Source of the DNA: Escherichia coli | Lineage (GTDB): Bacteria; Pseudomonadota; Gammaproteobacteria; Enterobacterales; Enterobacteriaceae | NCBI RefSeq assembly: GCF_011045215.1 | Contig: NZ_CP049201.1 | DNA length: 64,000 bases | Direction: 5' to 3' (one strand) | Shown: positions 1 through 64,000 of the stretch, in pieces | How positions within the stretch are numbered: position 1 is the first letter of the stretch | Layout of the letters: the number at the start of each line of letters is the position of its first letter | The notes under the pieces: generated by a model | The model's database searches: none | What the model was told of the DNA's origin: nothing | Seen by the model: only the letters and a program-made list of their open reading frames with translations | Made by a program: the position numbers and the translations under genes

Positions 1-29786: not shown

Positions 29787-30032
29787 ATGTTCAGGAAAAG
29801 ATGTTTATTATGTTACCCGGTACTGACCGTGTTATTCTGTATTACATCCTGTGTTCCGCCAGATGAAGCGATTTACAGCGGCAGGGAACAGATTATAACA
29901 GGAGGGGCAGGTACACCGATATATAAAGAGGACAGTAAAGGACATCAGAAGCGCGATATACGAATGGAACGAATCAGGGACCATGGGTGTGAAGATAACA
30001 GTACAGACTGTGGCAGACCATTTGGCTGGTAG
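29787..30032 (+). CDS. Small putative lipoprotein
   Basis: ORF 29745..30032; internal Met gives MFRKRCLLCYPVLTVLFCITSC with lipobox-like ITSC; weak RBS. Confidence 0.3.
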   Translation: MFRKRCLLCYPVLTVLFCITSCVPPDEAIYSGREQIITGGAGTPIYKEDSKGHQKRDIRMERIRDHGCEDNSTDCGRPFGW

Positions 30033-30206
30033 TTATTGTCAGGAAGCGTCTGGTGTTTATTATTTTTATGCACACGTCGTGGCAGGGGATTAACAGAAGA
30101 TGATTTCTGATATGTGTTATTCCTGATTTTTCTCAGGGTTGCGCCGGGTGCTCAGGATATATAGCCAGGAGAATTCTTCGGGAAGAGGAGAGCCTCTTAT
30201 TTGTTA

Positions 30207-31451
30207 ATGAGAAAAGCAGAAGTGAATGACTCTTTCATCACAAAAATCCTGACAGGTAATAACGTTCTGCGTGCTGCAATTGCCCGCATTGAGTGGGTTT
30301 TTGAAACATTTCCGTCGGTATGTCTGTCTTTTTCAGGTGGAAAGGATTCCACCGTACTGTTCCATCTTGTGGCAAATGTGGCCCGCAGGAAAAAACGTCG
30401 ATTCTCTGTACTGTTCATTGACTGGGAAGCCCAGTACCAGTGTACCGTTGAACATATTCAGAAGATGCGGAATATGTACGGGGATGTGACGGAGACCTTT
30501 TACTGGGTGGCACTTCCCCTGACCACGGTAAACGGTGTCTCACAGTTTCAGCCGGAGTGGATATGCTGGGAACCTGGTGTGACCTGGGTCCGTCAGCCAC
30601 CGGAAGAGGCCATTACGGATATGGCGTATTTTCCCTTCTACCGGTATGCCATGACCTTTGAAGAATTTGTTCCGGCATTTTCTTCCTGGTTTGCCGGTAA
30701 CCGGTGCGGTGTGGCGATACTGACTGGTGTCCGTGCGGATGAATCCCTCAACCGCTTTATGGGACTGGTGTCTCAGCGTAAGCTCAGATATGCCGATGAT
30801 AAACCCTGGACCACGGCATCACCTCAAGGGTTTTACTACACCATGTATCCATTGTATGACTGGAAAGCCCGTGATATCTGGATATATAACGCCAGAACCC
30901 GTGCCATCTACAATCCCCTGTATGACCTGATGTACCGTGCCGGTGTGCCGTTACGTAACATGCGTGTCTGTGAGCCTTTTGGCCCGGAACAACGTAAGGG
31001 GCTGTGGCTTTACCATGTTCTGGAGCCGGAAACCTGGGCCAGGATGTGTGAGCGGGTGTCAGGGGCTGCCAGTGGGGCGCGTTATGCCAATGAAAGCGGT
31101 GCCTATTTTGCCCTGCGTAAACGTATATCAAAACCGGCTCATCATACCTGGCGCAGCTATGCGATGTTCCTGCTGGATGTGATGCCGGAAAGAACGGCAG
31201 AACATTACCGTAACAAAATTGCTGTCTACCTGCGCTGGTATCAAACGCGGGGCTTCCCGGACGATATCCCGGATGAACAGGAAAATGACCTGGGCTGCCG
31301 GGATATTCCGTCCTGGCGACGTATCTGTAAGACACTCATAAAGAATGATTTCTGGTGCCGGACCCTCTCCTTCAGCCCGAACAAACCCCGGCACTATGAA
31401 CGTTACCTGCAGCGTATGAAAGAAAGGAGGAAGGAATGGGGGATTCTGTGA
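30207..31451 (+). CDS. ibrA: PAPS-reductase-like (PP-loop ATPase) protein, IbrA-like
   Basis: ORF 30201..31451; PP-loop motif SFSGGKDS near N-terminus; paired with a ParB-like gene downstream. Confidence 0.8.
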   Translation: MRKAEVNDSFITKILTGNNVLRAAIARIEWVFETFPSVCLSFSGGKDSTVLFHLVANVARRKKRRFSVLFIDWEAQYQCTVEHIQKMRNMYGDVTETFYWVALPLTTVNGVSQFQPEWICWEPGVTWVRQPPEEAITDMAYFPFYRYAMTFEEFVPAFSSWFAGNRCGVAILTGVRADESLNRFMGLVSQRKLRYADDKPWTTASPQGFYYTMYPLYDWKARDIWIYNARTRAIYNPLYDLMYRAGVPLRNMRVCEPFGPEQRKGLWLYHVLEPETWARMCERVSGAASGARYANESGAYFALRKRISKPAHHTWRSYAMFLLDVMPERTAEHYRNKIAVYLRWYQTRGFPDDIPDEQENDLGCRDIPSWRRICKTLIKNDFWCRTLSFSPNKPRHYERYLQRMKERRKEWGIL

Positions 31452-32074
31452 CAGCGGAGATACTGGGTAACATGATTCGTCAGTACTTCAGCCAGGAGCG
31501 AGCAGAAGAAGAGACCATACAGGCTCTGAATCATCTGCGCAGGGTGCTGCATGAGGTCAGTCCTTTTGCACAGGAGCCTGTGGACTGTGTGCTGTGGGTG
31601 AAAGCGGATGAGGTGGTGGCCAATGATTATAACCCCAATGTCATGGCACCGGGTGAGAAAAAACTGCTGAAACATTCACTGGAGCAGGATGGGTTCACGC
31701 AGCCTGTGGTTGTCTCGGAAGAGAAGGAGCATTATCTGGTCGTGGATGGTTTTCATCGTCAATTACTGGGCAGGGAAGCAGGTACGGGAAAACGTCTGAA
31801 GGGCTGGTTGCCAGTGACCTGTATTAATCCGGACAGAAGGGGGCAGGCCTCACGTATTGCTGCGACCATTCGACATAACCGGGCCAGGGGGAAACACCAG
31901 ATAACCTCAATGTCTGATATTGTCAGAGACCTGTCACGTCTGGGCTGGACGGATGAACGCATTGGTACAGAGCTGGGGATGGACCAGGATGAAGTGCTGA
32001 GACTGAAACAGATTAGCGGGCTGACGGAACTGTTTCAGGAAGAAAATTTCAGTCAATCCTGGACTGTTAATTAA
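31436..32074 (+). CDS. ibrB: ParB-like nuclease-domain protein, IbrB-like
   Basis: 212 aa; ParB/Srx-type motif ...HYLVVDGFHRQ... and ...IRHNRARG...; overlaps ibrA 3' end. Confidence 0.75.
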   Translation: MGDSVTAEILGNMIRQYFSQERAEEETIQALNHLRRVLHEVSPFAQEPVDCVLWVKADEVVANDYNPNVMAPGEKKLLKHSLEQDGFTQPVVVSEEKEHYLVVDGFHRQLLGREAGTGKRLKGWLPVTCINPDRRGQASRIAATIRHNRARGKHQITSMSDIVRDLSRLGWTDERIGTELGMDQDEVLRLKQISGLTELFQEENFSQSWTVN

Positions 32075-32244
32075 TCGTAATGTTCCGGGGACCTCATCTT
32101 TCACAGAAATATTCTGTTCATTAGCATTCCGGTATTCGTATAACTTCTTTCTGTGGAGAGTAAACAATGCCCAGGATGCGATGGACGCTTGATCAGAAAA
32201 AACATCACGTTGCCGCATGGCGCGCAAGCGGCCTTACCCGTGAA
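32074..32244 (+). repeat. ~170-bp direct repeat, copy 1 (IS-end-like sequence plus first 26 codons of an HTH transposase)
   Basis: Near-identical to 34339..34508 (one 1-nt indel); both contain ATGCCCAGGATGCGATGGACGCTTGATCAG... Confidence 0.8.
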
Positions 32245-32342
32245 CAGTACTGTGAACTTTACGACATTCCGTTTAAATCCCTGCGCCAGTGGCCGCAGGA
32301 TGTCGCAAAAGCCGAAAAACGGCTCTTCCGCAACCTGGGTTG
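32167..32342 (+). pseudogene. Truncated HTH transposase OrfA (IS66/IS3-like), 58 codons
   Basis: MPRMRWTLDQKKHHVAAWRASGLTREQYCELYDIPFKSLRQW...; too short for an intact orfA; not in ORF track (below size cut-off). Confidence 0.5.
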
Positions 32343-32439
32343 AGATTTTCATGCCAGTGGACTCATGACCCTCTGCCTGAGTAGTTCAAATCCGGCTCGA
32401 CTGCAAAATGGCATCTGAATCGATCGCAGTTTGGCATTC

Positions 32440-33929
32440 CATATCCTTACCCATAAATCCGAGTGATGTTATTCTGTTGATAAATTAACCATAATTTAGA
32501 GGAACTATGGAAAACTGGGTTATTAAGGAGCTGGAATCTCTGAATGTTGGTGATATCAGGCTCGAAAAGCGAATAAAGCACGTTCTCAGTGTGCTTAGCC
32601 GTTCACCAAAGGAAAGTATTCCCGTATCCTGCCGTACCTGGAGTGAGACAAAAGCTGCTTATCGTTGCTTTTCCAGTGATAAAATTTCAGCCGATAAAAT
32701 CATGGCTCCCCATAAGAAAAATATCATCGAAAGGACTAAACAGTTTAAACGGGCTCTGGTTTTACAGGATACGACTGAACTAAATTATTCTGGTCAAAAA
32801 AAGAAACAGGGCGTCGGTCCCAGACGACATGAAAATGAGCGAGATTTGTTTATTCACCCTCAATTGGTTATAAGTGATTCAGGTATTTGCTTAGGGGTTT
32901 ATGATGATTATCAATGGTTCAGAAAAGAACTCAAAACTCAGAAACAAAGTCGTAAAGAAATAACTAATGATTCACTTCACAGGAAACATATCAGTGAGAA
33001 AGAAACAGGACGGTGGATAGAAGGATATAAAAAAGCAACAGAACTGGCTAGGTCCTGTCCTGATACCCAGATAATTTCTGTTTCAGACCGTGAAGGTGAT
33101 ATTTACGACCTCTTTGAGAGTGCAGAAAATGAAAGTGGGATAAAGGCTGACTGGCTCGTAAGAATGAAGAGCATTAACCGGGCTATACTGAATTCATCAG
33201 GAAAAAGAGACTCATTACTCCTGAATGAAAAAATGATGCAGATTTTGCCACAGCAGATAATTGAGTTTACCCTTCCGGAAGGACGAGGACAACCTTCCCG
33301 CAAAGTCCAGCAGGAGCTACGCTTAGCAAGGTTGACGCTACATCCACCCACCGGTCGAAGAGGAAAGTTACGTTGTTCTCCGGTAACGGTAACTGTATTA
33401 CTTGCAAAGGAAATAAATGCTCCAGAAAGTGTCCAGCCATTAGTATGGTGGCTAATGAGTAGTGTACCTCCAGAAAAGCTGACGGAACCCGCACAGCTTA
33501 TTCAATGGTATTTATTACGCTGGCAGATTGAAGTTTTCTTTAAGGTATTAAAAAGCGGATGTCAGGTTGAGAAATTACAACTTGAGACATTTGAACGCAC
33601 AAGGAACTGTCTGGCCTTATACCTTATAATCTCATGGAGAATACTTTATCTTAGCTCATTGTATAAAATGGTTCCGGAGGAACCCTGTGATTTAATTTTC
33701 GAAAAGAAAGAATATGAGTATCTCTGGATATTGGTAGAGAATACGCCTCCACCTGAAAACATACCGAATATAAGAACGGCGGTTTTAATGCTTGCAAGAT
33801 TAGGAGGATATCTGGCAAGAAAAAATGATTCGCCTCCAGGCCCTAAGACTATATGGTCAGGATTAACACAATTAATGCTGTCAATTAATGCCATAGAAAT
33901 AGCCCAGAAAACTTGTGGGTAAGGGTATG
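32440..33929 (+). mobile_element. Intact IS4-family (IS50/Tn5-like) insertion sequence with 9-bp target duplication TTGGCATTC
   Basis: Imperfect terminal inverted repeats CATATCCTTACCCATAAAT (32440) vs CATACCCTTACCCACAAGT (rc of 33911-33929); identical 9-mers at 32431-32439 and 33930-33938. Confidence 0.8.
32507..33922 (+). CDS. IS4-family DDE transposase
   Basis: 471 aa; signature YLLRWQIEVFFKVLK (Y-x2-R-x3-E-x6-K) typical of IS4/IS50 transposases. Confidence 0.9.
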   Translation: MENWVIKELESLNVGDIRLEKRIKHVLSVLSRSPKESIPVSCRTWSETKAAYRCFSSDKISADKIMAPHKKNIIERTKQFKRALVLQDTTELNYSGQKKKQGVGPRRHENERDLFIHPQLVISDSGICLGVYDDYQWFRKELKTQKQSRKEITNDSLHRKHISEKETGRWIEGYKKATELARSCPDTQIISVSDREGDIYDLFESAENESGIKADWLVRMKSINRAILNSSGKRDSLLLNEKMMQILPQQIIEFTLPEGRGQPSRKVQQELRLARLTLHPPTGRRGKLRCSPVTVTVLLAKEINAPESVQPLVWWLMSSVPPEKLTEPAQLIQWYLLRWQIEVFFKVLKSGCQVEKLQLETFERTRNCLALYLIISWRILYLSSLYKMVPEEPCDLIFEKKEYEYLWILVENTPPPENIPNIRTAVLMLARLGGYLARKNDSPPGPKTIWSGLTQLMLSINAIEIAQKTCG

Positions 33930-34032
33930 TTGGCATTCGAATCGATCATGATTTGGCATCCATCTCCGATCACAGTTTGGCATCACAATCGATCACGATT
34001 TGGCACGCTTCCGATCATTGATTGGCATCCTG
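33930..34032 (+). repeat. Tandem array of ~23-bp GATC-containing repeats (consensus ...TTTGGCAT...CGATC); a further unit lies at 32405-32439 on the other side of the IS4 element
   Basis: Successive units ...tttggcatccatctccgatc / acagtttggcatcacaatcgatc / acgatttggcacgcttccgatc...; array is split by the IS4 insertion. Confidence 0.6.
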
Positions 34033-34345
34033 CCAGTCACTCCGGGAATTAACTCTTTTCGCCACAGTCTTCATTGCCGTGTTTAAACCAATGGAGACGG
34101 CAATGTCCAGAAAGAGAAAATCCAGGAGCACTATGGAAACCTGTTTTAAGATCCTTCAGCTCAAGTTCGACCAGAAGCTGACTAACCGTTGTATCGGGCT
34201 GACATTACACATCAGCGCCTCAACCGTTTTTGAGGTTCTTGCACGCTTCAAAGCCTCTTCTCTGTCATGGCCATTACCTGCTGATATATCCCATGACACG
34301 CTGGAGAAACTCATTTTTCCGCCCAAAGACACCTTTGCATCGTAA
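34022..34345 (+). pseudogene. N-terminal fragment of an HTH transposase (possibly IS21-family IstA-like)
   Basis: ...MSRKRKSRSTMETCFKILQLKFDQKLTNRCIGLTLHISASTVFEVL... HTH-like; truncated where the ~170-bp repeat copy 2 begins. Confidence 0.35.
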
Positions 34346-34508
34346 TGTTCCGGGGACCTCATCTTCACAGAAATATTCTGTTCATTAGCATTCCGGTATT
34401 CGTATAACTTCTTTCTGTGGAGAGTAAACAATGCCCAGGATGCGATGGACGCTTGATCAGAAAAAACATCACGTTGCCGCATGGCGCGCAAGCGGCCTTA
34501 CCCGTGAA
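34339..34508 (+). repeat. ~170-bp direct repeat, copy 2
   Basis: See copy 1 at 32074..32244; here the transposase reading frame diverges after codon 26 and is followed by an IS110-family element. Confidence 0.8.
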
Positions 34509-34657
34509 AATGTAATGAACGCATCCCACACAATTAAACACGGAGCAGTATGATGGTTAAAAGGGTGAAACTGGCAGGTGTGGAGCCTCGCAGATTTCCG
34601 GCATCATAGTGCCCAATACGGGATGCATAAAGCTCCCTCAGACTGGAGACTCCACAA

Positions 34658-35677
34658 ATGAAATATACACCGGTTGGCGTTGATATCGCAAAACATGTCA
34701 TTCAGATTCACTTCATCAATGAGCACACAGGTGAAGTGGTTGATAAACAGTTGCGTAGACAGGATTTTCTGACGTTCTTCGGCAACCGTGAGCCATGCCT
34801 GATTGGTATGGAGGCCTGTGGAGGTTCTCAGCACTGGGCACGGGAACTGACAAAACTTGGTCATAAAGTCCGGTTGTTGCAGGCCCGCTTCGTTAAGGCA
34901 TTCGTCATGGGCAATAAGAATGATGTGATGGATGCCCGGGCTATCTGGATGGCGGTTCAGCAGCCGGGTAAAGAAATCGCCGTAAAAACAGAAGAACAGC
35001 AGTCGGTACTGGTTCTGCACCGTACCCGCATGCAACTGGTGAAGTTCCGGACCGCACAAATTAATGCCCTGCACGGGACGTTACTGGAGTTTGGTGAAAC
35101 CATCCACAAAGGCCGGGCAGCGATGGAACGGGAGTTCCCTGAAGCACTGGAGCGGATGAAAGAGAGACTGCCACTGTATCTCATTACAGTGCTGGAAAAT
35201 CAGTACAACAGGCTGAATGAACTGGACTCACTGATAGATGATATAGAAAAACAGCTTACCAGTGTGGCGAGACAGAATGAAACCTGTAGACGGTTGCTGG
35301 ATATTCCTGGCGTTGGTCCACTTATTGCAACGGCAGCGTTGGCCATCATGGGGAAAGCATCAGTGTTTAAATCAGGGCGAGAGTTCGCGGCTTATGTTGG
35401 TCTGGTGCCCAGACAGACAGGCTCAGGAGGAAAAATCCGCCTGCTGGGAATAAGCAAACGTGGTGATAAATATCTGCGAACCCTGTTTATTCATGGTGCA
35501 AGGGCGGCAGCATTACTGACCAAAGAACCTGGGCCGTGGATAACCGAACTGAAAAAACGTCGTCCGGCCAGCGTGGCAATCGTCGCAATGGCAAACAAGC
35601 TGGCGCGAACGGTGTGGGCAATAGCCGCTCACGGACGTAAATACGACAAAAATCATGTCAGTATCAGGCCTTATTAA
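34658..35677 (+). CDS. IS110-family transposase
   Basis: 339 aa; N-terminal DEDD-type domain (MKYTPVGVDIAKHV...) and C-terminal ...IPGVGPLIATAALAIMG...FAAYVGLVPRQ... helix-hairpin-helix region typical of IS110 family. Confidence 0.9.
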   Translation: MKYTPVGVDIAKHVIQIHFINEHTGEVVDKQLRRQDFLTFFGNREPCLIGMEACGGSQHWARELTKLGHKVRLLQARFVKAFVMGNKNDVMDARAIWMAVQQPGKEIAVKTEEQQSVLVLHRTRMQLVKFRTAQINALHGTLLEFGETIHKGRAAMEREFPEALERMKERLPLYLITVLENQYNRLNELDSLIDDIEKQLTSVARQNETCRRLLDIPGVGPLIATAALAIMGKASVFKSGREFAAYVGLVPRQTGSGGKIRLLGISKRGDKYLRTLFIHGARAAALLTKEPGPWITELKKRRPASVAIVAMANKLARTVWAIAAHGRKYDKNHVSIRPY

Positions 35678-35862
35678 TCGCTGATACCGATAAACATAAA
35701 CTCTTTACAAAAGGGTGAATGCTGAAAGGTTGCGTGGGCAGCCGTAGTGATGACAACGACAGGTAAGACCGGGACTCGCTAAACCTGAATCTGCTCTGGA
35801 GATTAAAGCTCGCTGGGAGAATAAGGCGCGAGTCAGCGTATTACATAGGGGCCCGCAGCTTC

Positions 35863-37365
35863 ATGGCTGCAACAAGGCCGGATATAGAGCTGCAACCTAC
35901 CGTCAATGTCAAAACTACGAAAGCCTTGCAAACGGGATGCGTTCATATAGAGCAGATGAAGCTCGCACGCCAGCAGCGTTTTGGTAAAAAATGCGAATCG
36001 CTGGCCGGGATGCAGCGTTCCCTGTTCGAAGAGGATGTTGACGCGGATATCGCAGAAATCTCGGCGCGTCTGGACAAACTGCTTCCTCAGACCGGGGACG
36101 AAGAAAAAACAACACGTCCTGTTCGTAAGCCCTTGCCTTCACATCTTCCCCGTGCTGAAAAGGTTATCCCGCCAGCTGAGGAACGTTGTCCTGACTGTGA
36201 TGCCCCCCTGCACTTCATTCGCGATGAAGTCAGCGAGAAGCTGGAATATATCCCCGCACAGGTTGTGGTCCACCGCTATATCCGCCCGCAGTACAGCTGT
36301 CCCTGCTGTGAGAAAGTGTTCAGCGGAAAAATGCCGGCACATATCCTTCCGAAAAGTGCTGTTGAGCCATCGGTCATCGCACAGGTTGTCATCAGCAAAT
36401 ATACCGACCATCTGCCCCTGTATCGCCAGCAGCACATTTTCTCCCGAATGGGTGTGGAGCTCCCCGTCAGTACAATGGCGGATATGGTCGGTGTTGCTGG
36501 CGCTGCACTGGCCCCGCTGGCAAAATTGTTACGCCACGAGCTTCTGACACGGGATGTTATTCATGCAGATGAAACGTCCCTGAGGCTCCTTGATACCCGG
36601 AAAGGCGGTAAATCCTGCTCCGGCTGGCTGTGGGCTTACGTCAGCGGAGAAAGAAGCGGTCCGCCGGTCGTCTGTTTTGACTCGCAGACCGGACGGGCCC
36701 TCAGATATCCTGAGGCCTGGCTGCAGGGCTGGCGTGGTGGCACGCTGGTGAGTGACGGATACAGCGTGTACAAATCTCTGGCGGATAATGACCCCGGTAT
36801 TACATCTGCCTGTTGCTGGAGCCACGCAAGACGCGGCTTCGCCAGTCTGTATAAGGCCAGCAGGGAGCCCCGTGCAGCCATGGCGCTGAGAAAAATCGCG
36901 GGTCTTTATCGCATTGAGAAGTTCATCCGTGAACGTCCTGTGGAAAAAATACGGCAATGGCGACAACGGTATTCCCGGCCGATAGTGAATGACCTGTTTG
37001 CCTGGCTTGAAGAGCAGGAGCCGTGCTGTCCGCCCGACGGACCACTAAACAAAGCGATTAATTATATCCTGAACCGGCGCGATGAACTGAGCTGCTTCCT
37101 GGGTGACGGAGCCGTGCCCCTGGACAACAATATCTGCGAGCGTGCTATCCGCCCGGTCGTTATGGGACGAAAGGCCTGGTTGTTCGCCGGTTCACTGATG
37201 GCCGGAAACCGCGCGGCACAGATAATGAGCCTTCTGGAAACGGCAAAACGTAATGGTCTGGAGCCACATGCCTGGCTGACAGACGTCCTGGCGCGTCTGC
37301 CGGAATGGCCAGAGGAGCGACTGGCAGAGTTGCTGCCCCTTGAGGGATTTACCTTCTCCGGGTGA
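35863..37365 (+). CDS. tnpC: IS66-family transposase TnpC, second distinct copy, N-terminally truncated
   Basis: 500 aa; aligns with TnpC at 8242..9780 from the ...FGKKCES... region onward (CPDCDA...CPCC zinc-finger-like, DDE core); lacks the N-terminal coiled-coil; no cognate tnpA/tnpB adjacent. Confidence 0.85.
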   Translation: MAATRPDIELQPTVNVKTTKALQTGCVHIEQMKLARQQRFGKKCESLAGMQRSLFEEDVDADIAEISARLDKLLPQTGDEEKTTRPVRKPLPSHLPRAEKVIPPAEERCPDCDAPLHFIRDEVSEKLEYIPAQVVVHRYIRPQYSCPCCEKVFSGKMPAHILPKSAVEPSVIAQVVISKYTDHLPLYRQQHIFSRMGVELPVSTMADMVGVAGAALAPLAKLLRHELLTRDVIHADETSLRLLDTRKGGKSCSGWLWAYVSGERSGPPVVCFDSQTGRALRYPEAWLQGWRGGTLVSDGYSVYKSLADNDPGITSACCWSHARRGFASLYKASREPRAAMALRKIAGLYRIEKFIRERPVEKIRQWRQRYSRPIVNDLFAWLEEQEPCCPPDGPLNKAINYILNRRDELSCFLGDGAVPLDNNICERAIRPVVMGRKAWLFAGSLMAGNRAAQIMSLLETAKRNGLEPHAWLTDVLARLPEWPEERLAELLPLEGFTFSG

Positions 37366-38078
37366 GTGATACCTGTCGTCAGGTGTTCTTGCAGCGTGCC
37401 ATAATCTGCAGTCGGGAGTTGAACGCCTGACGACAGGAAATGAGCCAGGCCAGCCACCACGCGGGCTGACAGCGAATCAGAACCTGAGTCAGCCCGGAGC
37501 CATTCCCGGGGCTGCACTTCATCACCTGCCACCAGTACCCGTGTCAGTACTTCGCGACCTGACGCAATTATCCGACTCAGTCCTTCAGAACCCGCCTCCG
37601 ATACCAGCCTGGCGCTCGCCCCTGCGCAAGCAAAATAAATCAACCATTGTCAGACTGCGATCATTCGTATGCACCGCCGATGACGCGCCCGAAAACGCGT
37701 CAATATGAGTTCGCCGGAATATTACTTTCGATTCCCTTTATGCATAAGTCGAAATAATAATATTTTGTTGAAAAATCGAAGGTTATTTCAGGAGAGAGAA
37801 CAGGGTATTCAGGGAGTTAAGTTGTTGGATATGGGAATTCGGGAGCGTGGTCTTACTGAGTGGTCAATACTTTCGTAATCACGAAAATCACCGTCCTGGT
37901 CGCAACCAGCGTAATTCCGGAGCGGAGAATTACCACCTGGAGAAATAACACTATCGCAATAATGTTATTTCAGTGCCTTCAGACCTGTCGTGGCATTTTC
38001 CATGGTTGGATTAGGCAGGGGTACCAGCATAAATCACACTAAAAATATTAAAATGATAATTCACGTTGAAACTATATA

Positions 38079-38103
38079 CAGCCTCTGTAGTTAACAGAGG
38101 CTG
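38079..38103 (-). terminator. Hairpin downstream of the yfdX-like gene (putative terminator)
   Basis: CAGCCTCTG-TAGTTAA-CAGAGGCTG, 9-bp stem, ~40 nt after the stop on the minus strand; weak T-tract. Confidence 0.45.
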
Positions 38104-38140
38104 GTCGATATTGTATAATATGACGATTTCTGGTTAGTTA

Positions 38141-38752
38141 TCAGTGAAGGCTGACCGTATCCATAATCGTGCCATCTTCAGCGCCTTTCAGAGCGAGATT
38201 GGCTTCGTAATATTTACCTTCAGCCATTAAGCTCTGTGCACTCTTCACTTTCTGCTGAGTCTGTTTTAAAGGCATAAGCCACTGTGTTTCAGATATATTA
38301 ATTCCTGCCAGCTGCAGTTTTTCAATTGCACCTTTTTTGTCACCTTTATCCAGTTTTTTATTTGCTTCATCGATGGCTTTCTGCTTTTCTGGTGTGGCTG
38401 TAAAATCTTCTGCCAGCGTCAGTTGACTGTTAATAATGACATAAACATCGCCTTCCTGAGGGGTTTTTTTGTCTTTTCTGACCAGCTGCGCCCATGTTGT
38501 GTCTTCTGATGTTAACAATTTGTTTGCGTCATTTATCAGTTTTACAGCACCCTCCGTATCACCGCTAAAAAGAGTCAGGCGAGCATACTGAATATCTCTC
38601 ATAATATTTATGCCCCGTTGTTCCATCTTCATTTTTTCTGATGTAACAACAGGGTGATGAGCCGCTGATGTATCCTGAGTTTTTGTATCAGCAACGGCAA
38701 CGGAAGCAGCAAGAGAAGCTGCAAGGGCAATAGTGGTTAATATACGTTTCAT
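38141..38752 (-). CDS. YfdX-family periplasmic protein (putative)
   Basis: 203 aa; signal peptide (MKRILTTIALAASLAASVAVA), Lys/Ala-rich helical repeats, ...GKYYEANLALKGAEDG... motif recalled from YfdX family. Confidence 0.5.
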   Translation of the reverse strand: MKRILTTIALAASLAASVAVADTKTQDTSAAHHPVVTSEKMKMEQRGINIMRDIQYARLTLFSGDTEGAVKLINDANKLLTSEDTTWAQLVRKDKKTPQEGDVYVIINSQLTLAEDFTATPEKQKAIDEANKKLDKGDKKGAIEKLQLAGINISETQWLMPLKQTQQKVKSAQSLMAEGKYYEANLALKGAEDGTIMDTVSLH

Positions 38753-39280
38753 AAAATTACTCCATAACCATATAAAACAAACCCGTGTGTACGAAAATGA
38801 ATCATCTCACACAGGAATTTATATTAACGCTTCAGTCTATAATTAAGAAGTCTGACCACGTTATACTCTGCCAAAGATACAGCCGGGATAAAAATTCTCA
38901 TTACCAGTTAAAATTGTTATATTTTATTTATGGTCTGAAGGAGAATGTGTTTCTGTTAAGGTGGAAAATATACATAATGAGGCGCTTTCTTTCTGTATGG
39001 ACAAAGGTGGTCCTTGTCTACCAGACAGTACAATAGTGTGCGGGTTGTTATTATCAGTTACAGATGTAGTGCTATTGGTAGTGTGTTTTACATGTTGAAA
39101 TAATTAACCCGGGAATATACAGATTTGTTCTGTAAAACTCCTGAGGAAGCTGTTGTCAAATTGCACAGAAATGGCAAGGGGGCTGGTCGTACCCTGAAAC
39201 GGAAGAGTGCGCAGAATGAGTTTTGTCGCGATGGTTAGGGGAAAAACGGCAATAACACAGGTAAAAACGCTCAGTACCAG

Positions 39281-39919
39281 GTGGCATCATATCGTAACAA
39301 TGGTTTTTTTGGCCTGGTTGACGGCCTGAACTTTGCAGTACAGTACCAGGGTAAAAATGAACGTAATGATTTAGATCATTATACCAAAGGAAACGATGAT
39401 GGTTTCGGTTTCTCCACTACCTATGAATACGAGGGGGTCAGCGTTGGTGCAACTTATGCGAAATCTGATCGTACAGACATGCAGGTTCGGACAGGGAAAA
39501 CGCTCCCGGAGTTGACCGCTTCCGGTAAAAATGCAGAAGTCCGGGCGGCCGGTCTGAAATATGATGCCAATAACGTTTATCTGGCAACAACCTATTCTGA
39601 AACACAGAATATGACAGCTTTTGCTGGTGACTTTATTGCAAATAAAGCACAAAACTTTGAAGCAGTTACACAGTATCAGTTTGATTTCGGTCTGCGTCCG
39701 TCCATCGCTTATCTGCAGTCTAAAGGTAAGGATCCTGGTATGTGGGGTAACCAGGATTTGGTGAAATATGTTGATGTTGGTGCGACTTACTACTTCAATA
39801 AAAGCATATCCGCGTTTGTTGATTATAAAATCAACCTGCTTGACAAAAACAATTTCACGGATGTTCTGGGTATTAACACAGATGATATAATTGCCACTGG
39901 TCTGGTATATCAGTTCTGA
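39281..39919 (+). pseudogene. C-terminal ~210 codons of an OmpC/NmpC-type general porin (N-terminus missing)
   Basis: ...[22 protein letters not shown]...[29 protein letters not shown]...[13 protein letters not shown]...ATGLVYQF; in-frame stop at 39236-39238 and no N-terminal half upstream. Confidence 0.8.
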
Positions 39920-40552
39920 GTTAATTCTGAAAGATATACCGGAGAGGTTCCACCTCTCCGGTATATATGTGGTTCCCTCAAACCACTTTCCTGAGATACA
40001 ATTTTGTATCTGTCTGAAAATAACCTTCTGTTGTTTATCTTTATTCCAGGGGCGTTTTCGAATCCCATTTTGACAGATATTCGCGCGACTCAGAAACATC
40101 ACATATAAGGATGTCTCCGGAAAATAGTTCCCCCTCCGACATGATTTCACTTGTTTGTTACAATAGGGGGGATTGCGTTCCTGCCACATAAATTCCCACA
40201 ATCCGTGGTCAGGTTGTTTTCTCCAGTTTTACAGTACAGATAACCGAAGTTGTACCGGTATCAGGTAGCTCATATTCAGTAATATCGTCATTGTGTACAG
40301 ACAATCCTGCCACACACCAGGACTCCCGATAACTACTCACCCCATACAGAAAGGGAAGGATGTAAATTCGGTTCGCCCCTGTTTGTACTACATACTCCAA
40401 ATATTCAGATAATTGTCCGGGATTCAGGATAACTACCTCATTAAATTCTTCTTTCCACTCACGAATGGGTGCATCATGTTTTCAGTATACCTACCGTTGT
40501 CAGGATGCGGGAGAAACGATCCTTTATCCACCTTTTATATTCTTTACTGTGG

Positions 40553-41065
40553 TCACTCGTTACATAACTTCTGTCCGGACTCACCATGCCGCTGTTTACG
40601 CTTCTCATTCAGTATCATCAGCCGGGTTTCTGCCTCTTTCTGCTCCTGTGGTGTCACTTCGCCGCATGGCTGCCCTTTCAGGTCGTAACGGGCGCCACCG
40701 GCCATTAACGCACGGTAATAGCGTGGGGACTGTACATAAGACGCCACCGCCGCACGTAATGCACCTGTACCAAATACCTGTTTTCTGAGGGTGATATCCT
40801 GTATCAGGTCGTCAGCTATCCCCACTTTAATTGGCTTCGGATTTTCACGGTTGAATAACTCAGGCCAGAGCTCCACAAGACGATTAATACGCTTACGATT
40901 TTTGCGCTGGCGTTTTGTCATATGCCGCCACGGTGTTTTATTCGCAGGCTTCTGTCTGTCATTCACTTGTGGTGGTATCCGTCCTTTGTGTGCTGTGTTC
41001 GTTTTATCCTGCTGTGGCTTAGCAAAAATCCCCTGCGGTTTACGGTTAATGGTCAGCGTTACCAT
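40553..41065 (-). CDS. ProQ/FinO-domain RNA-binding protein
   Basis: ORF 40553..41257; preferred start Met 41065; C-terminal ...PIKVGIADDLIQDITLRKQ...ALRAAVASYVQSPRYYRALMAGGARYDLKGQPCGEV... aligns with ProQ N-terminal (FinO) domain. Confidence 0.75.
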   Translation of the reverse strand: MVTLTINRKPQGIFAKPQQDKTNTAHKGRIPPQVNDRQKPANKTPWRHMTKRQRKNRKRINRLVELWPELFNRENPKPIKVGIADDLIQDITLRKQVFGTGALRAAVASYVQSPRYYRALMAGGARYDLKGQPCGEVTPQEQKEAETRLMILNEKRKQRHGESGQKLCNE

Positions 41066-41903
41066 CAATACTTTTACCTTATGCTGTCGTAAAAAATGGA
41101 ATCTCATCCGGGACATTTTCCGGTGGATATAAGACAGCCCGGTGTCTGTATTGTTCCTGTCACTTACGATGAGTGCATTTGTAATCAATAAATATCGGGG
41201 GTGACGGTCATCCCGGAACAAATGACTGAAAACGGCGTCAAAGTTACAGGAAAACACCGTTTATCGACACCGGACAAAAGAGCGTTGTCGGTATCCGGCT
41301 CAAAAGCAGGAATAACAATCAGCGTCATGGCGTGGTGAATGCCGGTGCCAGGTAGTCAGCAGGTAATTATTGATGGCAAGACCAAAAGGTGCGTTAAACA
41401 AACGAACCCTGTCAGTGGTGAATATGGTACAGCCCGGTGAGGTAAAATATTTTTCACTTGAACAATTTTTAAAGAACCGGAAACGAACCAAAATGGGGCG
41501 TCGTTCCCGGAAGAACTCATCTCAGACAGAGGGCCAGGAACAAAAACAGTGTGACGGAGTAAAGGACCGGGAGCTTACCGGTAATTCAGCACCGGCAGAA
41601 CAATCTTTATGCCACGTATACTCCGGATGTTCACTTATCAGCGGTCATGGCTGAATACATAGTTGTGCTGGTGATATTGATGATGTTCTGTCATGGGGAT
41701 GGCTGGTGTGTTTTGATAATCCGTAACTTGTATGCCCGCACAGAGCTGTTTCATCTGGTGGATATGACAGTGATGAAATCATGTTGTACCGCTGTTAAAA
41801 ACAGTCGTTCAGTCCTTTATGTTACCCGTTTTGGTAACAATCAGTTGGTCATGGACGTGTGAACCATCTGTGCTTCCATTGAATTTTATGGACTGATAAA
41901 GTT

Positions 41904-42563
41904 TTGTCAGATGAATTTTTATACGGAATTCTTTTCAGTATGCATACACGAATTGATTATCTGGTGAATAAATACAGTTTTACAGAACTGAATGAATCTC
42001 CACGTCTTCGTCGGCAGTGGCAGGATGTTCTGGAGGAGTGCCGGCAGACAGAGGCCGGGCCAGAAGAACGGCTGCGTATTGCACTGCTGAATGTGGATTA
42101 CGTCACCAGTTTTGAGCTGCCTTTTCGCTTGCTGCTTACCCGGACACCACAACTGATTGCCGCGCTGCGTGAAGAATGGGGCATCAGCCAGAAAAATGTG
42201 GTGTTCAACGATAAACGGTTTGGCTGCGTGTACAGCCTGAAGGCCAGCCTTTCGGGTGTGCCGGATACATTCCGGTATCATCTGTCTCACCGTATTCGTC
42301 GCGTGGTTGGGAATGAAAACACATCATTGCCATATCAGCAGGTTGCCCGGGAAGTGAAAGCGTCCCGTGAACGGCTGAAGTATGCGCTGGAAGCAGGTTT
42401 ACTGGTGACCGCACTGGACGGGCTGTTCTGGTCTGGCAGTCAGCGTATTGCGGCTGATGTCCTGAGATTAAGACAGAGCGGAATGCCGGTAGTGACAACG
42501 AATGTGGAGGTGCACGATAACCTGACGGGAACAACCCGCAAAGTGCCGGCATACCATCTCTGA
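41904..42563 (+). CDS. Hypothetical protein (cryptic-prophage-type; family not confirmed)
   Basis: 219-aa ORF with plausible coding composition; no motif recognised. Confidence 0.35.
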   Translation: MSDEFLYGILFSMHTRIDYLVNKYSFTELNESPRLRRQWQDVLEECRQTEAGPEERLRIALLNVDYVTSFELPFRLLLTRTPQLIAALREEWGISQKNVVFNDKRFGCVYSLKASLSGVPDTFRYHLSHRIRRVVGNENTSLPYQQVAREVKASRERLKYALEAGLLVTALDGLFWSGSQRIAADVLRLRQSGMPVVTTNVEVHDNLTGTTRKVPAYHL

Positions 42564-42935
42564 TACGACCATCAGGGGGGGCTCTGGCAGCAGTATGACA
42601 TTCTTTATACTTTTACCCGTGCCTGAAAACATGTGCTAAGGAAACGGGAATGGCAAGGTCCGATTACGATATTATCAATCTGTCTCTGGAACATGAACTG
42701 AATGAGTGGCTGGCAGAGAGAGGTTATGCCGGACTGGCGGATAACCGGAACCGCCTGGCAGAGGTGGTGACCCGCAAATTGCAGGACAGCTTTTATATAA
42801 ACGTTTCCTGGGATGCGCTGAACACAGCATACAGTGAACACCCTGAGTGGTTTTCAGGGCTTGTCTCCGGGGATGAGAATTAATAAGTGGATTATGCTGC
42901 CATCAGGCAGTGTGATTGCCGGCAGGGATTTCGTT

Positions 42936-43127
42936 TTATTCTGTTTCTTCCCGGGGTTCGGGTTTGAATTTTCCCAGGAAGTTGTACATCGGTCGCATGC
43001 AGGGATGCGGATAGCCGTCCCGCATAAACACCACCCGGGTTTCCTCAACACTGGTCACGGTGACAAGCGCACCATGATCGTCTCTGTATCGCTGATTGAT
43101 TTTCGGTAATGGAATATCTTCTGACAT
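42936..43127 (-). CDS. Small hypothetical protein
   Basis: 63-aa ORF immediately upstream of the T6SS promoter region; no family recognised. Confidence 0.25.
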   Translation of the reverse strand: MSEDIPLPKINQRYRDDHGALVTVTSVEETRVVFMRDGYPHPCMRPMYNFLGKFKPEPREETE

Positions 43128-43474
43128 AGATTTCAGAACGGTAACAGTTAACTAAAATTTCACGTGGTATCGCTGAATCAGGAGACGGCGTTTCCTGATT
43201 CACACTGTCAATTTACTGTTTTACGAAACATTTTCTCCTCCCTTCTTCCTGTGTGTTTTATTGCGCACTTCCTTTATGCCATTTCCATTTCCCGAAACTC
43301 GCTTAAGTGTTGCTAAAACATTGCTCATCGCAATTTTCAATGACCGAAATCAAATATCACTATTTTTTATGCTAACCAACTGTATTAAAAGCATTCGGCG
43401 GAATAATTTTCTGCGGTTTTCTATTAATCATGGTTATAAGTTTTGCATTATGCTGGTTTTACGACACGGGACAG

Positions 43475-43560
43475 AATAAAGATCTGTATATTTGCTATAT
43501 ATCGATCGATACATCTGTCATATTGAGATTTTACAGATCTTTACTCTATAATGAGCAAAA
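43475..43560 (+). promoter_or_regulatory. T6SS promoter region with three clustered GATC sites in an AT-rich segment and a TATAAT -10
   Basis: GATC at 43481, 43504, 43536; TATAAT at 43547-43552; ~80 bp upstream of tssB. Confidence 0.55.
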
Positions 43561-43632
43561 TTAAATCAGTGCACAAGGGGAGGCATCTGCGGTGATGGAC
43601 CCCCTGAGATGCAGGCTTCACAGGAGAGAGTC

Positions 43633-44130
43633 ATGAGCAGTTCGTTTCAGAATGAAATCCCGAAAGCAAGGGTAAATCTGAAATTAGACCTACATACAGG
43701 TGGTGGGCAGAAGAAAGTGGAGCTTCCGCTCAAACTGCTGGTTGCCGGTGATTTCAGTAACGGACAGGAAGAGCGTCCACTGTCAGAGCGTGTAAAAACG
43801 GATATTAATAAAAACAATTTTAATGATGTTCTGGCAGATATCTCCCCGTCTGTGCGTCTGAATGTGGAGAACACGCTTGCCGGTGATGGCTCTGAAGAGA
43901 GCATCAGCCTGACGTTCCGCAATATGAACGATTTCACGCCAGAGCAGGTCGCCCGACAGATTCCCCGTCTTAAAGCCATGCTGGCCATGCGCAGCCTTCT
44001 GCGGGACCTGAAAGCCAATCTGCTGGATAACGTGACTTTCCGTAAAGAGCTGGAAAAAATTCTGCGTGACCCGGCACTGAGCCAGACGCTGCGTGATGAA
44101 TTGCGTGCACTGGTGCCGGAAAAGGCGTGA
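43633..44130 (+). CDS. tssB: T6SS sheath small subunit TssB (VipA)
   Basis: ORF 43609..44130; start at Met 43633 after AGGAGA; size and ...KARVNLKLDL...LPLKLLVAGDFS... typical of TssB. Confidence 0.9.
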   Translation: MSSSFQNEIPKARVNLKLDLHTGGGQKKVELPLKLLVAGDFSNGQEERPLSERVKTDINKNNFNDVLADISPSVRLNVENTLAGDGSEESISLTFRNMNDFTPEQVARQIPRLKAMLAMRSLLRDLKANLLDNVTFRKELEKILRDPALSQTLRDELRALVPEKA

Positions 44131-44151
44131 TTTAACGGATTACGAGAGAAA

Positions 44152-45696
44152 ATGCTGATGTCTGTACAGAAAGAAAAGAACGTCGCAGAGAGTGTGGTAT
44201 CTGAAACGCATACCGGCGACAGCGTATATGCTTCCCTGTTTGAAAAAATTAACCTGAATCCGGTATCTGCCCTGAGTGCACTGGATATTTGGCAGGATCC
44301 ACAGGCCATGTCAGAAGCGTCTGCAGATGAACGCCTGACGGCAGGGATGCAGGTGTTTATGGAGTGTCTGGCAAAAGCCGGTACGCAGGTGGAAAAACTC
44401 GATAAAGCGCTGATTGACCATCATATTGCAGAGCTTGATTATCAGATCAGCCGTCAGCTGGATGCTGTGCTTCATCATCCGGAATTTCAGAAAGTTGAAT
44501 CCCTGTGGCGGGGCGTGAAGTCTCTGGTGGATAAAACGGACTTCCGCCGTAATGTGAAAATTGAGCTGCTGGATCTGTCCAAAGACGATCTGCGTCAGGA
44601 TTTTGAGGATGCGCCGGAAATTATTCAGAGCGGTCTTTATCTGCAGACCTATGTGGCTGAGTATGACACGCCGGGTGGTGAGCCCATTGCCGCCCTGGTT
44701 TCGGCCTGGGAGTTTGATGCATCTGCACAGGACGTGGCACTGCTGAAAAATATTTCCCGGGTGGCGGCATCCGCGCATATGCCGTTTATTGGTTCAGTTG
44801 GCCCGGCGTTCTTCCAGAAAGAAACCATGGAAGAAGTGGCTGCCATCAAGGATATTGGCAACCACTTTGAACGTGCCGAGTACATCAAGTGGAATACTTT
44901 CCGTGAGACGGACGATGCCCGCTATATTGGTCTGGTGATGCCCCGTGTACTGGGACGCCTGCCGTATGGCCCGGATACCGTACCTGTCCGCAGCTTTAAC
45001 TATGTTGAAGAGGTGAAAGGACCGGATCACCATAAATATCTCTGGACGAACGCGTCTTTTGCCTTTGCCGCCAACATGGTGCGTAGTTTTGTCACCAATG
45101 GCTGGTGTGTTCAGATCCGCGGGCCTCAGGCCGGTGGTGCGGTGCAGGATTTGCCAATCCATCTGTATGATCTGGGAACCGGTAATCAGGTCAAAATACC
45201 GTCAGAGGTGATGATCCCGGAAACGCGGGAGTTTGAATTCGCTAATCTGGGCTTTATTTCTCTCTCTTACTACAAGAACCGGGATTATGCCTGCTTCTTC
45301 TCCGCCAACTCCGCCCAGAAACCGGCGCTGTACGATACGCCGGATGCGACAGCGAACAGCCGTATTAATGCCCGTCTTCCCTATATCTTCCTGCTGTCCC
45401 GCATTGCGCATTACCTGAAGATCATTCAGCGGGAAAATATCGGTACCACCAAAGATCGCCGTCTGCTTGAGCTGGAGCTGAATAACTGGATCCGGGGACT
45501 GGTGACGGAGATGACCGATCCGGGCGATGAGCTGCAGGCCTCGCATCCGCTGCGTGACGGAAAAGTGGTGGTGGAAGATATCGAAGACAATCCGGGATTC
45601 TTCCGCGTGAAACTCTACGCCGTACCGCATTTCCAGGTGGAAGGTATGGATGTCAGCCTGTCACTGGTTTCGCAGATGCCGAAGGCAAAAGCGTAA
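44152..45696 (+). CDS. tssC: T6SS sheath large subunit TssC (VipB)
   Basis: 514 aa, follows tssB. Confidence 0.95.
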   Translation: MLMSVQKEKNVAESVVSETHTGDSVYASLFEKINLNPVSALSALDIWQDPQAMSEASADERLTAGMQVFMECLAKAGTQVEKLDKALIDHHIAELDYQISRQLDAVLHHPEFQKVESLWRGVKSLVDKTDFRRNVKIELLDLSKDDLRQDFEDAPEIIQSGLYLQTYVAEYDTPGGEPIAALVSAWEFDASAQDVALLKNISRVAASAHMPFIGSVGPAFFQKETMEEVAAIKDIGNHFERAEYIKWNTFRETDDARYIGLVMPRVLGRLPYGPDTVPVRSFNYVEEVKGPDHHKYLWTNASFAFAANMVRSFVTNGWCVQIRGPQAGGAVQDLPIHLYDLGTGNQVKIPSEVMIPETREFEFANLGFISLSYYKNRDYACFFSANSAQKPALYDTPDATANSRINARLPYIFLLSRIAHYLKIIQRENIGTTKDRRLLELELNNWIRGLVTEMTDPGDELQASHPLRDGKVVVEDIEDNPGFFRVKLYAVPHFQVEGMDVSLSLVSQMPKAKA

Positions 45697-45711
45697 GGCA
45701 GGCGTCGGGAA

Positions 45712-47049
45712 ATGAAGATTTATCGTCCACTGTGGGAAGACGGGGCTTTTCTGATGCCCCAGCAGTTTCAGCAGCAGGCTGCCTGGGATGTTCATCTGGC
45801 AGACAGCGTTGCCAGAATGGGGCTGGCGCATCCATGGGGCGTGGTGGCTGCAGAGTTTGATGACTCTCTGTTACCTCTTTCACGGTTGAATGCCACCCGT
45901 CTGATTGTTCGTTTCCCGGACGGAACGCTTATTGATACGGAACGCGCGGATAATCTGCCTCCGGTCTGTGATTTATCGACGGTTTCTGATCGTTCCCTGG
46001 TGGATATTGTGCTGGCACTACCGTTACTGAATGCTAACGGTGGCAACCTTGATAATGGCAGTGAGAGCGAGCGTCCGCGTCGCTGGAAATCAGAAAGGGT
46101 GAATGTGCAGGAGCTGGCCGGGCATGAGCAAAGCGAAGTGGCGGTATTGCGGCATAACCTGACTCTGCGCATGGCTCATCAGGAAAATGCTGCCTGGCTG
46201 ACCTGTCCCGTTACCCGTCTTGTTCGTGATGCACAGGGACAGTGGTGCAGGGACCCGCGTTTTATTCCCCCTCTGCTGACGCTGTCTGCCAGTCCTTCGC
46301 TGATGACTGAACTTGCGGAGTTGCTTCATCACCTGCAGGCGCGTCGCCAGCGACTGATGTCCATGCGTCGGGAGAACAATGCCCGTCTTGCGGATTTTGC
46401 AGTGGCGGACGTGTCGTTGTTCTGGTTGCTGAATGCCCTGAACAGTGCGGAGCCTGTTCTGAAAGAGTTGCTTGACATGCCTTACCGCCACCCGGAACTG
46501 TTGTACAGGGAGCTTGCCCGACTGGCAGGCTCCCTGCTCACATTCTCGCTTGAGCATAATGTGGATGCGGTTCCGGCATACCATCATGAAACACCTGAAA
46601 ATGTTTTCCCACCTTTGCTTTCTTTGCTGAACCAGCTGCTGGAGGCAAGCCTGCCTTCCCGTGTGGTCTTCATTGAACTGAAACAAAATGGTGTGATGTG
46701 GGAGGGGGCATTACATGATGCGCGTCTGCGCGAAGGGGCTGATTTCTGGCTTTCAGTGCGCTCTTCCATGCCCGGGCATGAACTGCAGACGAAGTTTCCG
46801 CAGCTATGCAAAGCCGGAAGCCCCGATGATGTGTCTGAGGTGGTGAATGTGGCGCTGAGCGGGGTCATTATCCGTCCGGTTACGCATGTACCGGCGGCCA
46901 TTCCACTCCGGCTGGAAAACCAGTATTTCGCGCTGGATTTAAGTACGGATGCGGCCCGGGCGATGCTGGACGCGGGGCGTTGTACTTTCTACACCCCGGC
47001 ATCGCTGGGGGATGTGAAACTGGAACTTTTTGCGGTGCTGCGGACATGA
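45712..47049 (+). CDS. tssK: T6SS baseplate protein TssK
   Basis: 445 aa; N-terminal MKIYRPLWEDGAFLMPQQFQQQ... characteristic of TssK. Confidence 0.85.
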   Translation: MKIYRPLWEDGAFLMPQQFQQQAAWDVHLADSVARMGLAHPWGVVAAEFDDSLLPLSRLNATRLIVRFPDGTLIDTERADNLPPVCDLSTVSDRSLVDIVLALPLLNANGGNLDNGSESERPRRWKSERVNVQELAGHEQSEVAVLRHNLTLRMAHQENAAWLTCPVTRLVRDAQGQWCRDPRFIPPLLTLSASPSLMTELAELLHHLQARRQRLMSMRRENNARLADFAVADVSLFWLLNALNSAEPVLKELLDMPYRHPELLYRELARLAGSLLTFSLEHNVDAVPAYHHETPENVFPPLLSLLNQLLEASLPSRVVFIELKQNGVMWEGALHDARLREGADFWLSVRSSMPGHELQTKFPQLCKAGSPDDVSEVVNVALSGVIIRPVTHVPAAIPLRLENQYFALDLSTDAARAMLDAGRCTFYTPASLGDVKLELFAVLRT

Positions 47050-47699
47050 ATAAACCTGTTATCTCCCGGGCTGAACAGATTTTTTATCCCGGCTGGCTGA
47101 TGGTCAGCCAGCTGCGCAGCGGGCAACCGGTTGAGGATGGTAAGGCCCTGTATCGCCGTGCCTGTCAGCTGGTGAAACAGGCGCGTGAAGAGCTGGCCGA
47201 AGCAGGATTCAGTCAGGAAAACAGTGACACCATGTTGTATGCCTTCTGTGCCCTGCTGGACGAGAGTGTGCTGAACCGCGAAAAAACAGATGATGGCTGG
47301 CACACCTGGCAGCAGGACCCGCTGCAGGCTCATTTTTTTGGTACGCTCAATGCCGGTGAAGAGCTCTGGGAGCGTATTCGTGAGCAACTGAAATTACCAG
47401 CGCCGGATGTGGCGGTACTGACATGCCTCTGCCGTACGCTTCAGCTCGGTTTTACCGGTCAGTACCGGTCGCAGGATGATGAGCGTCGCGAAGATGTAAT
47501 ACGCGCACTGACAGCGCGTGTTCCTGCATTTACTTTCGCACAGGATGCGCCGGTGGTGGTGCGTGCACCGGGTTACCGTGCTGGCAGAACGATGTACTGG
47601 TTGTCATGGGTGGCGGGTATTGTGACGCTGGCTGGTCTCTGGTGTGTGCTTTCTTCTGTGCTTGCAGACCAGGTGGCACGGCTTACCGGACAGGGATAA
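47046..47699 (+). CDS. tssL: T6SS membrane-complex protein TssL (DotU-like)
   Basis: ORF 46980..47699; start at Met 47046 (ATGA overlap with tssK stop); single C-terminal TM helix (...WLSWVAGIVTLAGLWCVLSSVL). Confidence 0.85.
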   Translation: MNKPVISRAEQIFYPGWLMVSQLRSGQPVEDGKALYRRACQLVKQAREELAEAGFSQENSDTMLYAFCALLDESVLNREKTDDGWHTWQQDPLQAHFFGTLNAGEELWERIREQLKLPAPDVAVLTCLCRTLQLGFTGQYRSQDDERREDVIRALTARVPAFTFAQDAPVVVRAPGYRAGRTMYWLSWVAGIVTLAGLWCVLSSVLADQVARLTGQG

Positions 47700-47701
47700 C
47701 C

Positions 47702-49432
47702 ATGCACGTACGTTCCCGTCTCTGGCTGACAATACTGAGTCTGTTCCTGACACTGTGGCTGATTTCGGGATTCCTGCCGCTGTCTGTAGTAAACCAGATA
47801 ATACTGACCCTGGTTTCAGTTGTGGCGGCGGGGCTTGTGCTGTGGTACCAGTGGCGTTGTCTGTCTTCCCGTCGTGATATCCCGGAGAAGGCCGGCGATG
47901 ACGGTCTGCCGCCTGAGTATTTTCAGGGACATGTGCTGCTTGTTGCCGGAAACTCAGATGCGTGGTTCGAATCCGGTCAGGCATACCGGGAAACAGCATC
48001 GGGATGGTATCTTCGTGTGGATACGCCGGAGCAGATGAGAATACTGGCAGAACGGTTGTCGTATAACCGTCCGGCCCTGTGTGGCCAGGTCGTGGTCATG
48101 CTGGGACTTTTACCGGAGCAGCATACCTCAGATGAAGCTTTTCTGCCGTGGTTGCGGAACTGGCAGCGTGCAGTCATGCAGTGCCGGCAGTGGCTGAATA
48201 CCACGCCACCGGTGCTGGTGACATTGATGGTTTCAGAGCCGTCACCACAAAACACATCCTTAAATAAGCACTCTGCACACTGGTTTACACTGACACCGGA
48301 CCTGCCGGGAATGCATATACGCCTGACAGAAGCCGGAGCCATTCCGGCAGAGGAATGGCTGCTGGCGTGTGATGCAGCGTCCAGGCTCCGGTGCGTCAGT
48401 GAACTGTTATGGCTGAATGCCATGTTGTCCTGGTACAACAGGGTTACTGATGCCCTGACAGATATTTGCCGGCAGGAGCACTTTTATTTCCGGCCGGTTG
48501 CCGTTGGATTCTGTCTGACGTCGGTTGCGGCCCACCCCGGTAATCTCTGGCAACAACAACTGACGTCCCTCACTGCACTGCCACCGTCTGCCGGCGTGTC
48601 ATCACAGGCACTGCCGTTGCCGGATATTCTGCTGTCCGGTATCCCCCGTCATCGTGGACTCAGTCACTGGCACAGACTTTGTCGCCAGACAGGGGCGATT
48701 GTCGGTGTTTTTCTTCTGCTGGCTATACTGGCGTCTTTTATGAATAACCAGCGACTGGTTCGCAGTGTGGGGGAGCACCTGACGGCCTGGCACCGGATGA
48801 GCGGATATTCATCTGAATCGAAAACAACAGCACTGCAACGTCTTCAGGCTGACAACCAGTTACTGAACGACTGGCAGCAACGTGGTGTGCCACAGCGTTA
48901 CGGACTGGGATTGTATCAGGGAATGTGGCTGATATCGCCGGTTGAGCGAGCGATTAGTGAGCGGGTTGCACCACTGCCTCCCCGTCCGGTGATACAGAAA
49001 GTTACTCAGACGCCGAAAACGGTTCGCCTTAACAGCCTGGCGCTGTTTGATGCCGGTAAATGGACGCTGAAGCCGGGCGCCACAAAATGGCTGGTGAATG
49101 CCCTGGTGGATATTAAGGCAAAAGCAGGCTGGTTGATTGTGGTCAGTGGCCACACGGACAATACCGGTGACCCGCAGCGCAACCAGGCTCTGTCCCTGAA
49201 GCGTGCAGAGGCCGTTCGCGACTGGATGCGGGATACCGGCGATATTCCTCAAAGTTGTTTTGCCGTACAGGGATACGGTGAAAGCCGCCCTGTGGCCCCG
49301 AATGACACGGCGGAAGGCCGTGCGCGTAACCGCCGTGTTGAAATCAGTCTGGTACCGCAGGCCGATGCCTGTCGTCTGCCGGACGCTTCCCCTGCGCCGG
49401 AAGAGGGCGCATCAGAAAACATAACGGAGTAA
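47702..49432 (+). CDS. tagL: TagL-like T6SS accessory protein: polytopic inner-membrane protein with C-terminal OmpA-type peptidoglycan-binding domain
   Basis: ORF 47606..49432; start at Met 47702; N-terminal TM helices, third TM near residue 370, C-terminal ...VVSGHTDNTGDPQRNQALSLKRAEAV...RNRRVEISL. Confidence 0.75.
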   Translation: MHVRSRLWLTILSLFLTLWLISGFLPLSVVNQIILTLVSVVAAGLVLWYQWRCLSSRRDIPEKAGDDGLPPEYFQGHVLLVAGNSDAWFESGQAYRETASGWYLRVDTPEQMRILAERLSYNRPALCGQVVVMLGLLPEQHTSDEAFLPWLRNWQRAVMQCRQWLNTTPPVLVTLMVSEPSPQNTSLNKHSAHWFTLTPDLPGMHIRLTEAGAIPAEEWLLACDAASRLRCVSELLWLNAMLSWYNRVTDALTDICRQEHFYFRPVAVGFCLTSVAAHPGNLWQQQLTSLTALPPSAGVSSQALPLPDILLSGIPRHRGLSHWHRLCRQTGAIVGVFLLLAILASFMNNQRLVRSVGEHLTAWHRMSGYSSESKTTALQRLQADNQLLNDWQQRGVPQRYGLGLYQGMWLISPVERAISERVAPLPPRPVIQKVTQTPKTVRLNSLALFDAGKWTLKPGATKWLVNALVDIKAKAGWLIVVSGHTDNTGDPQRNQALSLKRAEAVRDWMRDTGDIPQSCFAVQGYGESRPVAPNDTAEGRARNRRVEISLVPQADACRLPDASPAPEEGASENITE

Positions 49433-49437
49433 TTTTT

Positions 49438-49929
49438 ATGGCAATTCCAGTTTATCTGTGGCTGAAAGATGATGGCGGTGCAGATATCAAAGGGTCCGTG
49501 GATGTTCAGGACCGTGAGGGCAGCATTGAGGTGGTGGCTCAGGAGCACTGCCTCTACATCCCGACGGATAACAACACCGGTAAGCTGACCGGTACCCGTA
49601 TTCACACACCGTTCCTGTTTACCAAGGAAATTGATTCTTCCAGCCCGTACCTTTACAAGGCCGTGACCACCGGGCAGACCCTGAAGTCTGCTGAATTTAA
49701 GTGGTACAAAATCAATGACGCCGGTCAGGAGGTGGAGTACTTCAATACGAAGCTTGAGAACGTGAAGGTGGTGAAGGTTAATCCGGTCATGCACGACATC
49801 AAGAATCCCACCTACGAGAAGCATAACCACCTTGAACAGGTGGAACTGCGCTACGAGAAAATCACCTGGACCTACAAGGACGGCAACATCATTCATTCCG
49901 ACGCATGGAGTGAACGTACCACCGCGTAA
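49438..49929 (+). CDS. hcp: Hcp (TssD) T6SS tube protein
   Basis: 163 aa; MAIPVYLWLKDDGGADIKGS... typical Hcp N-terminus. Confidence 0.95.
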   Translation: MAIPVYLWLKDDGGADIKGSVDVQDREGSIEVVAQEHCLYIPTDNNTGKLTGTRIHTPFLFTKEIDSSSPYLYKAVTTGQTLKSAEFKWYKINDAGQEVEYFNTKLENVKVVKVNPVMHDIKNPTYEKHNHLEQVELRYEKITWTYKDGNIIHSDAWSERTTA

Positions 49930-49937
49930 TTCTCCCG

Positions 49938-49976
49938 GACGGGCAGGGCATCCTGTCCGTCATTTTTATTTTTTCT
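49938..49976 (+). terminator. Rho-independent terminator after hcp
   Basis: GACGGGCAGG-GCAT-CCTGTCCGTC hairpin (10-bp stem, one mismatch) followed by ATTTTTATTTTTT. Confidence 0.6.
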
Positions 49977-50088
49977 TCAGCATCTGTTGGCGGGTGCTGA
50001 AGAAAAAATTCTCAATCCTGAACACAGACCTGATGCGCCTGGGTTACGGCGAAGGGCGGTAGCGTGCCTGACGGTCTCCTGACAGTGA

Positions 50089-64000: not shown

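Follow-up and report, generated by a model that had tools for sequence, protein, structure and literature searches.

The ibrA-ibrB pair of an Escherichia coli island: a widespread, mobile PP-loop/ParB-like two-gene module that may act on DNA

Positions 30207-32074 of the window, a term used here for the entire stretch of 64,000 nucleotides of Escherichia coli DNA that was analysed, hold an intact copy of ibrA-ibrB, a common and already annotated two-gene module. The locus comprises the following features:

30036..30063, + strand: sigma-70-like promoter match TTGTCA-16-TATTAT, the best one upstream of ibrA, a consensus match only
30201, + strand: TTG, alternative start of ibrA
30207..31451, + strand: ibrA, whose 414-aa product is PP-loop ATP-pyrophosphatase-like and combines a PAPS-reductase fold with a C-terminal DUF3440 domain
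30327..30350, + strand: SFSGGKDS PP-loop, IbrA residues 41-48, from the translation
30948..31394, + strand: DUF3440 region, IbrA residues 248-396, from Pfam and AF2 secondary structure
31425..31430, + strand: Shine-Dalgarno sequence AGGAGG of ibrB, within the 3' end of ibrA
31436..32074, + strand: ibrB, whose 212-aa product begins with a helical hairpin, followed by a ParB/Srx-fold domain and, C-terminally, an HTH
31745..31759, + strand: DGFHR motif, IbrB residues 104-108
31871..31897, + strand: RHNRARGKH motif, IbrB residues 146-154
31901..32032, + strand: helical HTH region at the C-terminus of IbrB, residues about 156-199, with the near-invariant LGMDxDExLRLKQ
32075..32244, no strand assigned: right-hand boundary, where an IS accessory-ORF region begins directly 3' of the ibrB stop codon

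Both genes are located on the + strand and overlap in the sequence, the ATG of ibrB lying 16 nt ahead of the ibrA stop codon. Since this ATG is situated inside ibrA and is preceded by AGGAGG in the ibrA end, translational coupling is implied, and overlapping or abutting ibrA-ibrB junctions recur in the loci of other genomes. Upstream of ibrA, the count of promoter-like sites was not above the shuffled expectation, and a terminator-like hairpin at 30183-30198 was dismissed as a chance occurrence: it coincides in part with the ribosome-binding region, and the number of such sites is just that expected from shuffled sequence. Beyond the right-hand boundary, a 58-aa transposase-accessory-like ORF is found at 32167-32343, a second copy of the region 32075-32244 is found at 34339-34508, the two copies (direct repeats D1 and D4) bracketing an IS4-like insertion, and the co-linearity of the window with plasmid CP010123 stops at 32226.

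At megablast-level nucleotide similarity, the pair is present in 2031 of 5426 complete E. coli genomes (37%), including Nissle, EDL933 and O25:H4 strains, where it occupies at least five unrelated flanking contexts that have only the two CDSs in common. The module is housed on islands, plasmids, prophages and phages, and dN/dS values of 0.03-0.11 for the E. coli ibrA and ibrB genes indicate strong purifying selection. In the flanks of 92 dereplicated loci, no 9-12 nt k-mer was clearly above shuffle that could represent a shared operator or parS-like site, the exact-word test used being an insensitive one; in these flanks, as in a comparison of the upstream regions of six E. coli contexts for homology, only AT-rich low-complexity words emerged, at or near the shuffle level. 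The ibrAB pair is a self-contained, horizontally mobile two-gene module.

The initial annotation had assigned the two proteins to IbrA and IbrB and had remarked that no eib-like gene was in the window, and both statements hold: the proteins match IbrA and IbrB of phage PhiR5_2 at 92% and 87%, respectively, RefSeq uses the name 'IbrB-like', and tblastn and NCBIfam scans of the window revealed no eib/YadA-type gene. Gene order, sizes and domains are the same as in IbrA/IbrB of strain ECOR-9 (Sandt, Hopper & Hill 2002), and orthology to the latter is inferred from database naming, the window proteins falling into the same 90%-identity clusters as E. coli proteins named IbrA/IbrB-like by RefSeq, UniRef and a phage record. 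The window copy is located on a plasmid-type island, beside an AraC-family gene and IS elements, and not on a pheV/PerC-type island. A second pair of relatives, YbdN/YbdM (b0602/b0601), has a fixed place in the E. coli K-12 chromosome, where its genes are flanked by ybdL and citR and thus adjoin that of their own LysR repressor CitR/YbdO; IbrA shares 58% identity with YbdN and IbrB 55% with YbdM over the full length, the gene order is the same, the genes overlap likewise and all motifs are retained. Hence, ibrAB is a mobile, multi-context paralogue of the core-genome pair ybdNM.

The sole phenotype reported for ibrAB is an enhanced expression of Eib (Sandt et al. 2002, as summarised in PMC7649339), and PMC7649339 also describes an induction of ibrB-perC upon host-cell adherence in STEC. 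As, by the title of Sandt et al. 2002, this effect concerns prophage-borne eib genes and is exerted from a separate island, it takes place in trans, and a target in cis is neither needed nor expected in the window. The missing eib locus is therefore uninformative for a module that occurs in more than a third of the genomes in unrelated contexts. In the closest plasmid, an adhesin gene follows ibrB at a distance of 4.4 kb; its product was considered as an Eib protein and rejected, because it is a generic trimeric autotransporter with a marginal match to EibD (36 bits, E 2e-8). The literature retrieved for ibrAB, ybdNM, DUF3440 or PAPS reductases together with ParB contained annotations only and no mechanism.

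IbrA is composed of the Pfam domains PAPS_reduct and DUF3440. The best sequence and fold matches of its catalytic domain are CysD, the small subunit of ATP sulfurylase, and eukaryotic FMN adenylyltransferase, with PAPS reductase also being close. The PP-loop SGGKDS is highly conserved in the family: S43, G45, K46 and S48 are kept in at least 160 of 166 members, G44 in 156/166 and D47 in 158/166, and D72, E74 and the GxRxxES..R motif are invariant or nearly so in the family alignment. CysD and FMN adenylyltransferase, the latter having a PAPS-reductase-like FAD synthase domain, are adenylyl-transferases that need no catalytic cysteine; in contrast to them, IbrA contains an aromatic-rich insert of 50 residues (W100, W121, W127) and a DUF3440 domain of 165 residues, and it is not accompanied by a CysN-type or riboflavin-pathway partner. 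The DUF3440 region is helical, family-specific and devoid of a solved structural relative; the structural matches listed for IbrA were all PP-loop/PAPS-reductase-fold enzymes of much shorter length (TMq about 0.3) and gave no functional clue to this domain. Domain fusions in ten long homologues analysed with Pfam were uninformative, comprising one ABC/AAA fusion and a weak GNAT match. No cysteine is conserved in more than 77% of the 166 homologues, and Cys255 (RVCEPFG) of the window protein, located at the position of the catalytic ECGLH motif of CysH, belongs to a column with Cys in 72/166 (43%) and Ala in 63/166 sequences. Lacking a conserved cysteine, IbrA belongs neither to the true PAPS reductases nor to the DndC-type enzymes, and chemistry cannot be transferred to it from Dnd, Ssp or TtuA.

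IbrB consists of an N-terminal domain with a ParB/Srx fold followed by a KorB-like HTH, which resembles the DNA-binding domains of KorB, ParB and sigma region 4, and it carries YNPN, DGxHR and RHNRARGxH motifs. Across 36 diverse homologues, D104, G105 and R108 as well as R146, N148, R149, A150, G152 and H154 are invariant and H107 is conserved in at least 90%; the mean column identity across phyla is 47%, and the motifs are invariant. The recognition region of the HTH is almost unchanged between E. coli, Clostridia, Bacteroides and phages, and near-invariant catalytic-type motifs are found in both proteins of the pair from Proteobacteria to Firmicutes, Bacteroidota and phages. The DGFHR motif aligns with the GERRW segment of Noc and takes the position of ParB box II (GERR) and of GGCHR in sulfiredoxin. 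A C-terminal dimerisation domain of the ParB type is absent, as the protein ends about 13 residues past the last HTH helix. Finally, phage fusions of a ParB-like part with a methyltransferase (phrog_498) match IbrB in the former part.

The association of the two proteins is ancient. In 64 of 74 loci, which stem from Enterobacteriaceae, Bacteroidota, Verrucomicrobiota, Firmicutes, Alphaproteobacteria and Campylobacterota, the gene of an IbrB homologue follows that of IbrA directly and in the same orientation, and such a homologue is present in 71 of the 79 viral contigs with IbrA. In about a quarter of the loci, the pair is joined by a compact SNF2-type ATPase (Pfam SNF2-rel_dom and Helicase_C), whose gene lies immediately upstream of ibrA in 21 bacterial loci, in 20/79 viral loci and in phages of lactic acid bacteria; in virulent phages of lactic acid bacteria and mycobacteria, the pair occurs with the SNF2 ATPase or beside a terminase gene. 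A DNA methyltransferase gene adjoins the pair in one Bacillus phage, and two small viral neighbours of about 141 and 142 aa recur that have no Pfam or PHROG match. Neither the SNF2 partner nor the small accessory proteins are found in the window or in any of the enterobacterial loci.

Several characterised systems combine similar building blocks. In DndC/DndB, a PP-loop ATP pyrophosphatase likewise has a member of the ParB superfamily as its partner; DndB binds ATP and regulates transcription, and DndC possesses a 4Fe-4S cluster on three cysteines plus a cysteine dyad (PMC10853773). A Dnd-like function was rejected for ibrAB, as IbrA has no conserved cysteine and DndA, DndD and DndE are missing from the window and from the conserved neighbours. 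PP-loop or ParB-like proteins together with SNF2-type helicases are also found in BREX type 4 (BrxP) and in Dpd, with the ParB-like ATPase DpdB and the SNF2-type DpdE; ibrAB differs from both by the absence of PglZ, cysteine desulfurase, TGT/DpdA or any other component. In a PADLOC v2 analysis, IbrA gave weak matches to BrxP (1e-7, residues 25-104, the PP-loop region) and to DndC (2e-4), IbrB gave none, and no single defence system was matched by both proteins. IbrB has the order of a ParB N-domain fold and an HTH in common with the CTP-dependent DNA clamps ParB, KorB, VirB and Noc, from which it is distinguished by DGFHR in place of GERRxR, the lack of the C-terminal dimerisation domain and of a partner ParA, and the obligate PP-loop enzyme partner; the insensitive exact-word test of 92 loci revealed no parS-like site. 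Sulfiredoxin, SerK and SbnI are ATP-using enzymes of the ParB/Srx fold; IbrB has Phe106 instead of the catalytic Cys of sulfiredoxin and in addition the HTH.

Building on the observed gene structure and mobility, the folds, the motifs with their conservation, the linkage of the genes and the purifying selection, we propose, with a probability of roughly 0.4, that IbrAB is a DNA-directed complex: IbrB would provide the contacts to DNA and to a nucleotide, the adenylation of a DNA-associated substrate would fall to IbrA, and gene activation would ensue. The two proteins would be made in coupled amounts, work together and act in trans. IbrB, as a ParB/KorB-type protein, would bind the nucleotide in its ParB/Srx domain (DGFHR, RHNRARGxH) and DNA via its HTH, and would thus carry the complex to DNA. 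IbrA would function as an ATP alpha-beta pyrophosphatase or adenylyl-transferase via its SGGKDS PP-loop, spending ATP to adenylate and chemically alter the DNA-associated substrate, most likely a DNA base or backbone position, and outside the enterobacteria an SNF2-type translocase may often assist. Phage copies would mark or protect their own DNA, and copies on islands, plasmids and prophages would alter the state of silenced, AT-rich, horizontally acquired genes, with the activation of prophage eib genes as the readout. We count in favour of this model the translational coupling, the obligate pairing and the mobility of the two genes, the enzyme-like constraint evident from the PP-loop, the IbrB motifs and the dN/dS values, and likewise the connection to DNA given by the IbrB HTH, the SNF2 and methyltransferase neighbours and phrog_498. 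Against it stand the lack of a matching PADLOC model among known modification or defence systems, the lack of a conserved cysteine in IbrA, the DUF3440 domain that gives no functional clue, the absence of the SNF2 partner and the small accessory proteins from the window and all enterobacterial loci, and the failure of the word search to reveal a conserved parS-like site beside the module. A further argument against the model is that covalent chemistry is not needed for a ParB/KorB-like protein with an HTH to activate transcription. The original suggestion of a DNA-modification or nuclease module rather than a transcription factor pair survives in part: the catalytic-type motifs and the SNF2 and methyltransferase partners make a likeness to modification or nucleotide enzymes plausible, whereas nothing specific supports a nuclease, and regulatory DNA binding fits equally well in view of the KorB/sigma-region-4-like HTH.

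VirB and KorB, both encoded on plasmids, control genes of horizontal origin and regulate transcription without covalent chemistry. IbrAB might accordingly be a pure transcriptional switch or anti-silencer, in which a VirB/KorB-like IbrB binds a nucleotide, loads via its HTH and drives H-NS off the AT-rich promoters of horizontally acquired DNA, IbrA makes or consumes the ligand or modifies IbrB, and the DNA remains covalently unchanged. We consider this possible though doubtful, since the GERRxR motif for CTP is replaced by DGFHR, the dimerisation domain needed for a ParB-type clamp is missing, and the strict need for a PP-loop enzyme would be unexplained; a near-invariant HTH across phyla with no common site found near the loci would also be odd for an operator-specific regulator of unrelated mobile elements, and virulent phages hold the pair with an SNF2 ATPase or next to their terminase gene. 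Regulation might alternatively be local, with a target inside the window, namely the co-linear island genes upstream (a fimbrial operon, shf-capU-virK-like, outer-membrane, DUF4056 and Rob-like AraC genes). The block from the deacetylase gene to ibrB (22.2-32.2 kb of the window) indeed co-travels at 98-99% identity on several plasmids of sheep and cattle E. coli and of E. fergusonii, and the pair of Nissle likewise adjoins deacetylase, glycosyltransferase, acetyltransferase and YaiO genes. However, simple co-inheritance may account for the linkage among closely related plasmids, no common upstream motif was found, and most genomes have unrelated flanks around the pair, with conservation limited to the two CDSs, which makes a local function very unlikely.

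A role in genetic conflicts, either anti-phage defence or anti-defence of phages and plasmids, would be directed at nucleotides or invading DNA, for instance through nucleotide depletion or a nuclease activity of the ParB/Srx domain, with gene activation as a side effect. The occurrence on islands, plasmids, prophages and phages would be in accordance with it, some neighbours of the module are defence-like (a DEAD helicase accompanied by an ATPase and a TerB-N protein, or else an AAA protein), a 2026 preprint lists candidate systems in which a nucleoid protein is combined with a PAPS reductase and a ParBc protein, and ParB-superfamily proteins have been discussed as NTPases and nucleases in conflict systems (PMC10853773). 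It is nevertheless unlikely, given that IbrB has no PADLOC match and IbrA a marginal one only, that the paralogous ybdNM genes are chromosomally fixed in K-12, that the proteins show, apart from the generic ParB fold, no catalytic signature of a toxin or nuclease, and that no phenotype of this kind is reported. The database name of IbrA, finally, suggests a sulphate-assimilation enzyme, i.e. a PAPS reductase or an auxiliary metabolic 'cysH' gene. This we reject as extremely improbable: the scores against curated CysH, CysD and APS-reductase models amount to 30-38 bits at cut-offs of 154-400 (for CysH, 36 bits versus 254 in TIGR02057 and 34.6 versus 154 in NF002537), the cysteine at the ECGLH position is not conserved whereas the canonical SGGKDS ATP-pyrophosphatase loop is, and the enzyme has an obligate ParB-like partner and SNF2 and methyltransferase genes as neighbours, with no cys genes among them. 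The name 'PAPS reductase' is probably misleading.

Extending the proposal of a DNA-directed adenylating complex to the whole family, IbrA and IbrB, with an SNF2-type translocase and small accessory proteins as optional components, may tentatively be regarded as an ATP-dependent system by which mobile elements of very broad phylogenetic distribution modify nucleic acids, a reading that we hold to be doubtful at present. Owing to a PP-loop adenylation step that uses neither a thiol nor an Fe-S centre, such a system would differ in its chemistry from Dnd, Ssp, Dpd, BREX and methylation.

For the window itself, these results carry little weight, because the module is common and annotated and the absence of eib is no anomaly. 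At the level of the family, they concern a two-protein machine that extends from E. coli to Clostridia, Bacteroides and many phages and for which a single phenotype was described in 2002, and whose name 'PAPS reductase' feeds virome studies that count such genes among the auxiliary genes of sulphur metabolism. If true, the modification reading would explain the activation of eib, the function of ybdNM in K-12 and the DUF3440 clade among the phage 'cysH' genes. Once solved, the reaction of IbrAB could reveal a new type of DNA marking or a new mechanism by which mobile elements turn on silenced genes.

The ibrA-ibrB pair reported by the initial annotation consists of two open reading frames, found exactly at the expected position on the plus strand:

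30207-31451, + strand, ibrA, 414 aa counted from ATG, with a TTG six bases upstream
31436-32074, + strand, ibrB, 212 aa

The ATG of ibrB is located 16 nt ahead of the ibrA stop codon and is preceded, at a distance of 5 nt and inside ibrA, by AGGAGG, and the genes are therefore translationally coupled. The SFSGGKDS motif comprises residues 41-48 of the IbrA translation, and Pfam assigns to the protein a split PAPS_reduct domain (40-94 and 171-246), the PP-loop family, and a DUF3440 domain (248-396). These features, together with 92% identity to proteins named IbrA and IbrB in a coliphage record, confirm the proposed identity. The closest public match (99.8%) belongs to the bovine strain E. coli C5, on whose plasmid A ibrA is annotated as "phosphoadenosine phosphosulfate reductase" and ibrB as "IbrB-like domain-containing protein", and the exact sequences of both proteins are present in public protein collections; as far as E. 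coli is concerned, the pair is already known and ordinary. A small open reading frame (29784-30032, about 82 aa from ATG) in the gap that separates ibrA from the AraC-family gene has an N-terminus resembling a lipoprotein signal (…LFCITSC…) and is left unannotated by RefSeq in the 99.8% identical plasmid.

The two genes form an ancient unit. A search with IbrA in a protein library clustered at 50% identity gave 1820 matches (E ≤ 0.001), representatives of which were aligned; on this basis 79 loci were fetched from contigs of one genome per species, and the ORF caller found IbrA in 74. In 64 of these 74 loci, ibrA is followed immediately by a co-oriented gene for an IbrB homologue, and the two often overlap. 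The pair occurs in Enterobacteriaceae, Bacteroidota, Verrucomicrobiota, Firmicutes, Alphaproteobacteria, and Campylobacterota, and the fetched loci include one from Actinobacteria and one from an Asgard metagenome-assembled genome. In IMG/VR viral contigs, an IbrB-family gene is located within a few genes of IbrA in 71 of 79 loci and adjacent to it, on either side, in 52 of the 71; an IbrA relative is present in 224 phage records. In virulent Streptococcus and Lactobacillus phages, a helicase-like gene precedes ibrA and ibrB, and the three are located between the lysis and early regions; cluster-B-type mycobacteriophages have ParB-like genes flanking a PAPS-reductase-like gene just ahead of the large terminase gene, and a Bacillus phage has a ParB-like gene followed by a PAPS-reductase-like and then a methyltransferase gene.

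A recurrent third partner is a compact SNF2-family ATPase (about 400-420 aa; Pfam SNF2-rel_dom and Helicase_C) with weak similarity to DpdE, DrmD, and ZorD, whose gene immediately precedes ibrA in 21 bacterial loci and is also found in 20 viral ones. In IMG/VR, 23 viral loci share a conserved protein of about 141 aa (e.g., 3384-3809 of locus L116), encoded immediately ahead of ibrA in 16 of them, and a separate 142-aa protein lies beside the pair in eight; neither has a family match in Pfam or PHROG. The ATPase and both small proteins were not found in the window or in enterobacterial loci. The 141-aa protein often follows just after the ParB-like gene, and a similar-looking protein of about 138 aa accompanies the pair in five Bacteroidota loci.

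Among 166 IbrA homologues, the S-G-G-K-D-S residues and D72, E74, G174, R176, E179, S180, R183, and R253 are essentially invariant, which is, judged from sequence, the signature of a substrate-adenylating ATP alpha-beta pyrophosphatase. IbrA scores far under the cut-offs of the curated CysH and CysD models. C255 of the window protein (RVCEPFG) sits at the position of the catalytic ECGLH of CysH; this column contains Cys in 43% and Ala in 38% of the 166 homologues, and no IbrA cysteine anywhere exceeds 77% conservation. Therefore, the thiol or Fe-S mechanism of CysH, DndC (PMC10853773), and TtuA, from which the IbrA family differs by having no conserved cysteine, cannot be its common chemistry, and true sulphate reduction by IbrA is very unlikely. 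The C-terminal 165 residues (DUF3440) are confidently predicted to be helical and have no match among solved structures. IbrB is more constrained than IbrA and has a mean column identity of 47% in an alignment of 36 sequences that span many phyla. The IbrB motifs N-x-YNPN, E74..L78..S81..G86, D-G-x-H-R, and R-H-N-R-A-R-G-x-H are near-invariant, and the helix-turn-helix segment LGMDxDExLRLKQ is almost invariant in the same set. The DGFHR of IbrB aligns to the GERR of Noc/ParB; in type it is nearer to sulfiredoxin (GGCHR), SerK, and SbnI, members of the fold that use ATP. IbrB lacks the C-terminal dimerisation domain of ParB. The remark that the biochemical role is open was fair, but it applies to the whole family rather than to this locus.

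Megablast with ibrA and ibrB alone, a place being counted if at least 80% of both genes was covered, located the pair in 2031 of 5426 complete E. coli genomes, at up to four places per genome and with 79 places on plasmids. The flanks vary, five contexts being the pheV-type island, with a PerC-family regulator after the pair; EDL933, behind an AAA-protein gene and near cah; Nissle, beside deacetylase, glycosyltransferase, acetyltransferase, and YaiO genes and a TonB-dependent receptor; a phage, beside antirepressor genes; and the window, behind a Rob-like AraC gene. Homology between contexts begins 36-78 nt inside ibrA and ends a few bases short of the ibrB stop codon, and the regions upstream of ibrA are AT-rich and unrelated to one another: the pair is mobile as a bare two-gene cassette. 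The dN/dS values of alleles from the five contexts are 0.05-0.11 for ibrA and 0.03-0.11 for ibrB. The K-12 paralogues ybdN (58% to IbrA) and ybdM (55% to IbrB) also overlap. In the commonest chromosomal context (M217, RM11911, EDL933), the pair is followed by genes for a PerC-family regulator and a hypothetical 214-aa protein; M217 and RM11911 have another 214-aa hypothetical gene directly upstream of ibrA.

The window contains no eib-like gene, as had been noted: a 767-aa YadA-family adhesin from a related plasmid found nothing in it (best E 0.26), and family scans of its other large open reading frames revealed no eib/YadA-type adhesin. The supposed puzzle of a pair without a target locus dissolves, however, as the pair is common, its contexts are varied, and eib genes are reported on prophages. 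By the title of the original paper, as given by citing papers, the eib targets belong to prophages and ibrAB to an island apart from them, so an absent eib neighbour is expected. The 767-aa YadA-family trimeric autotransporter adhesin used as the query comes from plasmid CP010123, which carries the closest relative of this island and encodes the adhesin (26984-29287 of locus L001) 4.4 kb past ibrB, beyond IS66 copies; it was rejected as an Eib, being a generic trimeric autotransporter with just 36 bits to EibD.

Window positions 1-8200 match the 214-kb plasmid A of C5 at 99.7%, and 9473-32226 are co-linear with it at 99.2%. Features of the surroundings are:

3928-6252, 774-aa AraC-family protein, full-length match to the Staphylococcus AryK regulator model (E 3e-93, under the curated cut-off), an architecture unusual for E. 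coli
8242-9780, IS66-family transposase gene between the two plasmid-matching blocks
18579-21483, immediately behind the fimbrial operon, three open reading frames in a row (about 315 aa each) with signal-peptide-like N-termini, no NCBIfam match, and no mutual similarity by BLASTP
22177-25149, three co-directional genes for a PgaB/IcaB-like polysaccharide deacetylase, a GT4 glycosyltransferase, and a VirK/YbjX protein
32074-32244 and 34339-34508, exact 171-bp direct repeat (27 + 145 nt, one-base spacing difference) containing the start of a transposase-accessory-like open reading frame and bracketing about 2.1 kb with an IS4-like transposase gene (32507-33922)
33943-34028, CGATC..TTTGGCA words in short tandem series
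39281-39919, probably a truncated porin gene beside the IS cluster, with a match to OmpC/PhoE/OmpF-type porins over just their C-terminal 60% (positions 149-368 of the 368 in the profile)
40553-41257, - strand, 234-aa protein containing an RNA-chaperone domain of FinO/ProQ type, flanked by the IS cluster and type VI secretion genes

The left part encodes an MFS transporter, an amidohydrolase, the AryK-like protein, an EAL protein, a chaperone-usher fimbrial operon, the three secreted proteins without family, a PapI-like gene, the deacetylase, glycosyltransferase, and VirK, outer-membrane-like and DUF4056 proteins, the Rob-like AraC protein, and IbrAB. The cluster at 22177-25149 resembles shf-capU-virK of Shigella and EAEC virulence plasmids, and the stretch from these genes through ibrB is conserved (98-99%) in several plasmids of E. 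coli and E. fergusonii from sheep and cattle. An IS accessory-ORF region directly after the ibrB stop codon is split by the IS4-like element, followed by IS110 and IS66 transposase genes, and the sequence from about 40.6 kb onward (40600-64000) has matches of about 97% in chromosomal type VI secretion loci. With IS110 and IS66 genes between a plasmid-matching left and a chromosome-matching right part, the window may therefore be an IS-mediated join of both types of DNA or a piece of a large hybrid replicon.

From the coupled genes, two nucleotide-handling folds, the helix-turn-helix, motifs that are conserved almost absolutely, obligate linkage, neighbours that are frequently SNF2 and occasionally methyltransferase genes, presence on mobile elements including virulent phages, and two-gene mobility, we infer an IbrAB complex that would act on DNA (probability roughly 0.4). 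IbrB would contribute DNA binding and a nucleotide pocket and IbrA the ATP-driven adenylation of a DNA-associated substrate, assisted in many lineages by the translocase. The published phenotype, raised Eib expression (cited from Sandt 2002 in PMC7649339), would be a secondary consequence for silenced genes that were acquired horizontally. The main rival, somewhat doubtful, involves no covalent change: IbrB would be a VirB/KorB-like anti-silencer tuned by IbrA. Its KorB-like fold and the AT-rich promoters favour this, as do the PerC neighbour, for which the same STEC transcriptome study records co-induction of ibrB, perC, and the next gene after epithelial-cell adherence, and ybdNM, which is repressed by the LysR protein CitR/YbdO and lies beside the H-NS-regulated citR gene. 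However, clamp features are missing, the "recognition" region is nearly invariant among unrelated elements, an exact-word comparison of low sensitivity (9-12 nt) in the flanks of 92 dereplicated loci gave no shared site clearly above the shuffle level, and the pair occurs in virulent phages. A defence or anti-defence system, for which the support is circumstantial and the PADLOC models gave no usable match, is improbable, and it is slightly less probable still that the pair is a purely local regulator of co-linear island genes, as linkage in closely related plasmids and the one analogous neighbourhood, in Nissle, might suggest. The IbrAB family is a worthwhile mechanistic orphan.

Follow-up and report, generated by a model that had tools for sequence, protein, structure and literature searches.

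Two nearly identical direct repeats of about 170 bp lie in a tangle of insertion sequences within the 64,000-nucleotide stretch of Escherichia coli DNA analysed here (the window), with an ibrAB module on one side and a T6SS island on the other. The locus raises the question of what this repeat is, how its two copies came to be here and whether they make the region a hotspot of recombination, as the original prediction held.

Identity of the repeat

A repeat finder and alignment gave a sole difference between the two copies (32074-32244, 171 nt, and 34339-34508, 170 nt), one T in a T-run (CATCTTTCAC vs. CATCTTCAC), with a sharp loss of similarity at both edges, bearing out the near-identity first noticed. 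A match of 170 bp cannot be due to chance, which its length excludes. Both copies hold the left terminal repeat of an IS66-family element (GTAATGTTCCGGGGACC, from 32077 and 34342 on) and exactly the first 26 codons of tnpA (ATG at 32167 and 34431). An IS-end-like sequence and 26 initial codons had indeed been predicted, although they were ascribed to an HTH transposase; they belong to the IS66 accessory protein TnpA (NCBIfam NF047593), which is not a transposase. The repeat is confirmed to be the left end of one 2,771-bp IS66-family element, present twice. Its first three bases (ATC) are flanking bases that match by coincidence, and its last two (AA) are common to IS66 and the left end of ISEc11 by chance, leaving positions 1 to about 164-166 as genuine IS66 sequence common to both copies.

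As a reference we used the 2,771-bp copy on plasmid B of strain C5 (L001, 1501-4271), which has matching terminal repeats and an 8-bp duplication (GGAAGAAG). The repeat unit corresponds to the left terminal repeat and the 5' end of tnpA of this E. coli tnpA-tnpB-tnpC type, with 97-99% nucleotide identity. Compared with the reference, neither window copy is complete: they lack tnpB, their tnpA breaks off at codon 51 (copy 1) or 26 (copy 2), and tnpC is without its first 55 codons. No 8-bp target duplication surrounds the window copies (the left flanks are AATTAATC and TTTGCATC, the right flank TTTCGATT), so the events that removed their distal halves are reconstructed rather than seen.

Architecture of the cluster

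The original description of a nested, rearranged IS cluster holds, and its named components were right by profile matches and segment mapping (Table 1). The cluster occupies 32077-37725; it had been closed at 37437, short of the IS66 right terminus. Its order is IS66-a (1-243), an ISL3 stub, the left end of an IS21 with an IS4 in it, IS66-b (1-166), an IS1111-group element and IS66-b (995-2771), and every junction falls exactly on an IS terminus. The original list gave copy 2, an IS110-family element and a truncated tnpC as separate pieces, which in fact make up a single IS66 copy (IS66-b) that has an internal deletion.

Table 1. Features of the IS cluster and its outer flanks (window coordinates).
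Feature	Coordinates	Strand	Evidence
ibrB (ParB-like), left outer flank	31436..32074	+	Pfam ParB_N, weak match
IS66-a, element positions 1-243, holds repeat copy 1	32077..32321	+	BLAST to L001 copy
ISL3-family stub, 80 bp	32322..32401	-	terminal repeat GGCTCTTCCGCAAC and last transposase codons (…RAGFELLRQRVMSPLA, stop)
IS21-family (ISSso4-like) left terminus, part 1, TGCAAAATGGCATC…	32402..32439	+	homology to L003
IS4-family element, intact, 1,490 bp	32440..33929	+	transposase 32507-33922, 471 aa
IS21 left end, part 2, with istA' (~70 codons, ATG 34133)	33930..34341	+	98.9% identity to L003 4001-4366
IS66-b left end, positions 1 to ~164-166, holds repeat copy 2	34342..34506	+	100% identity to intact L016 copy 2
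Hybrid IS1111-group (IS110-family) element	34507..35950	+	transposase 34658-35677; IS110 RNA-guided transposase, 331 bits (Pfam, NCBIfam)
Predicted seekRNA core, sibling type	35766..35855	+	aligned with ISEc11 3' non-coding region
IS66-b positions 995-2771: tnpC from codon 56 and right terminal repeat …CCGGAATATTAC	35951..37725	+	98.9% identity to L001
Right outer flank TTTCGATT…, toward yfdX and T6SS island	37726..38752		98.7% identity to C5 chromosome

On the left, the ibrB stop codon lies 2 bp upstream of the IS66-a terminus, a junction also present in L005, L012, L013 and L016; the counterpart of ibrB on plasmid A of C5 is annotated as an IbrB-like protein. Copy 1 extends as IS66 beyond the repeat, to element position 243, and its truncated tnpA ORF (32167-32343; 32.4 bits against a cutoff of 28 for NCBIfam IS66 TnpA) runs on into the ISL3 end. 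The ISL3 stub, absent from the first description, matches annotated ISL3 transposase genes, being 100% identical to a longer remnant in L012 and 97.5% to a full ISL3 in L015; its terminus was defined from L006, where ISL3 adjoins an IS3. The IS21 is represented in L003 by a complete element with istA, istB and apparent flanking direct repeats. In the window its first part ends with the 9-bp target duplication of the IS4 (TTGGCATTC, perfect, at 32431-32439 and 33930-33938). This IS4 (Pfam Tnp_DNA_bind, DDE_Tnp_1 and Dimer_Tnp_Tn5; NCBIfam transpos_IS4_3, 347 bits) recurs with 100% identity in L003, L015 and L016 and, as a partial copy, in L018. The istA fragment is cut exactly where the IS66-b terminus begins, and the resulting junction-specific ORF of 70 aa is present in four other assemblies. 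The right boundary of the IS66-b left end is ambiguous by two A's. Further on, the ORF at 35863-37365 (500 aa) begins 29 codons within the right end of the IS110-family element and retains the Pfam LZ, zf, DDE and C-terminal IS66 domains of tnpC. As predicted, the cluster separates the ibrAB side from the T6SS side, and homology to each breaks exactly at IS66 termini, that to the C5 chromosome beginning at 37726; this right flank, with yfdX on the minus strand (38141-38752, Pfam YfdX), is 99.96% identical to L015.

A hybrid RNA-guided element

The chief new finding concerns the IS110-family element: it is a hybrid with one crossover, ISEc11 (Prosseda 2006; Siddiquee et al. 2024, PMC11187229) on the left and a retargeted sibling of ISEc11 on the right. 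Among 205 informative sites, 78 of ISEc11 type are followed by 127 of sibling (L003) type, none mixed. The ISEc11 type reaches from the left end to at least 35056 and the sibling type from 35113 at the latest to the right end, a crossover interval of 57 bp. All differences of the hybrid protein from ISEc11 fall at residue 173 or beyond, and all those from the sibling at residue 125 or before. The left end is 100% identical to the surveyed ISEc11 left end (L008), and the left junction (GTGAAAA/TGTAATG, the stroke marking the boundary) is built like those of bona fide ISEc11 insertions. Two ISEc11 junctions differ by one in their A-count, and ends of IS1111-group elements in A-rich sequence are ambiguous by 1-3 bases.

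The precursor occurs on a plasmid, pRHB06-C19_2, where a single IS66 contains the two elements, at 166 and 995, and L003 and L015 have the sibling at position 995 without the deletion. L002 contains a second, independent hybrid with a different crossover point. Deletions next to insertion sequences are common, and the window, L002 and L003 share one right junction (…CATATAG/AGCAGATG), as would also be expected if a single insertion at position 995 had been followed by an adjoining illegitimate deletion of 167-994, with no second element. However, the left 546 bp are of ISEc11 type at 78/78 informative sites and include a 49-bp segment that the sibling lacks, the left junction is ISEc11-like, and both the two-element precursor and the displaced crossover of L002 speak against it; given the mosaic pattern and the precursor, this explanation is effectively refuted.

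The predicted seekRNA of the hybrid was placed from the position of that of ISEc11 (PMC11187229), whose target and flank requirement have been published as well (PMC11187229). The predicted basal stem pairs GACTCGC (35773-35779) with GCGAGTC (35828-35834), and the sequence threaded on the ISEc11 fold (-20.0 kcal/mol, three compensatory pairs) roughly keeps it. The predicted guide segments are ATCTGCT (35789-35795) and CTGGGAGAA (35813-35821), where ISEc11 has ACAGTATTTT and GTGAAAATA in the alignment. The sibling's segments match its own site at IS66 position 995 (CTGGAAGAA/GCAGAT). Since its left flank no longer matches this predicted seekRNA, the hybrid is probably immobile now, an expectation drawn from one published ISEc11 experiment.

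Independent assemblies and the origin of the two copies

The left 32 kb have a collinear counterpart in a single record only, plasmid A of strain C5; the T6SS island on the right is chromosomal in 4,826 of 4,837 places. A left side matching a plasmid and a right side matching the chromosome of the same strain, in an arrangement seen whole in no complete genome, could suggest that a contig end was duplicated or wrongly joined at a collapsed IS66 repeat, giving a chimeric join of plasmid-like and chromosome-like sequence. Against such an artefact, an indel distinguishes the copies, their flanks are unlike and terminus-precise, the window has no Ns, and the junctions recur in assemblies at earlier stages (L016, L015, L018, L012 and L013). 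L016 holds ibrB, copy 1, IS4, istA' and copy 2 on one contig; L015, from a different sequencing project, holds copy 1 (partial, cut at the contig end), IS4, istA', IS66-b and yfdX through ProQ on one 29-kb contig. Because independent assemblies share these junctions, the repeat is not an assembly artefact, a reading to which we give almost no credence.

A different possibility is that IS66-b is a local duplicate of IS66-a, made by intramolecular or one-ended transposition or by gene conversion, in which case the repeat would record a single duplicative event. Over positions 1-166 the two are identical bar one indel, with terminus-precise left ends, and share four bases that differ from those of other E. 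coli copies, for example L001 (97% identity). However, the same left-end variant occurs at the unrelated L002 locus and is therefore simply a circulating allele. Moreover, over positions 1-243 the two L016 copies differ by three mismatches in 247 bp, and copy 1 of the window and copy 2 of L016 differ by one mismatch and one gap. We consider local duplication unlikely; as a local hop still counts as two insertions, it would differ little from the explanation that we prefer.

Is the repeat pair a recombination hotspot?

The repeats were originally regarded as substrates for deletion or inversion. Deletion (or duplication) between them is possible; inversion between direct repeats is not, and the window contains no inverted partner copy. 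The 166 bp of identical direct repeat, 2.26 kb apart, are longer than the minimum that RecA-dependent recombination needs in E. coli, and rearrangements abound in the neighbourhood: two crossovers gave hybrids, 47 bp were deleted, the IS4 is inverted in L003, and C5 plasmid A has an IS66 in inverted orientation. It is nevertheless improbable, even more so than local duplication, that the pair is an active hotspot at which the DNA between the ibrAB and T6SS modules is deleted or reshuffled time and again. Window, L016 and L015 all keep both copies, and a deletion would remove dead IS fragments only. Both the arrangement and the predicted deletion product, ibrB followed by an IS66 continuous past position 243, were absent from the complete E. 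coli genomes, PLSDB plasmids and GTDB representatives searched. With no assembly showing a deletion between the copies, the hotspot claim is unsupported. Loss of the 2.26 kb that separates the repeats could presumably occur through them at low frequency and with no phenotypic consequence. The recombination that is documentable here is that between two IS110-family elements, not between the IS66 repeats.

Proposed history

From the boundaries, the mosaic pattern, the precursor, the second hybrid and the junctions common to other assemblies, all of them observed, we consider the cluster very probably a lineage-specific IS graveyard, built by successive nested insertions with loss of distal parts and then by the hybrid-forming recombination within IS66-b. 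In the order that we infer for the early insertions, IS66-a would have inserted directly after ibrB, an ISL3 would have cut it at position 243, and an IS21 would have cut that ISL3 80 bp in; IS66-b adjoins istA codon 70 of this IS21. The ancestral repeat would have measured about 247 bp, because IS66-b was intact then, a state still found in other strains. Presumably it was an IS66-mediated or IS66-homology event that brought the plasmid-type ibrAB module and the T6SS island together at the right end of IS66-b.

Later, in the lineage of the window, two related seekRNA-guided IS1111-group elements would have homed into IS66-b in the same orientation. The retargeted sibling would have entered tnpC at position 995 and ISEc11 tnpA at about position 166 (CGTGAA/CAGTACTGTG), a look-alike of its target GTG/AAAATACTG. 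Homologous recombination between these ~87%-identical elements would have deleted 829 bp of IS66-b (167-994) plus one element's worth, leaving a single hybrid and setting where repeat copy 2 ends on the right. Among assemblies, the occurrence of IS4 and of ISEc11 at position 166 fits no single simple tree (in L017, a very low-coverage metagenome contig, ISEc11 is present, IS4 absent and the left context different), so that recurrent insertion or exchange between IS66 copies is needed. Overall, the locus is ordinary IS debris with one instructive detail, the hybrid RNA-guided IS.

Comparison with known systems

The left ~550 bp of the hybrid are ISEc11, which it also resembles in its subterminal repeats (34515-34527 and 35934-35946), long 3' non-coding region, lack of a target duplication and a site resembling the known target. 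It differs from ISEc11 in its right ~830 bp, where the entire seekRNA region and the right end are those of a sibling with other guide segments, and in its tnpA site (GTGAA-CAG-TACTG), which exceeds the canonical target by one base. The usual home of ISEc11 is IS66-family tnpB, and insertion at the tnpA site is rare (2/5,426 complete genomes). Natural retargeting of a seekRNA has been described for the pair ISEc11 and ISXne4 (PMC11187229), and our sibling likewise keeps the seekRNA stem with both guide segments swapped. It is far closer to ISEc11 (87.6% DNA identity, 26 amino-acid differences in 339, i.e. 92%) than ISXne4 is (72% protein identity) and, unlike in that pair, both elements hit the same host element, IS66, in different genes. 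As in classic IS-mediated deletion, two directly oriented elements recombined with loss of the intervening DNA and one element's worth. Here, however, a second crossover is known in another strain and the partners are not identical but ~12% diverged, so that the product is recognisable as a chimera and its crossover can be mapped to a narrow interval.

IS66 origin of the direct repeat

The direct repeat of the original prediction was recovered at the stated coordinates with a repeat finder and by alignment, and the likeness is far beyond what chance would produce. In the window, which is free of Ns, it consists of two exact blocks with offsets one base apart; a single indel lies within a T-run, and the similarity ends sharply on both sides. 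None of 5,426 complete E. coli genomes contained more than 65% of the cluster region, and the same search gave numerous intact ~2.75-kb IS66-family copies matching both of its ends. As a reference we have used the IS66 of C5 plasmid B (2,771 bp, GTAATGTTCCGG…CCGGAATATTAC), which has tnpA-tnpB-tnpC and, on either side, the 8-bp duplication GGAAGAAG. Mapping the window onto this element identifies both repeat copies as IS66 left ends, each with the first 26 tnpA codons. The termini of the family are inverted repeats of ~15-30 bp starting GTAA…, and the window has the left repeat GTAATGTTCCGGGGACC at 32077 and at 34342 and the right repeat (reverse complement) GTAATATTCCGGCGAAC ending at 37725, the same ends as in C5 plasmid B. 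The TnpA fragment exceeds the NF047593 cutoff, and TnpC matches NF033517 (439 bits) and four Pfam IS66 domains. The components originally named for the cluster were correct; what had been called an HTH transposase is, according to NCBIfam, the accessory protein TnpA and no transposase.

No 8-bp duplication was found between either left flank and the right flank (the flanks read AATTAATC, TTTGCATC and TTTCGATT), which reveals later rearrangement and does not affect the assignment of the sequence to the family. An ATC shared by the left flanks, which makes up the first 3 bp of the repeat, was considered as a target preference and rejected as a 3-bp coincidence, since it is absent at the true terminus in 52F4. 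The tnpB gene is deleted in the window and present in the homologous intact IS66 of C5 plasmid B and of L015 and L016, two of the assemblies and contigs (L011 to L013 and L015 to L018) that have junctions or proteins in common with the window.

Features of the IS cluster and of related records (window unless stated otherwise)
Feature	Record	Coordinates	IS66 positions
Module with fimbriae, MFS transporter and ibrAB	Window	1-32076	
First exact repeat block	Window	32074-32100 and 34339-34365	
Second exact repeat block	Window	32100-32244 and 34364-34508	
IS66-a	Window	32077-32321	1-243
ISL3 stub	Window	32322-32401	
IS21 left terminus (start)	Window	32402	
IS4-family element	Window	32440-33929	
IS21 segment beside IS4	Window	33930-33976	
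IS66-b, left part	Window	34342-34508	1-166
Segment in ISEc11-type left end	Window	34529-34577	
Crossover interval of the hybrid	Window	35056-35113	
500-aa TnpC ORF	Window	35863-37365	
IS66-b, right part	Window	35951-37725	995-2771
T6SS island	Window	37726-64000	
Truncated porin gene	Window	39281-39919	
ISEc11 junctions, tnpB site	ISEc11 reference	3504-3512 and 4944-4952	
ISEc11 junctions, tnpA site	pRHB06-C19_2	2668-2676 and 4110-4118	
IS4 in opposite orientation	52F4	2511-4000	
Full-length ISL3 in sibling element	L015	3319-5083	
IS66-a broken by second IS66	C5 plasmid A	10501-13300	
istA fragment, IS66 (1-166), ISEc11	L017	1-850	

A hybrid RNA-guided element within the second IS66 copy

The two parts of the second IS66 copy (IS66-b) are separated by an IS110-family element whose transposase contains both PF01548 and PF02371 (DEDD) and scores 331 bits against the NCBIfam model 'IS110 family RNA-guided transposase' (cutoff 140). 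The IS1111 group of this family is characterized by 11-13-bp subterminal inverted repeats, short asymmetric extensions and a longer non-coding region downstream of the transposase gene (PMC11187229). The window element has a 13-bp subterminal repeat, ATGAACGCATCCC, near both ends, with non-coding stretches of ~150 bp before tnp and 273 bp after it.

A related element, which we call the sibling, occurs in 52F4 by simple insertion, at IS66 position 995. The right junction of both the window and mip270_22 is identical to that of 52F4; on the left, both elements adjoin IS66 at position ~166. The left end of the window element is 100% identical to elements annotated as ISEc11, usually sited in the tnpB of IS66-family elements, and has the same left-junction form (GTGAAAA followed by TGTAATG). 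Among 205 sites separating the ISEc11 reference from the sibling, the first 78 in the window are ISEc11-type, the next 127 sibling-type and none mixed. The element of mip270_22 is also a single-crossover hybrid, with the crossover ~350 bp further left, and L011 encodes a hybrid transposase identical to that of the window. The predicted precursor is found on pRHB06-C19_2, which reads IS66 1-166, ISEc11 (99.9%), IS66 165-995, sibling (100%) and IS66 from 995 onward. Two different IS1111-group elements inserted in one IS66 copy have thus recombined by homology, which removed IS66 positions 167-994 and so set the right edge of repeat copy 2.

The parental elements in the ISEc11 reference, pRHB06-C19_2 and 52F4 are site-specific insertions that match their target on both flanks, without duplication. 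In the hybrid, the left flank is an ISEc11-type site and the right flank a sibling-type site, and the window element is therefore not a simple insertion.

The 500-aa ORF that reads as TnpC starts 29 codons within the right end of the IS110-family element and continues in frame into tnpC codon 56, a predicted fusion. The equivalent 501-aa ORF in mip270_22 and 52F4 has been annotated by PGAP as an intact IS66 transposase.

Guide segments, targets and retargeting

According to Siddiquee et al. (2024; PMC11187229), ISEc11 belongs to the IS1111 group, is 1,443 bp long and has the target GTGAAAATACTG. The 3' non-coding region encodes its seekRNA, replacement of the flanking target bases on either side abolishes circle formation and transposition, and cargo is tolerated after bp 50 (PMC11187229). 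When the 3' regions are aligned, the predicted guide segments are ACAGTATTTT and GTGAAAATA in ISEc11 and, at the same positions, ATCTGCT and CTGGGAGAA in the sibling. In both elements the predicted segments match target strands in sequence; those of the sibling match its own site, CTGGAAGAA followed by GCAGAT (target CTGGAAGAAGCAGATGAAG). Threaded on the ISEc11 fold, the sibling sequence has three compensatory pairs and a predicted energy of -20.0 kcal/mol. In Rfam, no family matched the cluster. Judged by sequence, the difference between ISEc11 and the sibling (87.6% DNA identity) is a case of natural retargeting between close relatives.

The tnpA site of IS66, CGTGAA followed by CAGTACTGTG (CCCGTGAACAGTACTGTG), is a look-alike of the ISEc11 target, one base longer. 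An ISEc11 junction at this site is rare (two of the 5,426 complete genomes). If all bases are conserved, the A count at the ISEc11 junctions is off by one between the tnpB site of the ISEc11 reference and the tnpA site of pRHB06-C19_2, which could be due to slippage in the A-run or to a slightly different cut position.

The ISEc11 left end also contains a 49-bp segment in place of which the sibling has 35 unrelated bp. It holds GGTGAAA and CAGTAT, resembling both halves of the ISEc11 target. As an RNA guide this segment was rejected, because the published seekRNA is in the 3' non-coding region and cargo is tolerated after bp 50 (PMC11187229), and because the guide differences were found in the aligned 3' regions.

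The hybrid has taken its seekRNA region and right flank from the sibling and keeps an ISEc11-type left flank. Given the published requirement for both flanks, we infer that it would be unable to excise, because a sibling seekRNA faces an ISEc11-type left flank. A much broader reading would see ISEc11 and the sibling as specialised hyperparasites of IS66, with guides evolved for the conserved tnpB and tnpC and secondarily tnpA, whose co-insertion would lead to recombination, loss of accessory genes and a chimera with a guide mismatched to its left flank, both parasites being thereby locked in place. We regard this reading as improbable; were it to hold widely, the inactivation and immobilisation of another IS family by RNA-guided ISs would be a recurring natural process.

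Elements between the repeat copies

The first IS66 copy (IS66-a) is followed by 80 bp that match ISL3-family transposase genes. An ISL3 element is recognized by a terminal repeat GGCTCTT… and a DDE_Tnp_ISL3 transposase. An intact ISL3 copy shows that GGCTCTTCCGCAAC, at 32322, is the terminal repeat, and the reverse strand of the stub encodes the C-terminal codons of the transposase; PF01610 is found in a longer homologous remnant in L012, and the ISL3 transposase of the full copy in L015 is 540 aa long. Since the terminus is placed exactly at IS66 position 243, IS66-a was cut by a terminus-precise ISL3 insertion. An explanation of the bases past position 243 as a snap-back hairpin, or as the remnant of a tail-to-tail IS66 palindrome, was discarded in view of the intact ISL3. 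The full-length ISL3 of L015 is inside the sibling element, with bases 193-199 duplicated, and the family has therefore been recently active in this lineage.

An IS21-family left terminus (TGCAAAATGG…) comes next. Elements of this family have istA and istB, termini beginning with TG and repeated end motifs, and the copy in 52F4 is complete (istA, istB and apparent flanking direct repeats; ISSso4 family by annotation). The window retains only the left ~450 bp, 98.9% identical to that copy and with repeated TTGGCAT motifs. Its 70-aa istA fragment alone matched no IS21 profile in Pfam or NCBIfam. Inside this IS21 end is an intact 1,490-bp IS4-family element with ends CATATCCTTACCCA… and …TGGGTAAGGGTATG and a perfect 9-bp duplication, TTGGCATTC. 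Its transposase has the three Pfam domains of the IS50/Tn5-like branch (DDE_Tnp_1, the Tn5-type N-terminal DNA-binding domain and the C-terminal dimerisation domain) and scores 347 bits with NF033590; this architecture, together with terminal repeats and the 9-bp duplication, defines the branch. IS21 then resumes through ~70 istA codons and ends exactly at the IS66-b terminus (34341/34342).

A 100%-identical IS4 occupies the same site in 52F4 in the opposite orientation. The 47 bp of IS21 beside IS4 kept in the window are absent in 52F4, L015, L016 and L018, as if lost by deletion between TTGGCAT repeats.

The cluster at the junction of two modules

As originally proposed, the cluster is located at the seam between the ibrAB and T6SS modules. 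Only one record, the 214-kb C5 plasmid A, is collinear with the left half of the window (99.3%), and the ibrB/IS66 junction is also found there. The T6SS island on the right is chromosomal almost everywhere, and the match with the C5 chromosome starts exactly at 37726. A synthetic 'empty site' query found no genome in which the outer flanks are adjacent to each other. The match to the C5 chromosome started 9 bp ahead of the junction in this query, a chance extension, as C5 reads AATTGCATA followed by TTTCGATT. Since no left flank pairs with the right flank as an 8-bp duplication, the join at the right end of IS66-b would be an IS66-mediated event or one based on IS66 homology. Plasmid pRHB10-C19_2 was examined as an ancestral 'ibrB plus intact IS66' arrangement and rejected, because the IS there is separated from ibrB by a perC-like gene and so has a different insertion site.

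In C5 plasmid A the ibrB-adjacent IS66-a is broken at position ~148 by a second, inverted IS66. At its own position 224 this second copy meets the same ISL3 stub, with an imperfect 13/15-bp microhomology (CGGCTTTTGCAAC vs CGGCTCTTCCGCAAC) at the join. Just past yfdX, on the other side, is an N-terminally truncated porin gene, annotated as partial in C5, which is a further sign of the degraded edge of the island.

Conservation and stability of the arrangement

We have located independent assemblies by exact look-up of junction-specific short ORFs. A single contig, L016, contains ibrB, IS66 1-243, the ISL3 stub, the IS21 fragment with IS4 and IS66 from 1-624 onward; here copy 2 is intact and the repeat is 247 bp long (98.8% identity). 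The 29-kb contig L015 has the same IS21/IS66-b junction, with IS66-b intact to 995, the sibling (hit by the full ISL3) and IS66 995-2771; its yfdX flank is 99.96% identical, and the flanking octamers are those of the window. Individual junctions are also found in L018, L012 and L013. The recurrence of these junctions in independent assemblies indicates that the cluster has been inherited within the lineage, and the concern that the repeats might be an assembly artefact can be set aside. An exact-pattern scan of GTDB representative genomes gave no IS21/IS66 junction.

The metagenome contig L017 (ENA, coverage ~0.85) has the istA fragment joined to IS66 (1-166) and ISEc11; its IS21 end is uninterrupted by IS4 and differs in its left flank, which is an IS66-like tnpB. 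This is either a recurrent ISEc11 insertion at site 166, a recombinational exchange of flanks or a chimeric contig.

The repeat had also been proposed as a substrate for deletion or inversion. Direct repeats cannot invert, and the window lacks an inverted partner. A deletion hotspot is not borne out either, since both copies are kept in every assembly spanning the region and the deletion product was absent from complete genomes, PLSDB and GTDB representatives. A rare RecA-dependent deletion of 2.26 kb, removing only dead IS fragments, is possible in principle.

Significance

For annotation, the region should be described as two copies of IS66, of which one has an internal deletion, with an ISL3 stub, an IS21 fragment and an intact IS4, and not as a functional locus; it is ordinary IS debris. 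It marks the join between a module that is plasmid-borne in C5 (ibrAB, fimbriae) and a T6SS island of chromosomal type, and helps to trace how the island was assembled. The understanding of any system is unchanged, and the interest for those working on IS110/IS1111 is modest: a clean natural example of seekRNA retargeting among very close relatives, a secondary ISEc11 target site, and two different RNA-guided ISs recombined twice into hybrids with mapped crossovers. With these hybrids, the published rule that excision needs a guide match at both flanks can be tested in a natural setting. All three features (hybrid RNA-guided IS, retargeted sibling and secondary ISEc11 site) are new instances of known phenomena.

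Follow-up and report, generated by a model that had tools for sequence, protein, structure and literature searches.

At positions 32402–34045 of the window (the whole 64-kb stretch of Escherichia coli DNA that was analysed), a regular array of GATC-bearing repeats is split by an insertion sequence, which raises the questions of what these repeats are and why another mobile element lies inside them.

A GATC-bearing repeat array split by an IS4-family element

As the earlier note had described, the locus holds a tandem array of ~23-bp GATC-containing units, which we resolved into six direct units of 22–24 bp each on the plus strand. Five of these (L1–L5) follow the pattern TTGGCAT-N5-7-CGATCA, and the sixth (L6) is degenerate. 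L1 (32402–32428, GATC at 32422) opens with a terminal 5'-TG and carries ATGGCAT and CGATCG as its half-sites CS1 and CS2, respectively. L2 is divided over two pieces, 32429–32439 and 33939–33950, its sequence from CS1 onward being found at 33930–33950 (GATC at 33944). These are followed by L3 (33951–33974, GATC at 33968), L4 (33975–33997, GATC at 33991), L5 (33998–34020, GATC at 34013) and L6 (34021–34045), in which TTGGCAT is retained and CAGTCAC stands where the others have CGATCAC (GTCA for GATC). The note had counted at least five units at 33930–34032, of which four (L2–L5) are full and the fifth, L6, is degenerate, and one more at 32405–32439, a stretch that does hold L1 but also the first half of L2 with its CS1.

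A tandem-repeat finder (TRF), the check that had been proposed, returned a period-23 array at 33930–34005 of the window with a score of 81. Because the strict pattern alone was insufficient, we used a looser motif together with a cluster statistic: T[TG]GCA[CT]-N4-8-GATC occurs five times within 150 bp once the inserted element is removed, compared to a largest cluster of two in 300 shuffles of the window (mean 2.3 hits in the whole 64 kb, both strands). The strict form, TTGGCA-N7-CGATC with one mismatch allowed, gave only three hits, which is not above chance by itself. Rfam and tRNA scans of the window gave no hits.

The interrupting element, 1490 bp at 32440–33929 on the plus strand, is bounded by 17-nt terminal inverted repeats that are 88% complementary (I9; left repeat at 32440–32456, right repeat at 33913–33929) and is flanked by a 9-bp target duplication, TTGGCATTC, with one copy in each piece of L2 (32431–32439 and 33930–33938). 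Its plus-strand ORF (32507–33922) encodes a 471-aa transposase with a Y-2-R-3-E-6-K motif (YLLRWQIEVFFKVLK), read in the translation as Y-LL-R-WQI-E-VFFKVL-K, together with the Pfam domains Tnp_DNA_bind (PF14706), DDE_Tnp_1 (PF01609) and Dimer_Tnp_Tn5 (PF02281), and scores 347 bits against NCBIfam transpos_IS4_3 (cutoff 160). A single DDE_Tnp_1 transposase with YREK and Tn5-type domains, short inverted repeats and a duplication of about one helical turn place the element in the IS4 family, close in kind to Tn5/IS50. The name ISEc13, given by one source, was rejected for this transposase, which shares only 23% amino acid identity with a RefSeq 'ISEc13 family' transposase (L050). Identical copies of the element are present elsewhere.

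The array as the left end of an IS21-family element

Excision of 32440–33929 together with one copy of the duplication gave a sequence that aligns without gaps to an intact element (L001:3005-), with mismatches at 5 of 210 nt, in agreement with the earlier description of an array split by an IS4-family insertion with a 9-bp duplication. The intact element is 2639 bp long, has TG...CA termini and carries istA and istB, which in L001 encode proteins of 511 aa (domains rve and Mu-transpos_C_2) and 251 aa (IstB_IS21, 206 bits). RefSeq annotates both genes of the intact copies as 'IS21-like element ISSso4 family', and the name ISSso4 used here rests on that annotation. The termini TGCAAAATGG ... 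GGAATACGCA and unit L1 are found in L001, L002 and L009; the window copy begins with TG at 32402, and matches of intact copies from many different flanks begin at this same position. The window fragment is 97–98% identical to intact ISSso4-family copies.

At the right end of the 2639-bp element there are three inverted units (R1–R3), and the GATC-to-GATC spacings are 23, 24, 23 and 22 on the left and 24 and 22 on the right. On an intact copy, TRF reported period 23 with 4.3 copies and a score of 98, and also period 47 with a score of 139. Target duplications of 7 bp were seen at two loci, ACAGACG (L001) and GTCAGGG (L009), and duplications in the IS21 family measure 4–8 bp. The element thus combines the features of that family, namely an istA/istB pair, TG/CA ends, ~23-bp bipartite inverted end repeats and a short target duplication, the first and last of these being seen in the intact copies. 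The left-end sequence was matched in 1872 of 5426 complete E. coli genomes, at up to 37 places per genome, and the array was always the first ~140 nt of the 2639-bp IS, in many different flanks.

With high confidence, the repeats make up the terminal inverted-repeat region on the left of an IS21 insertion sequence of the ISSso4 family. One candidate of the earlier note had been a set of transposase-binding repeats at the left end of an IS21-family element, and the note had also remarked on an istA-like fragment beyond the array; the intact copies substantiate the former, and ~69 codons of istA from 34133 the latter. Since a known IS21-family element has this unit as its terminal repeat, an outcome that the note had itself foreseen as overturning its proposal, the array is ordinary, an already known textbook IS21-family end. 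The practical consequence is one of annotation: where 23-bp tandem repeats rich in GATC precede an istA fragment, they should be interpreted as IstA-binding end repeats and not iterons.

The terminal repeats of IS21 are direct and recur every 23 bp; in each there are two conserved regions, one read by HTH-2 and the other by HTH-1 of IstA, and integration requires two repeats per end (PMC10122671). ISSso4 shares with the IS21/IS5376 ends resolved by cryo-EM of IstA–DNA complexes (L1-L2(-L3) and R1-R2; PMC10122671) the ~23-bp direct repeats at both ends, the order CS1–variable spacer–CS2, the TG/CA ends and the position of istA after the left end. It differs from them in the number of units, with five full ones and a degenerate one on the left and three at the right end, where two at each end are enough in vitro, and in its half-sites, TTGGCAT and CGATCA; the IstA contacts proposed here are carried over from IS5376. 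Each ~23-bp unit is bipartite, with an outer CS1 (TTGGCAT), ~6 variable bp and an inner CS2 (CGATCA), and, by analogy with the solved IS5376 IstA–DNA complex, would hold one IstA monomer, HTH-2 on CS1 and HTH-1 on CS2. L1, with its terminal TG, would be held by the catalytic IstA subunit and L2 by the structural one, and L3–L6 may be accessory sites; GATC itself belongs to CS2. The same plan, with 4–5 left and 2–3 right units at a 22–24-bp period and half-site sequences of their own, recurs in six relatives at 40–47% IstA identity (ISPsy14, ISEc12, ISAs29, ISBmu3, ISFK1 and a Legionella element). Scanning the intact ISSso4 left end for sigma-70 promoters gave no hits.

GATC sites within the repeat units

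With its five GATC sites, spaced regularly at 22–24 bp over 95 bp, and its position beside a region (24000–32100) that matches IncF plasmids, the array could also suggest an iteron-like or SeqA/Dam-controlled region, such as an origin of plasmid replication or a switch for phase variation, lying next to IS fragments by coincidence; a Dam-sensitive iteron-like region had been the other candidate of the note. We consider this extremely improbable. The units are integral to a 2639-bp mobile IS found in thousands of contexts, whose opposite end carries them in inverted orientation. The array has transposase ORFs for neighbours and no rep gene beside it, and relatives built on the same plan have half-sites that lack GATC (CCGGACA in ISPsy14, GTGAACA in ISAs29). 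In addition, GATC belongs to the CS2 half-site and is found there in relatives from Burkholderia and Bradyrhizobium, hosts that to our knowledge lack Dam, so the iteron/Dam reading is not supported.

E. coli methylates GATC, and the ends of IS10, IS50 and IS903 are Dam-regulated, with one or two GATC sites overlapping either the promoter of the transposase gene or the inner end. ISSso4 resembles these elements in carrying GATC inside the transposase-binding end sequences of an enterobacterial IS; unlike them, it has GATC in each of eight repeat units, within the recognition half-site, and the same holds for homologues from non-Dam hosts. The GATC in each unit might have the second function of making ISSso4 transposition Dam-sensitive, IstA binding or cleaving hemimethylated ends better, as in IS10/IS50. 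One GATC within CS2 in every functional unit at both ends would fit such a function, as would the contact of HTH-1 with this half-site in the major groove in IS5376. We nevertheless regard it as rather unlikely, as the half-site has the same GATC (TGATCA) in ISBmu3 (Burkholderia) and ISFK1 (Bradyrhizobium), whereas ISAs29 from Dam+ Aeromonas has GTGAACA instead. From this comparison of sequences, GATC looks like an ancestral part of the recognition site and not an adaptation to Dam. In the literature searched, no link between IS21-family elements and Dam was described; one paper that names both 'IS21' and 'Dam methylation' (PMC8764528) is unrelated to the question of IS21 ends.

Target sites of the IS4-family element

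The insertion of the IS4-family element into the array seems not to be a random hit. Perfect 9-bp duplications of the element were found at five kinds of site. Within ISSso4 it has entered L2 (TTGGCATTC) and L4, the latter in both forward (TTGGCATCA) and reverse (TGATGCCAA) orientation, in each case with a perfect duplication and, among the unit junctions, solely at the two with a GATC spacing of exactly 23; one genome carries three copies of the element in three different ISSso4 copies. Unit 4 of ISEc12 has also been hit, again with a perfect duplication (ATAACATCG). The intact target sites in atoE and ydgT read GATC-TCGGT-AAATCGGTA-ATGGC-GATC and GATC-AATA-TGTATCGTG-CTGCC-GATC, respectively, and for both genes the unseen arm was predicted before it was read.

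This recurrent insertion, always between GATC sites 22–23 bp apart, points to a target rule. We propose, with a probability of about one half, that the 1490-bp element and its relatives down to ~55% identity are target-specific insertion sequences that enter midway between a pair of GATC sites whose starts lie 22–23 bp apart, with IS21-family ends as their main landing pads, a rule that is apparently undescribed. The target would have the geometry GATC-N4/5-[9 bp duplicated]-N5-GATC, and IS21-family ends, in which the GATCs of CS2 recur every 23 bp, would supply exactly the pair needed. The proposal draws on natural insertions that survived selection, with two full sites (atoE and ydgT) outside the IS21 family.

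GATC-bearing arrays of IS21-type ends also harbour relatives of 57% and 55% identity, which come from environmental metagenomes and lie in the homologous place, the CS1 of an inner unit. For the 57% relative the duplication appears to be 7–8 bp long and the GATC spacing is 21 bp, so the geometry varies within the clade, and a relative at 40% identity (P0121) has ordinary Tn5-like ends with no GATC-pair flanks. With the right end of the element, an exact-pattern scan of genome contigs gave 0 hits and a metagenome scan gave five loci with no new site type; the cluster variants P0002, P0005, P0009, P0013 and P0015 yielded no new non-IS21 sites. Sites of the right spacing that are unoccupied include GATC pairs 1–2 and 2–3 of ISEc12 and window positions 43481, 56438 and 60292.

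Could the element instead have landed in the array once, by chance, with its other occurrences descending through inheritance, horizontal transfer or ISSso4 gene conversion? The L2 insertion with identical junctions is common to many genomes (ST131, NCTC86, VR50, 357900) and to decayed fragments that have the same outer flank; shared junctions were judged by long-piece matches and direct alignments, the 99-nt junction query being too short and too diverged. However, the perfect duplications at L4 in both orientations, in ISEc12, in atoE and in ydgT cannot have one event as their source. Moreover, ISSso4 variants 5% apart carry identical copies of the element: the window and strain 357900 agree at 1490 of 1490 positions of the element, and at only 94.9% of those in the adjoining 412 bp of ISSso4. 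A single landing, which L025, L026, L018/L023 and L020 contradict, is hence very improbable.

Alternatively, the element may be drawn by IS21-family ends that are bound or bent by IstA, and not by the GATC pair itself. Ten places with the identical transposase were sampled and seven of them are IS21-family left ends, and the insertions of the 57% and 55% relatives would agree with this as well. Against it, atoE and ydgT are not IS21 ends but have the same flanking GATC pair, and ISSso4 units with a 22- or 24-bp GATC spacing and a near-identical CS1 were never hit in this sample, which leaves attraction by IstA an unlikely explanation.

IS4 targets AAA-N20-TTT, and IS231A prefers the ends of Tn4430. 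The present element is like both in combining a cut-and-paste IS4-family transposase with short symmetric signals outside the duplicated bases, and like IS231A/Tn4430 in having its preferred natural target inside the end of another transposon. It is unlike them in its signal, a GATC pair 4–5 bp outside the 9-bp duplication, and in being Tn5-like by domain content rather than a member of the IS4 subgroup; the word GATC is absent from the review used for this comparison. If choice by GATC pair holds, it would be a simple and testable case of a Tn5-like transposase whose target choice is arm-directed, making the element a 'parasite' of the transposase-binding sites of another IS, and it would account for the repeated occurrence of ISSso4::IS4 and ISEc12::IS4 composites beside E. 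coli adhesin islands, ST131 included. As the signal is a Dam site, the choice of target might vary with the state of methylation, and a site-selective insertion tool, exploitable or methylation-gated, is conceivable.

The window copy and the surrounding insertion sequence cluster

Compared to intact ISSso4 (Shigella sonnei and E. coli), the window copy is a dead relic of which only nt 1–441 are left, and these are interrupted; blastn of the intact element against the window matched only nt 1–38 and 30–441. Downstream of L6, the remaining plus-strand segment (34046–34341) comprises the leader (34046–34132) and the 5' fragment of istA, whose start at 34133 was taken from the RefSeq annotation of L001 and which ends at element nt 441. 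The Tn5-like element was inserted into CS1 of L2 with its 9-bp duplication, moving L1 1.5 kb from L2–L6, and an IS66-family element later removed all ISSso4 sequence beyond nt 441.

On its left, the ISSso4 end adjoins an IS66-family left end (copy A, GTAATGTTCC..., 32077–32401, plus strand) at 32401/32402; this copy contains a small tnpA-like ORF (32167–32343; NCBIfam IS66 TnpA model NF047593) and forms direct repeats D1/D5 with 34339–34508. A second IS66-family left end (copy B, 34342–34508, plus strand) truncates istA and is itself cut at ~34508, upstream of a plus-strand IS110-family transposase ORF (34658–35677; NCBIfam transpos_IS110, 331 bits, and Pfam) that belongs to the same nested IS cluster. 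An IS66-family tnpC follows at 35863–37365 on the plus strand (NCBIfam transpos_IS66, 439 bits, and Pfam). The neighbouring match to IncF plasmids extends over 24000–32100 of the window.

Structure of the interrupted array

Direct reading of 32000–34800 showed an IS66-type left end starting at 32077, a first array piece (TGCAAAATGGCATCTGAATCGATCGCAGTTTGGCATTC) at 32402–32439, a 1490-bp inserted element at 32440–33929 (bounded by CATATCCTTACCCATAA ... TTGTGGGTAAGGGTATG, inverted repeat I9) and a second copy of TTGGCATTC at 33930–33938, after which come four more units of the form TTTGGCAT-N5-7-CGATCA and a fifth carrying GTCA instead of GATC. TRF reported a period-23 array at 33930–34005 (score 81), and with the element excised a loose form of the motif occurred five times inside 150 bp of the window, against a biggest cluster of two in 300 window shuffles. 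The GATC-containing tandem repeats that the earlier note had described are therefore real, and the coordinates it gave were approximately right, being off by a few bases.

Joining 32402–32439 to the sequence from 33939 onward produced a gap-free alignment with the intact element of E. coli MS 200-1 (L001:3005 onward; 5 mismatches in 210 nt), and the added DNA therefore consists exactly of the 1490-bp element and a single copy of the 9 bp, which proves insertion into the array. The 471-aa ORF of the inserted element contains Tn5-type DNA-binding, DDE_Tnp_1 and Tn5 dimerisation domains and scores 347 bits on NCBIfam transpos_IS4_3. ISEc13, the name given to this transposase by one source, was rejected, as the two are only 23% identical.

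The repeats are the left end of an ISSso4-family element

Compared with 5426 complete E. coli genomes, the rejoined array gave matches in 2049 records from 1872 of them, with as many as 37 places in a single genome; it also matches 438 plasmids, some of them from Salmonella, Shigella and Klebsiella. Genome matches always start at the TG of 32402, irrespective of the left flank. Intact copies, labelled ISSso4 family in RefSeq, are 2639 bp long, start with TG, end with CA and encode istA (511 aa) and istB (251 aa, IstB_IS21); 7-bp duplications flank them at two loci. Read inward, the right end holds three like units, TGCGTATTCCGCTCTATTCGATCACGG, ATTGGCATCGAAGTCCGATCAGCG and ATTCGCATCCATTCGATCAACC, and the GATC spacings are 23, 24, 23 and 22 on the left and 24 and 22 on the right.

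According to a cryo-EM and biochemical analysis of IS5376, IS21-family terminal repeats are direct repeats (L1/L2 and R1/R2) 23 bp apart, each with conserved outer (CS1) and inner (CS2) half-sites around a more variable stretch (~10 bp in IS5376); IstA reads CS1 through HTH-2 and CS2 through HTH-1, repeat 1 holds the catalytic and repeat 2 the structural subunits, and integration requires two complete repeats (PMC10122671). The window units agree with this plan in each respect, with CS1 = TTGGCAT, CS2 = CGATCA and a period of 22–24 bp, and by homology ISSso4 IstA would bind units of this type. The match to intact ISSso4 ends, together with the inverted units at the right end, bears out the first interpretation in the earlier note, namely transposase-binding repeats at an IS21-family left end. 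A known IS21-family element has this unit as its terminal repeat, and the array itself is therefore not new and of little interest.

The alternative proposed there, a Dam-sensitive iteron-like region, found no support, as the repeats are an integral and mobile part of the IS, the units recur inverted at its opposite end and there is no replication gene nearby.

The ISSso4 leader also contains a 9-bp inverted repeat, CATTGCCGT (34072–34080) and ACGGCAATG (34097–34105), enclosing GGAG and, ~30 nt ahead of the annotated start of istA (34133), an upstream ATG in the same frame (34103); the repeat could form a hairpin controlling translation.

GATC as a probable part of a recognition half-site

A tblastn search of ISSso4 IstA against plasmids revealed a gap between the ISSso4 group (at least 95% identity) and relatives at 40–47%. 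The ends of six relatives have 4–5 left and 2–3 right units with a 22–24-bp period and half-sites of their own: ATTCCAC-N-ATCCGGACAC in ISPsy14 (Pseudomonas), ATTCCGG-N6-GTGAACAC in ISAs29 (Aeromonas), AATAAC-N-GAGATC in ISEc12 (E. coli), TTTCGG-N6-GTGATCA in ISBmu3 (Burkholderia), ATTTCNG-N2-GATCGTGAGCA in ISFK1 (Bradyrhizobium) and ATTATCGC-N6-GTGATCA in an unnamed Legionella element. GATC lies in the inner half-site in the elements from Burkholderia and Bradyrhizobium, hosts that are not known to have Dam, and is absent from the element of Dam+ Aeromonas; on the simplest reading, GATC belongs to a recognition half-site that these elements have inherited and is not a Dam device. Methylation may incidentally affect IstA binding in E. 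coli; a literature search found no paper linking IS21-family elements with Dam.

In ISEc12, ISAs29, ISBmu3 and the Legionella element (L004, L005, L006 and L008), extra units in inverted orientation lie within the left direct-repeat block, for example AATAACATCGATGGAGATCAC...GTGATCTCCATCAATGTTATT in ISEc12; obvious units of this kind are absent from ISSso4.

A proposed GATC-pair target preference of the IS4-family element

The junction at the second left unit (L2) also occurs in E. coli 357900, NCTC86, ST131-type genomes and decayed fragments. ISSso4 is full-length in 357900, with its own 7-bp duplication, and the flank left of its TG differs between the window, 357900 and the NCTC86 group. 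The IS4-family element is identical between the window and 357900 at 1490 of 1490 positions, while identity is only 94.9% over the 412 bp of ISSso4 next to it.

Contigs encoding the identical transposase provided a sample of ten insertion places. The duplication was TTGGCATTC in unit L2 at L024 and L027, TTGGCATCA in unit L4 in the same orientation at L025, and TGATGCCAA in L4 in the opposite orientation at L026; L024–L026 are three different ISSso4 copies of one genome (GCA_014105865.1). At L018 and L023 it was ATAACATCG, which is CS1 of unit 4 in ISEc12; this element belongs to the IS21 family like ISSso4 but has a quite different repeat sequence. L019/L021 (C5 type), L022 and L034/L036 are recombinant forms whose flanks consist of mixed or inverted pieces of ISSso4. 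On an ENA metagenome contig (L020), a single copy has ydgT on its left and atoE on its right, genes that lie far apart in a standard E. coli chromosome, implying that a long segment between two earlier insertions was deleted or inverted.

These places share a pattern, GATC-N4/5-[9 bp]-N5-GATC, in which the 9-bp duplication lies between two GATC sites 22–23 bp apart (from window 32422–33947, L018–L027, L033 and L049). It fits GATC-GCAGT-[TTGGCATTC]-GAATC-GATC in ISSso4 L2, GATC-ACAGT-[TTGGCATCA]-CAATC-GATC in L4 (hit in both orientations), GATC-GCTGA-[ATAACATCG]-ATGGA-GATC in ISEc12 unit 4, and chromosomal sites in atoE and ydgT. We predicted beforehand that the uninterrupted atoE and ydgT targets would carry the missing GATC, and both did: GATC-TCGGT-[AAATCGGTA]-ATGGC-GATC and GATC-AATA-[TGTATCGTG]-CTGCC-GATC, respectively. 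With GATC at ~1 in 250 positions and two offsets allowed, we estimate a probability of ~0.008 that an arm carries it by chance, and one of the order of 1e-9 for the four atoE and ydgT arms jointly. Within ISSso4, the only junctions hit were the two with a GATC spacing of exactly 23; none of the sampled places lay in the 24- and 22-bp junctions, where CS1 is nearly the same.

Relatives of the element add to this picture. The insertion of the 92% Salmonella relative reads GATC, 13 nt, IS, and that of the 74% relative IS, 13 nt, GATC. The 57% relative, from bog metagenomes, occupies one site in both orientations, GATC-GGCAA-[ATAATTA]-CGACT-GATC, within the left end of an IS21-family element rich in AT and with an apparent 7–8-bp duplication, and the 55% relative adjoins an IS21-type terminus in reverse complement, TGCGCATTCCAC...CGATCAGAGATTCCACTTG, again at CS1 of unit 2, then N5, then GATC. 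In the 40% relative, the ends are ordinary Tn5-like ones and no such GATC flank is present. Both the 57% and 55% relatives (metagenome contigs L051–L060 and L063) have ends CATATCGTTACCC... and lie within GATC-bearing end arrays belonging to other members of the IS21 family.

A target preference of the IS4-family element for GATC pairs best explains how the array came to be split, as read from natural insertions only. The cue for the transposase may be the bases, their methyl groups or DNA shaped by IstA; because of the atoE and ydgT sites, we favour direct, IS21-independent recognition. A literature search returned nothing on a GATC target for IS4-family elements. It is the rule-like, repeated insertion between GATC pairs by a Tn5-like element that makes the finding a little more than routine.

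Outside the array, GATC pairs 22–23 bp apart also lie at 43481, 56438 and 60292 (~0.3 expected from the 101 GATC in the window), with an insertion in none of the three; GATC density in the window is 1.6 per kb, low for E. coli.

Rearranged forms of the interrupted ISSso4 occur among L012/L019/L021, L022, L034 and L036/L037. In one, the IS4-family element is inverted and ISSso4 nt 39–76 are missing; in another, two inverted copies of nt 1–38 flank the element; a third has a 47-bp (two-unit) deletion. Together, they suggest that IS4-family copies recombined or that slippage occurred in the array. The left IS66/ISSso4 junction of the window (gctcgac|TGCAAAATGG) is also present in L036/L037, with a YfdX gene downstream.

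The window copy and its surroundings

Only nt 1–38 and 30–441 of ISSso4 remain in the 64 kb, and the window array is a non-functional fossil within an IS nest, since L1 is apart from L2 and transposase, istB and right end are lacking. The istA fragment meets an IS66-family left end at 34341/34342, the sequence of which is also found at 32077–32244, and an IS110-family transposase gene (34658–35677) and IS66 tnpC (35863–37365) follow. Two direct copies of the IS66-family left end (32077–32401 and 34342–34508) bracket the ISSso4 fragment, the second itself being cut upstream of the IS110-family ORF (stretch 34509–35700), making a four-level nest downstream of ibrA/ibrB-like genes (30201–32074).

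The 80-aa N-terminal IstA fragment (34103–34342) scores 58 bits, below cutoff, against NCBIfam NF038385 ('IS66-like element accessory protein TnpA'). At the NCTC86 locus (L010 6730–9384), RefSeq places the start of an 884-aa 'IS66 family transposase' in this 5' part of istA, which reflects either gene fusion or an artefact of annotation.

Elsewhere, the window carries an MFS transporter, an M20 peptidase and an AraC-like regulator (1–6.3 kb), an IS66 transposase (8242–9780), a chaperone-usher fimbrial operon (~11.7–21.5 kb), glycosyltransferases, YfdX (38141–38752), a ProQ/FinO-like gene (40553–41257) and a type VI secretion cluster with TssC, ClpV, VgrG and a lipase-like effector (~43.6–61 kb); there were no tRNA or Rfam matches in 1–64000. 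The stretch 24000–32100 is 99.5% identical to E. coli plasmid pCeylon31IncF and a plasmid of strain C5.

Follow-up and report, generated by a model that had tools for sequence, protein, structure and literature searches.

The window (the whole 64-kb stretch of E. coli DNA that was analysed) carries the 3' part of a porin gene at 39281-39919 on the plus strand, between a yfdX-family gene and a convergent gene of the ProQ/FinO family. The features of the locus are as follows.

38141-38752, minus strand: YfdX-family gene (PF10938, E 5.6e-39), the left neighbour, now in the place of the porin 5' half and its upstream region
38753-39113, no strand: AT-rich intergenic tract (GC 0.33-0.37), present only in C5 / RM13752-type islands
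39114-39280, no strand: orphan non-coding segment fused to the remnant in every remnant copy, including that of RM8082
39236-39238, plus strand: TAG stop in the porin frame (as translated over 38900-39922), lying 15 codons before the remnant
39279-39281, no strand: 5' truncation junction, at which homology to intact porins starts; no IS end or repeat
39281-39919, plus strand: 3' remnant of an NmpC/Lc/OmpD-type porin gene (codons 154-365 plus stop; frame open in the window copy)
39920-40080, plus strand: IpeX-like structured 3' UTR of the porin cassette (hairpins 1-3, conserved AACCTTCTGTT stretch, terminator)
39934-39966, plus strand: hairpin 1 of the 3' UTR (15-bp perfect stem, 3-nt loop; from a repeat search and MFE fold)
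40049-40075, plus strand: degenerate Rho-independent terminator, in which AAT at 40061-40063 breaks the GGGGCG/CGCCCC stem
40553-41257, minus strand: ProQ/FinO-family gene (PF04352, E 1.5e-23), the convergent right neighbour and synteny anchor

The surrounding island is composite, with fimbriae, IS elements, yfdX, the ProQ/FinO gene and a type VI secretion system (T6SS). An IS66 TnpC gene lies at 8242-9780 (minus strand), and a chaperone-usher fimbrial operon in the region 11714-21483 (fimbrial subunit, usher at 13053-15629, PapD chaperone); three consecutive ORFs of ~315 aa at 18579-21483 have no mutual BLASTP similarity, and the one tested had no Pfam match. Envelope/polysaccharide-type genes occupy 22177-27795 (polysaccharide deacetylase, GT4 glycosyltransferase, DUF535, DUF4056), and an AraC-type regulator (28729-29568) lies just upstream of a PAPS-reductase/DUF3440 gene, which we take to be IbrA-like; a 212-aa ORF without a Pfam match follows the latter and overlaps it (30201-32074 for the two). 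The mobile-element cluster at 32000-37725 holds a Tn5-like transposase (32507-33922), an IS110 element (34658-35677), another IS66 TnpC (35863-37365) and an IS-end-like sequence that is repeated at 32077-32320 and 34342-34508. On the other side, the T6SS cluster at 43609-58145 includes tssB, tssC, tssK, tssL, an OmpA-family gene, hcp and tssH/ClpV, with VgrG at 53716-56238 and then an overlapping class-3 lipase-domain protein (56235-58145) which is likely to be a Tle-type effector.

Island variants differ from the window close to the porin remnant. There is an indel at 40267-40408, where RM13752-type islands have 342 nt including a transposase-domain fragment and the window has 141 nt, and one variant (L027) carries an IS66 insertion immediately to the right of the remnant. 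An imperfect inverted repeat of 17 nt (15/17) is found at 39123-39139 and 40225-40241, just inside two strain-specific breakpoints (39114 in RM8082 and 40267 in the RM13752 group); it was rejected as evidence of a mobile unit, as we estimate that ~0.4 such pairs are expected by chance in 3.1 kb.

The ORF at 39281-39919 has 212 codons plus a stop, and its product ends in ATGLVYQF, retaining the C-terminal aromatic beta-signal (YQF). An earlier note on this DNA had read it as the C-terminal part of an OmpC/NmpC-type porin with a GLVYQF end, and family searches bear this out: the Pfam model PF00267 (Porin_1) matched at 276.6 bits (E 4.7e-82; cut-off 23.7) over profile positions 126-337 of 337, and therefore the domain is represented by its C-terminal ~63% alone rather than by the full profile of a complete 16-strand barrel (~340-365 aa precursor). 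In a tblastn search with DLP12 NmpC, residues 154-365 of 365 aligned to 39281-39916 with 81% amino acid identity and no gaps (~78-80% nucleotide identity to DLP12 nmpC codons 154-365); of the 365 codons the remnant thus retains the final 212 (58%, at the 3' end), and the 5' 42% is gone. Mapped onto solved structures, it covers residues 129-346 of 346 of mature OmpC (2J1N) and 137-340 of 340 of OmpF. In terms of porin topology it begins just past the L3 eyelet loop and keeps approximately strands 6-16. The PEFGG motif of the L3 constriction is missing, lying at residues 133-137 of an intact relative (P0002, described below) and hence upstream of the codon-154 breakpoint, as are the N-terminal Sec signal peptide and a translation start: the first codon, GTG at 39281, is the internal Val154 codon of the intact protein and not a start codon. 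No Shine-Dalgarno sequence could be read before this GTG, and promoter-like sites gave no signal above background (4 found against 4.7 expected in shuffled sequence).

The remnant belongs to the phage-borne NmpC/Lc/OmpD porin group. The nearest full-length genes found by megablast in complete E. coli genomes were the nmpC genes of DLP12 prophages, between essD and quuD, and a phage collection yielded homologs in 42 records, including those of lambdoid phages, PA-2 lc, phage 434 and P7 nmpC, variously annotated as OmpD, NmpC or OmpC. Against the NCBIfam model for the porin OmpC subfamily (NF007841), the remnant scored 265 bits, below the cut-off of 484.

The left edge of the homology is sharp. 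Matched in register, the 60 nt before 39281 share 20-30% identity, which is the random level, with the intact island porin of contig L006 and with DLP12 nmpC, whereas these two intact genes are 78% identical to one another over the same stretch; from 39281 onward, identity to the intact genes is 78-100% in each 60-nt block. The in-frame stop that had been noted just upstream is the TAG at 39236-39238, and the porin-frame translation beyond it contains many further stops. A repeat search found no IS end or repeat at the junction, where at most a TACC microhomology is visible.

The same junction was found in six complete genomes (C5, RM13752, RM11911, RM13745, F2_407_2_2 and RM8082), mostly from cattle, and in 10 loci that were fetched through the YfdX neighbour and which represent nine further assemblies plus RM11911 again; it is identical in 16 independent assemblies examined. 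The exact YfdX protein occurs in 721 blocks of the public collection and adjoins the remnant in 10 of the 10 places read. These results bear on the idea that a whole gene is present after all and only seems truncated through an error of assembly or sequencing, whether a frameshift or a mis-join at a repeat. Nothing was found in favour of this idea. The sequence before 39281 is unrelated to porin genes in every frame, the junction recurs in the six complete genomes and the 10 further loci (nine separate assemblies), and no repeat or IS lies at it, which makes this explanation barely credible. The possibility allowed for in the earlier note, that correcting a sequencing error would recover the N-terminus, thus falls away, both on the random-level identity of the upstream 60 nt and on the recurrence of the junction.

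The earlier note had also held that no N-terminal half is present, and searches for one came back empty. With full-length NmpC, tblastn against the whole 64-kb window (E ≤ 10) found residues 154-365 and nothing credible elsewhere; blastn against the window with the intact island ortholog's 5' half and the region preceding it found nothing except IS ends, and the same query against 5,426 complete E. coli genomes found nothing above 81% identity, the best match being the ordinary nmpC. A displaced 5' half is ruled out by these searches within the 64 kb and the 5,426 complete genomes.

Searches with the DNA which now precedes the remnant found no source for it. Distant blastn searches of E. coli genomes with 38753-39280, and especially with 39114-39280, returned only the six remnant carriers, no homolog of 39114-39280 being found outside remnant-carrying E. 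coli. Among plasmids the search matched only yfdX itself (84% on the C5 plasmid), a tblastx comparison with the neighbourhood of that plasmid yfdX gave no source for the 39114-39280 segment, and one chance match, in Methylobacterium, was all that a 20-mer search of 100,044 species-representative genomes returned for the fused DNA. RM8082 differs to the left of 39114, where it has a fimbrial region matching 7.9-15.5 kb of the window, and therefore 39114-39280 was fused to the remnant before this second rearrangement. The YfdX-like neighbour and the AT-rich tract were both correctly called in the earlier note; GC falls to 0.33-0.35 at about 38800-39100, and the tract at 38753-39113 is probably the upstream or regulatory region of the divergent yfdX.

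An intact counterpart of the remnant occupies the same position in related islands. A protein search turned up a single close relative of full length, an E. coli porin of 365 aa (P0002; EKN8423214.1, named 'porin OmpC' by NCBI) with 92% amino acid identity to the remnant, in assemblies GCA_013061645.1, GCA_028898425.1 and others; its gene is 92.6% identical in nucleotides to the remnant coding part, and the protein scores 507 bits against the NCBIfam OmpC-subfamily model, passing the cut-off. Synteny was read at L006-L010 (five places shown from six contigs), where the gene order is porin, ProQ/FinO (minus strand), 207 aa, 77 aa, DUF4222, then tssB, tssC and tssK. The ProQ/FinO gene, lying beside the intact porin in these strains, therefore serves as the synteny anchor, and the shared ProQ, DUF4222 and T6SS neighbours make the intact gene the syntenic ortholog expected of a unitary pseudogene. 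As the ortholog is at the same island position, the truncation is taken to be the derived state, and since the 5' half of the intact gene has no counterpart in the window, it was the window lineage which lost everything 5' of codon 154. The suggestion in the earlier note that the gene was truncated during island rearrangement is supported by this comparison.

Alignment of 39290-40057 of the window to the intact-porin contigs gave 89% identity by BLAST; across the ProQ gene identity is ~80%, and from 41700 on, in the direction of the T6SS and within it, 98%. The porin-to-ProQ segment is thus 80-93% identical between island types against 98% for the adjacent T6SS, and so is a divergent allelic patch. 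One intact-porin island (L006) has at 4544-4667, between the ProQ and 207-aa genes, an IS200/IS605-type element with a match to the STnc490 sRNA (146 bits), and this element is absent from the window.

Homology between the intact island copy and DLP12 nmpC begins 81 nt ahead of the start codon and continues as far as the terminator, ~1.33 kb in all, and the porin with its 3' UTR forms a self-contained, 'moron'-like unit. Blastn and tblastx of 40058-43650 of the window against three DLP12 loci found no similarity beyond this cassette. We rejected the idea that the whole porin-to-DUF4222 stretch is a prophage relic, as the flanks share nothing with DLP12; nor does the remnant sit as a moron within a lambdoid prophage, its left flank being yfdX and IS elements instead of a Q antiterminator and S/R/Rz genes.

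Several measures point to relaxed constraint on the remnant. With NmpC as outgroup, 13 lineage-specific amino acid changes were counted in the remnant against 2 in the intact island lineage, and at the nucleotide level the remnant has 13 nonsynonymous to 12 synonymous changes where the intact lineage has 4 to 10. At 16 positions the remnant differs from the consensus (at least 80%), while 93 full-length homologs do so at a median of 6 and a maximum of 15, and five of the remnant's replacements (T156S, G192D, W241R, A283T and N328S) are at positions invariant in 93 of the 93. Further disabling mutations have accumulated in other remnant copies: 10 of 13 carry a frameshifting 1-nt deletion at 39433, one has an extra 5-nt deletion (39606-39610), and three of the 13 have lost 2 nt from hairpin 3 of the UTR. 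Pairwise dN/dS between the remnant and the intact ortholog is 0.16, and this low value, together with the open frame, implies that the truncation is fairly recent or that the greater part of the divergence is older than it. The last ~100 nt of the remnant are only 78-88% identical to the intact ortholog, and mosaic recombination could in part inflate the replacement excess.

Could a truncated 212-aa protein nevertheless be made from the GTG at 39281 and have acquired a new, non-porin role? The frame is open in the window, C5, RM8082 and L029, and gene callers sometimes predict the remnant as a protein (P0001, 49 member sequences); against this, the predicted product has no signal peptide, no ribosome-binding site precedes the GTG, which is an internal valine codon, the frame is shifted at 39433 in most copies, and residues have been replaced at invariant barrel positions. 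From what is known of porin biogenesis, a protein with about 11 of the 16 barrel strands should misfold in the cytoplasm. We therefore consider such a protein extremely improbable and treat the remnant as a pseudogene, which is presumably not expressed. Its status is already known and is flagged by public annotation, RefSeq (PGAP) labelling it in the six complete genomes as 'porin; incomplete; partial in the middle of a contig; missing N-terminus'. Every element of the earlier reading has thus stood; what it missed was this existing pseudogene annotation and the conserved IpeX-like 3' UTR that follows the stop codon.

The 3' UTR of the window aligns to the nmpC/lc 3' UTR of K-12 DLP12, PA-2 and six lambdoid phages, with a fold common to all versions in which three hairpins are followed by the AACCTTCTGTT stretch and then by the terminator; in hairpins 1 and 2, compensatory changes preserve the pairing in both island versions. 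A covariance model (R1) built from nine sequences (DLP12, PA-2, the six phages and the intact island copy), with the window left out, matched 39915-40080 over its full length at 96.6 bits (E 7.6e-26). The stretch 39920-40080, which directly follows the stop codon of a porin of nmpC/lc type and is similar in both sequence and structure, is therefore an un-annotated homolog of the IpeX region. Rfam gave no match in 37500-42000 of the window and likewise none at the K-12 IpeX locus; Rfam has no IpeX model, and the empty result for the window is therefore uninformative. Castillo-Keller et al. (2006) reportedly placed ipeX between the nmpC stop codon and the terminator, with the same sequence in PA-2 lc.

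IpeX is a 167-nt sRNA of DLP12 which published work maps to this region and which is processed from the phage porin transcript (PMC12197685, PMC5069750, PMC3333887), and which represses ompC and ompF (PMC12197685, PMC5069750). This raises an alternative in which the DNA has been kept and used for its 3' UTR, an IpeX-like RNA being read from an upstream promoter through the dead remnant to lower OmpC/OmpF, maybe with the island ProQ/FinO protein as chaperone. The full-length match of the covariance model and the compensatory changes in hairpins 1 and 2 would fit such a use, as would the known action of IpeX on ompC and ompF, the adjacency of the porin cassette to the ProQ/FinO gene in both island types and the wide spread of the remnant arrangement, judged by the 721 blocks with the exact YfdX neighbour. 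However, IpeX is produced within the porin mRNA from the porin promoter (PMC12197685), and here that promoter has been deleted along with the 5' half, and promoter signal is not above background. The terminator, too, speaks on both sides: CGC stands at 40061-40063 in 11 of 13 other copies, which keep an intact terminator, but the window and RM8082 have AAT, three substitutions which break 2-3 stem pairs, and a simple terminator scan calls no intact Rho-independent terminator in the window copy. Comparison of the remnant copies moreover shows no stronger conservation of the UTR, with ~6 variable events over its 161 nt, than of the dead coding sequence, with 12 over 639 nt, and the compensatory changes are also found in the intact island copy and so probably arose before the truncation. 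We regard this alternative as very unlikely; the pattern fits neutral drift of the whole remnant, UTR included.

In our view the feature is, with little doubt, a non-functional truncated porin pseudogene left by island rearrangement, a reading built on the homology and breakpoint of the remnant, on the intact ortholog in syntenic position, on the recurring junction and on the observed decay. In the ancestral island, a complete porin unit of ~1.33 kb, comprising a leader of ~80 nt, the 365-codon gene and the IpeX-like 3' UTR with its terminator, would have lain immediately upstream of the convergent ProQ/FinO gene and the T6SS cluster. A rearrangement, either a deletion or a replacement, would then have removed all that was 5' of codon 154, namely the promoter, the signal peptide, approximately the first five beta-strands and loops L1-L3 with the PEFGG eyelet, and unrelated DNA would have been joined in its place, first the 39114-39280 segment and then the yfdX segment. 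With neither an IS end nor a repeat at the junction, the event looks like illegitimate recombination. Any product of the remnant would be neither exported nor able to form a pore, and the remnant itself is drifting.

This is an ordinary pseudogene, to which the IpeX-like 3' UTR is the only notable addition. The result tidies the annotation, giving a porin pseudogene of phage ancestry a precise breakpoint at codon 154 and a syntenic intact ortholog which demonstrates the loss, and it suggests that a T6SS/fimbrial genomic island, and not a prophage, once housed a phage-type porin and IpeX 'moron' cassette, whose un-annotated IpeX-like 3' UTR survives behind the dead gene. Should the porin cassette have been reduced to a carrier of an IpeX-like 3'-UTR RNA, transcribed by read-through, bound by the island ProQ/FinO protein and tuning OmpC/OmpF, to which we give very little credence, this would explain the wide spread of the yfdX-remnant-proQ arrangement in cattle-associated E. 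coli. The understanding of porins or sRNAs is unchanged unless the RNA proves to be expressed.

Among known systems, the family closest to the pseudogene comprises NmpC of DLP12/qsr', Lc of PA-2 and the Salmonella OmpD-like porins of lambdoid phages, with which it shares the same length over codons 154-365 and the same 3' UTR after the stop, although it retains the 3' 58% only. Unlike NmpC and Lc in prophages, it has no adjoining Q antiterminator or lysis genes and its flanks do not resemble those of DLP12, as it lies in a T6SS/fimbrial genomic island beside yfdX and the ProQ/FinO gene. The window UTR resembles IpeX in its position after the porin stop and in homologous sequence and hairpins, but it is about 70% identical, lacks the promoter and precursor mRNA and has a broken terminator stem, and any function is putative. 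The nmpC pseudogene of K-12 is likewise an inactivated porin of the same family with its IpeX region cut off from the promoter (PMC3333887); there, IS5 lies near the 3' end and the 5' part is kept, whereas in the remnant the 5' 42% is deleted with no IS at the junction. Another parallel is the intact island porin EKN8423214.1, which has the same island position, the same right-hand neighbours and the same cassette end at the terminator as the remnant, and which differs in being full length and a diverged allele.

Follow-up and report, generated by a model that had tools for sequence, protein, structure and literature searches.

The window analysed here, a stretch of 64 kb (64,000 nucleotides) of Escherichia coli DNA, carries on its minus strand an ORF that occupies exactly positions 40553-41065, from an ATG at 41065 to a TGA at 40553-40555, and encodes a protein of 170 aa with an overall pI of 10.5. 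The original prediction had placed a gene at these very coordinates, and the alignment of homologues confirms the start: 23 full-length homologues begin at M-x-x-LTINRKP, which corresponds to the ATG at 41065, and a longer form starting with GTG at 41257 (234 aa) was rejected on this ground. The features of the gene and of its surroundings are the following.

39281-39919, plus strand: porin gene fragment, the C-terminal two thirds (Pfam Porin_1 positions 126-337 of 337); a pseudogene in E. coli C5
40553-41065, minus strand: CDS of a ProQ/FinO family protein (island/satellite subfamily), 170 aa, from the ORF, Pfam, the RefSeq name and dN/dS
40553-40604, minus strand: lineage-specific 3' end, the last ~17 codons and the stop; matches from other islands begin at 40605
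40586-40900, minus strand: FinO domain, residues 56-160, from the Pfam envelope, the AF2 model, Foldseek and residue mapping
40877-40936, minus strand: conserved basic motif TPWRHMTKRQRKNRKRINRL, residues 44-63, near-invariant columns in alignment A1
40901-41065, minus strand: N-terminal extension, residues 1-55, from alignment A1, pLDDT and composition
41066-41083, minus strand: putative ribosome-binding region; AAGG precedes the ATG by 11 nt, as read from the sequence
41373-41654, plus strand: divergent small basic ORF (MARPKGALNKRT...), its first ~45 codons conserved in two other islands (E66 and F374; alignment A2)
41904-42563, plus strand: protein of the ECs1377 family, DNA-binding by annotation; NCBIfam NF052300 at 318 bits (cut-off 190)
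42936-43127, minus strand: DUF4222 protein, Pfam PF13973, E=5e-23
43609-44130, plus strand: tssB, first T6SS gene, from the RefSeq annotation of the collinear C5 locus

When the window allele is compared with three other island alleles, the domain shows a dN/dS of 0.13-0.15 (dS 0.43-0.47), which marks the ORF as a genuine coding gene rather than a product of chance and shows that the family evolved under purifying selection; such a low ratio speaks of past rather than present selection and cannot decide whether the window copy functions. In the putative ribosome-binding region, other alleles have GAGG where the window copy has AAGG. The counterpart in E. coli C5, 99% identical, is named "ProQ/FINO family protein" in RefSeq (WP_073521199), and the protein is an uncharacterised member of a known family, already recognised in public annotation.

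The basic N-terminal extension described in the original prediction is present, with 14 K/R against 2 D/E in residues 1-55 and a pI of 12.0. It is composed of the conserved start MxxLTINRKP, a variable Q/P/K-rich linker and the first part of the basic motif TPWRHMTKRQRKNRKRINRL, which runs into the first helix of the domain and holds 9 K/R in residues 44-62. Residues 1-41, Q/P-rich and variable among homologues, are predicted to be disordered (pLDDT <50). Within the motif lies an internal Met49, the start of the 114-aa ORF of "split" alleles. This very common form of the gene (E. coli M505, L004:8973-9487; also L006) consists of a 57-aa ORF and a 114-aa FinO-domain ORF with an ATGA overlap; the split corresponds to window positions ~40920-40940, and the 114-aa ORF begins at the conserved Met (window M49). 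The split site reads G-AAA-AAA-C, and a -1 slip there would restore the full-length frame (...LLKK followed by TPWRHMT...). The split allele is probably a fixed frameshift with a coupled restart, or it may reflect programmed frameshifting.

Upstream of the gene, tssB starts at 43609, 2.5 kb away and divergent, with three ORFs between. The order reads ProQ/FinO (-), small basic ORF (+), ECs1377 (+), a 77-aa ORF (+), DUF4222 (-) and tssB, followed by the rest of the T6SS cluster (tssC, tssK, tssL, an OmpA-family gene, hcp, tssH, vgrG and so on). The small basic ORF at 41373-41654 has no match in Pfam or NCBIfam and a weak match in PHROG, and its start is conserved in E66 and F374 despite the differing cargo beyond it.

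The FinO domain and its relatives

The Pfam profile PF04352 (ProQ/FinO) matches residues 56-160 over profile positions 4-107 of 109, with 84.3 bits and E=7.4e-24 (gathering cut-off 27 bits). The FinO-like domain that had been read at the C-terminal end is thereby borne out, but the claim that it aligns closely with ProQ was overstated, as the identity to the ProQ N-terminal domain (NTD) is ~32%. Plain sequence search recovers five out of five solved FinO-domain proteins (ProQ NTD, FinO, Lpp1663, RocC and NMB1681) with similar scores. In the AF2 model, built on 25 homologues, the domain reaches a pLDDT of about 84-95, with helices at residues 51-66, 83-93, 100-111, 114-122 and 139-166 and strands at 125-127 and 133-136; the long C-terminal helix (139-166) has a basic patch at its end. 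Foldseek searches with this model gave a probability of 1.00 to RocC, NMB1681, FinO and Lpp1663, while unrelated folds were all at noise. The best superposition was obtained with RocC (7rgt; TM 0.85 normalised to RocC, rmsd 2.0 A, 97 columns). The predicted structure has the helical core, the beta-hairpin and the concave surface that belong to the FinO-domain fold.

According to the crystal structure of the RocC-RocR complex, a pocket of Tyr, Arg and Gly grips the 3'-terminal nucleotide of the terminator, and a conserved Arg of the N-cap helix lies on the hairpin phosphates (PMC9674577). Mutagenesis of ProQ found R58, Y70 and R80 essential for all RNAs tested, with G37 in the pocket (PMC10578477). 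The pocket was defined here, following these two studies, by the Tyr (Y70/Y87), the Arg (R80/R97) and the Gly of the beta-turn (G37/G52). ProQ G37, R58, Y70 and R80 map to G82, R104, Y116 and R126 of the window protein, and these four residues are near-invariant across 25 subfamily members (alignment A1). From residue conservation and fold, an intact 3'-end-binding pocket is predicted. In the N-cap motif, where a Ser/Thr cap and flanking Lys would be expected beside the conserved Arg (ProQ R58/RocC R75), the window protein keeps the Arg as R104 but has G99 at the cap and T100 and A102 in place of Lys. ProQ K54 and RocC K71/K73 are not conserved (T100 and A102 here), and ProQ R62 and T65 are replaced by A108 and V111. 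Since the N-cap lysines and R62/T65 are replaced, the hairpin-contacting surface is less basic than that of the models, and the mode or affinity of binding may differ from that of RocC and ProQ.

The protein scores 56.4 bits against the ProQ equivalog NF003434 (cut-off 127) and 57 bits against the NCBIfam model of FinO, NF010317 (cut-off 136), and is neither ProQ proper nor FinO proper: it is a member of the ProQ/FinO family and an orthologue of neither. The NTD of E. coli ProQ (5nb9) is the best sequence match among solved structures (E=7.4e-11), with G37, R58, Y70 and R80 conserved. Unlike ProQ, however, the window protein has no linker or C-terminal Tudor-like domain and has an N-terminal extension, its FinO domain is C-terminal where that of ProQ is N-terminal, and it is encoded by an accessory gene (20% of genomes), whereas ProQ is encoded at a core locus. 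FinO of F-like plasmids (1dvo; sequence E=5.6e-10, structure rmsd 2.2 A) is likewise the product of a mobile-element gene, of similar size, and its domain too lies between a basic extension at the N-terminus and a long helix at the C-terminus. By analogy, the same activity would be expected, namely the binding of a terminator hairpin with its 3' tail. The identity to FinO is only ~28%, though, and the window gene is chromosomal and lies outside any finP/traJ or tra context, with no tra genes in the 64-kb window. The closest structure is that of RocC of Legionella pneumophila (7rgt/7rgu), whose Tyr87, Arg97, Gly52 and N-cap Arg75 have equivalents here; RocC differs in being encoded by the core genome, in its long C-terminal extension and in N-cap Ser70 and Lys71, which are Gly99 and Thr100 in the window protein.

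Two further groups of proteins resemble the window protein by description or by annotation. FopA (IncI1 pCol1B9) and PcnR (IncI2) are plasmid FinO-domain repressors of replication, through which an element controls itself by means of RNA (PMC9977716, PMC8053102, PMC7491321). They are similarly element-borne FinO-domain proteins encoded beside replication and regulation genes, a likeness that is based on descriptions; in contrast to them, the window locus has no recognised antisense RNA or leader stem-loop. An 8-kb tRNA-Pro element of enteroaggregative strain 042, noted in 2010, carries a proQ-like gene next to a PerC-like gene (Ec042-2429, ROD34; PMC2808357), and STEC pheV islands list a "ProQ/FINO family protein" (PMC6174562). 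Both are annotation-level entries in those papers, and are likened to the window gene by annotation and, for the former, gene order. In a review of FinO/ProQ proteins, homologues from chromosomes and mobile DNA that spread horizontally form one heterogeneous branch (PMC9977716), and the window subfamily fits this branch. Searches of the literature found annotation-level mentions of the island subfamily and no functional studies of it; the gene goes unmentioned in an analysis of pheV islands from 2024. PADLOC found no defence-system match for the protein and its neighbours. As far as sequence and fold can tell, the mode of action would be like that of FinO, FopA, PcnR or RocC.

Distribution, island backbone and cargo

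Homologues were found by blastn in 1095 of 5426 complete E. coli genomes (~20%), in 784 of them at a coverage of at least 80%. All 1562 E. coli matches are chromosomal and none is on a plasmid, with up to 9 copies per genome, and protein searches extend the homologues to Shigella, Salmonella and Citrobacter. Collections of plasmids and phages hold only distant FinO-family relatives, at most 41% identical over half of the protein; plasmid matches to the ProQ/FinO family, including one on a Salmonella plasmid of ~86 kb, are ~28-40% identical. A lone close "plasmid" match was set aside, the record being 4.8 Mb long. The subfamily is limited to integrative elements in the chromosomes of Escherichia and its relatives.

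The window itself is a mosaic that includes IS66, IS110 and Tn5-type transposases, a block with fimbrial, glycosyltransferase and IbrAB genes, a YfdX gene, the porin fragment and then the T6SS. Such an IS-rich mosaic island, together with the patchy and multicopy occurrence of the gene, agrees with the horizontal acquisition proposed originally. The stretch with the ProQ/FinO gene is 99% identical to the chromosome of the bovine strain E. coli C5, and a block at window positions 15500-34500, bounded by IS66 copies, is 99% identical to plasmid A of the same strain. This block contains a fimbrial operon and genes for a polysaccharide deacetylase, a GT4 glycosyltransferase, VirK, DUF4056, an HTH protein and IbrA/IbrB. 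As it adjoins sequence that is chromosomal in C5 (the ProQ/FinO gene and the T6SS), the block must have moved between plasmid and chromosome.

In other islands, the ProQ/FinO gene converges tail-to-tail with a gene for UCP030791, annotated as YagK/YfjJ-domain or phage-derived, with 18 nt between the two stop codons. A query with this pair was covered to at least 80% in 794 genomes, about as many as carry the ProQ/FinO gene; this and the other linkage counts are coverage thresholds of separate BLAST searches and not a gene-by-gene census. UCP030791 ends a backbone row of Gp2-like/YagK-YfjJ, YfjI (DUF3987), Gp2-like, a 186-191-aa ORF and an AlpA-type regulator. The island of E. coli M505 adjoins yghD and has the usual arm of YeeP, antirestriction, RadC and CbtA/CbeA. 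On the far side of the ProQ/FinO gene the cargo varies, with dndBCDE/dptH in M505, H-NS, dGTPase and MazG in F374, IS1/sul2/tet(B) in MS1050 and the T6SS in the window. Linkage to UCP030791 on one side and variable cargo on the other indicate that the gene is part of the backbone and sits where backbone and cargo meet. The first ~375 nt of UCP030791 also occur at 68-71% identity in EC20 (L022) and MIN12 (L023), outside obvious islands, next to agaR in the former, acuR in the latter and a DeoR-family regulator in both; these copies look like old remnants.

Members of the subfamily that are 59-66% identical to the window protein, including the commonest one, P0098, found on >1000 contigs, lie in a second context, small integrative elements of E. 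coli, Citrobacter (Citrobacter braakii) and Salmonella (Salmonella salamae) (L009, L010-L018), with no T6SS nearby. There, a co-directional row runs through AlpA, AntA/Bro-N, small ORFs, DUF4222, a primase/helicase (DUF927, or D5_N+DUF5906+Pox_D5, or AAA_25), SSB, the ProQ/FinO gene and PerC or a small ORF, and the cargo is again variable (GmrSD, HEPN and reverse transcriptase among others). The ProQ-PerC pairing of the 042 tRNA-Pro element agrees with this context. Its layout resembles that of a satellite or mobilisable element with a slot for defence-type cargo. What the two contexts have in common is that the gene keeps company with the AlpA-type control and the replication-type genes of an integrative element.

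In regard to the T6SS, the original prediction was right in that the gene lies near to it, tssB being 2.5 kb away. The functional tie drawn from this position does not hold up, since the span from the ProQ/FinO gene to tssB is present in only 83 genomes at a coverage of at least 80%, against the ~794 with UCP030791. On this proposal, the protein would act post-transcriptionally as a dedicated regulator of the T6SS beside it, or of island cargo in general, binding T6SS mRNAs or a T6SS-linked small RNA. This would agree with the divergent position next to tssB and with the order ProQ - ECs1377 - DUF4222 - tssB being kept in ETEC E66 at ~82% nucleotide identity. A different T6SS junction (ProQ - DUF1187 - VipA/VipB) was seen on one metagenome contig, which leaves a slight chance for a link to cargo. 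Such a role is nevertheless very unlikely: the first arrangement occurs in only 83 of roughly 800-1100 carrier genomes and the second in 0 complete E. coli genomes, the T6SS of E66 is decayed while its ProQ/FinO gene is intact, and distant members of the subfamily have no T6SS nearby. Moreover, other cargos hold the same position, and the block ECs1377-DUF4222-tssB occurs without the ProQ/FinO gene in O104:H4 2011C-3493. ECs1377-DUF4222 was also found in O157:H7 and many other genomes with neither tssB nor the ProQ/FinO gene under the match. The trio of ECs1377, a small ORF and DUF4222 (window 41904-43127) is a module present in thousands of genomes, and on plasmids at ~67% identity; it occurs with or without the T6SS and with or without the ProQ/FinO gene. 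The T6SS looks like one of several cargos that abut the gene by chance, and its position looks incidental. The main correction to the original prediction is that it is the island backbone, rather than the T6SS, to which the gene shows conserved linkage; the idea of a T6SS riboregulator is attractive but unsupported.

The window copy and a role for the subfamily

The window gene is of the backbone lineage, with about 80% aa identity, but is detached from the CP4-57-like/P4-integrase tRNA island module: tblastn with the backbone proteins (AlpA/YfjI/Gp2-like/UCP030791 module) gave no match in the 64-kb window. On the 3' side, where other islands carry UCP030791, the window has the porin fragment. 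Similarity to other islands breaks off at ~40605, which, as judged from the alignments, is a recombination or insertion breakpoint. With its backbone partner missing and its 3' end replaced, the window copy is an orphan; its reading frame is still intact, though decay would be plausible in this lineage. The stretch from DUF4222 to the ProQ/FinO gene was also considered as a decayed primase-SSB module, which was rejected, as tblastn with primase, SSB, PerC, AntA, Bro-N and AlpA was negative; the window DUF4222 and that of the second context are too divergent for BLAST alignment.

Two further structures lie between the porin fragment and the ProQ/FinO gene. Just past the stop of the porin fragment, at 39934-39966, two perfectly matching 15-bp arms enclose a 3-nt loop. 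This inverted repeat, which is probably the terminator of the porin gene, lies on the other strand from the ProQ/FinO gene, ~590 nt downstream of its stop. At 40209-40480, on the minus strand, there is a frame that stays open but has no proper start (...REWKEEFNEVVILNPGQLSEYLEYVVQTGANRIYILPF...KLEKTT*), apparently the C-terminal remainder of a gene that has been lost. Its product may resemble SMI1/KNR4-type immunity proteins, but a 63-aa part of it was negative in Pfam.

It could be argued that the window copy is a functionless remnant, an ORF that merely looks intact after the loss of its partner genes and of its native 3' end. The missing backbone and the homology breakpoint inside the last 17 codons would fit such a state, as would the differences in the last few residues even between the window and the 99% identical C5, the absence of an intrinsic terminator in a scan downstream of the gene, and the frameshifted or split alleles that are common elsewhere. 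Among these alleles, P0002, 90% identical, has lost Y116 and R126 through internal frameshifts. On the other hand, the ORF is intact, with all key residues, the conserved start and the ribosome-binding region, and the variable C-terminal tail is not part of the domain core and differs among members of the family in any case (alignment A1); the low dN/dS, reflecting past selection, does not decide. On balance, we consider a functionless remnant rather unlikely.

A partner RNA was sought around the gene. Rfam gave no match in the whole window at gathering thresholds and, at E<=1 on 39-44 kb, a single chance match of 16 bits. Scans for promoters and terminators near the gene, both in the window and in native contexts, stayed at or near the background of shuffled sequences and indicated no partner RNA; one locus (L019) has 22 terminator-like sites against a shuffle mean of 9.1, none of which indicates a partner RNA either. 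An antisense hairpin with a T-run inside the gene (40922-40936, plus strand) was rejected, being weak (3 GC and 2 GU pairs) and without an upstream promoter, and is treated as a by-product of the coding sequence. A GC-rich candidate ligand hairpin, GCCGGGAGACAUCCGGC followed by GUUUU, lies 29 nt into the UCP030791 ORF. As DNA it reads GCCGGGAGACATCCGGC and then GTTTT (L004:8435-8451, plus strand; L019:2815-2831, minus strand; alignment A3). The hairpin is conserved in nine loci with changes only in the loop or to wobble pairs, and lies in coding sequence; across the nine loci there are no compensatory changes or covariation, and the window lacks the hairpin. It may serve within the gene as a terminator or attenuator and as a ligand of the FinO type.

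Taken together, we favour, with a probability of about 0.55, the reading that the gene encodes a FinO-type RNA binder of a mobile element that serves the backbone of its own element, and that the copy in the window is orphaned and merely abuts the T6SS cargo. Characterised mobile-element FinO proteins regulate their own element via one or a few RNAs (PMC9977716). By the example of the family, the pocket would take up the last nucleotide at the 3' end of an intrinsic terminator together with the hairpin next to it, while the basic extension may add non-specific RNA contacts or an annealing activity. The protein would then stabilise or protect an RNA, or promote its pairing with a target, as FinO, FopA, PcnR and RocC do. 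Judging from the genomic context, its normal clients would be RNAs of the element's own backbone, and whatever activity the window orphan may still have would be directed at RNAs from other parts of the genome. Post-transcriptional regulation of island transcripts, as suggested in the original prediction, is a reasonable expectation at the level of the family, with backbone RNAs, which are absent from the window, as the likelier targets.

Alternatively, the protein, as a horizontally acquired paralogue, could be a broad, ProQ-like chaperone of host RNAs that competes with or supplements chromosomal ProQ at many terminator hairpins. Its predicted pocket for the 3' ends of generic terminators is intact, FinO and FopA reportedly also recognise some RNAs from the chromosome that mimic their own ligands (PMC9977716), and only targets in trans remain in the window, where the local backbone is lost. 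However, the protein has no ProQ linker or Tudor-like domain and reaches 56 bits where the ProQ equivalog demands 127, the characterised mobile-element members are narrow in specificity (PMC9977716, PMC9674577), and a linkage this tight to a single backbone gene speaks for a local function. A chaperone of this breadth therefore appears quite unlikely.

Returning to the reading of an RNA binder that serves its own element, the replication-gene partners of the subfamily (primase/helicase-SSB-ProQ-PerC or Gp2/YfjI/UCP030791) allow a more specific, tentative proposal. The subfamily might be the integrative-element counterpart of FinO, FopA and PcnR, a dedicated RNA chaperone of AlpA-controlled islands and satellite-like elements that is encoded with replication genes and sets the choice between quiescence and replication or excision through one RNA of the element; with up to nine paralogous copies in a cell, islands could then cross-regulate each other, and orphans like the window copy could act in trans on sister islands. 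We regard this as a possibility that is well short of even odds.

FinO-domain proteins studied so far are either global chaperones of the core genome (ProQ, Neisseria ProQ and RocC) or plasmid regulators (FinO, FopA and PcnR). The window gene stands for a third group, so far unstudied, that is located on chromosomal islands in about one fifth of E. coli genomes, often in several copies, where it marks the junction between a conserved backbone and variable cargo that includes virulence, T6SS, defence and resistance genes. If RNA-based control of island replication, excision or backbone expression is indeed its role, it would bear on the stability and the spread of these islands.

What the first reader, a model, noticed from the sequence alone, without database searches (positions are those of the whole stretch)
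43475..43560. T6SS promoter with three clustered GATC sites in a Fur-box-like AT-rich segment
Three GATC sites within ~60 bp overlap AT-rich hexamer repeats and a TATAAT box upstream of tssB. This matches the published Fur plus Dam-methylation epigenetic switch of the enteroaggregative E. coli sci-1 T6SS promoter, suggesting the same iron- and methylation-dependent bistable control.
Basis: partly seen in the sequence, partly recalled or inferred. Interest (0 to 1): 0.45.

Follow-up and report, generated by a model that had tools for sequence, protein, structure and literature searches.

The report
Variant E. coli T6SS promoter, GATC-I lost
This is the main promoter of an E. coli type VI secretion gene cluster, a natural allele of the well-studied EAEC sci1 promoter in which the one Dam site that sits inside the Fur box has been mutated away, so the published iron/methylation switch cannot work here in its published form.

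Summary
The raw observation holds. GATC lies at 43481, 43504 and 43536, a TATAAT at 43547-52, and tssB starts at 43633. The region is the orthologue of the EAEC sci1 promoter (Psci1).

The three GATCs are not the published three:
- Published GATC-III (ATCGATCGAT) and GATC-II (AGATCT) are conserved.
- GATC-I, the site inside Fur box 1 at the -10 where Fur and Dam were shown to compete, reads GAGC here (43553-56).
- The third GATC (43481, "G4") is an upstream site that EAEC lacks but most other alleles carry.

A Fur matrix built from 15 K-12 sites gives EAEC F1 +1.0 and F2 +1.9 bits. The window's equivalents score -5.6 and -21.9. A 12/19 consensus match is at chance level in AT-rich DNA.

GATC-I is intact in 137 complete E. 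coli genomes and all 22 metagenome loci. It is lost only here and in strain C5.

Verdict: same promoter family, a known mechanism, and a rare natural variant lacking the core Fur/GATC overlap. Dam effects through GATC-III/II/G4 remain plausible; Fur control is probably weakened.

Side finding: the same GATC-bearing promoter cassette precedes non-T6SS cargo in about 1,270 E. coli genomes, including O157:H7.

The parts
43128..43632 (+). Intergenic region between a DUF4222 gene (- strand) and tssB. It is the Psci1-type promoter region.
   Evidence: ORFs and Pfam/NCBIfam hits; alignment with EAEC 042 L003:22369-22874. It is 66-84% identical to STEC313, while the flanking CDS are 96-99% identical.
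43523..43528 (+). Putative -35 hexamer TTGAGA
   Evidence: Only sigma-70-like hit in the region, 11/12 with an 18-bp spacer. Identical in all T6SS-linked alleles. The TSS has not been mapped, and the published -10/-35 are also 'putative'.
43547..43552 (+). Putative -10 hexamer TATAAT
   Evidence: CTATAATGA is identical in all 20 alleles, but it served as the search anchor, so its invariance is partly by construction.
43481..43484 (.). GATC 'G4' (AGATCT). EAEC lacks it (AGTCCT). It sits at the 5' edge of the fur2-equivalent.
   Evidence: Present in 11 of 17 distinct 100-bp haplotypes and in STEC313. Absent from the EAEC type (GTCC) and from GAGC/GAAC alleles.
43504..43507 (.). GATC-III (G3) inside the 10-bp palindrome ATCGATCGAT (43501-43510), just upstream of the -35
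   Evidence: Maps to the published PvuI/BspDI site. Invariant in all alleles. In EAEC, mutating G3 gives a homogeneous OFF population.
43536..43539 (.). GATC-II (G2), AGATCT, in the -35/-10 spacer
   Evidence: Maps to the published BglII/Hpy188I site, 32 bp from G3 as in EAEC. Invariant in all alleles.
43553..43556 (.). GAGC: the destroyed GATC-I (G1). EAEC has TGATCA (BclI) here, 17 bp after G2.
   Evidence: The window-type 54-mer is exact in 1 of 5,426 complete genomes (strain C5). The GATC version is exact in 137. All 22 metagenome loci have GATC.
43547..43565 (+). fur1 (F1) equivalent: TATAATGAGCAAAATTAAA. It is 18/19 identical to the EAEC box that binds Fur.
   Evidence: The EAEC box comes from oligo Bfur2 of Table S1. 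Consensus match is 12/19 against 13/19. Matrix score is -5.6 against +1.0 bits, and stays 3.4-6.6 bits lower under all pseudocount and background settings.
43483..43501 (+). fur2 (F2) equivalent: TCTGTATATTTGCTATATA. It is 14/19 identical to EAEC CCTGATTATTTGCATTATA.
   Evidence: The EAEC box comes from oligo Bfur1. Consensus match is 8/19 against 12/19. Matrix score is -21.9 against +1.9 bits.
43423..43441 (.). Best Fur-matrix hit in the intergenic region: ATTAATCATGGTTATAAGT, 6.6 bits, about 115 bp upstream of the -10
   Evidence: It is weak: 20 positions in the window score at least 6.6 bits. The identical sequence occurs in most non-EAEC T6SS-linked alleles, and related variants score 4.8-9.1 bits in L020 and the two other-cargo alleles. 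The EAEC version scores 0.7 bits.
43473..43500 (.). Left arm of an imperfect inverted repeat, containing G4
   Evidence: the repeat finder I1: 28-nt arms, 79% complementary, 19 nt apart. Score is 22/28, against a shuffle mean of 16.1 and a maximum of 20 in 300 shuffles. Other alleles score 15-19/28 at the same positions.
43520..43547 (.). Right arm of the inverted repeat, containing the -35, G2 and the first base of the -10
43399..43413 (.). Conserved block CGGAATAATTTTCTG, matching the Lrp consensus 14/15
   Evidence: One of only three 14/15 matches to yAGhAwATTwTdCTr in 64 kb (consensus confirmed). GGAATAATTT is the longest invariant run, apart from the anchor, among 20 alleles.
43076..43079 (.). 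Distal GATC ('GATC-dis' of the 2011 paper), inside the DUF4222 coding sequence
   Evidence: Primer Promsci1-5 CGCACCATGATCGTCTCTGTATCGC matches 43068-43092 exactly. Position 22 of the 596-bp fragment.
43633..44130 (+). tssB (sciH orthologue), first gene of the T6SS operon
   Evidence: TIGR03358, 167 bits; annotation of C5, 042 and STEC313
44152..45696 (+). tssC
   Evidence: TIGR03355, 663 bits
42936..43127 (-). Divergent DUF4222 gene, part of the island backbone that travels with the promoter
   Evidence: PF13973, 80.8 bits. The same neighbour is present in EAEC 042, O104:H4, C5, O157:H7 and NCTC9022.

Best explanation
The segment is the main sigma-70 promoter of a sci1-type (T6SS-1) type VI secretion operon of E. 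coli. It is an allele of the EAEC Psci1 promoter.

What it keeps: the -35/-10 pair, GATC-II in the spacer and GATC-III just upstream of the -35. It also has a fourth upstream GATC (G4) that most non-EAEC alleles carry.

What it has lost: a T->G substitution has destroyed GATC-I, the only Dam site inside a Fur box. The same substitution changes a base of fur1. The fur2 box is no longer recognisable.

Shown: orthology, which sites are present or absent, and how rare the GATC-I loss is.

Inferred:
(i) The published 'Fur blocks GATC-I methylation / GATC-I methylation blocks Fur' memory step cannot operate.
(ii) Any Dam dependence must run through GATC-III/II/G4. In EAEC, GATC-III is the site whose loss locks cells OFF.
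(iii) Fur repression is weaker than in EAEC, or relies on other sites such as the 6.6-bit site at 43423-41. The ON/OFF ratio and the iron response should therefore differ from EAEC, not be the same.
For: Orthology:
- Base-level alignment with EAEC 042.
- Restriction-site landmarks and spacings from Fig S1 of Brunet 2011.
- Box sequences from Table S1.

GATC-I is GAGC here and in strain C5 only:
-.
- The window-type 54-mer is exact in 1 complete genome; the GATC version is exact in 137.
- All 22 metagenome loci have GATC.

Conservation of the other sites:
- G2 and G3 are invariant in 20 distinct alleles with 44% invariant positions overall.
- G4 is present in 11 of 17 haplotypes.

Fur matrix (15 K-12 sites at published coordinates; leave-one-out scores 17.5-28.7 bits):
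- EAEC F1 scores +1.0 and F2 +1.9 bits. The window scores -5.6 and -21.9.
- The ordering is stable under other pseudocounts and backgrounds.
- The mutated base is T in 24/30 and G in 0/30.

Function of the sites in EAEC.
Against: - The matrix is a poor judge of weak sites. The two EAEC boxes that bind Fur at nM concentrations score only +1 to +2 bits.
- The engineered EAEC G1 mutant (GGTC) is predicted to be about as weakened as the window's F1. Yet experimentally it was less active, not derepressed. Fur may therefore still bind here.
- F1 is 18/19 identical to the EAEC box.
- Most natural alleles also have a low-scoring F2, so EAEC may be the atypical allele and other Fur sites may matter.
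- There are no expression, methylation or binding data for this allele, and the TSS is not mapped.
Confidence: 0.65

Rival explanations
1. One reading: the promoter runs the same Fur plus Dam bistable switch as EAEC sci1. Iron-loaded Fur represses, and GATC methylation locks the ON state.
For: - The promoter is orthologous, with identical -35/-10, G2 and G3.
- F1 is 18/19 identical.
- In EAEC, heterogeneity depends mostly on F2 and G3. A G1 point mutant stays heterogeneous, so loss of G1 alone need not abolish bistability.
Against: - GATC-I, the only site shown to compete with Fur, is absent.
- F2, whose mutation makes EAEC constitutively ON, differs at 5 of 19 positions and scores -21.9 bits.
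- No position in the core promoter scores above 0 bits.
- A 12/19 consensus match is at chance level.
Confidence: 0.15
2. The conserved GATCs belong to binding sites of another methylation-sensitive factor. A pap-like Lrp/Dam arrangement, or an island-encoded regulator, would act on the mirror-image G4/G2 arms and the conserved upstream block, alongside Fur or instead of it.
For: - G4 and G2 lie in a significant inverted repeat: 22/28, against a shuffle maximum of 20. It is partly conserved in all alleles, including O157.
- AGAATAAAGATCT (43473-85) matches the Lrp consensus AGAATwwwATTCT at 11/13, and GGAATAATTTTCT (43400-12) also at 11/13. There are 12 such matches in 64 kb.
- 43399-413 matches the other Lrp consensus at 14/15, one of 3 such matches in the window, and is the most conserved block.
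- The 2011 transposon screen looked only for derepression, so it would have missed an activator.
- The promoter travels with the island backbone, not with the T6SS genes.
Against: - Lrp-like matches are frequent in AT-rich DNA: 1.5 per kb at 11/13.
- The left arm is conserved even in alleles where it carries no GATC.
- No papI-like gene is adjacent.
- No experiment links Lrp to sci1, and neither paper mentions Lrp.
- Spacing is 55 bp, not the 102 bp of pap.
Confidence: 0.12
3. The GATC cluster is a chance by-product of palindromic AT-rich promoter DNA and has no regulatory role in this allele.
For: Four 3-in-59-bp clusters occur in the window. The uniform model gives P=0.30 for at least one.
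Against: - G2 and G3 are invariant across 20 alleles that differ at 56% of positions, and across about 1,270 genomes with other cargo.
- Point mutations of these sites change expression in EAEC.
- The surrounding island is GATC-poor: 101 observed against about 232-247 expected, with none in the 7 kb from tssK to tssH.
Confidence: 0.05

Closest known systems
EAEC sci1 (T6SS-1) promoter Psci1, the Fur/Dam epigenetic switch (Brunet et al. 2011, PMC3145626; Taillefer et al. 2026, PMC13262931)
   Same: - Same locus: DUF4222 gene, promoter, then tssB-tssC-tssK-tssL-tagL-hcp-tssH.
- Same -35 TTGAGA and -10 TATAAT.
- GATC-II, GATC-III and the distal GATC sit at identical spacing.
- The 5' leader is almost identical (2 differences between the GATC-I position and the tssB ATG).
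- F1 is 18/19 identical.
   Different: - GATC-I is GAGC.
- F2 differs at 5 of 19 positions and is not recognisable by matrix.
- There is an extra GATC (G4) at the F2 5' edge.
- The G2-to--10 spacer is TTTACT instead of TCGTCC, which lengthens an inverted repeat.
- The upstream 300 bp are only about 70-80% identical.
The majority 'four-GATC' sci1-type alleles in other E. coli (e.g. STEC313 and metagenome loci L020-L036)
   Same: G4, G3 and G2 are present. F2 scores low. Most of these alleles share the 6.6-bit site at -123.
   Different: All of them keep GATC-I and an intact F1. Only the window and strain C5 have lost it.
pap-type Lrp/Dam phase-variation switches
   Same: GATC sites lie in inverted orientation inside conserved AT-rich boxes near a promoter. 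The Lrp consensus matches overlap the GATCs. A textbook example sits in the same window at 11145/11247.
   Different: - Spacing is 55 bp, not 102 bp.
- There is no PapI/PapB pair.
- No evidence for Lrp binding exists.
- The known regulator of the orthologue is Fur.
agn43 OxyR/Dam switch
   Same: Three clustered GATCs, with competition between a repressor and Dam. The 2011 paper cites it as an analogue.
   Different: The regulator is different and the sites lie downstream of the TSS. No OxyR-site analysis was done here.
Internal sci1 promoter P4532 with Fur-Dam interplay (Brunet 2020, cited; paper not held)
   Same: Same gene cluster family and the same regulator pair, as reported.
   Different: The EAEC segment that carries it (L003:31900-33200) has no BLAST match in the window, because the cluster diverges after tssH. 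That promoter is not present in homologous form.

Membership tests
EAEC Psci1-type Fur/Dam switch promoter | Orthologous position: intergenic region directly upstream of tssB (sciH) of a sci1-type T6SS cluster | tested here: met
   Alignment A2 with EAEC 042; gene order
EAEC Psci1-type Fur/Dam switch promoter | Sigma-70 -35/-10 pair with GATC-II in the spacer and GATC-III just upstream of the -35 | tested here: met
   TTGAGA-18-TATAAT. GATC at 43536 and 43504, 32 bp apart as in Fig S1.
EAEC Psci1-type Fur/Dam switch promoter | GATC-I inside the fur1 box, immediately 3' of the -10. This is the site where Fur and Dam compete. | tested here: not met
   43553-56 is GAGC. EAEC and 15 of 17 haplotypes have GATC.
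EAEC Psci1-type Fur/Dam switch promoter | fur1 Fur box overlapping the -10 | tested here: inconclusive
   18/19 identical to the box that binds Fur. However, the changed base is the T next to the methylated A. Matrix score is -5.6 against +1.0 bits, and consensus match is 12/19, which is chance level.
EAEC Psci1-type Fur/Dam switch promoter | fur2 Fur box upstream of GATC-III. Its mutation makes EAEC constitutively ON. | tested here: not met
   TCTGTATATTTGCTATATA scores 8/19 and -21.9 bits, against 12/19 and +1.9 bits in EAEC. This rests on sequence only; binding was not tested.
EAEC Psci1-type Fur/Dam switch promoter | Fur binding, Fur-dependent protection of a GATC from Dam, iron and dam dependence of expression, and ON/OFF subpopulations | not testable with these tools
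   Requires EMSA/FURTA, methylation-sensitive digestion or SMRT/nanopore calls, and reporter fusions with flow cytometry.
EAEC Psci1-type Fur/Dam switch promoter | Host encodes Dam and Fur | not tested
   Neither gene was looked for in the window. The window is E. coli DNA (96-99.5% identical to E. coli records), and both genes are core E. coli genes. This last point is established knowledge, so the conclusion is an inference.
pap-type Lrp/Dam phase-variation switch | Two GATC in inverted orientation within Lrp sites | tested here: inconclusive
   G4 and G2 are mirror images. The Lrp consensus matches are 11/13, 10/13 and 12/15, levels common in AT-rich DNA.
pap-type Lrp/Dam phase-variation switch | 102-103 bp spacing of the GATC pair, with adjacent papI/papB-type regulators | tested here: not met
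   Spacing is 55 bp. The neighbours are a DUF4222 gene and tssB.

The most novel reading that the evidence does not exclude
The GATC-bearing promoter is not a T6SS-specific device. It may be a portable epigenetic control cassette of an integrative-island backbone (ECs1377-family gene, a small ORF, a DUF4222 gene).

The stretch from about -420 to about +10 is reused in roughly a quarter of E. coli genomes. It includes the conserved Lrp-like block, the G4/G2 dyad, GATC-III, GATC-II, the -10 and GATC-I/F1. In about 150 genomes it sits in front of the T6SS. In about 1,270 genomes, including O157:H7 EDL933, it sits in front of a POTRA/TpsB-like operon.

Natural alleles differ in which GATCs and Fur boxes they carry: EAEC has G3-G2-G1 plus F2, most alleles have G4-G3-G2-G1, and this window has G4-G3-G2. 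These differences would set different ON/OFF ratios. That would be the natural variation that the 2026 study predicted selection could act on.
Probability: 0.3. Interest if true: 0.6.

Novelty: new variant of a known kind. Interest (0 to 1): 0.4.

Why it matters
The EAEC sci1 promoter is the reference example of a Fur/Dam epigenetic switch and of genetically programmed T6SS heterogeneity. All experiments so far use one allele. This window shows three things:
- That allele is not typical, because it lacks G4 and has a uniquely good F2.
- GATC-II and GATC-III are the invariant core.

This provides a ready-made natural experiment. Swapping alleles or reverting one base would test which elements really set iron responsiveness and the ON/OFF ratio.

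The reuse of the same cassette in front of other cargo in O157:H7 and many other strains suggests the switch may control more than T6SS.

Tried and rejected
1. Counting GATCs as evidence on its own. A 3-in-59-bp cluster somewhere in the window is expected with P=0.30, so I relied on conservation instead.
2. Consensus-mismatch counting as evidence for Fur boxes. A 12/19 match occurs 7.5 times per kb in AT-rich DNA.
3. A structured or known RNA in the 73-nt leader. The fold z-score is 0.47 and no Rfam hit comes near its gathering score.
4. Looking for the promoter outside E. coli. An exact 24-mer and a 31-base degenerate pattern each found nothing in 100,044 species-representative genomes. The 54-mer found nothing in PLSDB plasmids.
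5. Looking for the published internal Fur/Dam promoter P4532. The EAEC segment has no homologue in the window, and the 2020 paper is not held.
6. The strongest Fur-matrix hits in the T6SS part of the window (57369, 14.8 bits; 56583, 11.9 bits). Both lie inside the AT-rich lipase-effector ORF, not in intergenic DNA, so I did not pursue them.
7. The ORF 43609-44130 listed by the ORF finder. The annotated start in relatives, and the SD, point to ATG 43633.
8. Methylome papers that mention sci1. They only cite the EAEC work and give no data on this promoter.

Full report
**Observation**

- The sequence at 43475-43560 reads AATAAAGATCTGTATATTTGCTATATATCGATCGATACATCTGTCATATTGAGATTTTACAGATCTTTACTCTATAATGAGCAAAA.
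- GATC occurs at 43481, 43504 and 43536, a span of 59 bp.
- TATAAT lies at 43547-52. With TTGAGA at 43523-28 and an 18-bp spacer, it is the only sigma-70-like hit between 43100 and 43700, scoring 11/12.
- The segment is 73% A+T.
- tssB starts at 43633. TssB, TssC and TssK match their NCBIfam equivalogs.
- The divergent upstream gene encodes a DUF4222 protein.
- No GATC overlaps the TATAAT box, and no direct hexamer-repeat family was detected.
- By number alone the cluster is weak evidence. The window holds four 3-in-59-bp clusters, and a uniform model gives at least one with P=0.30.
- The window as a whole is GATC-poor: 101 sites against about 247 expected from dinucleotide shuffles.

**What it is**

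- The intergenic region 43128-43632 aligns end to end with the region upstream of tssB in EAEC 042 (L003:22369-22874). It also aligns with E. coli C5 (97.3% identical).
- Brunet et al. 2011 (PMC3145626) place the sites in their 596-bp fragment as follows (Fig S1):
  - GATC-III in a PvuI/BspDI site at position 451.
  - GATC-II in a BglII/Hpy188I site at 483.
  - GATC-I in a BclI site at 500.
  - A distal GATC at 22.
- Their Table S1 oligos give the two Fur boxes: TATAATGATCAAAATTAAA overlapping the -10, and CCTGATTATTTGCATTATA upstream.
- On the alignment these map as:
  - GATC-III is ATCGATCGAT at 43501-10, conserved.
  - GATC-II is AGATCT at 43535-40, conserved and 32 bp further on, as in EAEC.
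  - The distal GATC is at 43076, and the authors' forward primer matches 43068-92 exactly.
  - GATC-I is expected 17 bp after GATC-II, but reads GAGC (TATAATGAGCA against TATAATGATCA).
- The window's third GATC (43481, AGATCT) is absent from EAEC (AGTCCT). It sits at the 5' edge of the fur2-equivalent.
- So the count of three is right, but they are G4, G3 and G2, not G3, G2 and G1.

**Why this matters for the mechanism**

- In EAEC, Fur bound at fur1 protects GATC-I from Dam in vitro and in vivo. GATC-I methylation lowers Fur affinity for fur1. GATC-II and GATC-III are methylated regardless of Fur.
- The 2026 follow-up (PMC13262931) reports the following:
  - F2 mutants are homogeneously ON, even with iron.
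  - G3 and G1-2-3 mutants are homogeneously OFF.
  - G1 and G2 mutants stay heterogeneous with altered ratios.
  - Different promoter architectures could be selected to tune the ON/OFF equilibrium.
- The window allele lacks G1. It carries a substitution in F1 at the thymine next to the methylated adenine, a base the 2011 authors describe as contacted by Fur. Its F2 differs from the EAEC box at 5 of 19 positions.

**Fur matrix scan**

- I took the coordinates of strong Fur sites from Table 4 of Chen et al. 2007 (PMC2189734). Most are footprinted or gel-shifted there; sufA, bfd and mntH carry no experimental flag in that table.
- I fetched the 15 loci from K-12 MG1655. Each holds a 7-1-7-type site within 1 bp of the published coordinate.
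- The symmetrised 19-bp matrix gives leave-one-out scores of 17.5-28.7 bits.
- Scores for the promoter elements:

| Element | EAEC | Window |
|---|---|---|
| F1 | +1.0 bits | -5.6 bits |
| F2 | +1.9 bits | -21.9 bits |

- The T->G change hits a position that is T in 24/30 and never G.
- The ordering holds under heavier pseudocounts and an AT-rich background. F1 stays 3.4-6.6 bits lower and F2 stays 14-24 bits lower.
- Nothing between 43442 and 43632 scores above 0 bits.
- The only positive site in the promoter stretch scanned (43400-43632) is ATTAATCATGGTTATAAGT at 43423-41, at 6.6 bits. Twenty positions in the window reach that level.
- Matches of 12/19 to the classical consensus occur 7.5 times per kb in AT-rich parts of the window.
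- Caveat: the matrix barely recognises the two EAEC boxes that do bind Fur. It also predicts the engineered GGTC mutant to be about as weak as the window's F1, yet that mutant was less active, not derepressed. The scan shows the boxes are degraded relative to EAEC. It does not show that Fur cannot bind.

**Population survey**

- An exact 24-mer from the conserved leader retrieved 22 metagenome contigs. It retrieved nothing from 100,044 species-representative genomes. A 31-base degenerate pattern across G3, G2 and the -10 also found nothing there.
- Together with four E. coli genomes and two other-cargo loci (see the next section), these give 17 distinct 100-bp core haplotypes:
  - G3 and G2 are invariant.
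  - G1 is present in all but the window and C5.
  - G4 is present in 11 of 17. It is absent from the EAEC type and from GAGC/GAAC alleles.
- F2 scores above 0 bits only in the EAEC haplotype.
- Among 5,426 complete E. coli genomes, the 54-mer around the -10 with GAGC is exact only in C5. The GATC version is exact in 137.
- Across 20 distinct alleles of the 440-bp region, 44% of positions are invariant. The GATC cores of G3 and G2 are among them.
- The intergenic region is far more divergent than its flanks: 66-84% against 96-99% identity to STEC313.

**The promoter is a cassette of the island backbone**

- In distant mode, the 81-bp core is found in 1,314 genomes.
- In O157:H7 and NCTC9022 the same backbone (ECs1377-family gene, small ORF, DUF4222 gene) and the same promoter are present, including G3, G2, TATAAT and G1/F1. 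They are followed by a POTRA/TpsB-like gene instead of the T6SS.
- Homology ends about 10-15 bp after the -10.
- The O157-type 73-mer is present in 1,274 genomes, and twice in EDL933.

**Further anatomy**

- G4 and G2 lie in an imperfect inverted repeat (43473-43500 / 43520-43547). It scores 22/28, against a shuffle mean of 16.1 and a maximum of 20 in 300 shuffles.
- Other alleles score 15-19/28 at the same positions.
- The left arm AGAATAAAGATCT matches the E. coli Lrp consensus AGAATwwwATTCT at 11/13.
- The most conserved upstream block, CGGAATAATTTTCTG (43399-413), matches yAGhAwATTwTdCTr at 14/15. That is one of three such matches in 64 kb.
- These are leads, not findings, because such matches are common in AT-rich DNA.

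**Most likely working**

- This is a sigma-70 promoter of the T6SS operon, orthologous to Psci1.
- The GATC-I/F1 memory step cannot exist here.
- Dam can still act at G3, G2 and G4.
- Fur control is probably weaker or displaced.
- Two opposite outcomes are possible, and computation cannot separate them:
  - If Fur still binds F1, or other sites, there is no methylation block at the -10. The result would be lower, OFF-biased expression, as in the engineered G1 mutant.
  - If F1 and F2 are functionally lost, the result would be iron-insensitive, ON-biased expression, as in the F2 mutant.
- I put about 0.65 on the statement that this allele does not run the published switch unchanged. I put 0.15 on full equivalence.

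**Novelty**

- The kind of element is already known. This allele is a rare natural variant of it.
- I found no mention in the papers I could read of the allele spectrum or of the reuse of the cassette in front of other cargo.

Noticed in passing
window 11140-11262 (GATC at 11145 and 11247): A textbook pap-type Lrp/Dam phase-variation region. Two GATC lie 102 bp apart in inverted ACGATCTTTTTAT boxes. They sit just upstream of a PapB/FocB-family ORF (11292-11603) and a fimbrial subunit ORF (11714-12274). No intact papI-like ORF lies between the boxes and the ISEc8 copy at about 8203-10666.
   Followed up: partly
window 33944-34016: Four GATC at about 23-bp spacing inside repeated CGATCAnnnTTTGGCA units. 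They lie directly upstream of an ORF starting at 34103 (MSRKRKSRS...). This looks like the multiple terminal repeats of an insertion sequence, with Dam sites inside the presumed transposase-binding repeats.
   Followed up: no
window 45991-53034 (tssK to tssH); also 12000-17800: GATC deserts. There are 0 GATC in 7,044 bp of 56% G+C, against 26 expected from a maximal-order Markov model. The same stretch of EAEC 042 has 1 against 25.5 expected. Region 12000-17800 has 1 against 17 expected. By contrast tssB-tssC carries 12 in 2.4 kb. The cause is unknown.
   Followed up: partly
L039:2159-2620 (O157:H7 NE 1092-2) and L040:2161-2650 (NCTC9022); window 41904-43560: The promoter with G3, G2, TATAAT and G1/F1, together with its ECs1377-family/DUF4222 backbone, occurs in about 1,270-1,310 of 5,426 complete E. 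coli genomes. There it sits in front of a POTRA/TpsB-like gene instead of a T6SS. Homology stops just after the -10.
   Followed up: partly
window 43399-43413: CGGAATAATTTTCTG matches the Lrp consensus yAGhAwATTwTdCTr at 14/15, one of three such matches in the window. It contains the longest invariant run (GGAATAATTT) among 20 promoter alleles. The terminator scan also flags it as a small hairpin.
   Followed up: partly
window 43200-43600 versus flanks: The intergenic region is 66-84% identical to STEC313, while the DUF4222 gene and tssB on either side are 96-99% identical. This suggests allele replacement or fast divergence confined to the regulatory region.
   Followed up: no
window 1-12000: This stretch is 99.5% identical to plasmid NZ_CP010123 of E. 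coli C5. In C5 the T6SS part matches the chromosome. In the window both lie on one 64-kb stretch, so the element is a mosaic.
   Followed up: no
window 52733-59000: After tssH the cluster differs from EAEC 042. It carries a hypothetical gene, vgrG, a lipase-family effector and a putative immunity gene, instead of the EC042_4531-4532/vgrG/tle1-tli1 arrangement. The EAEC segment carrying internal promoter P4532 has no match in the window.
   Followed up: partly
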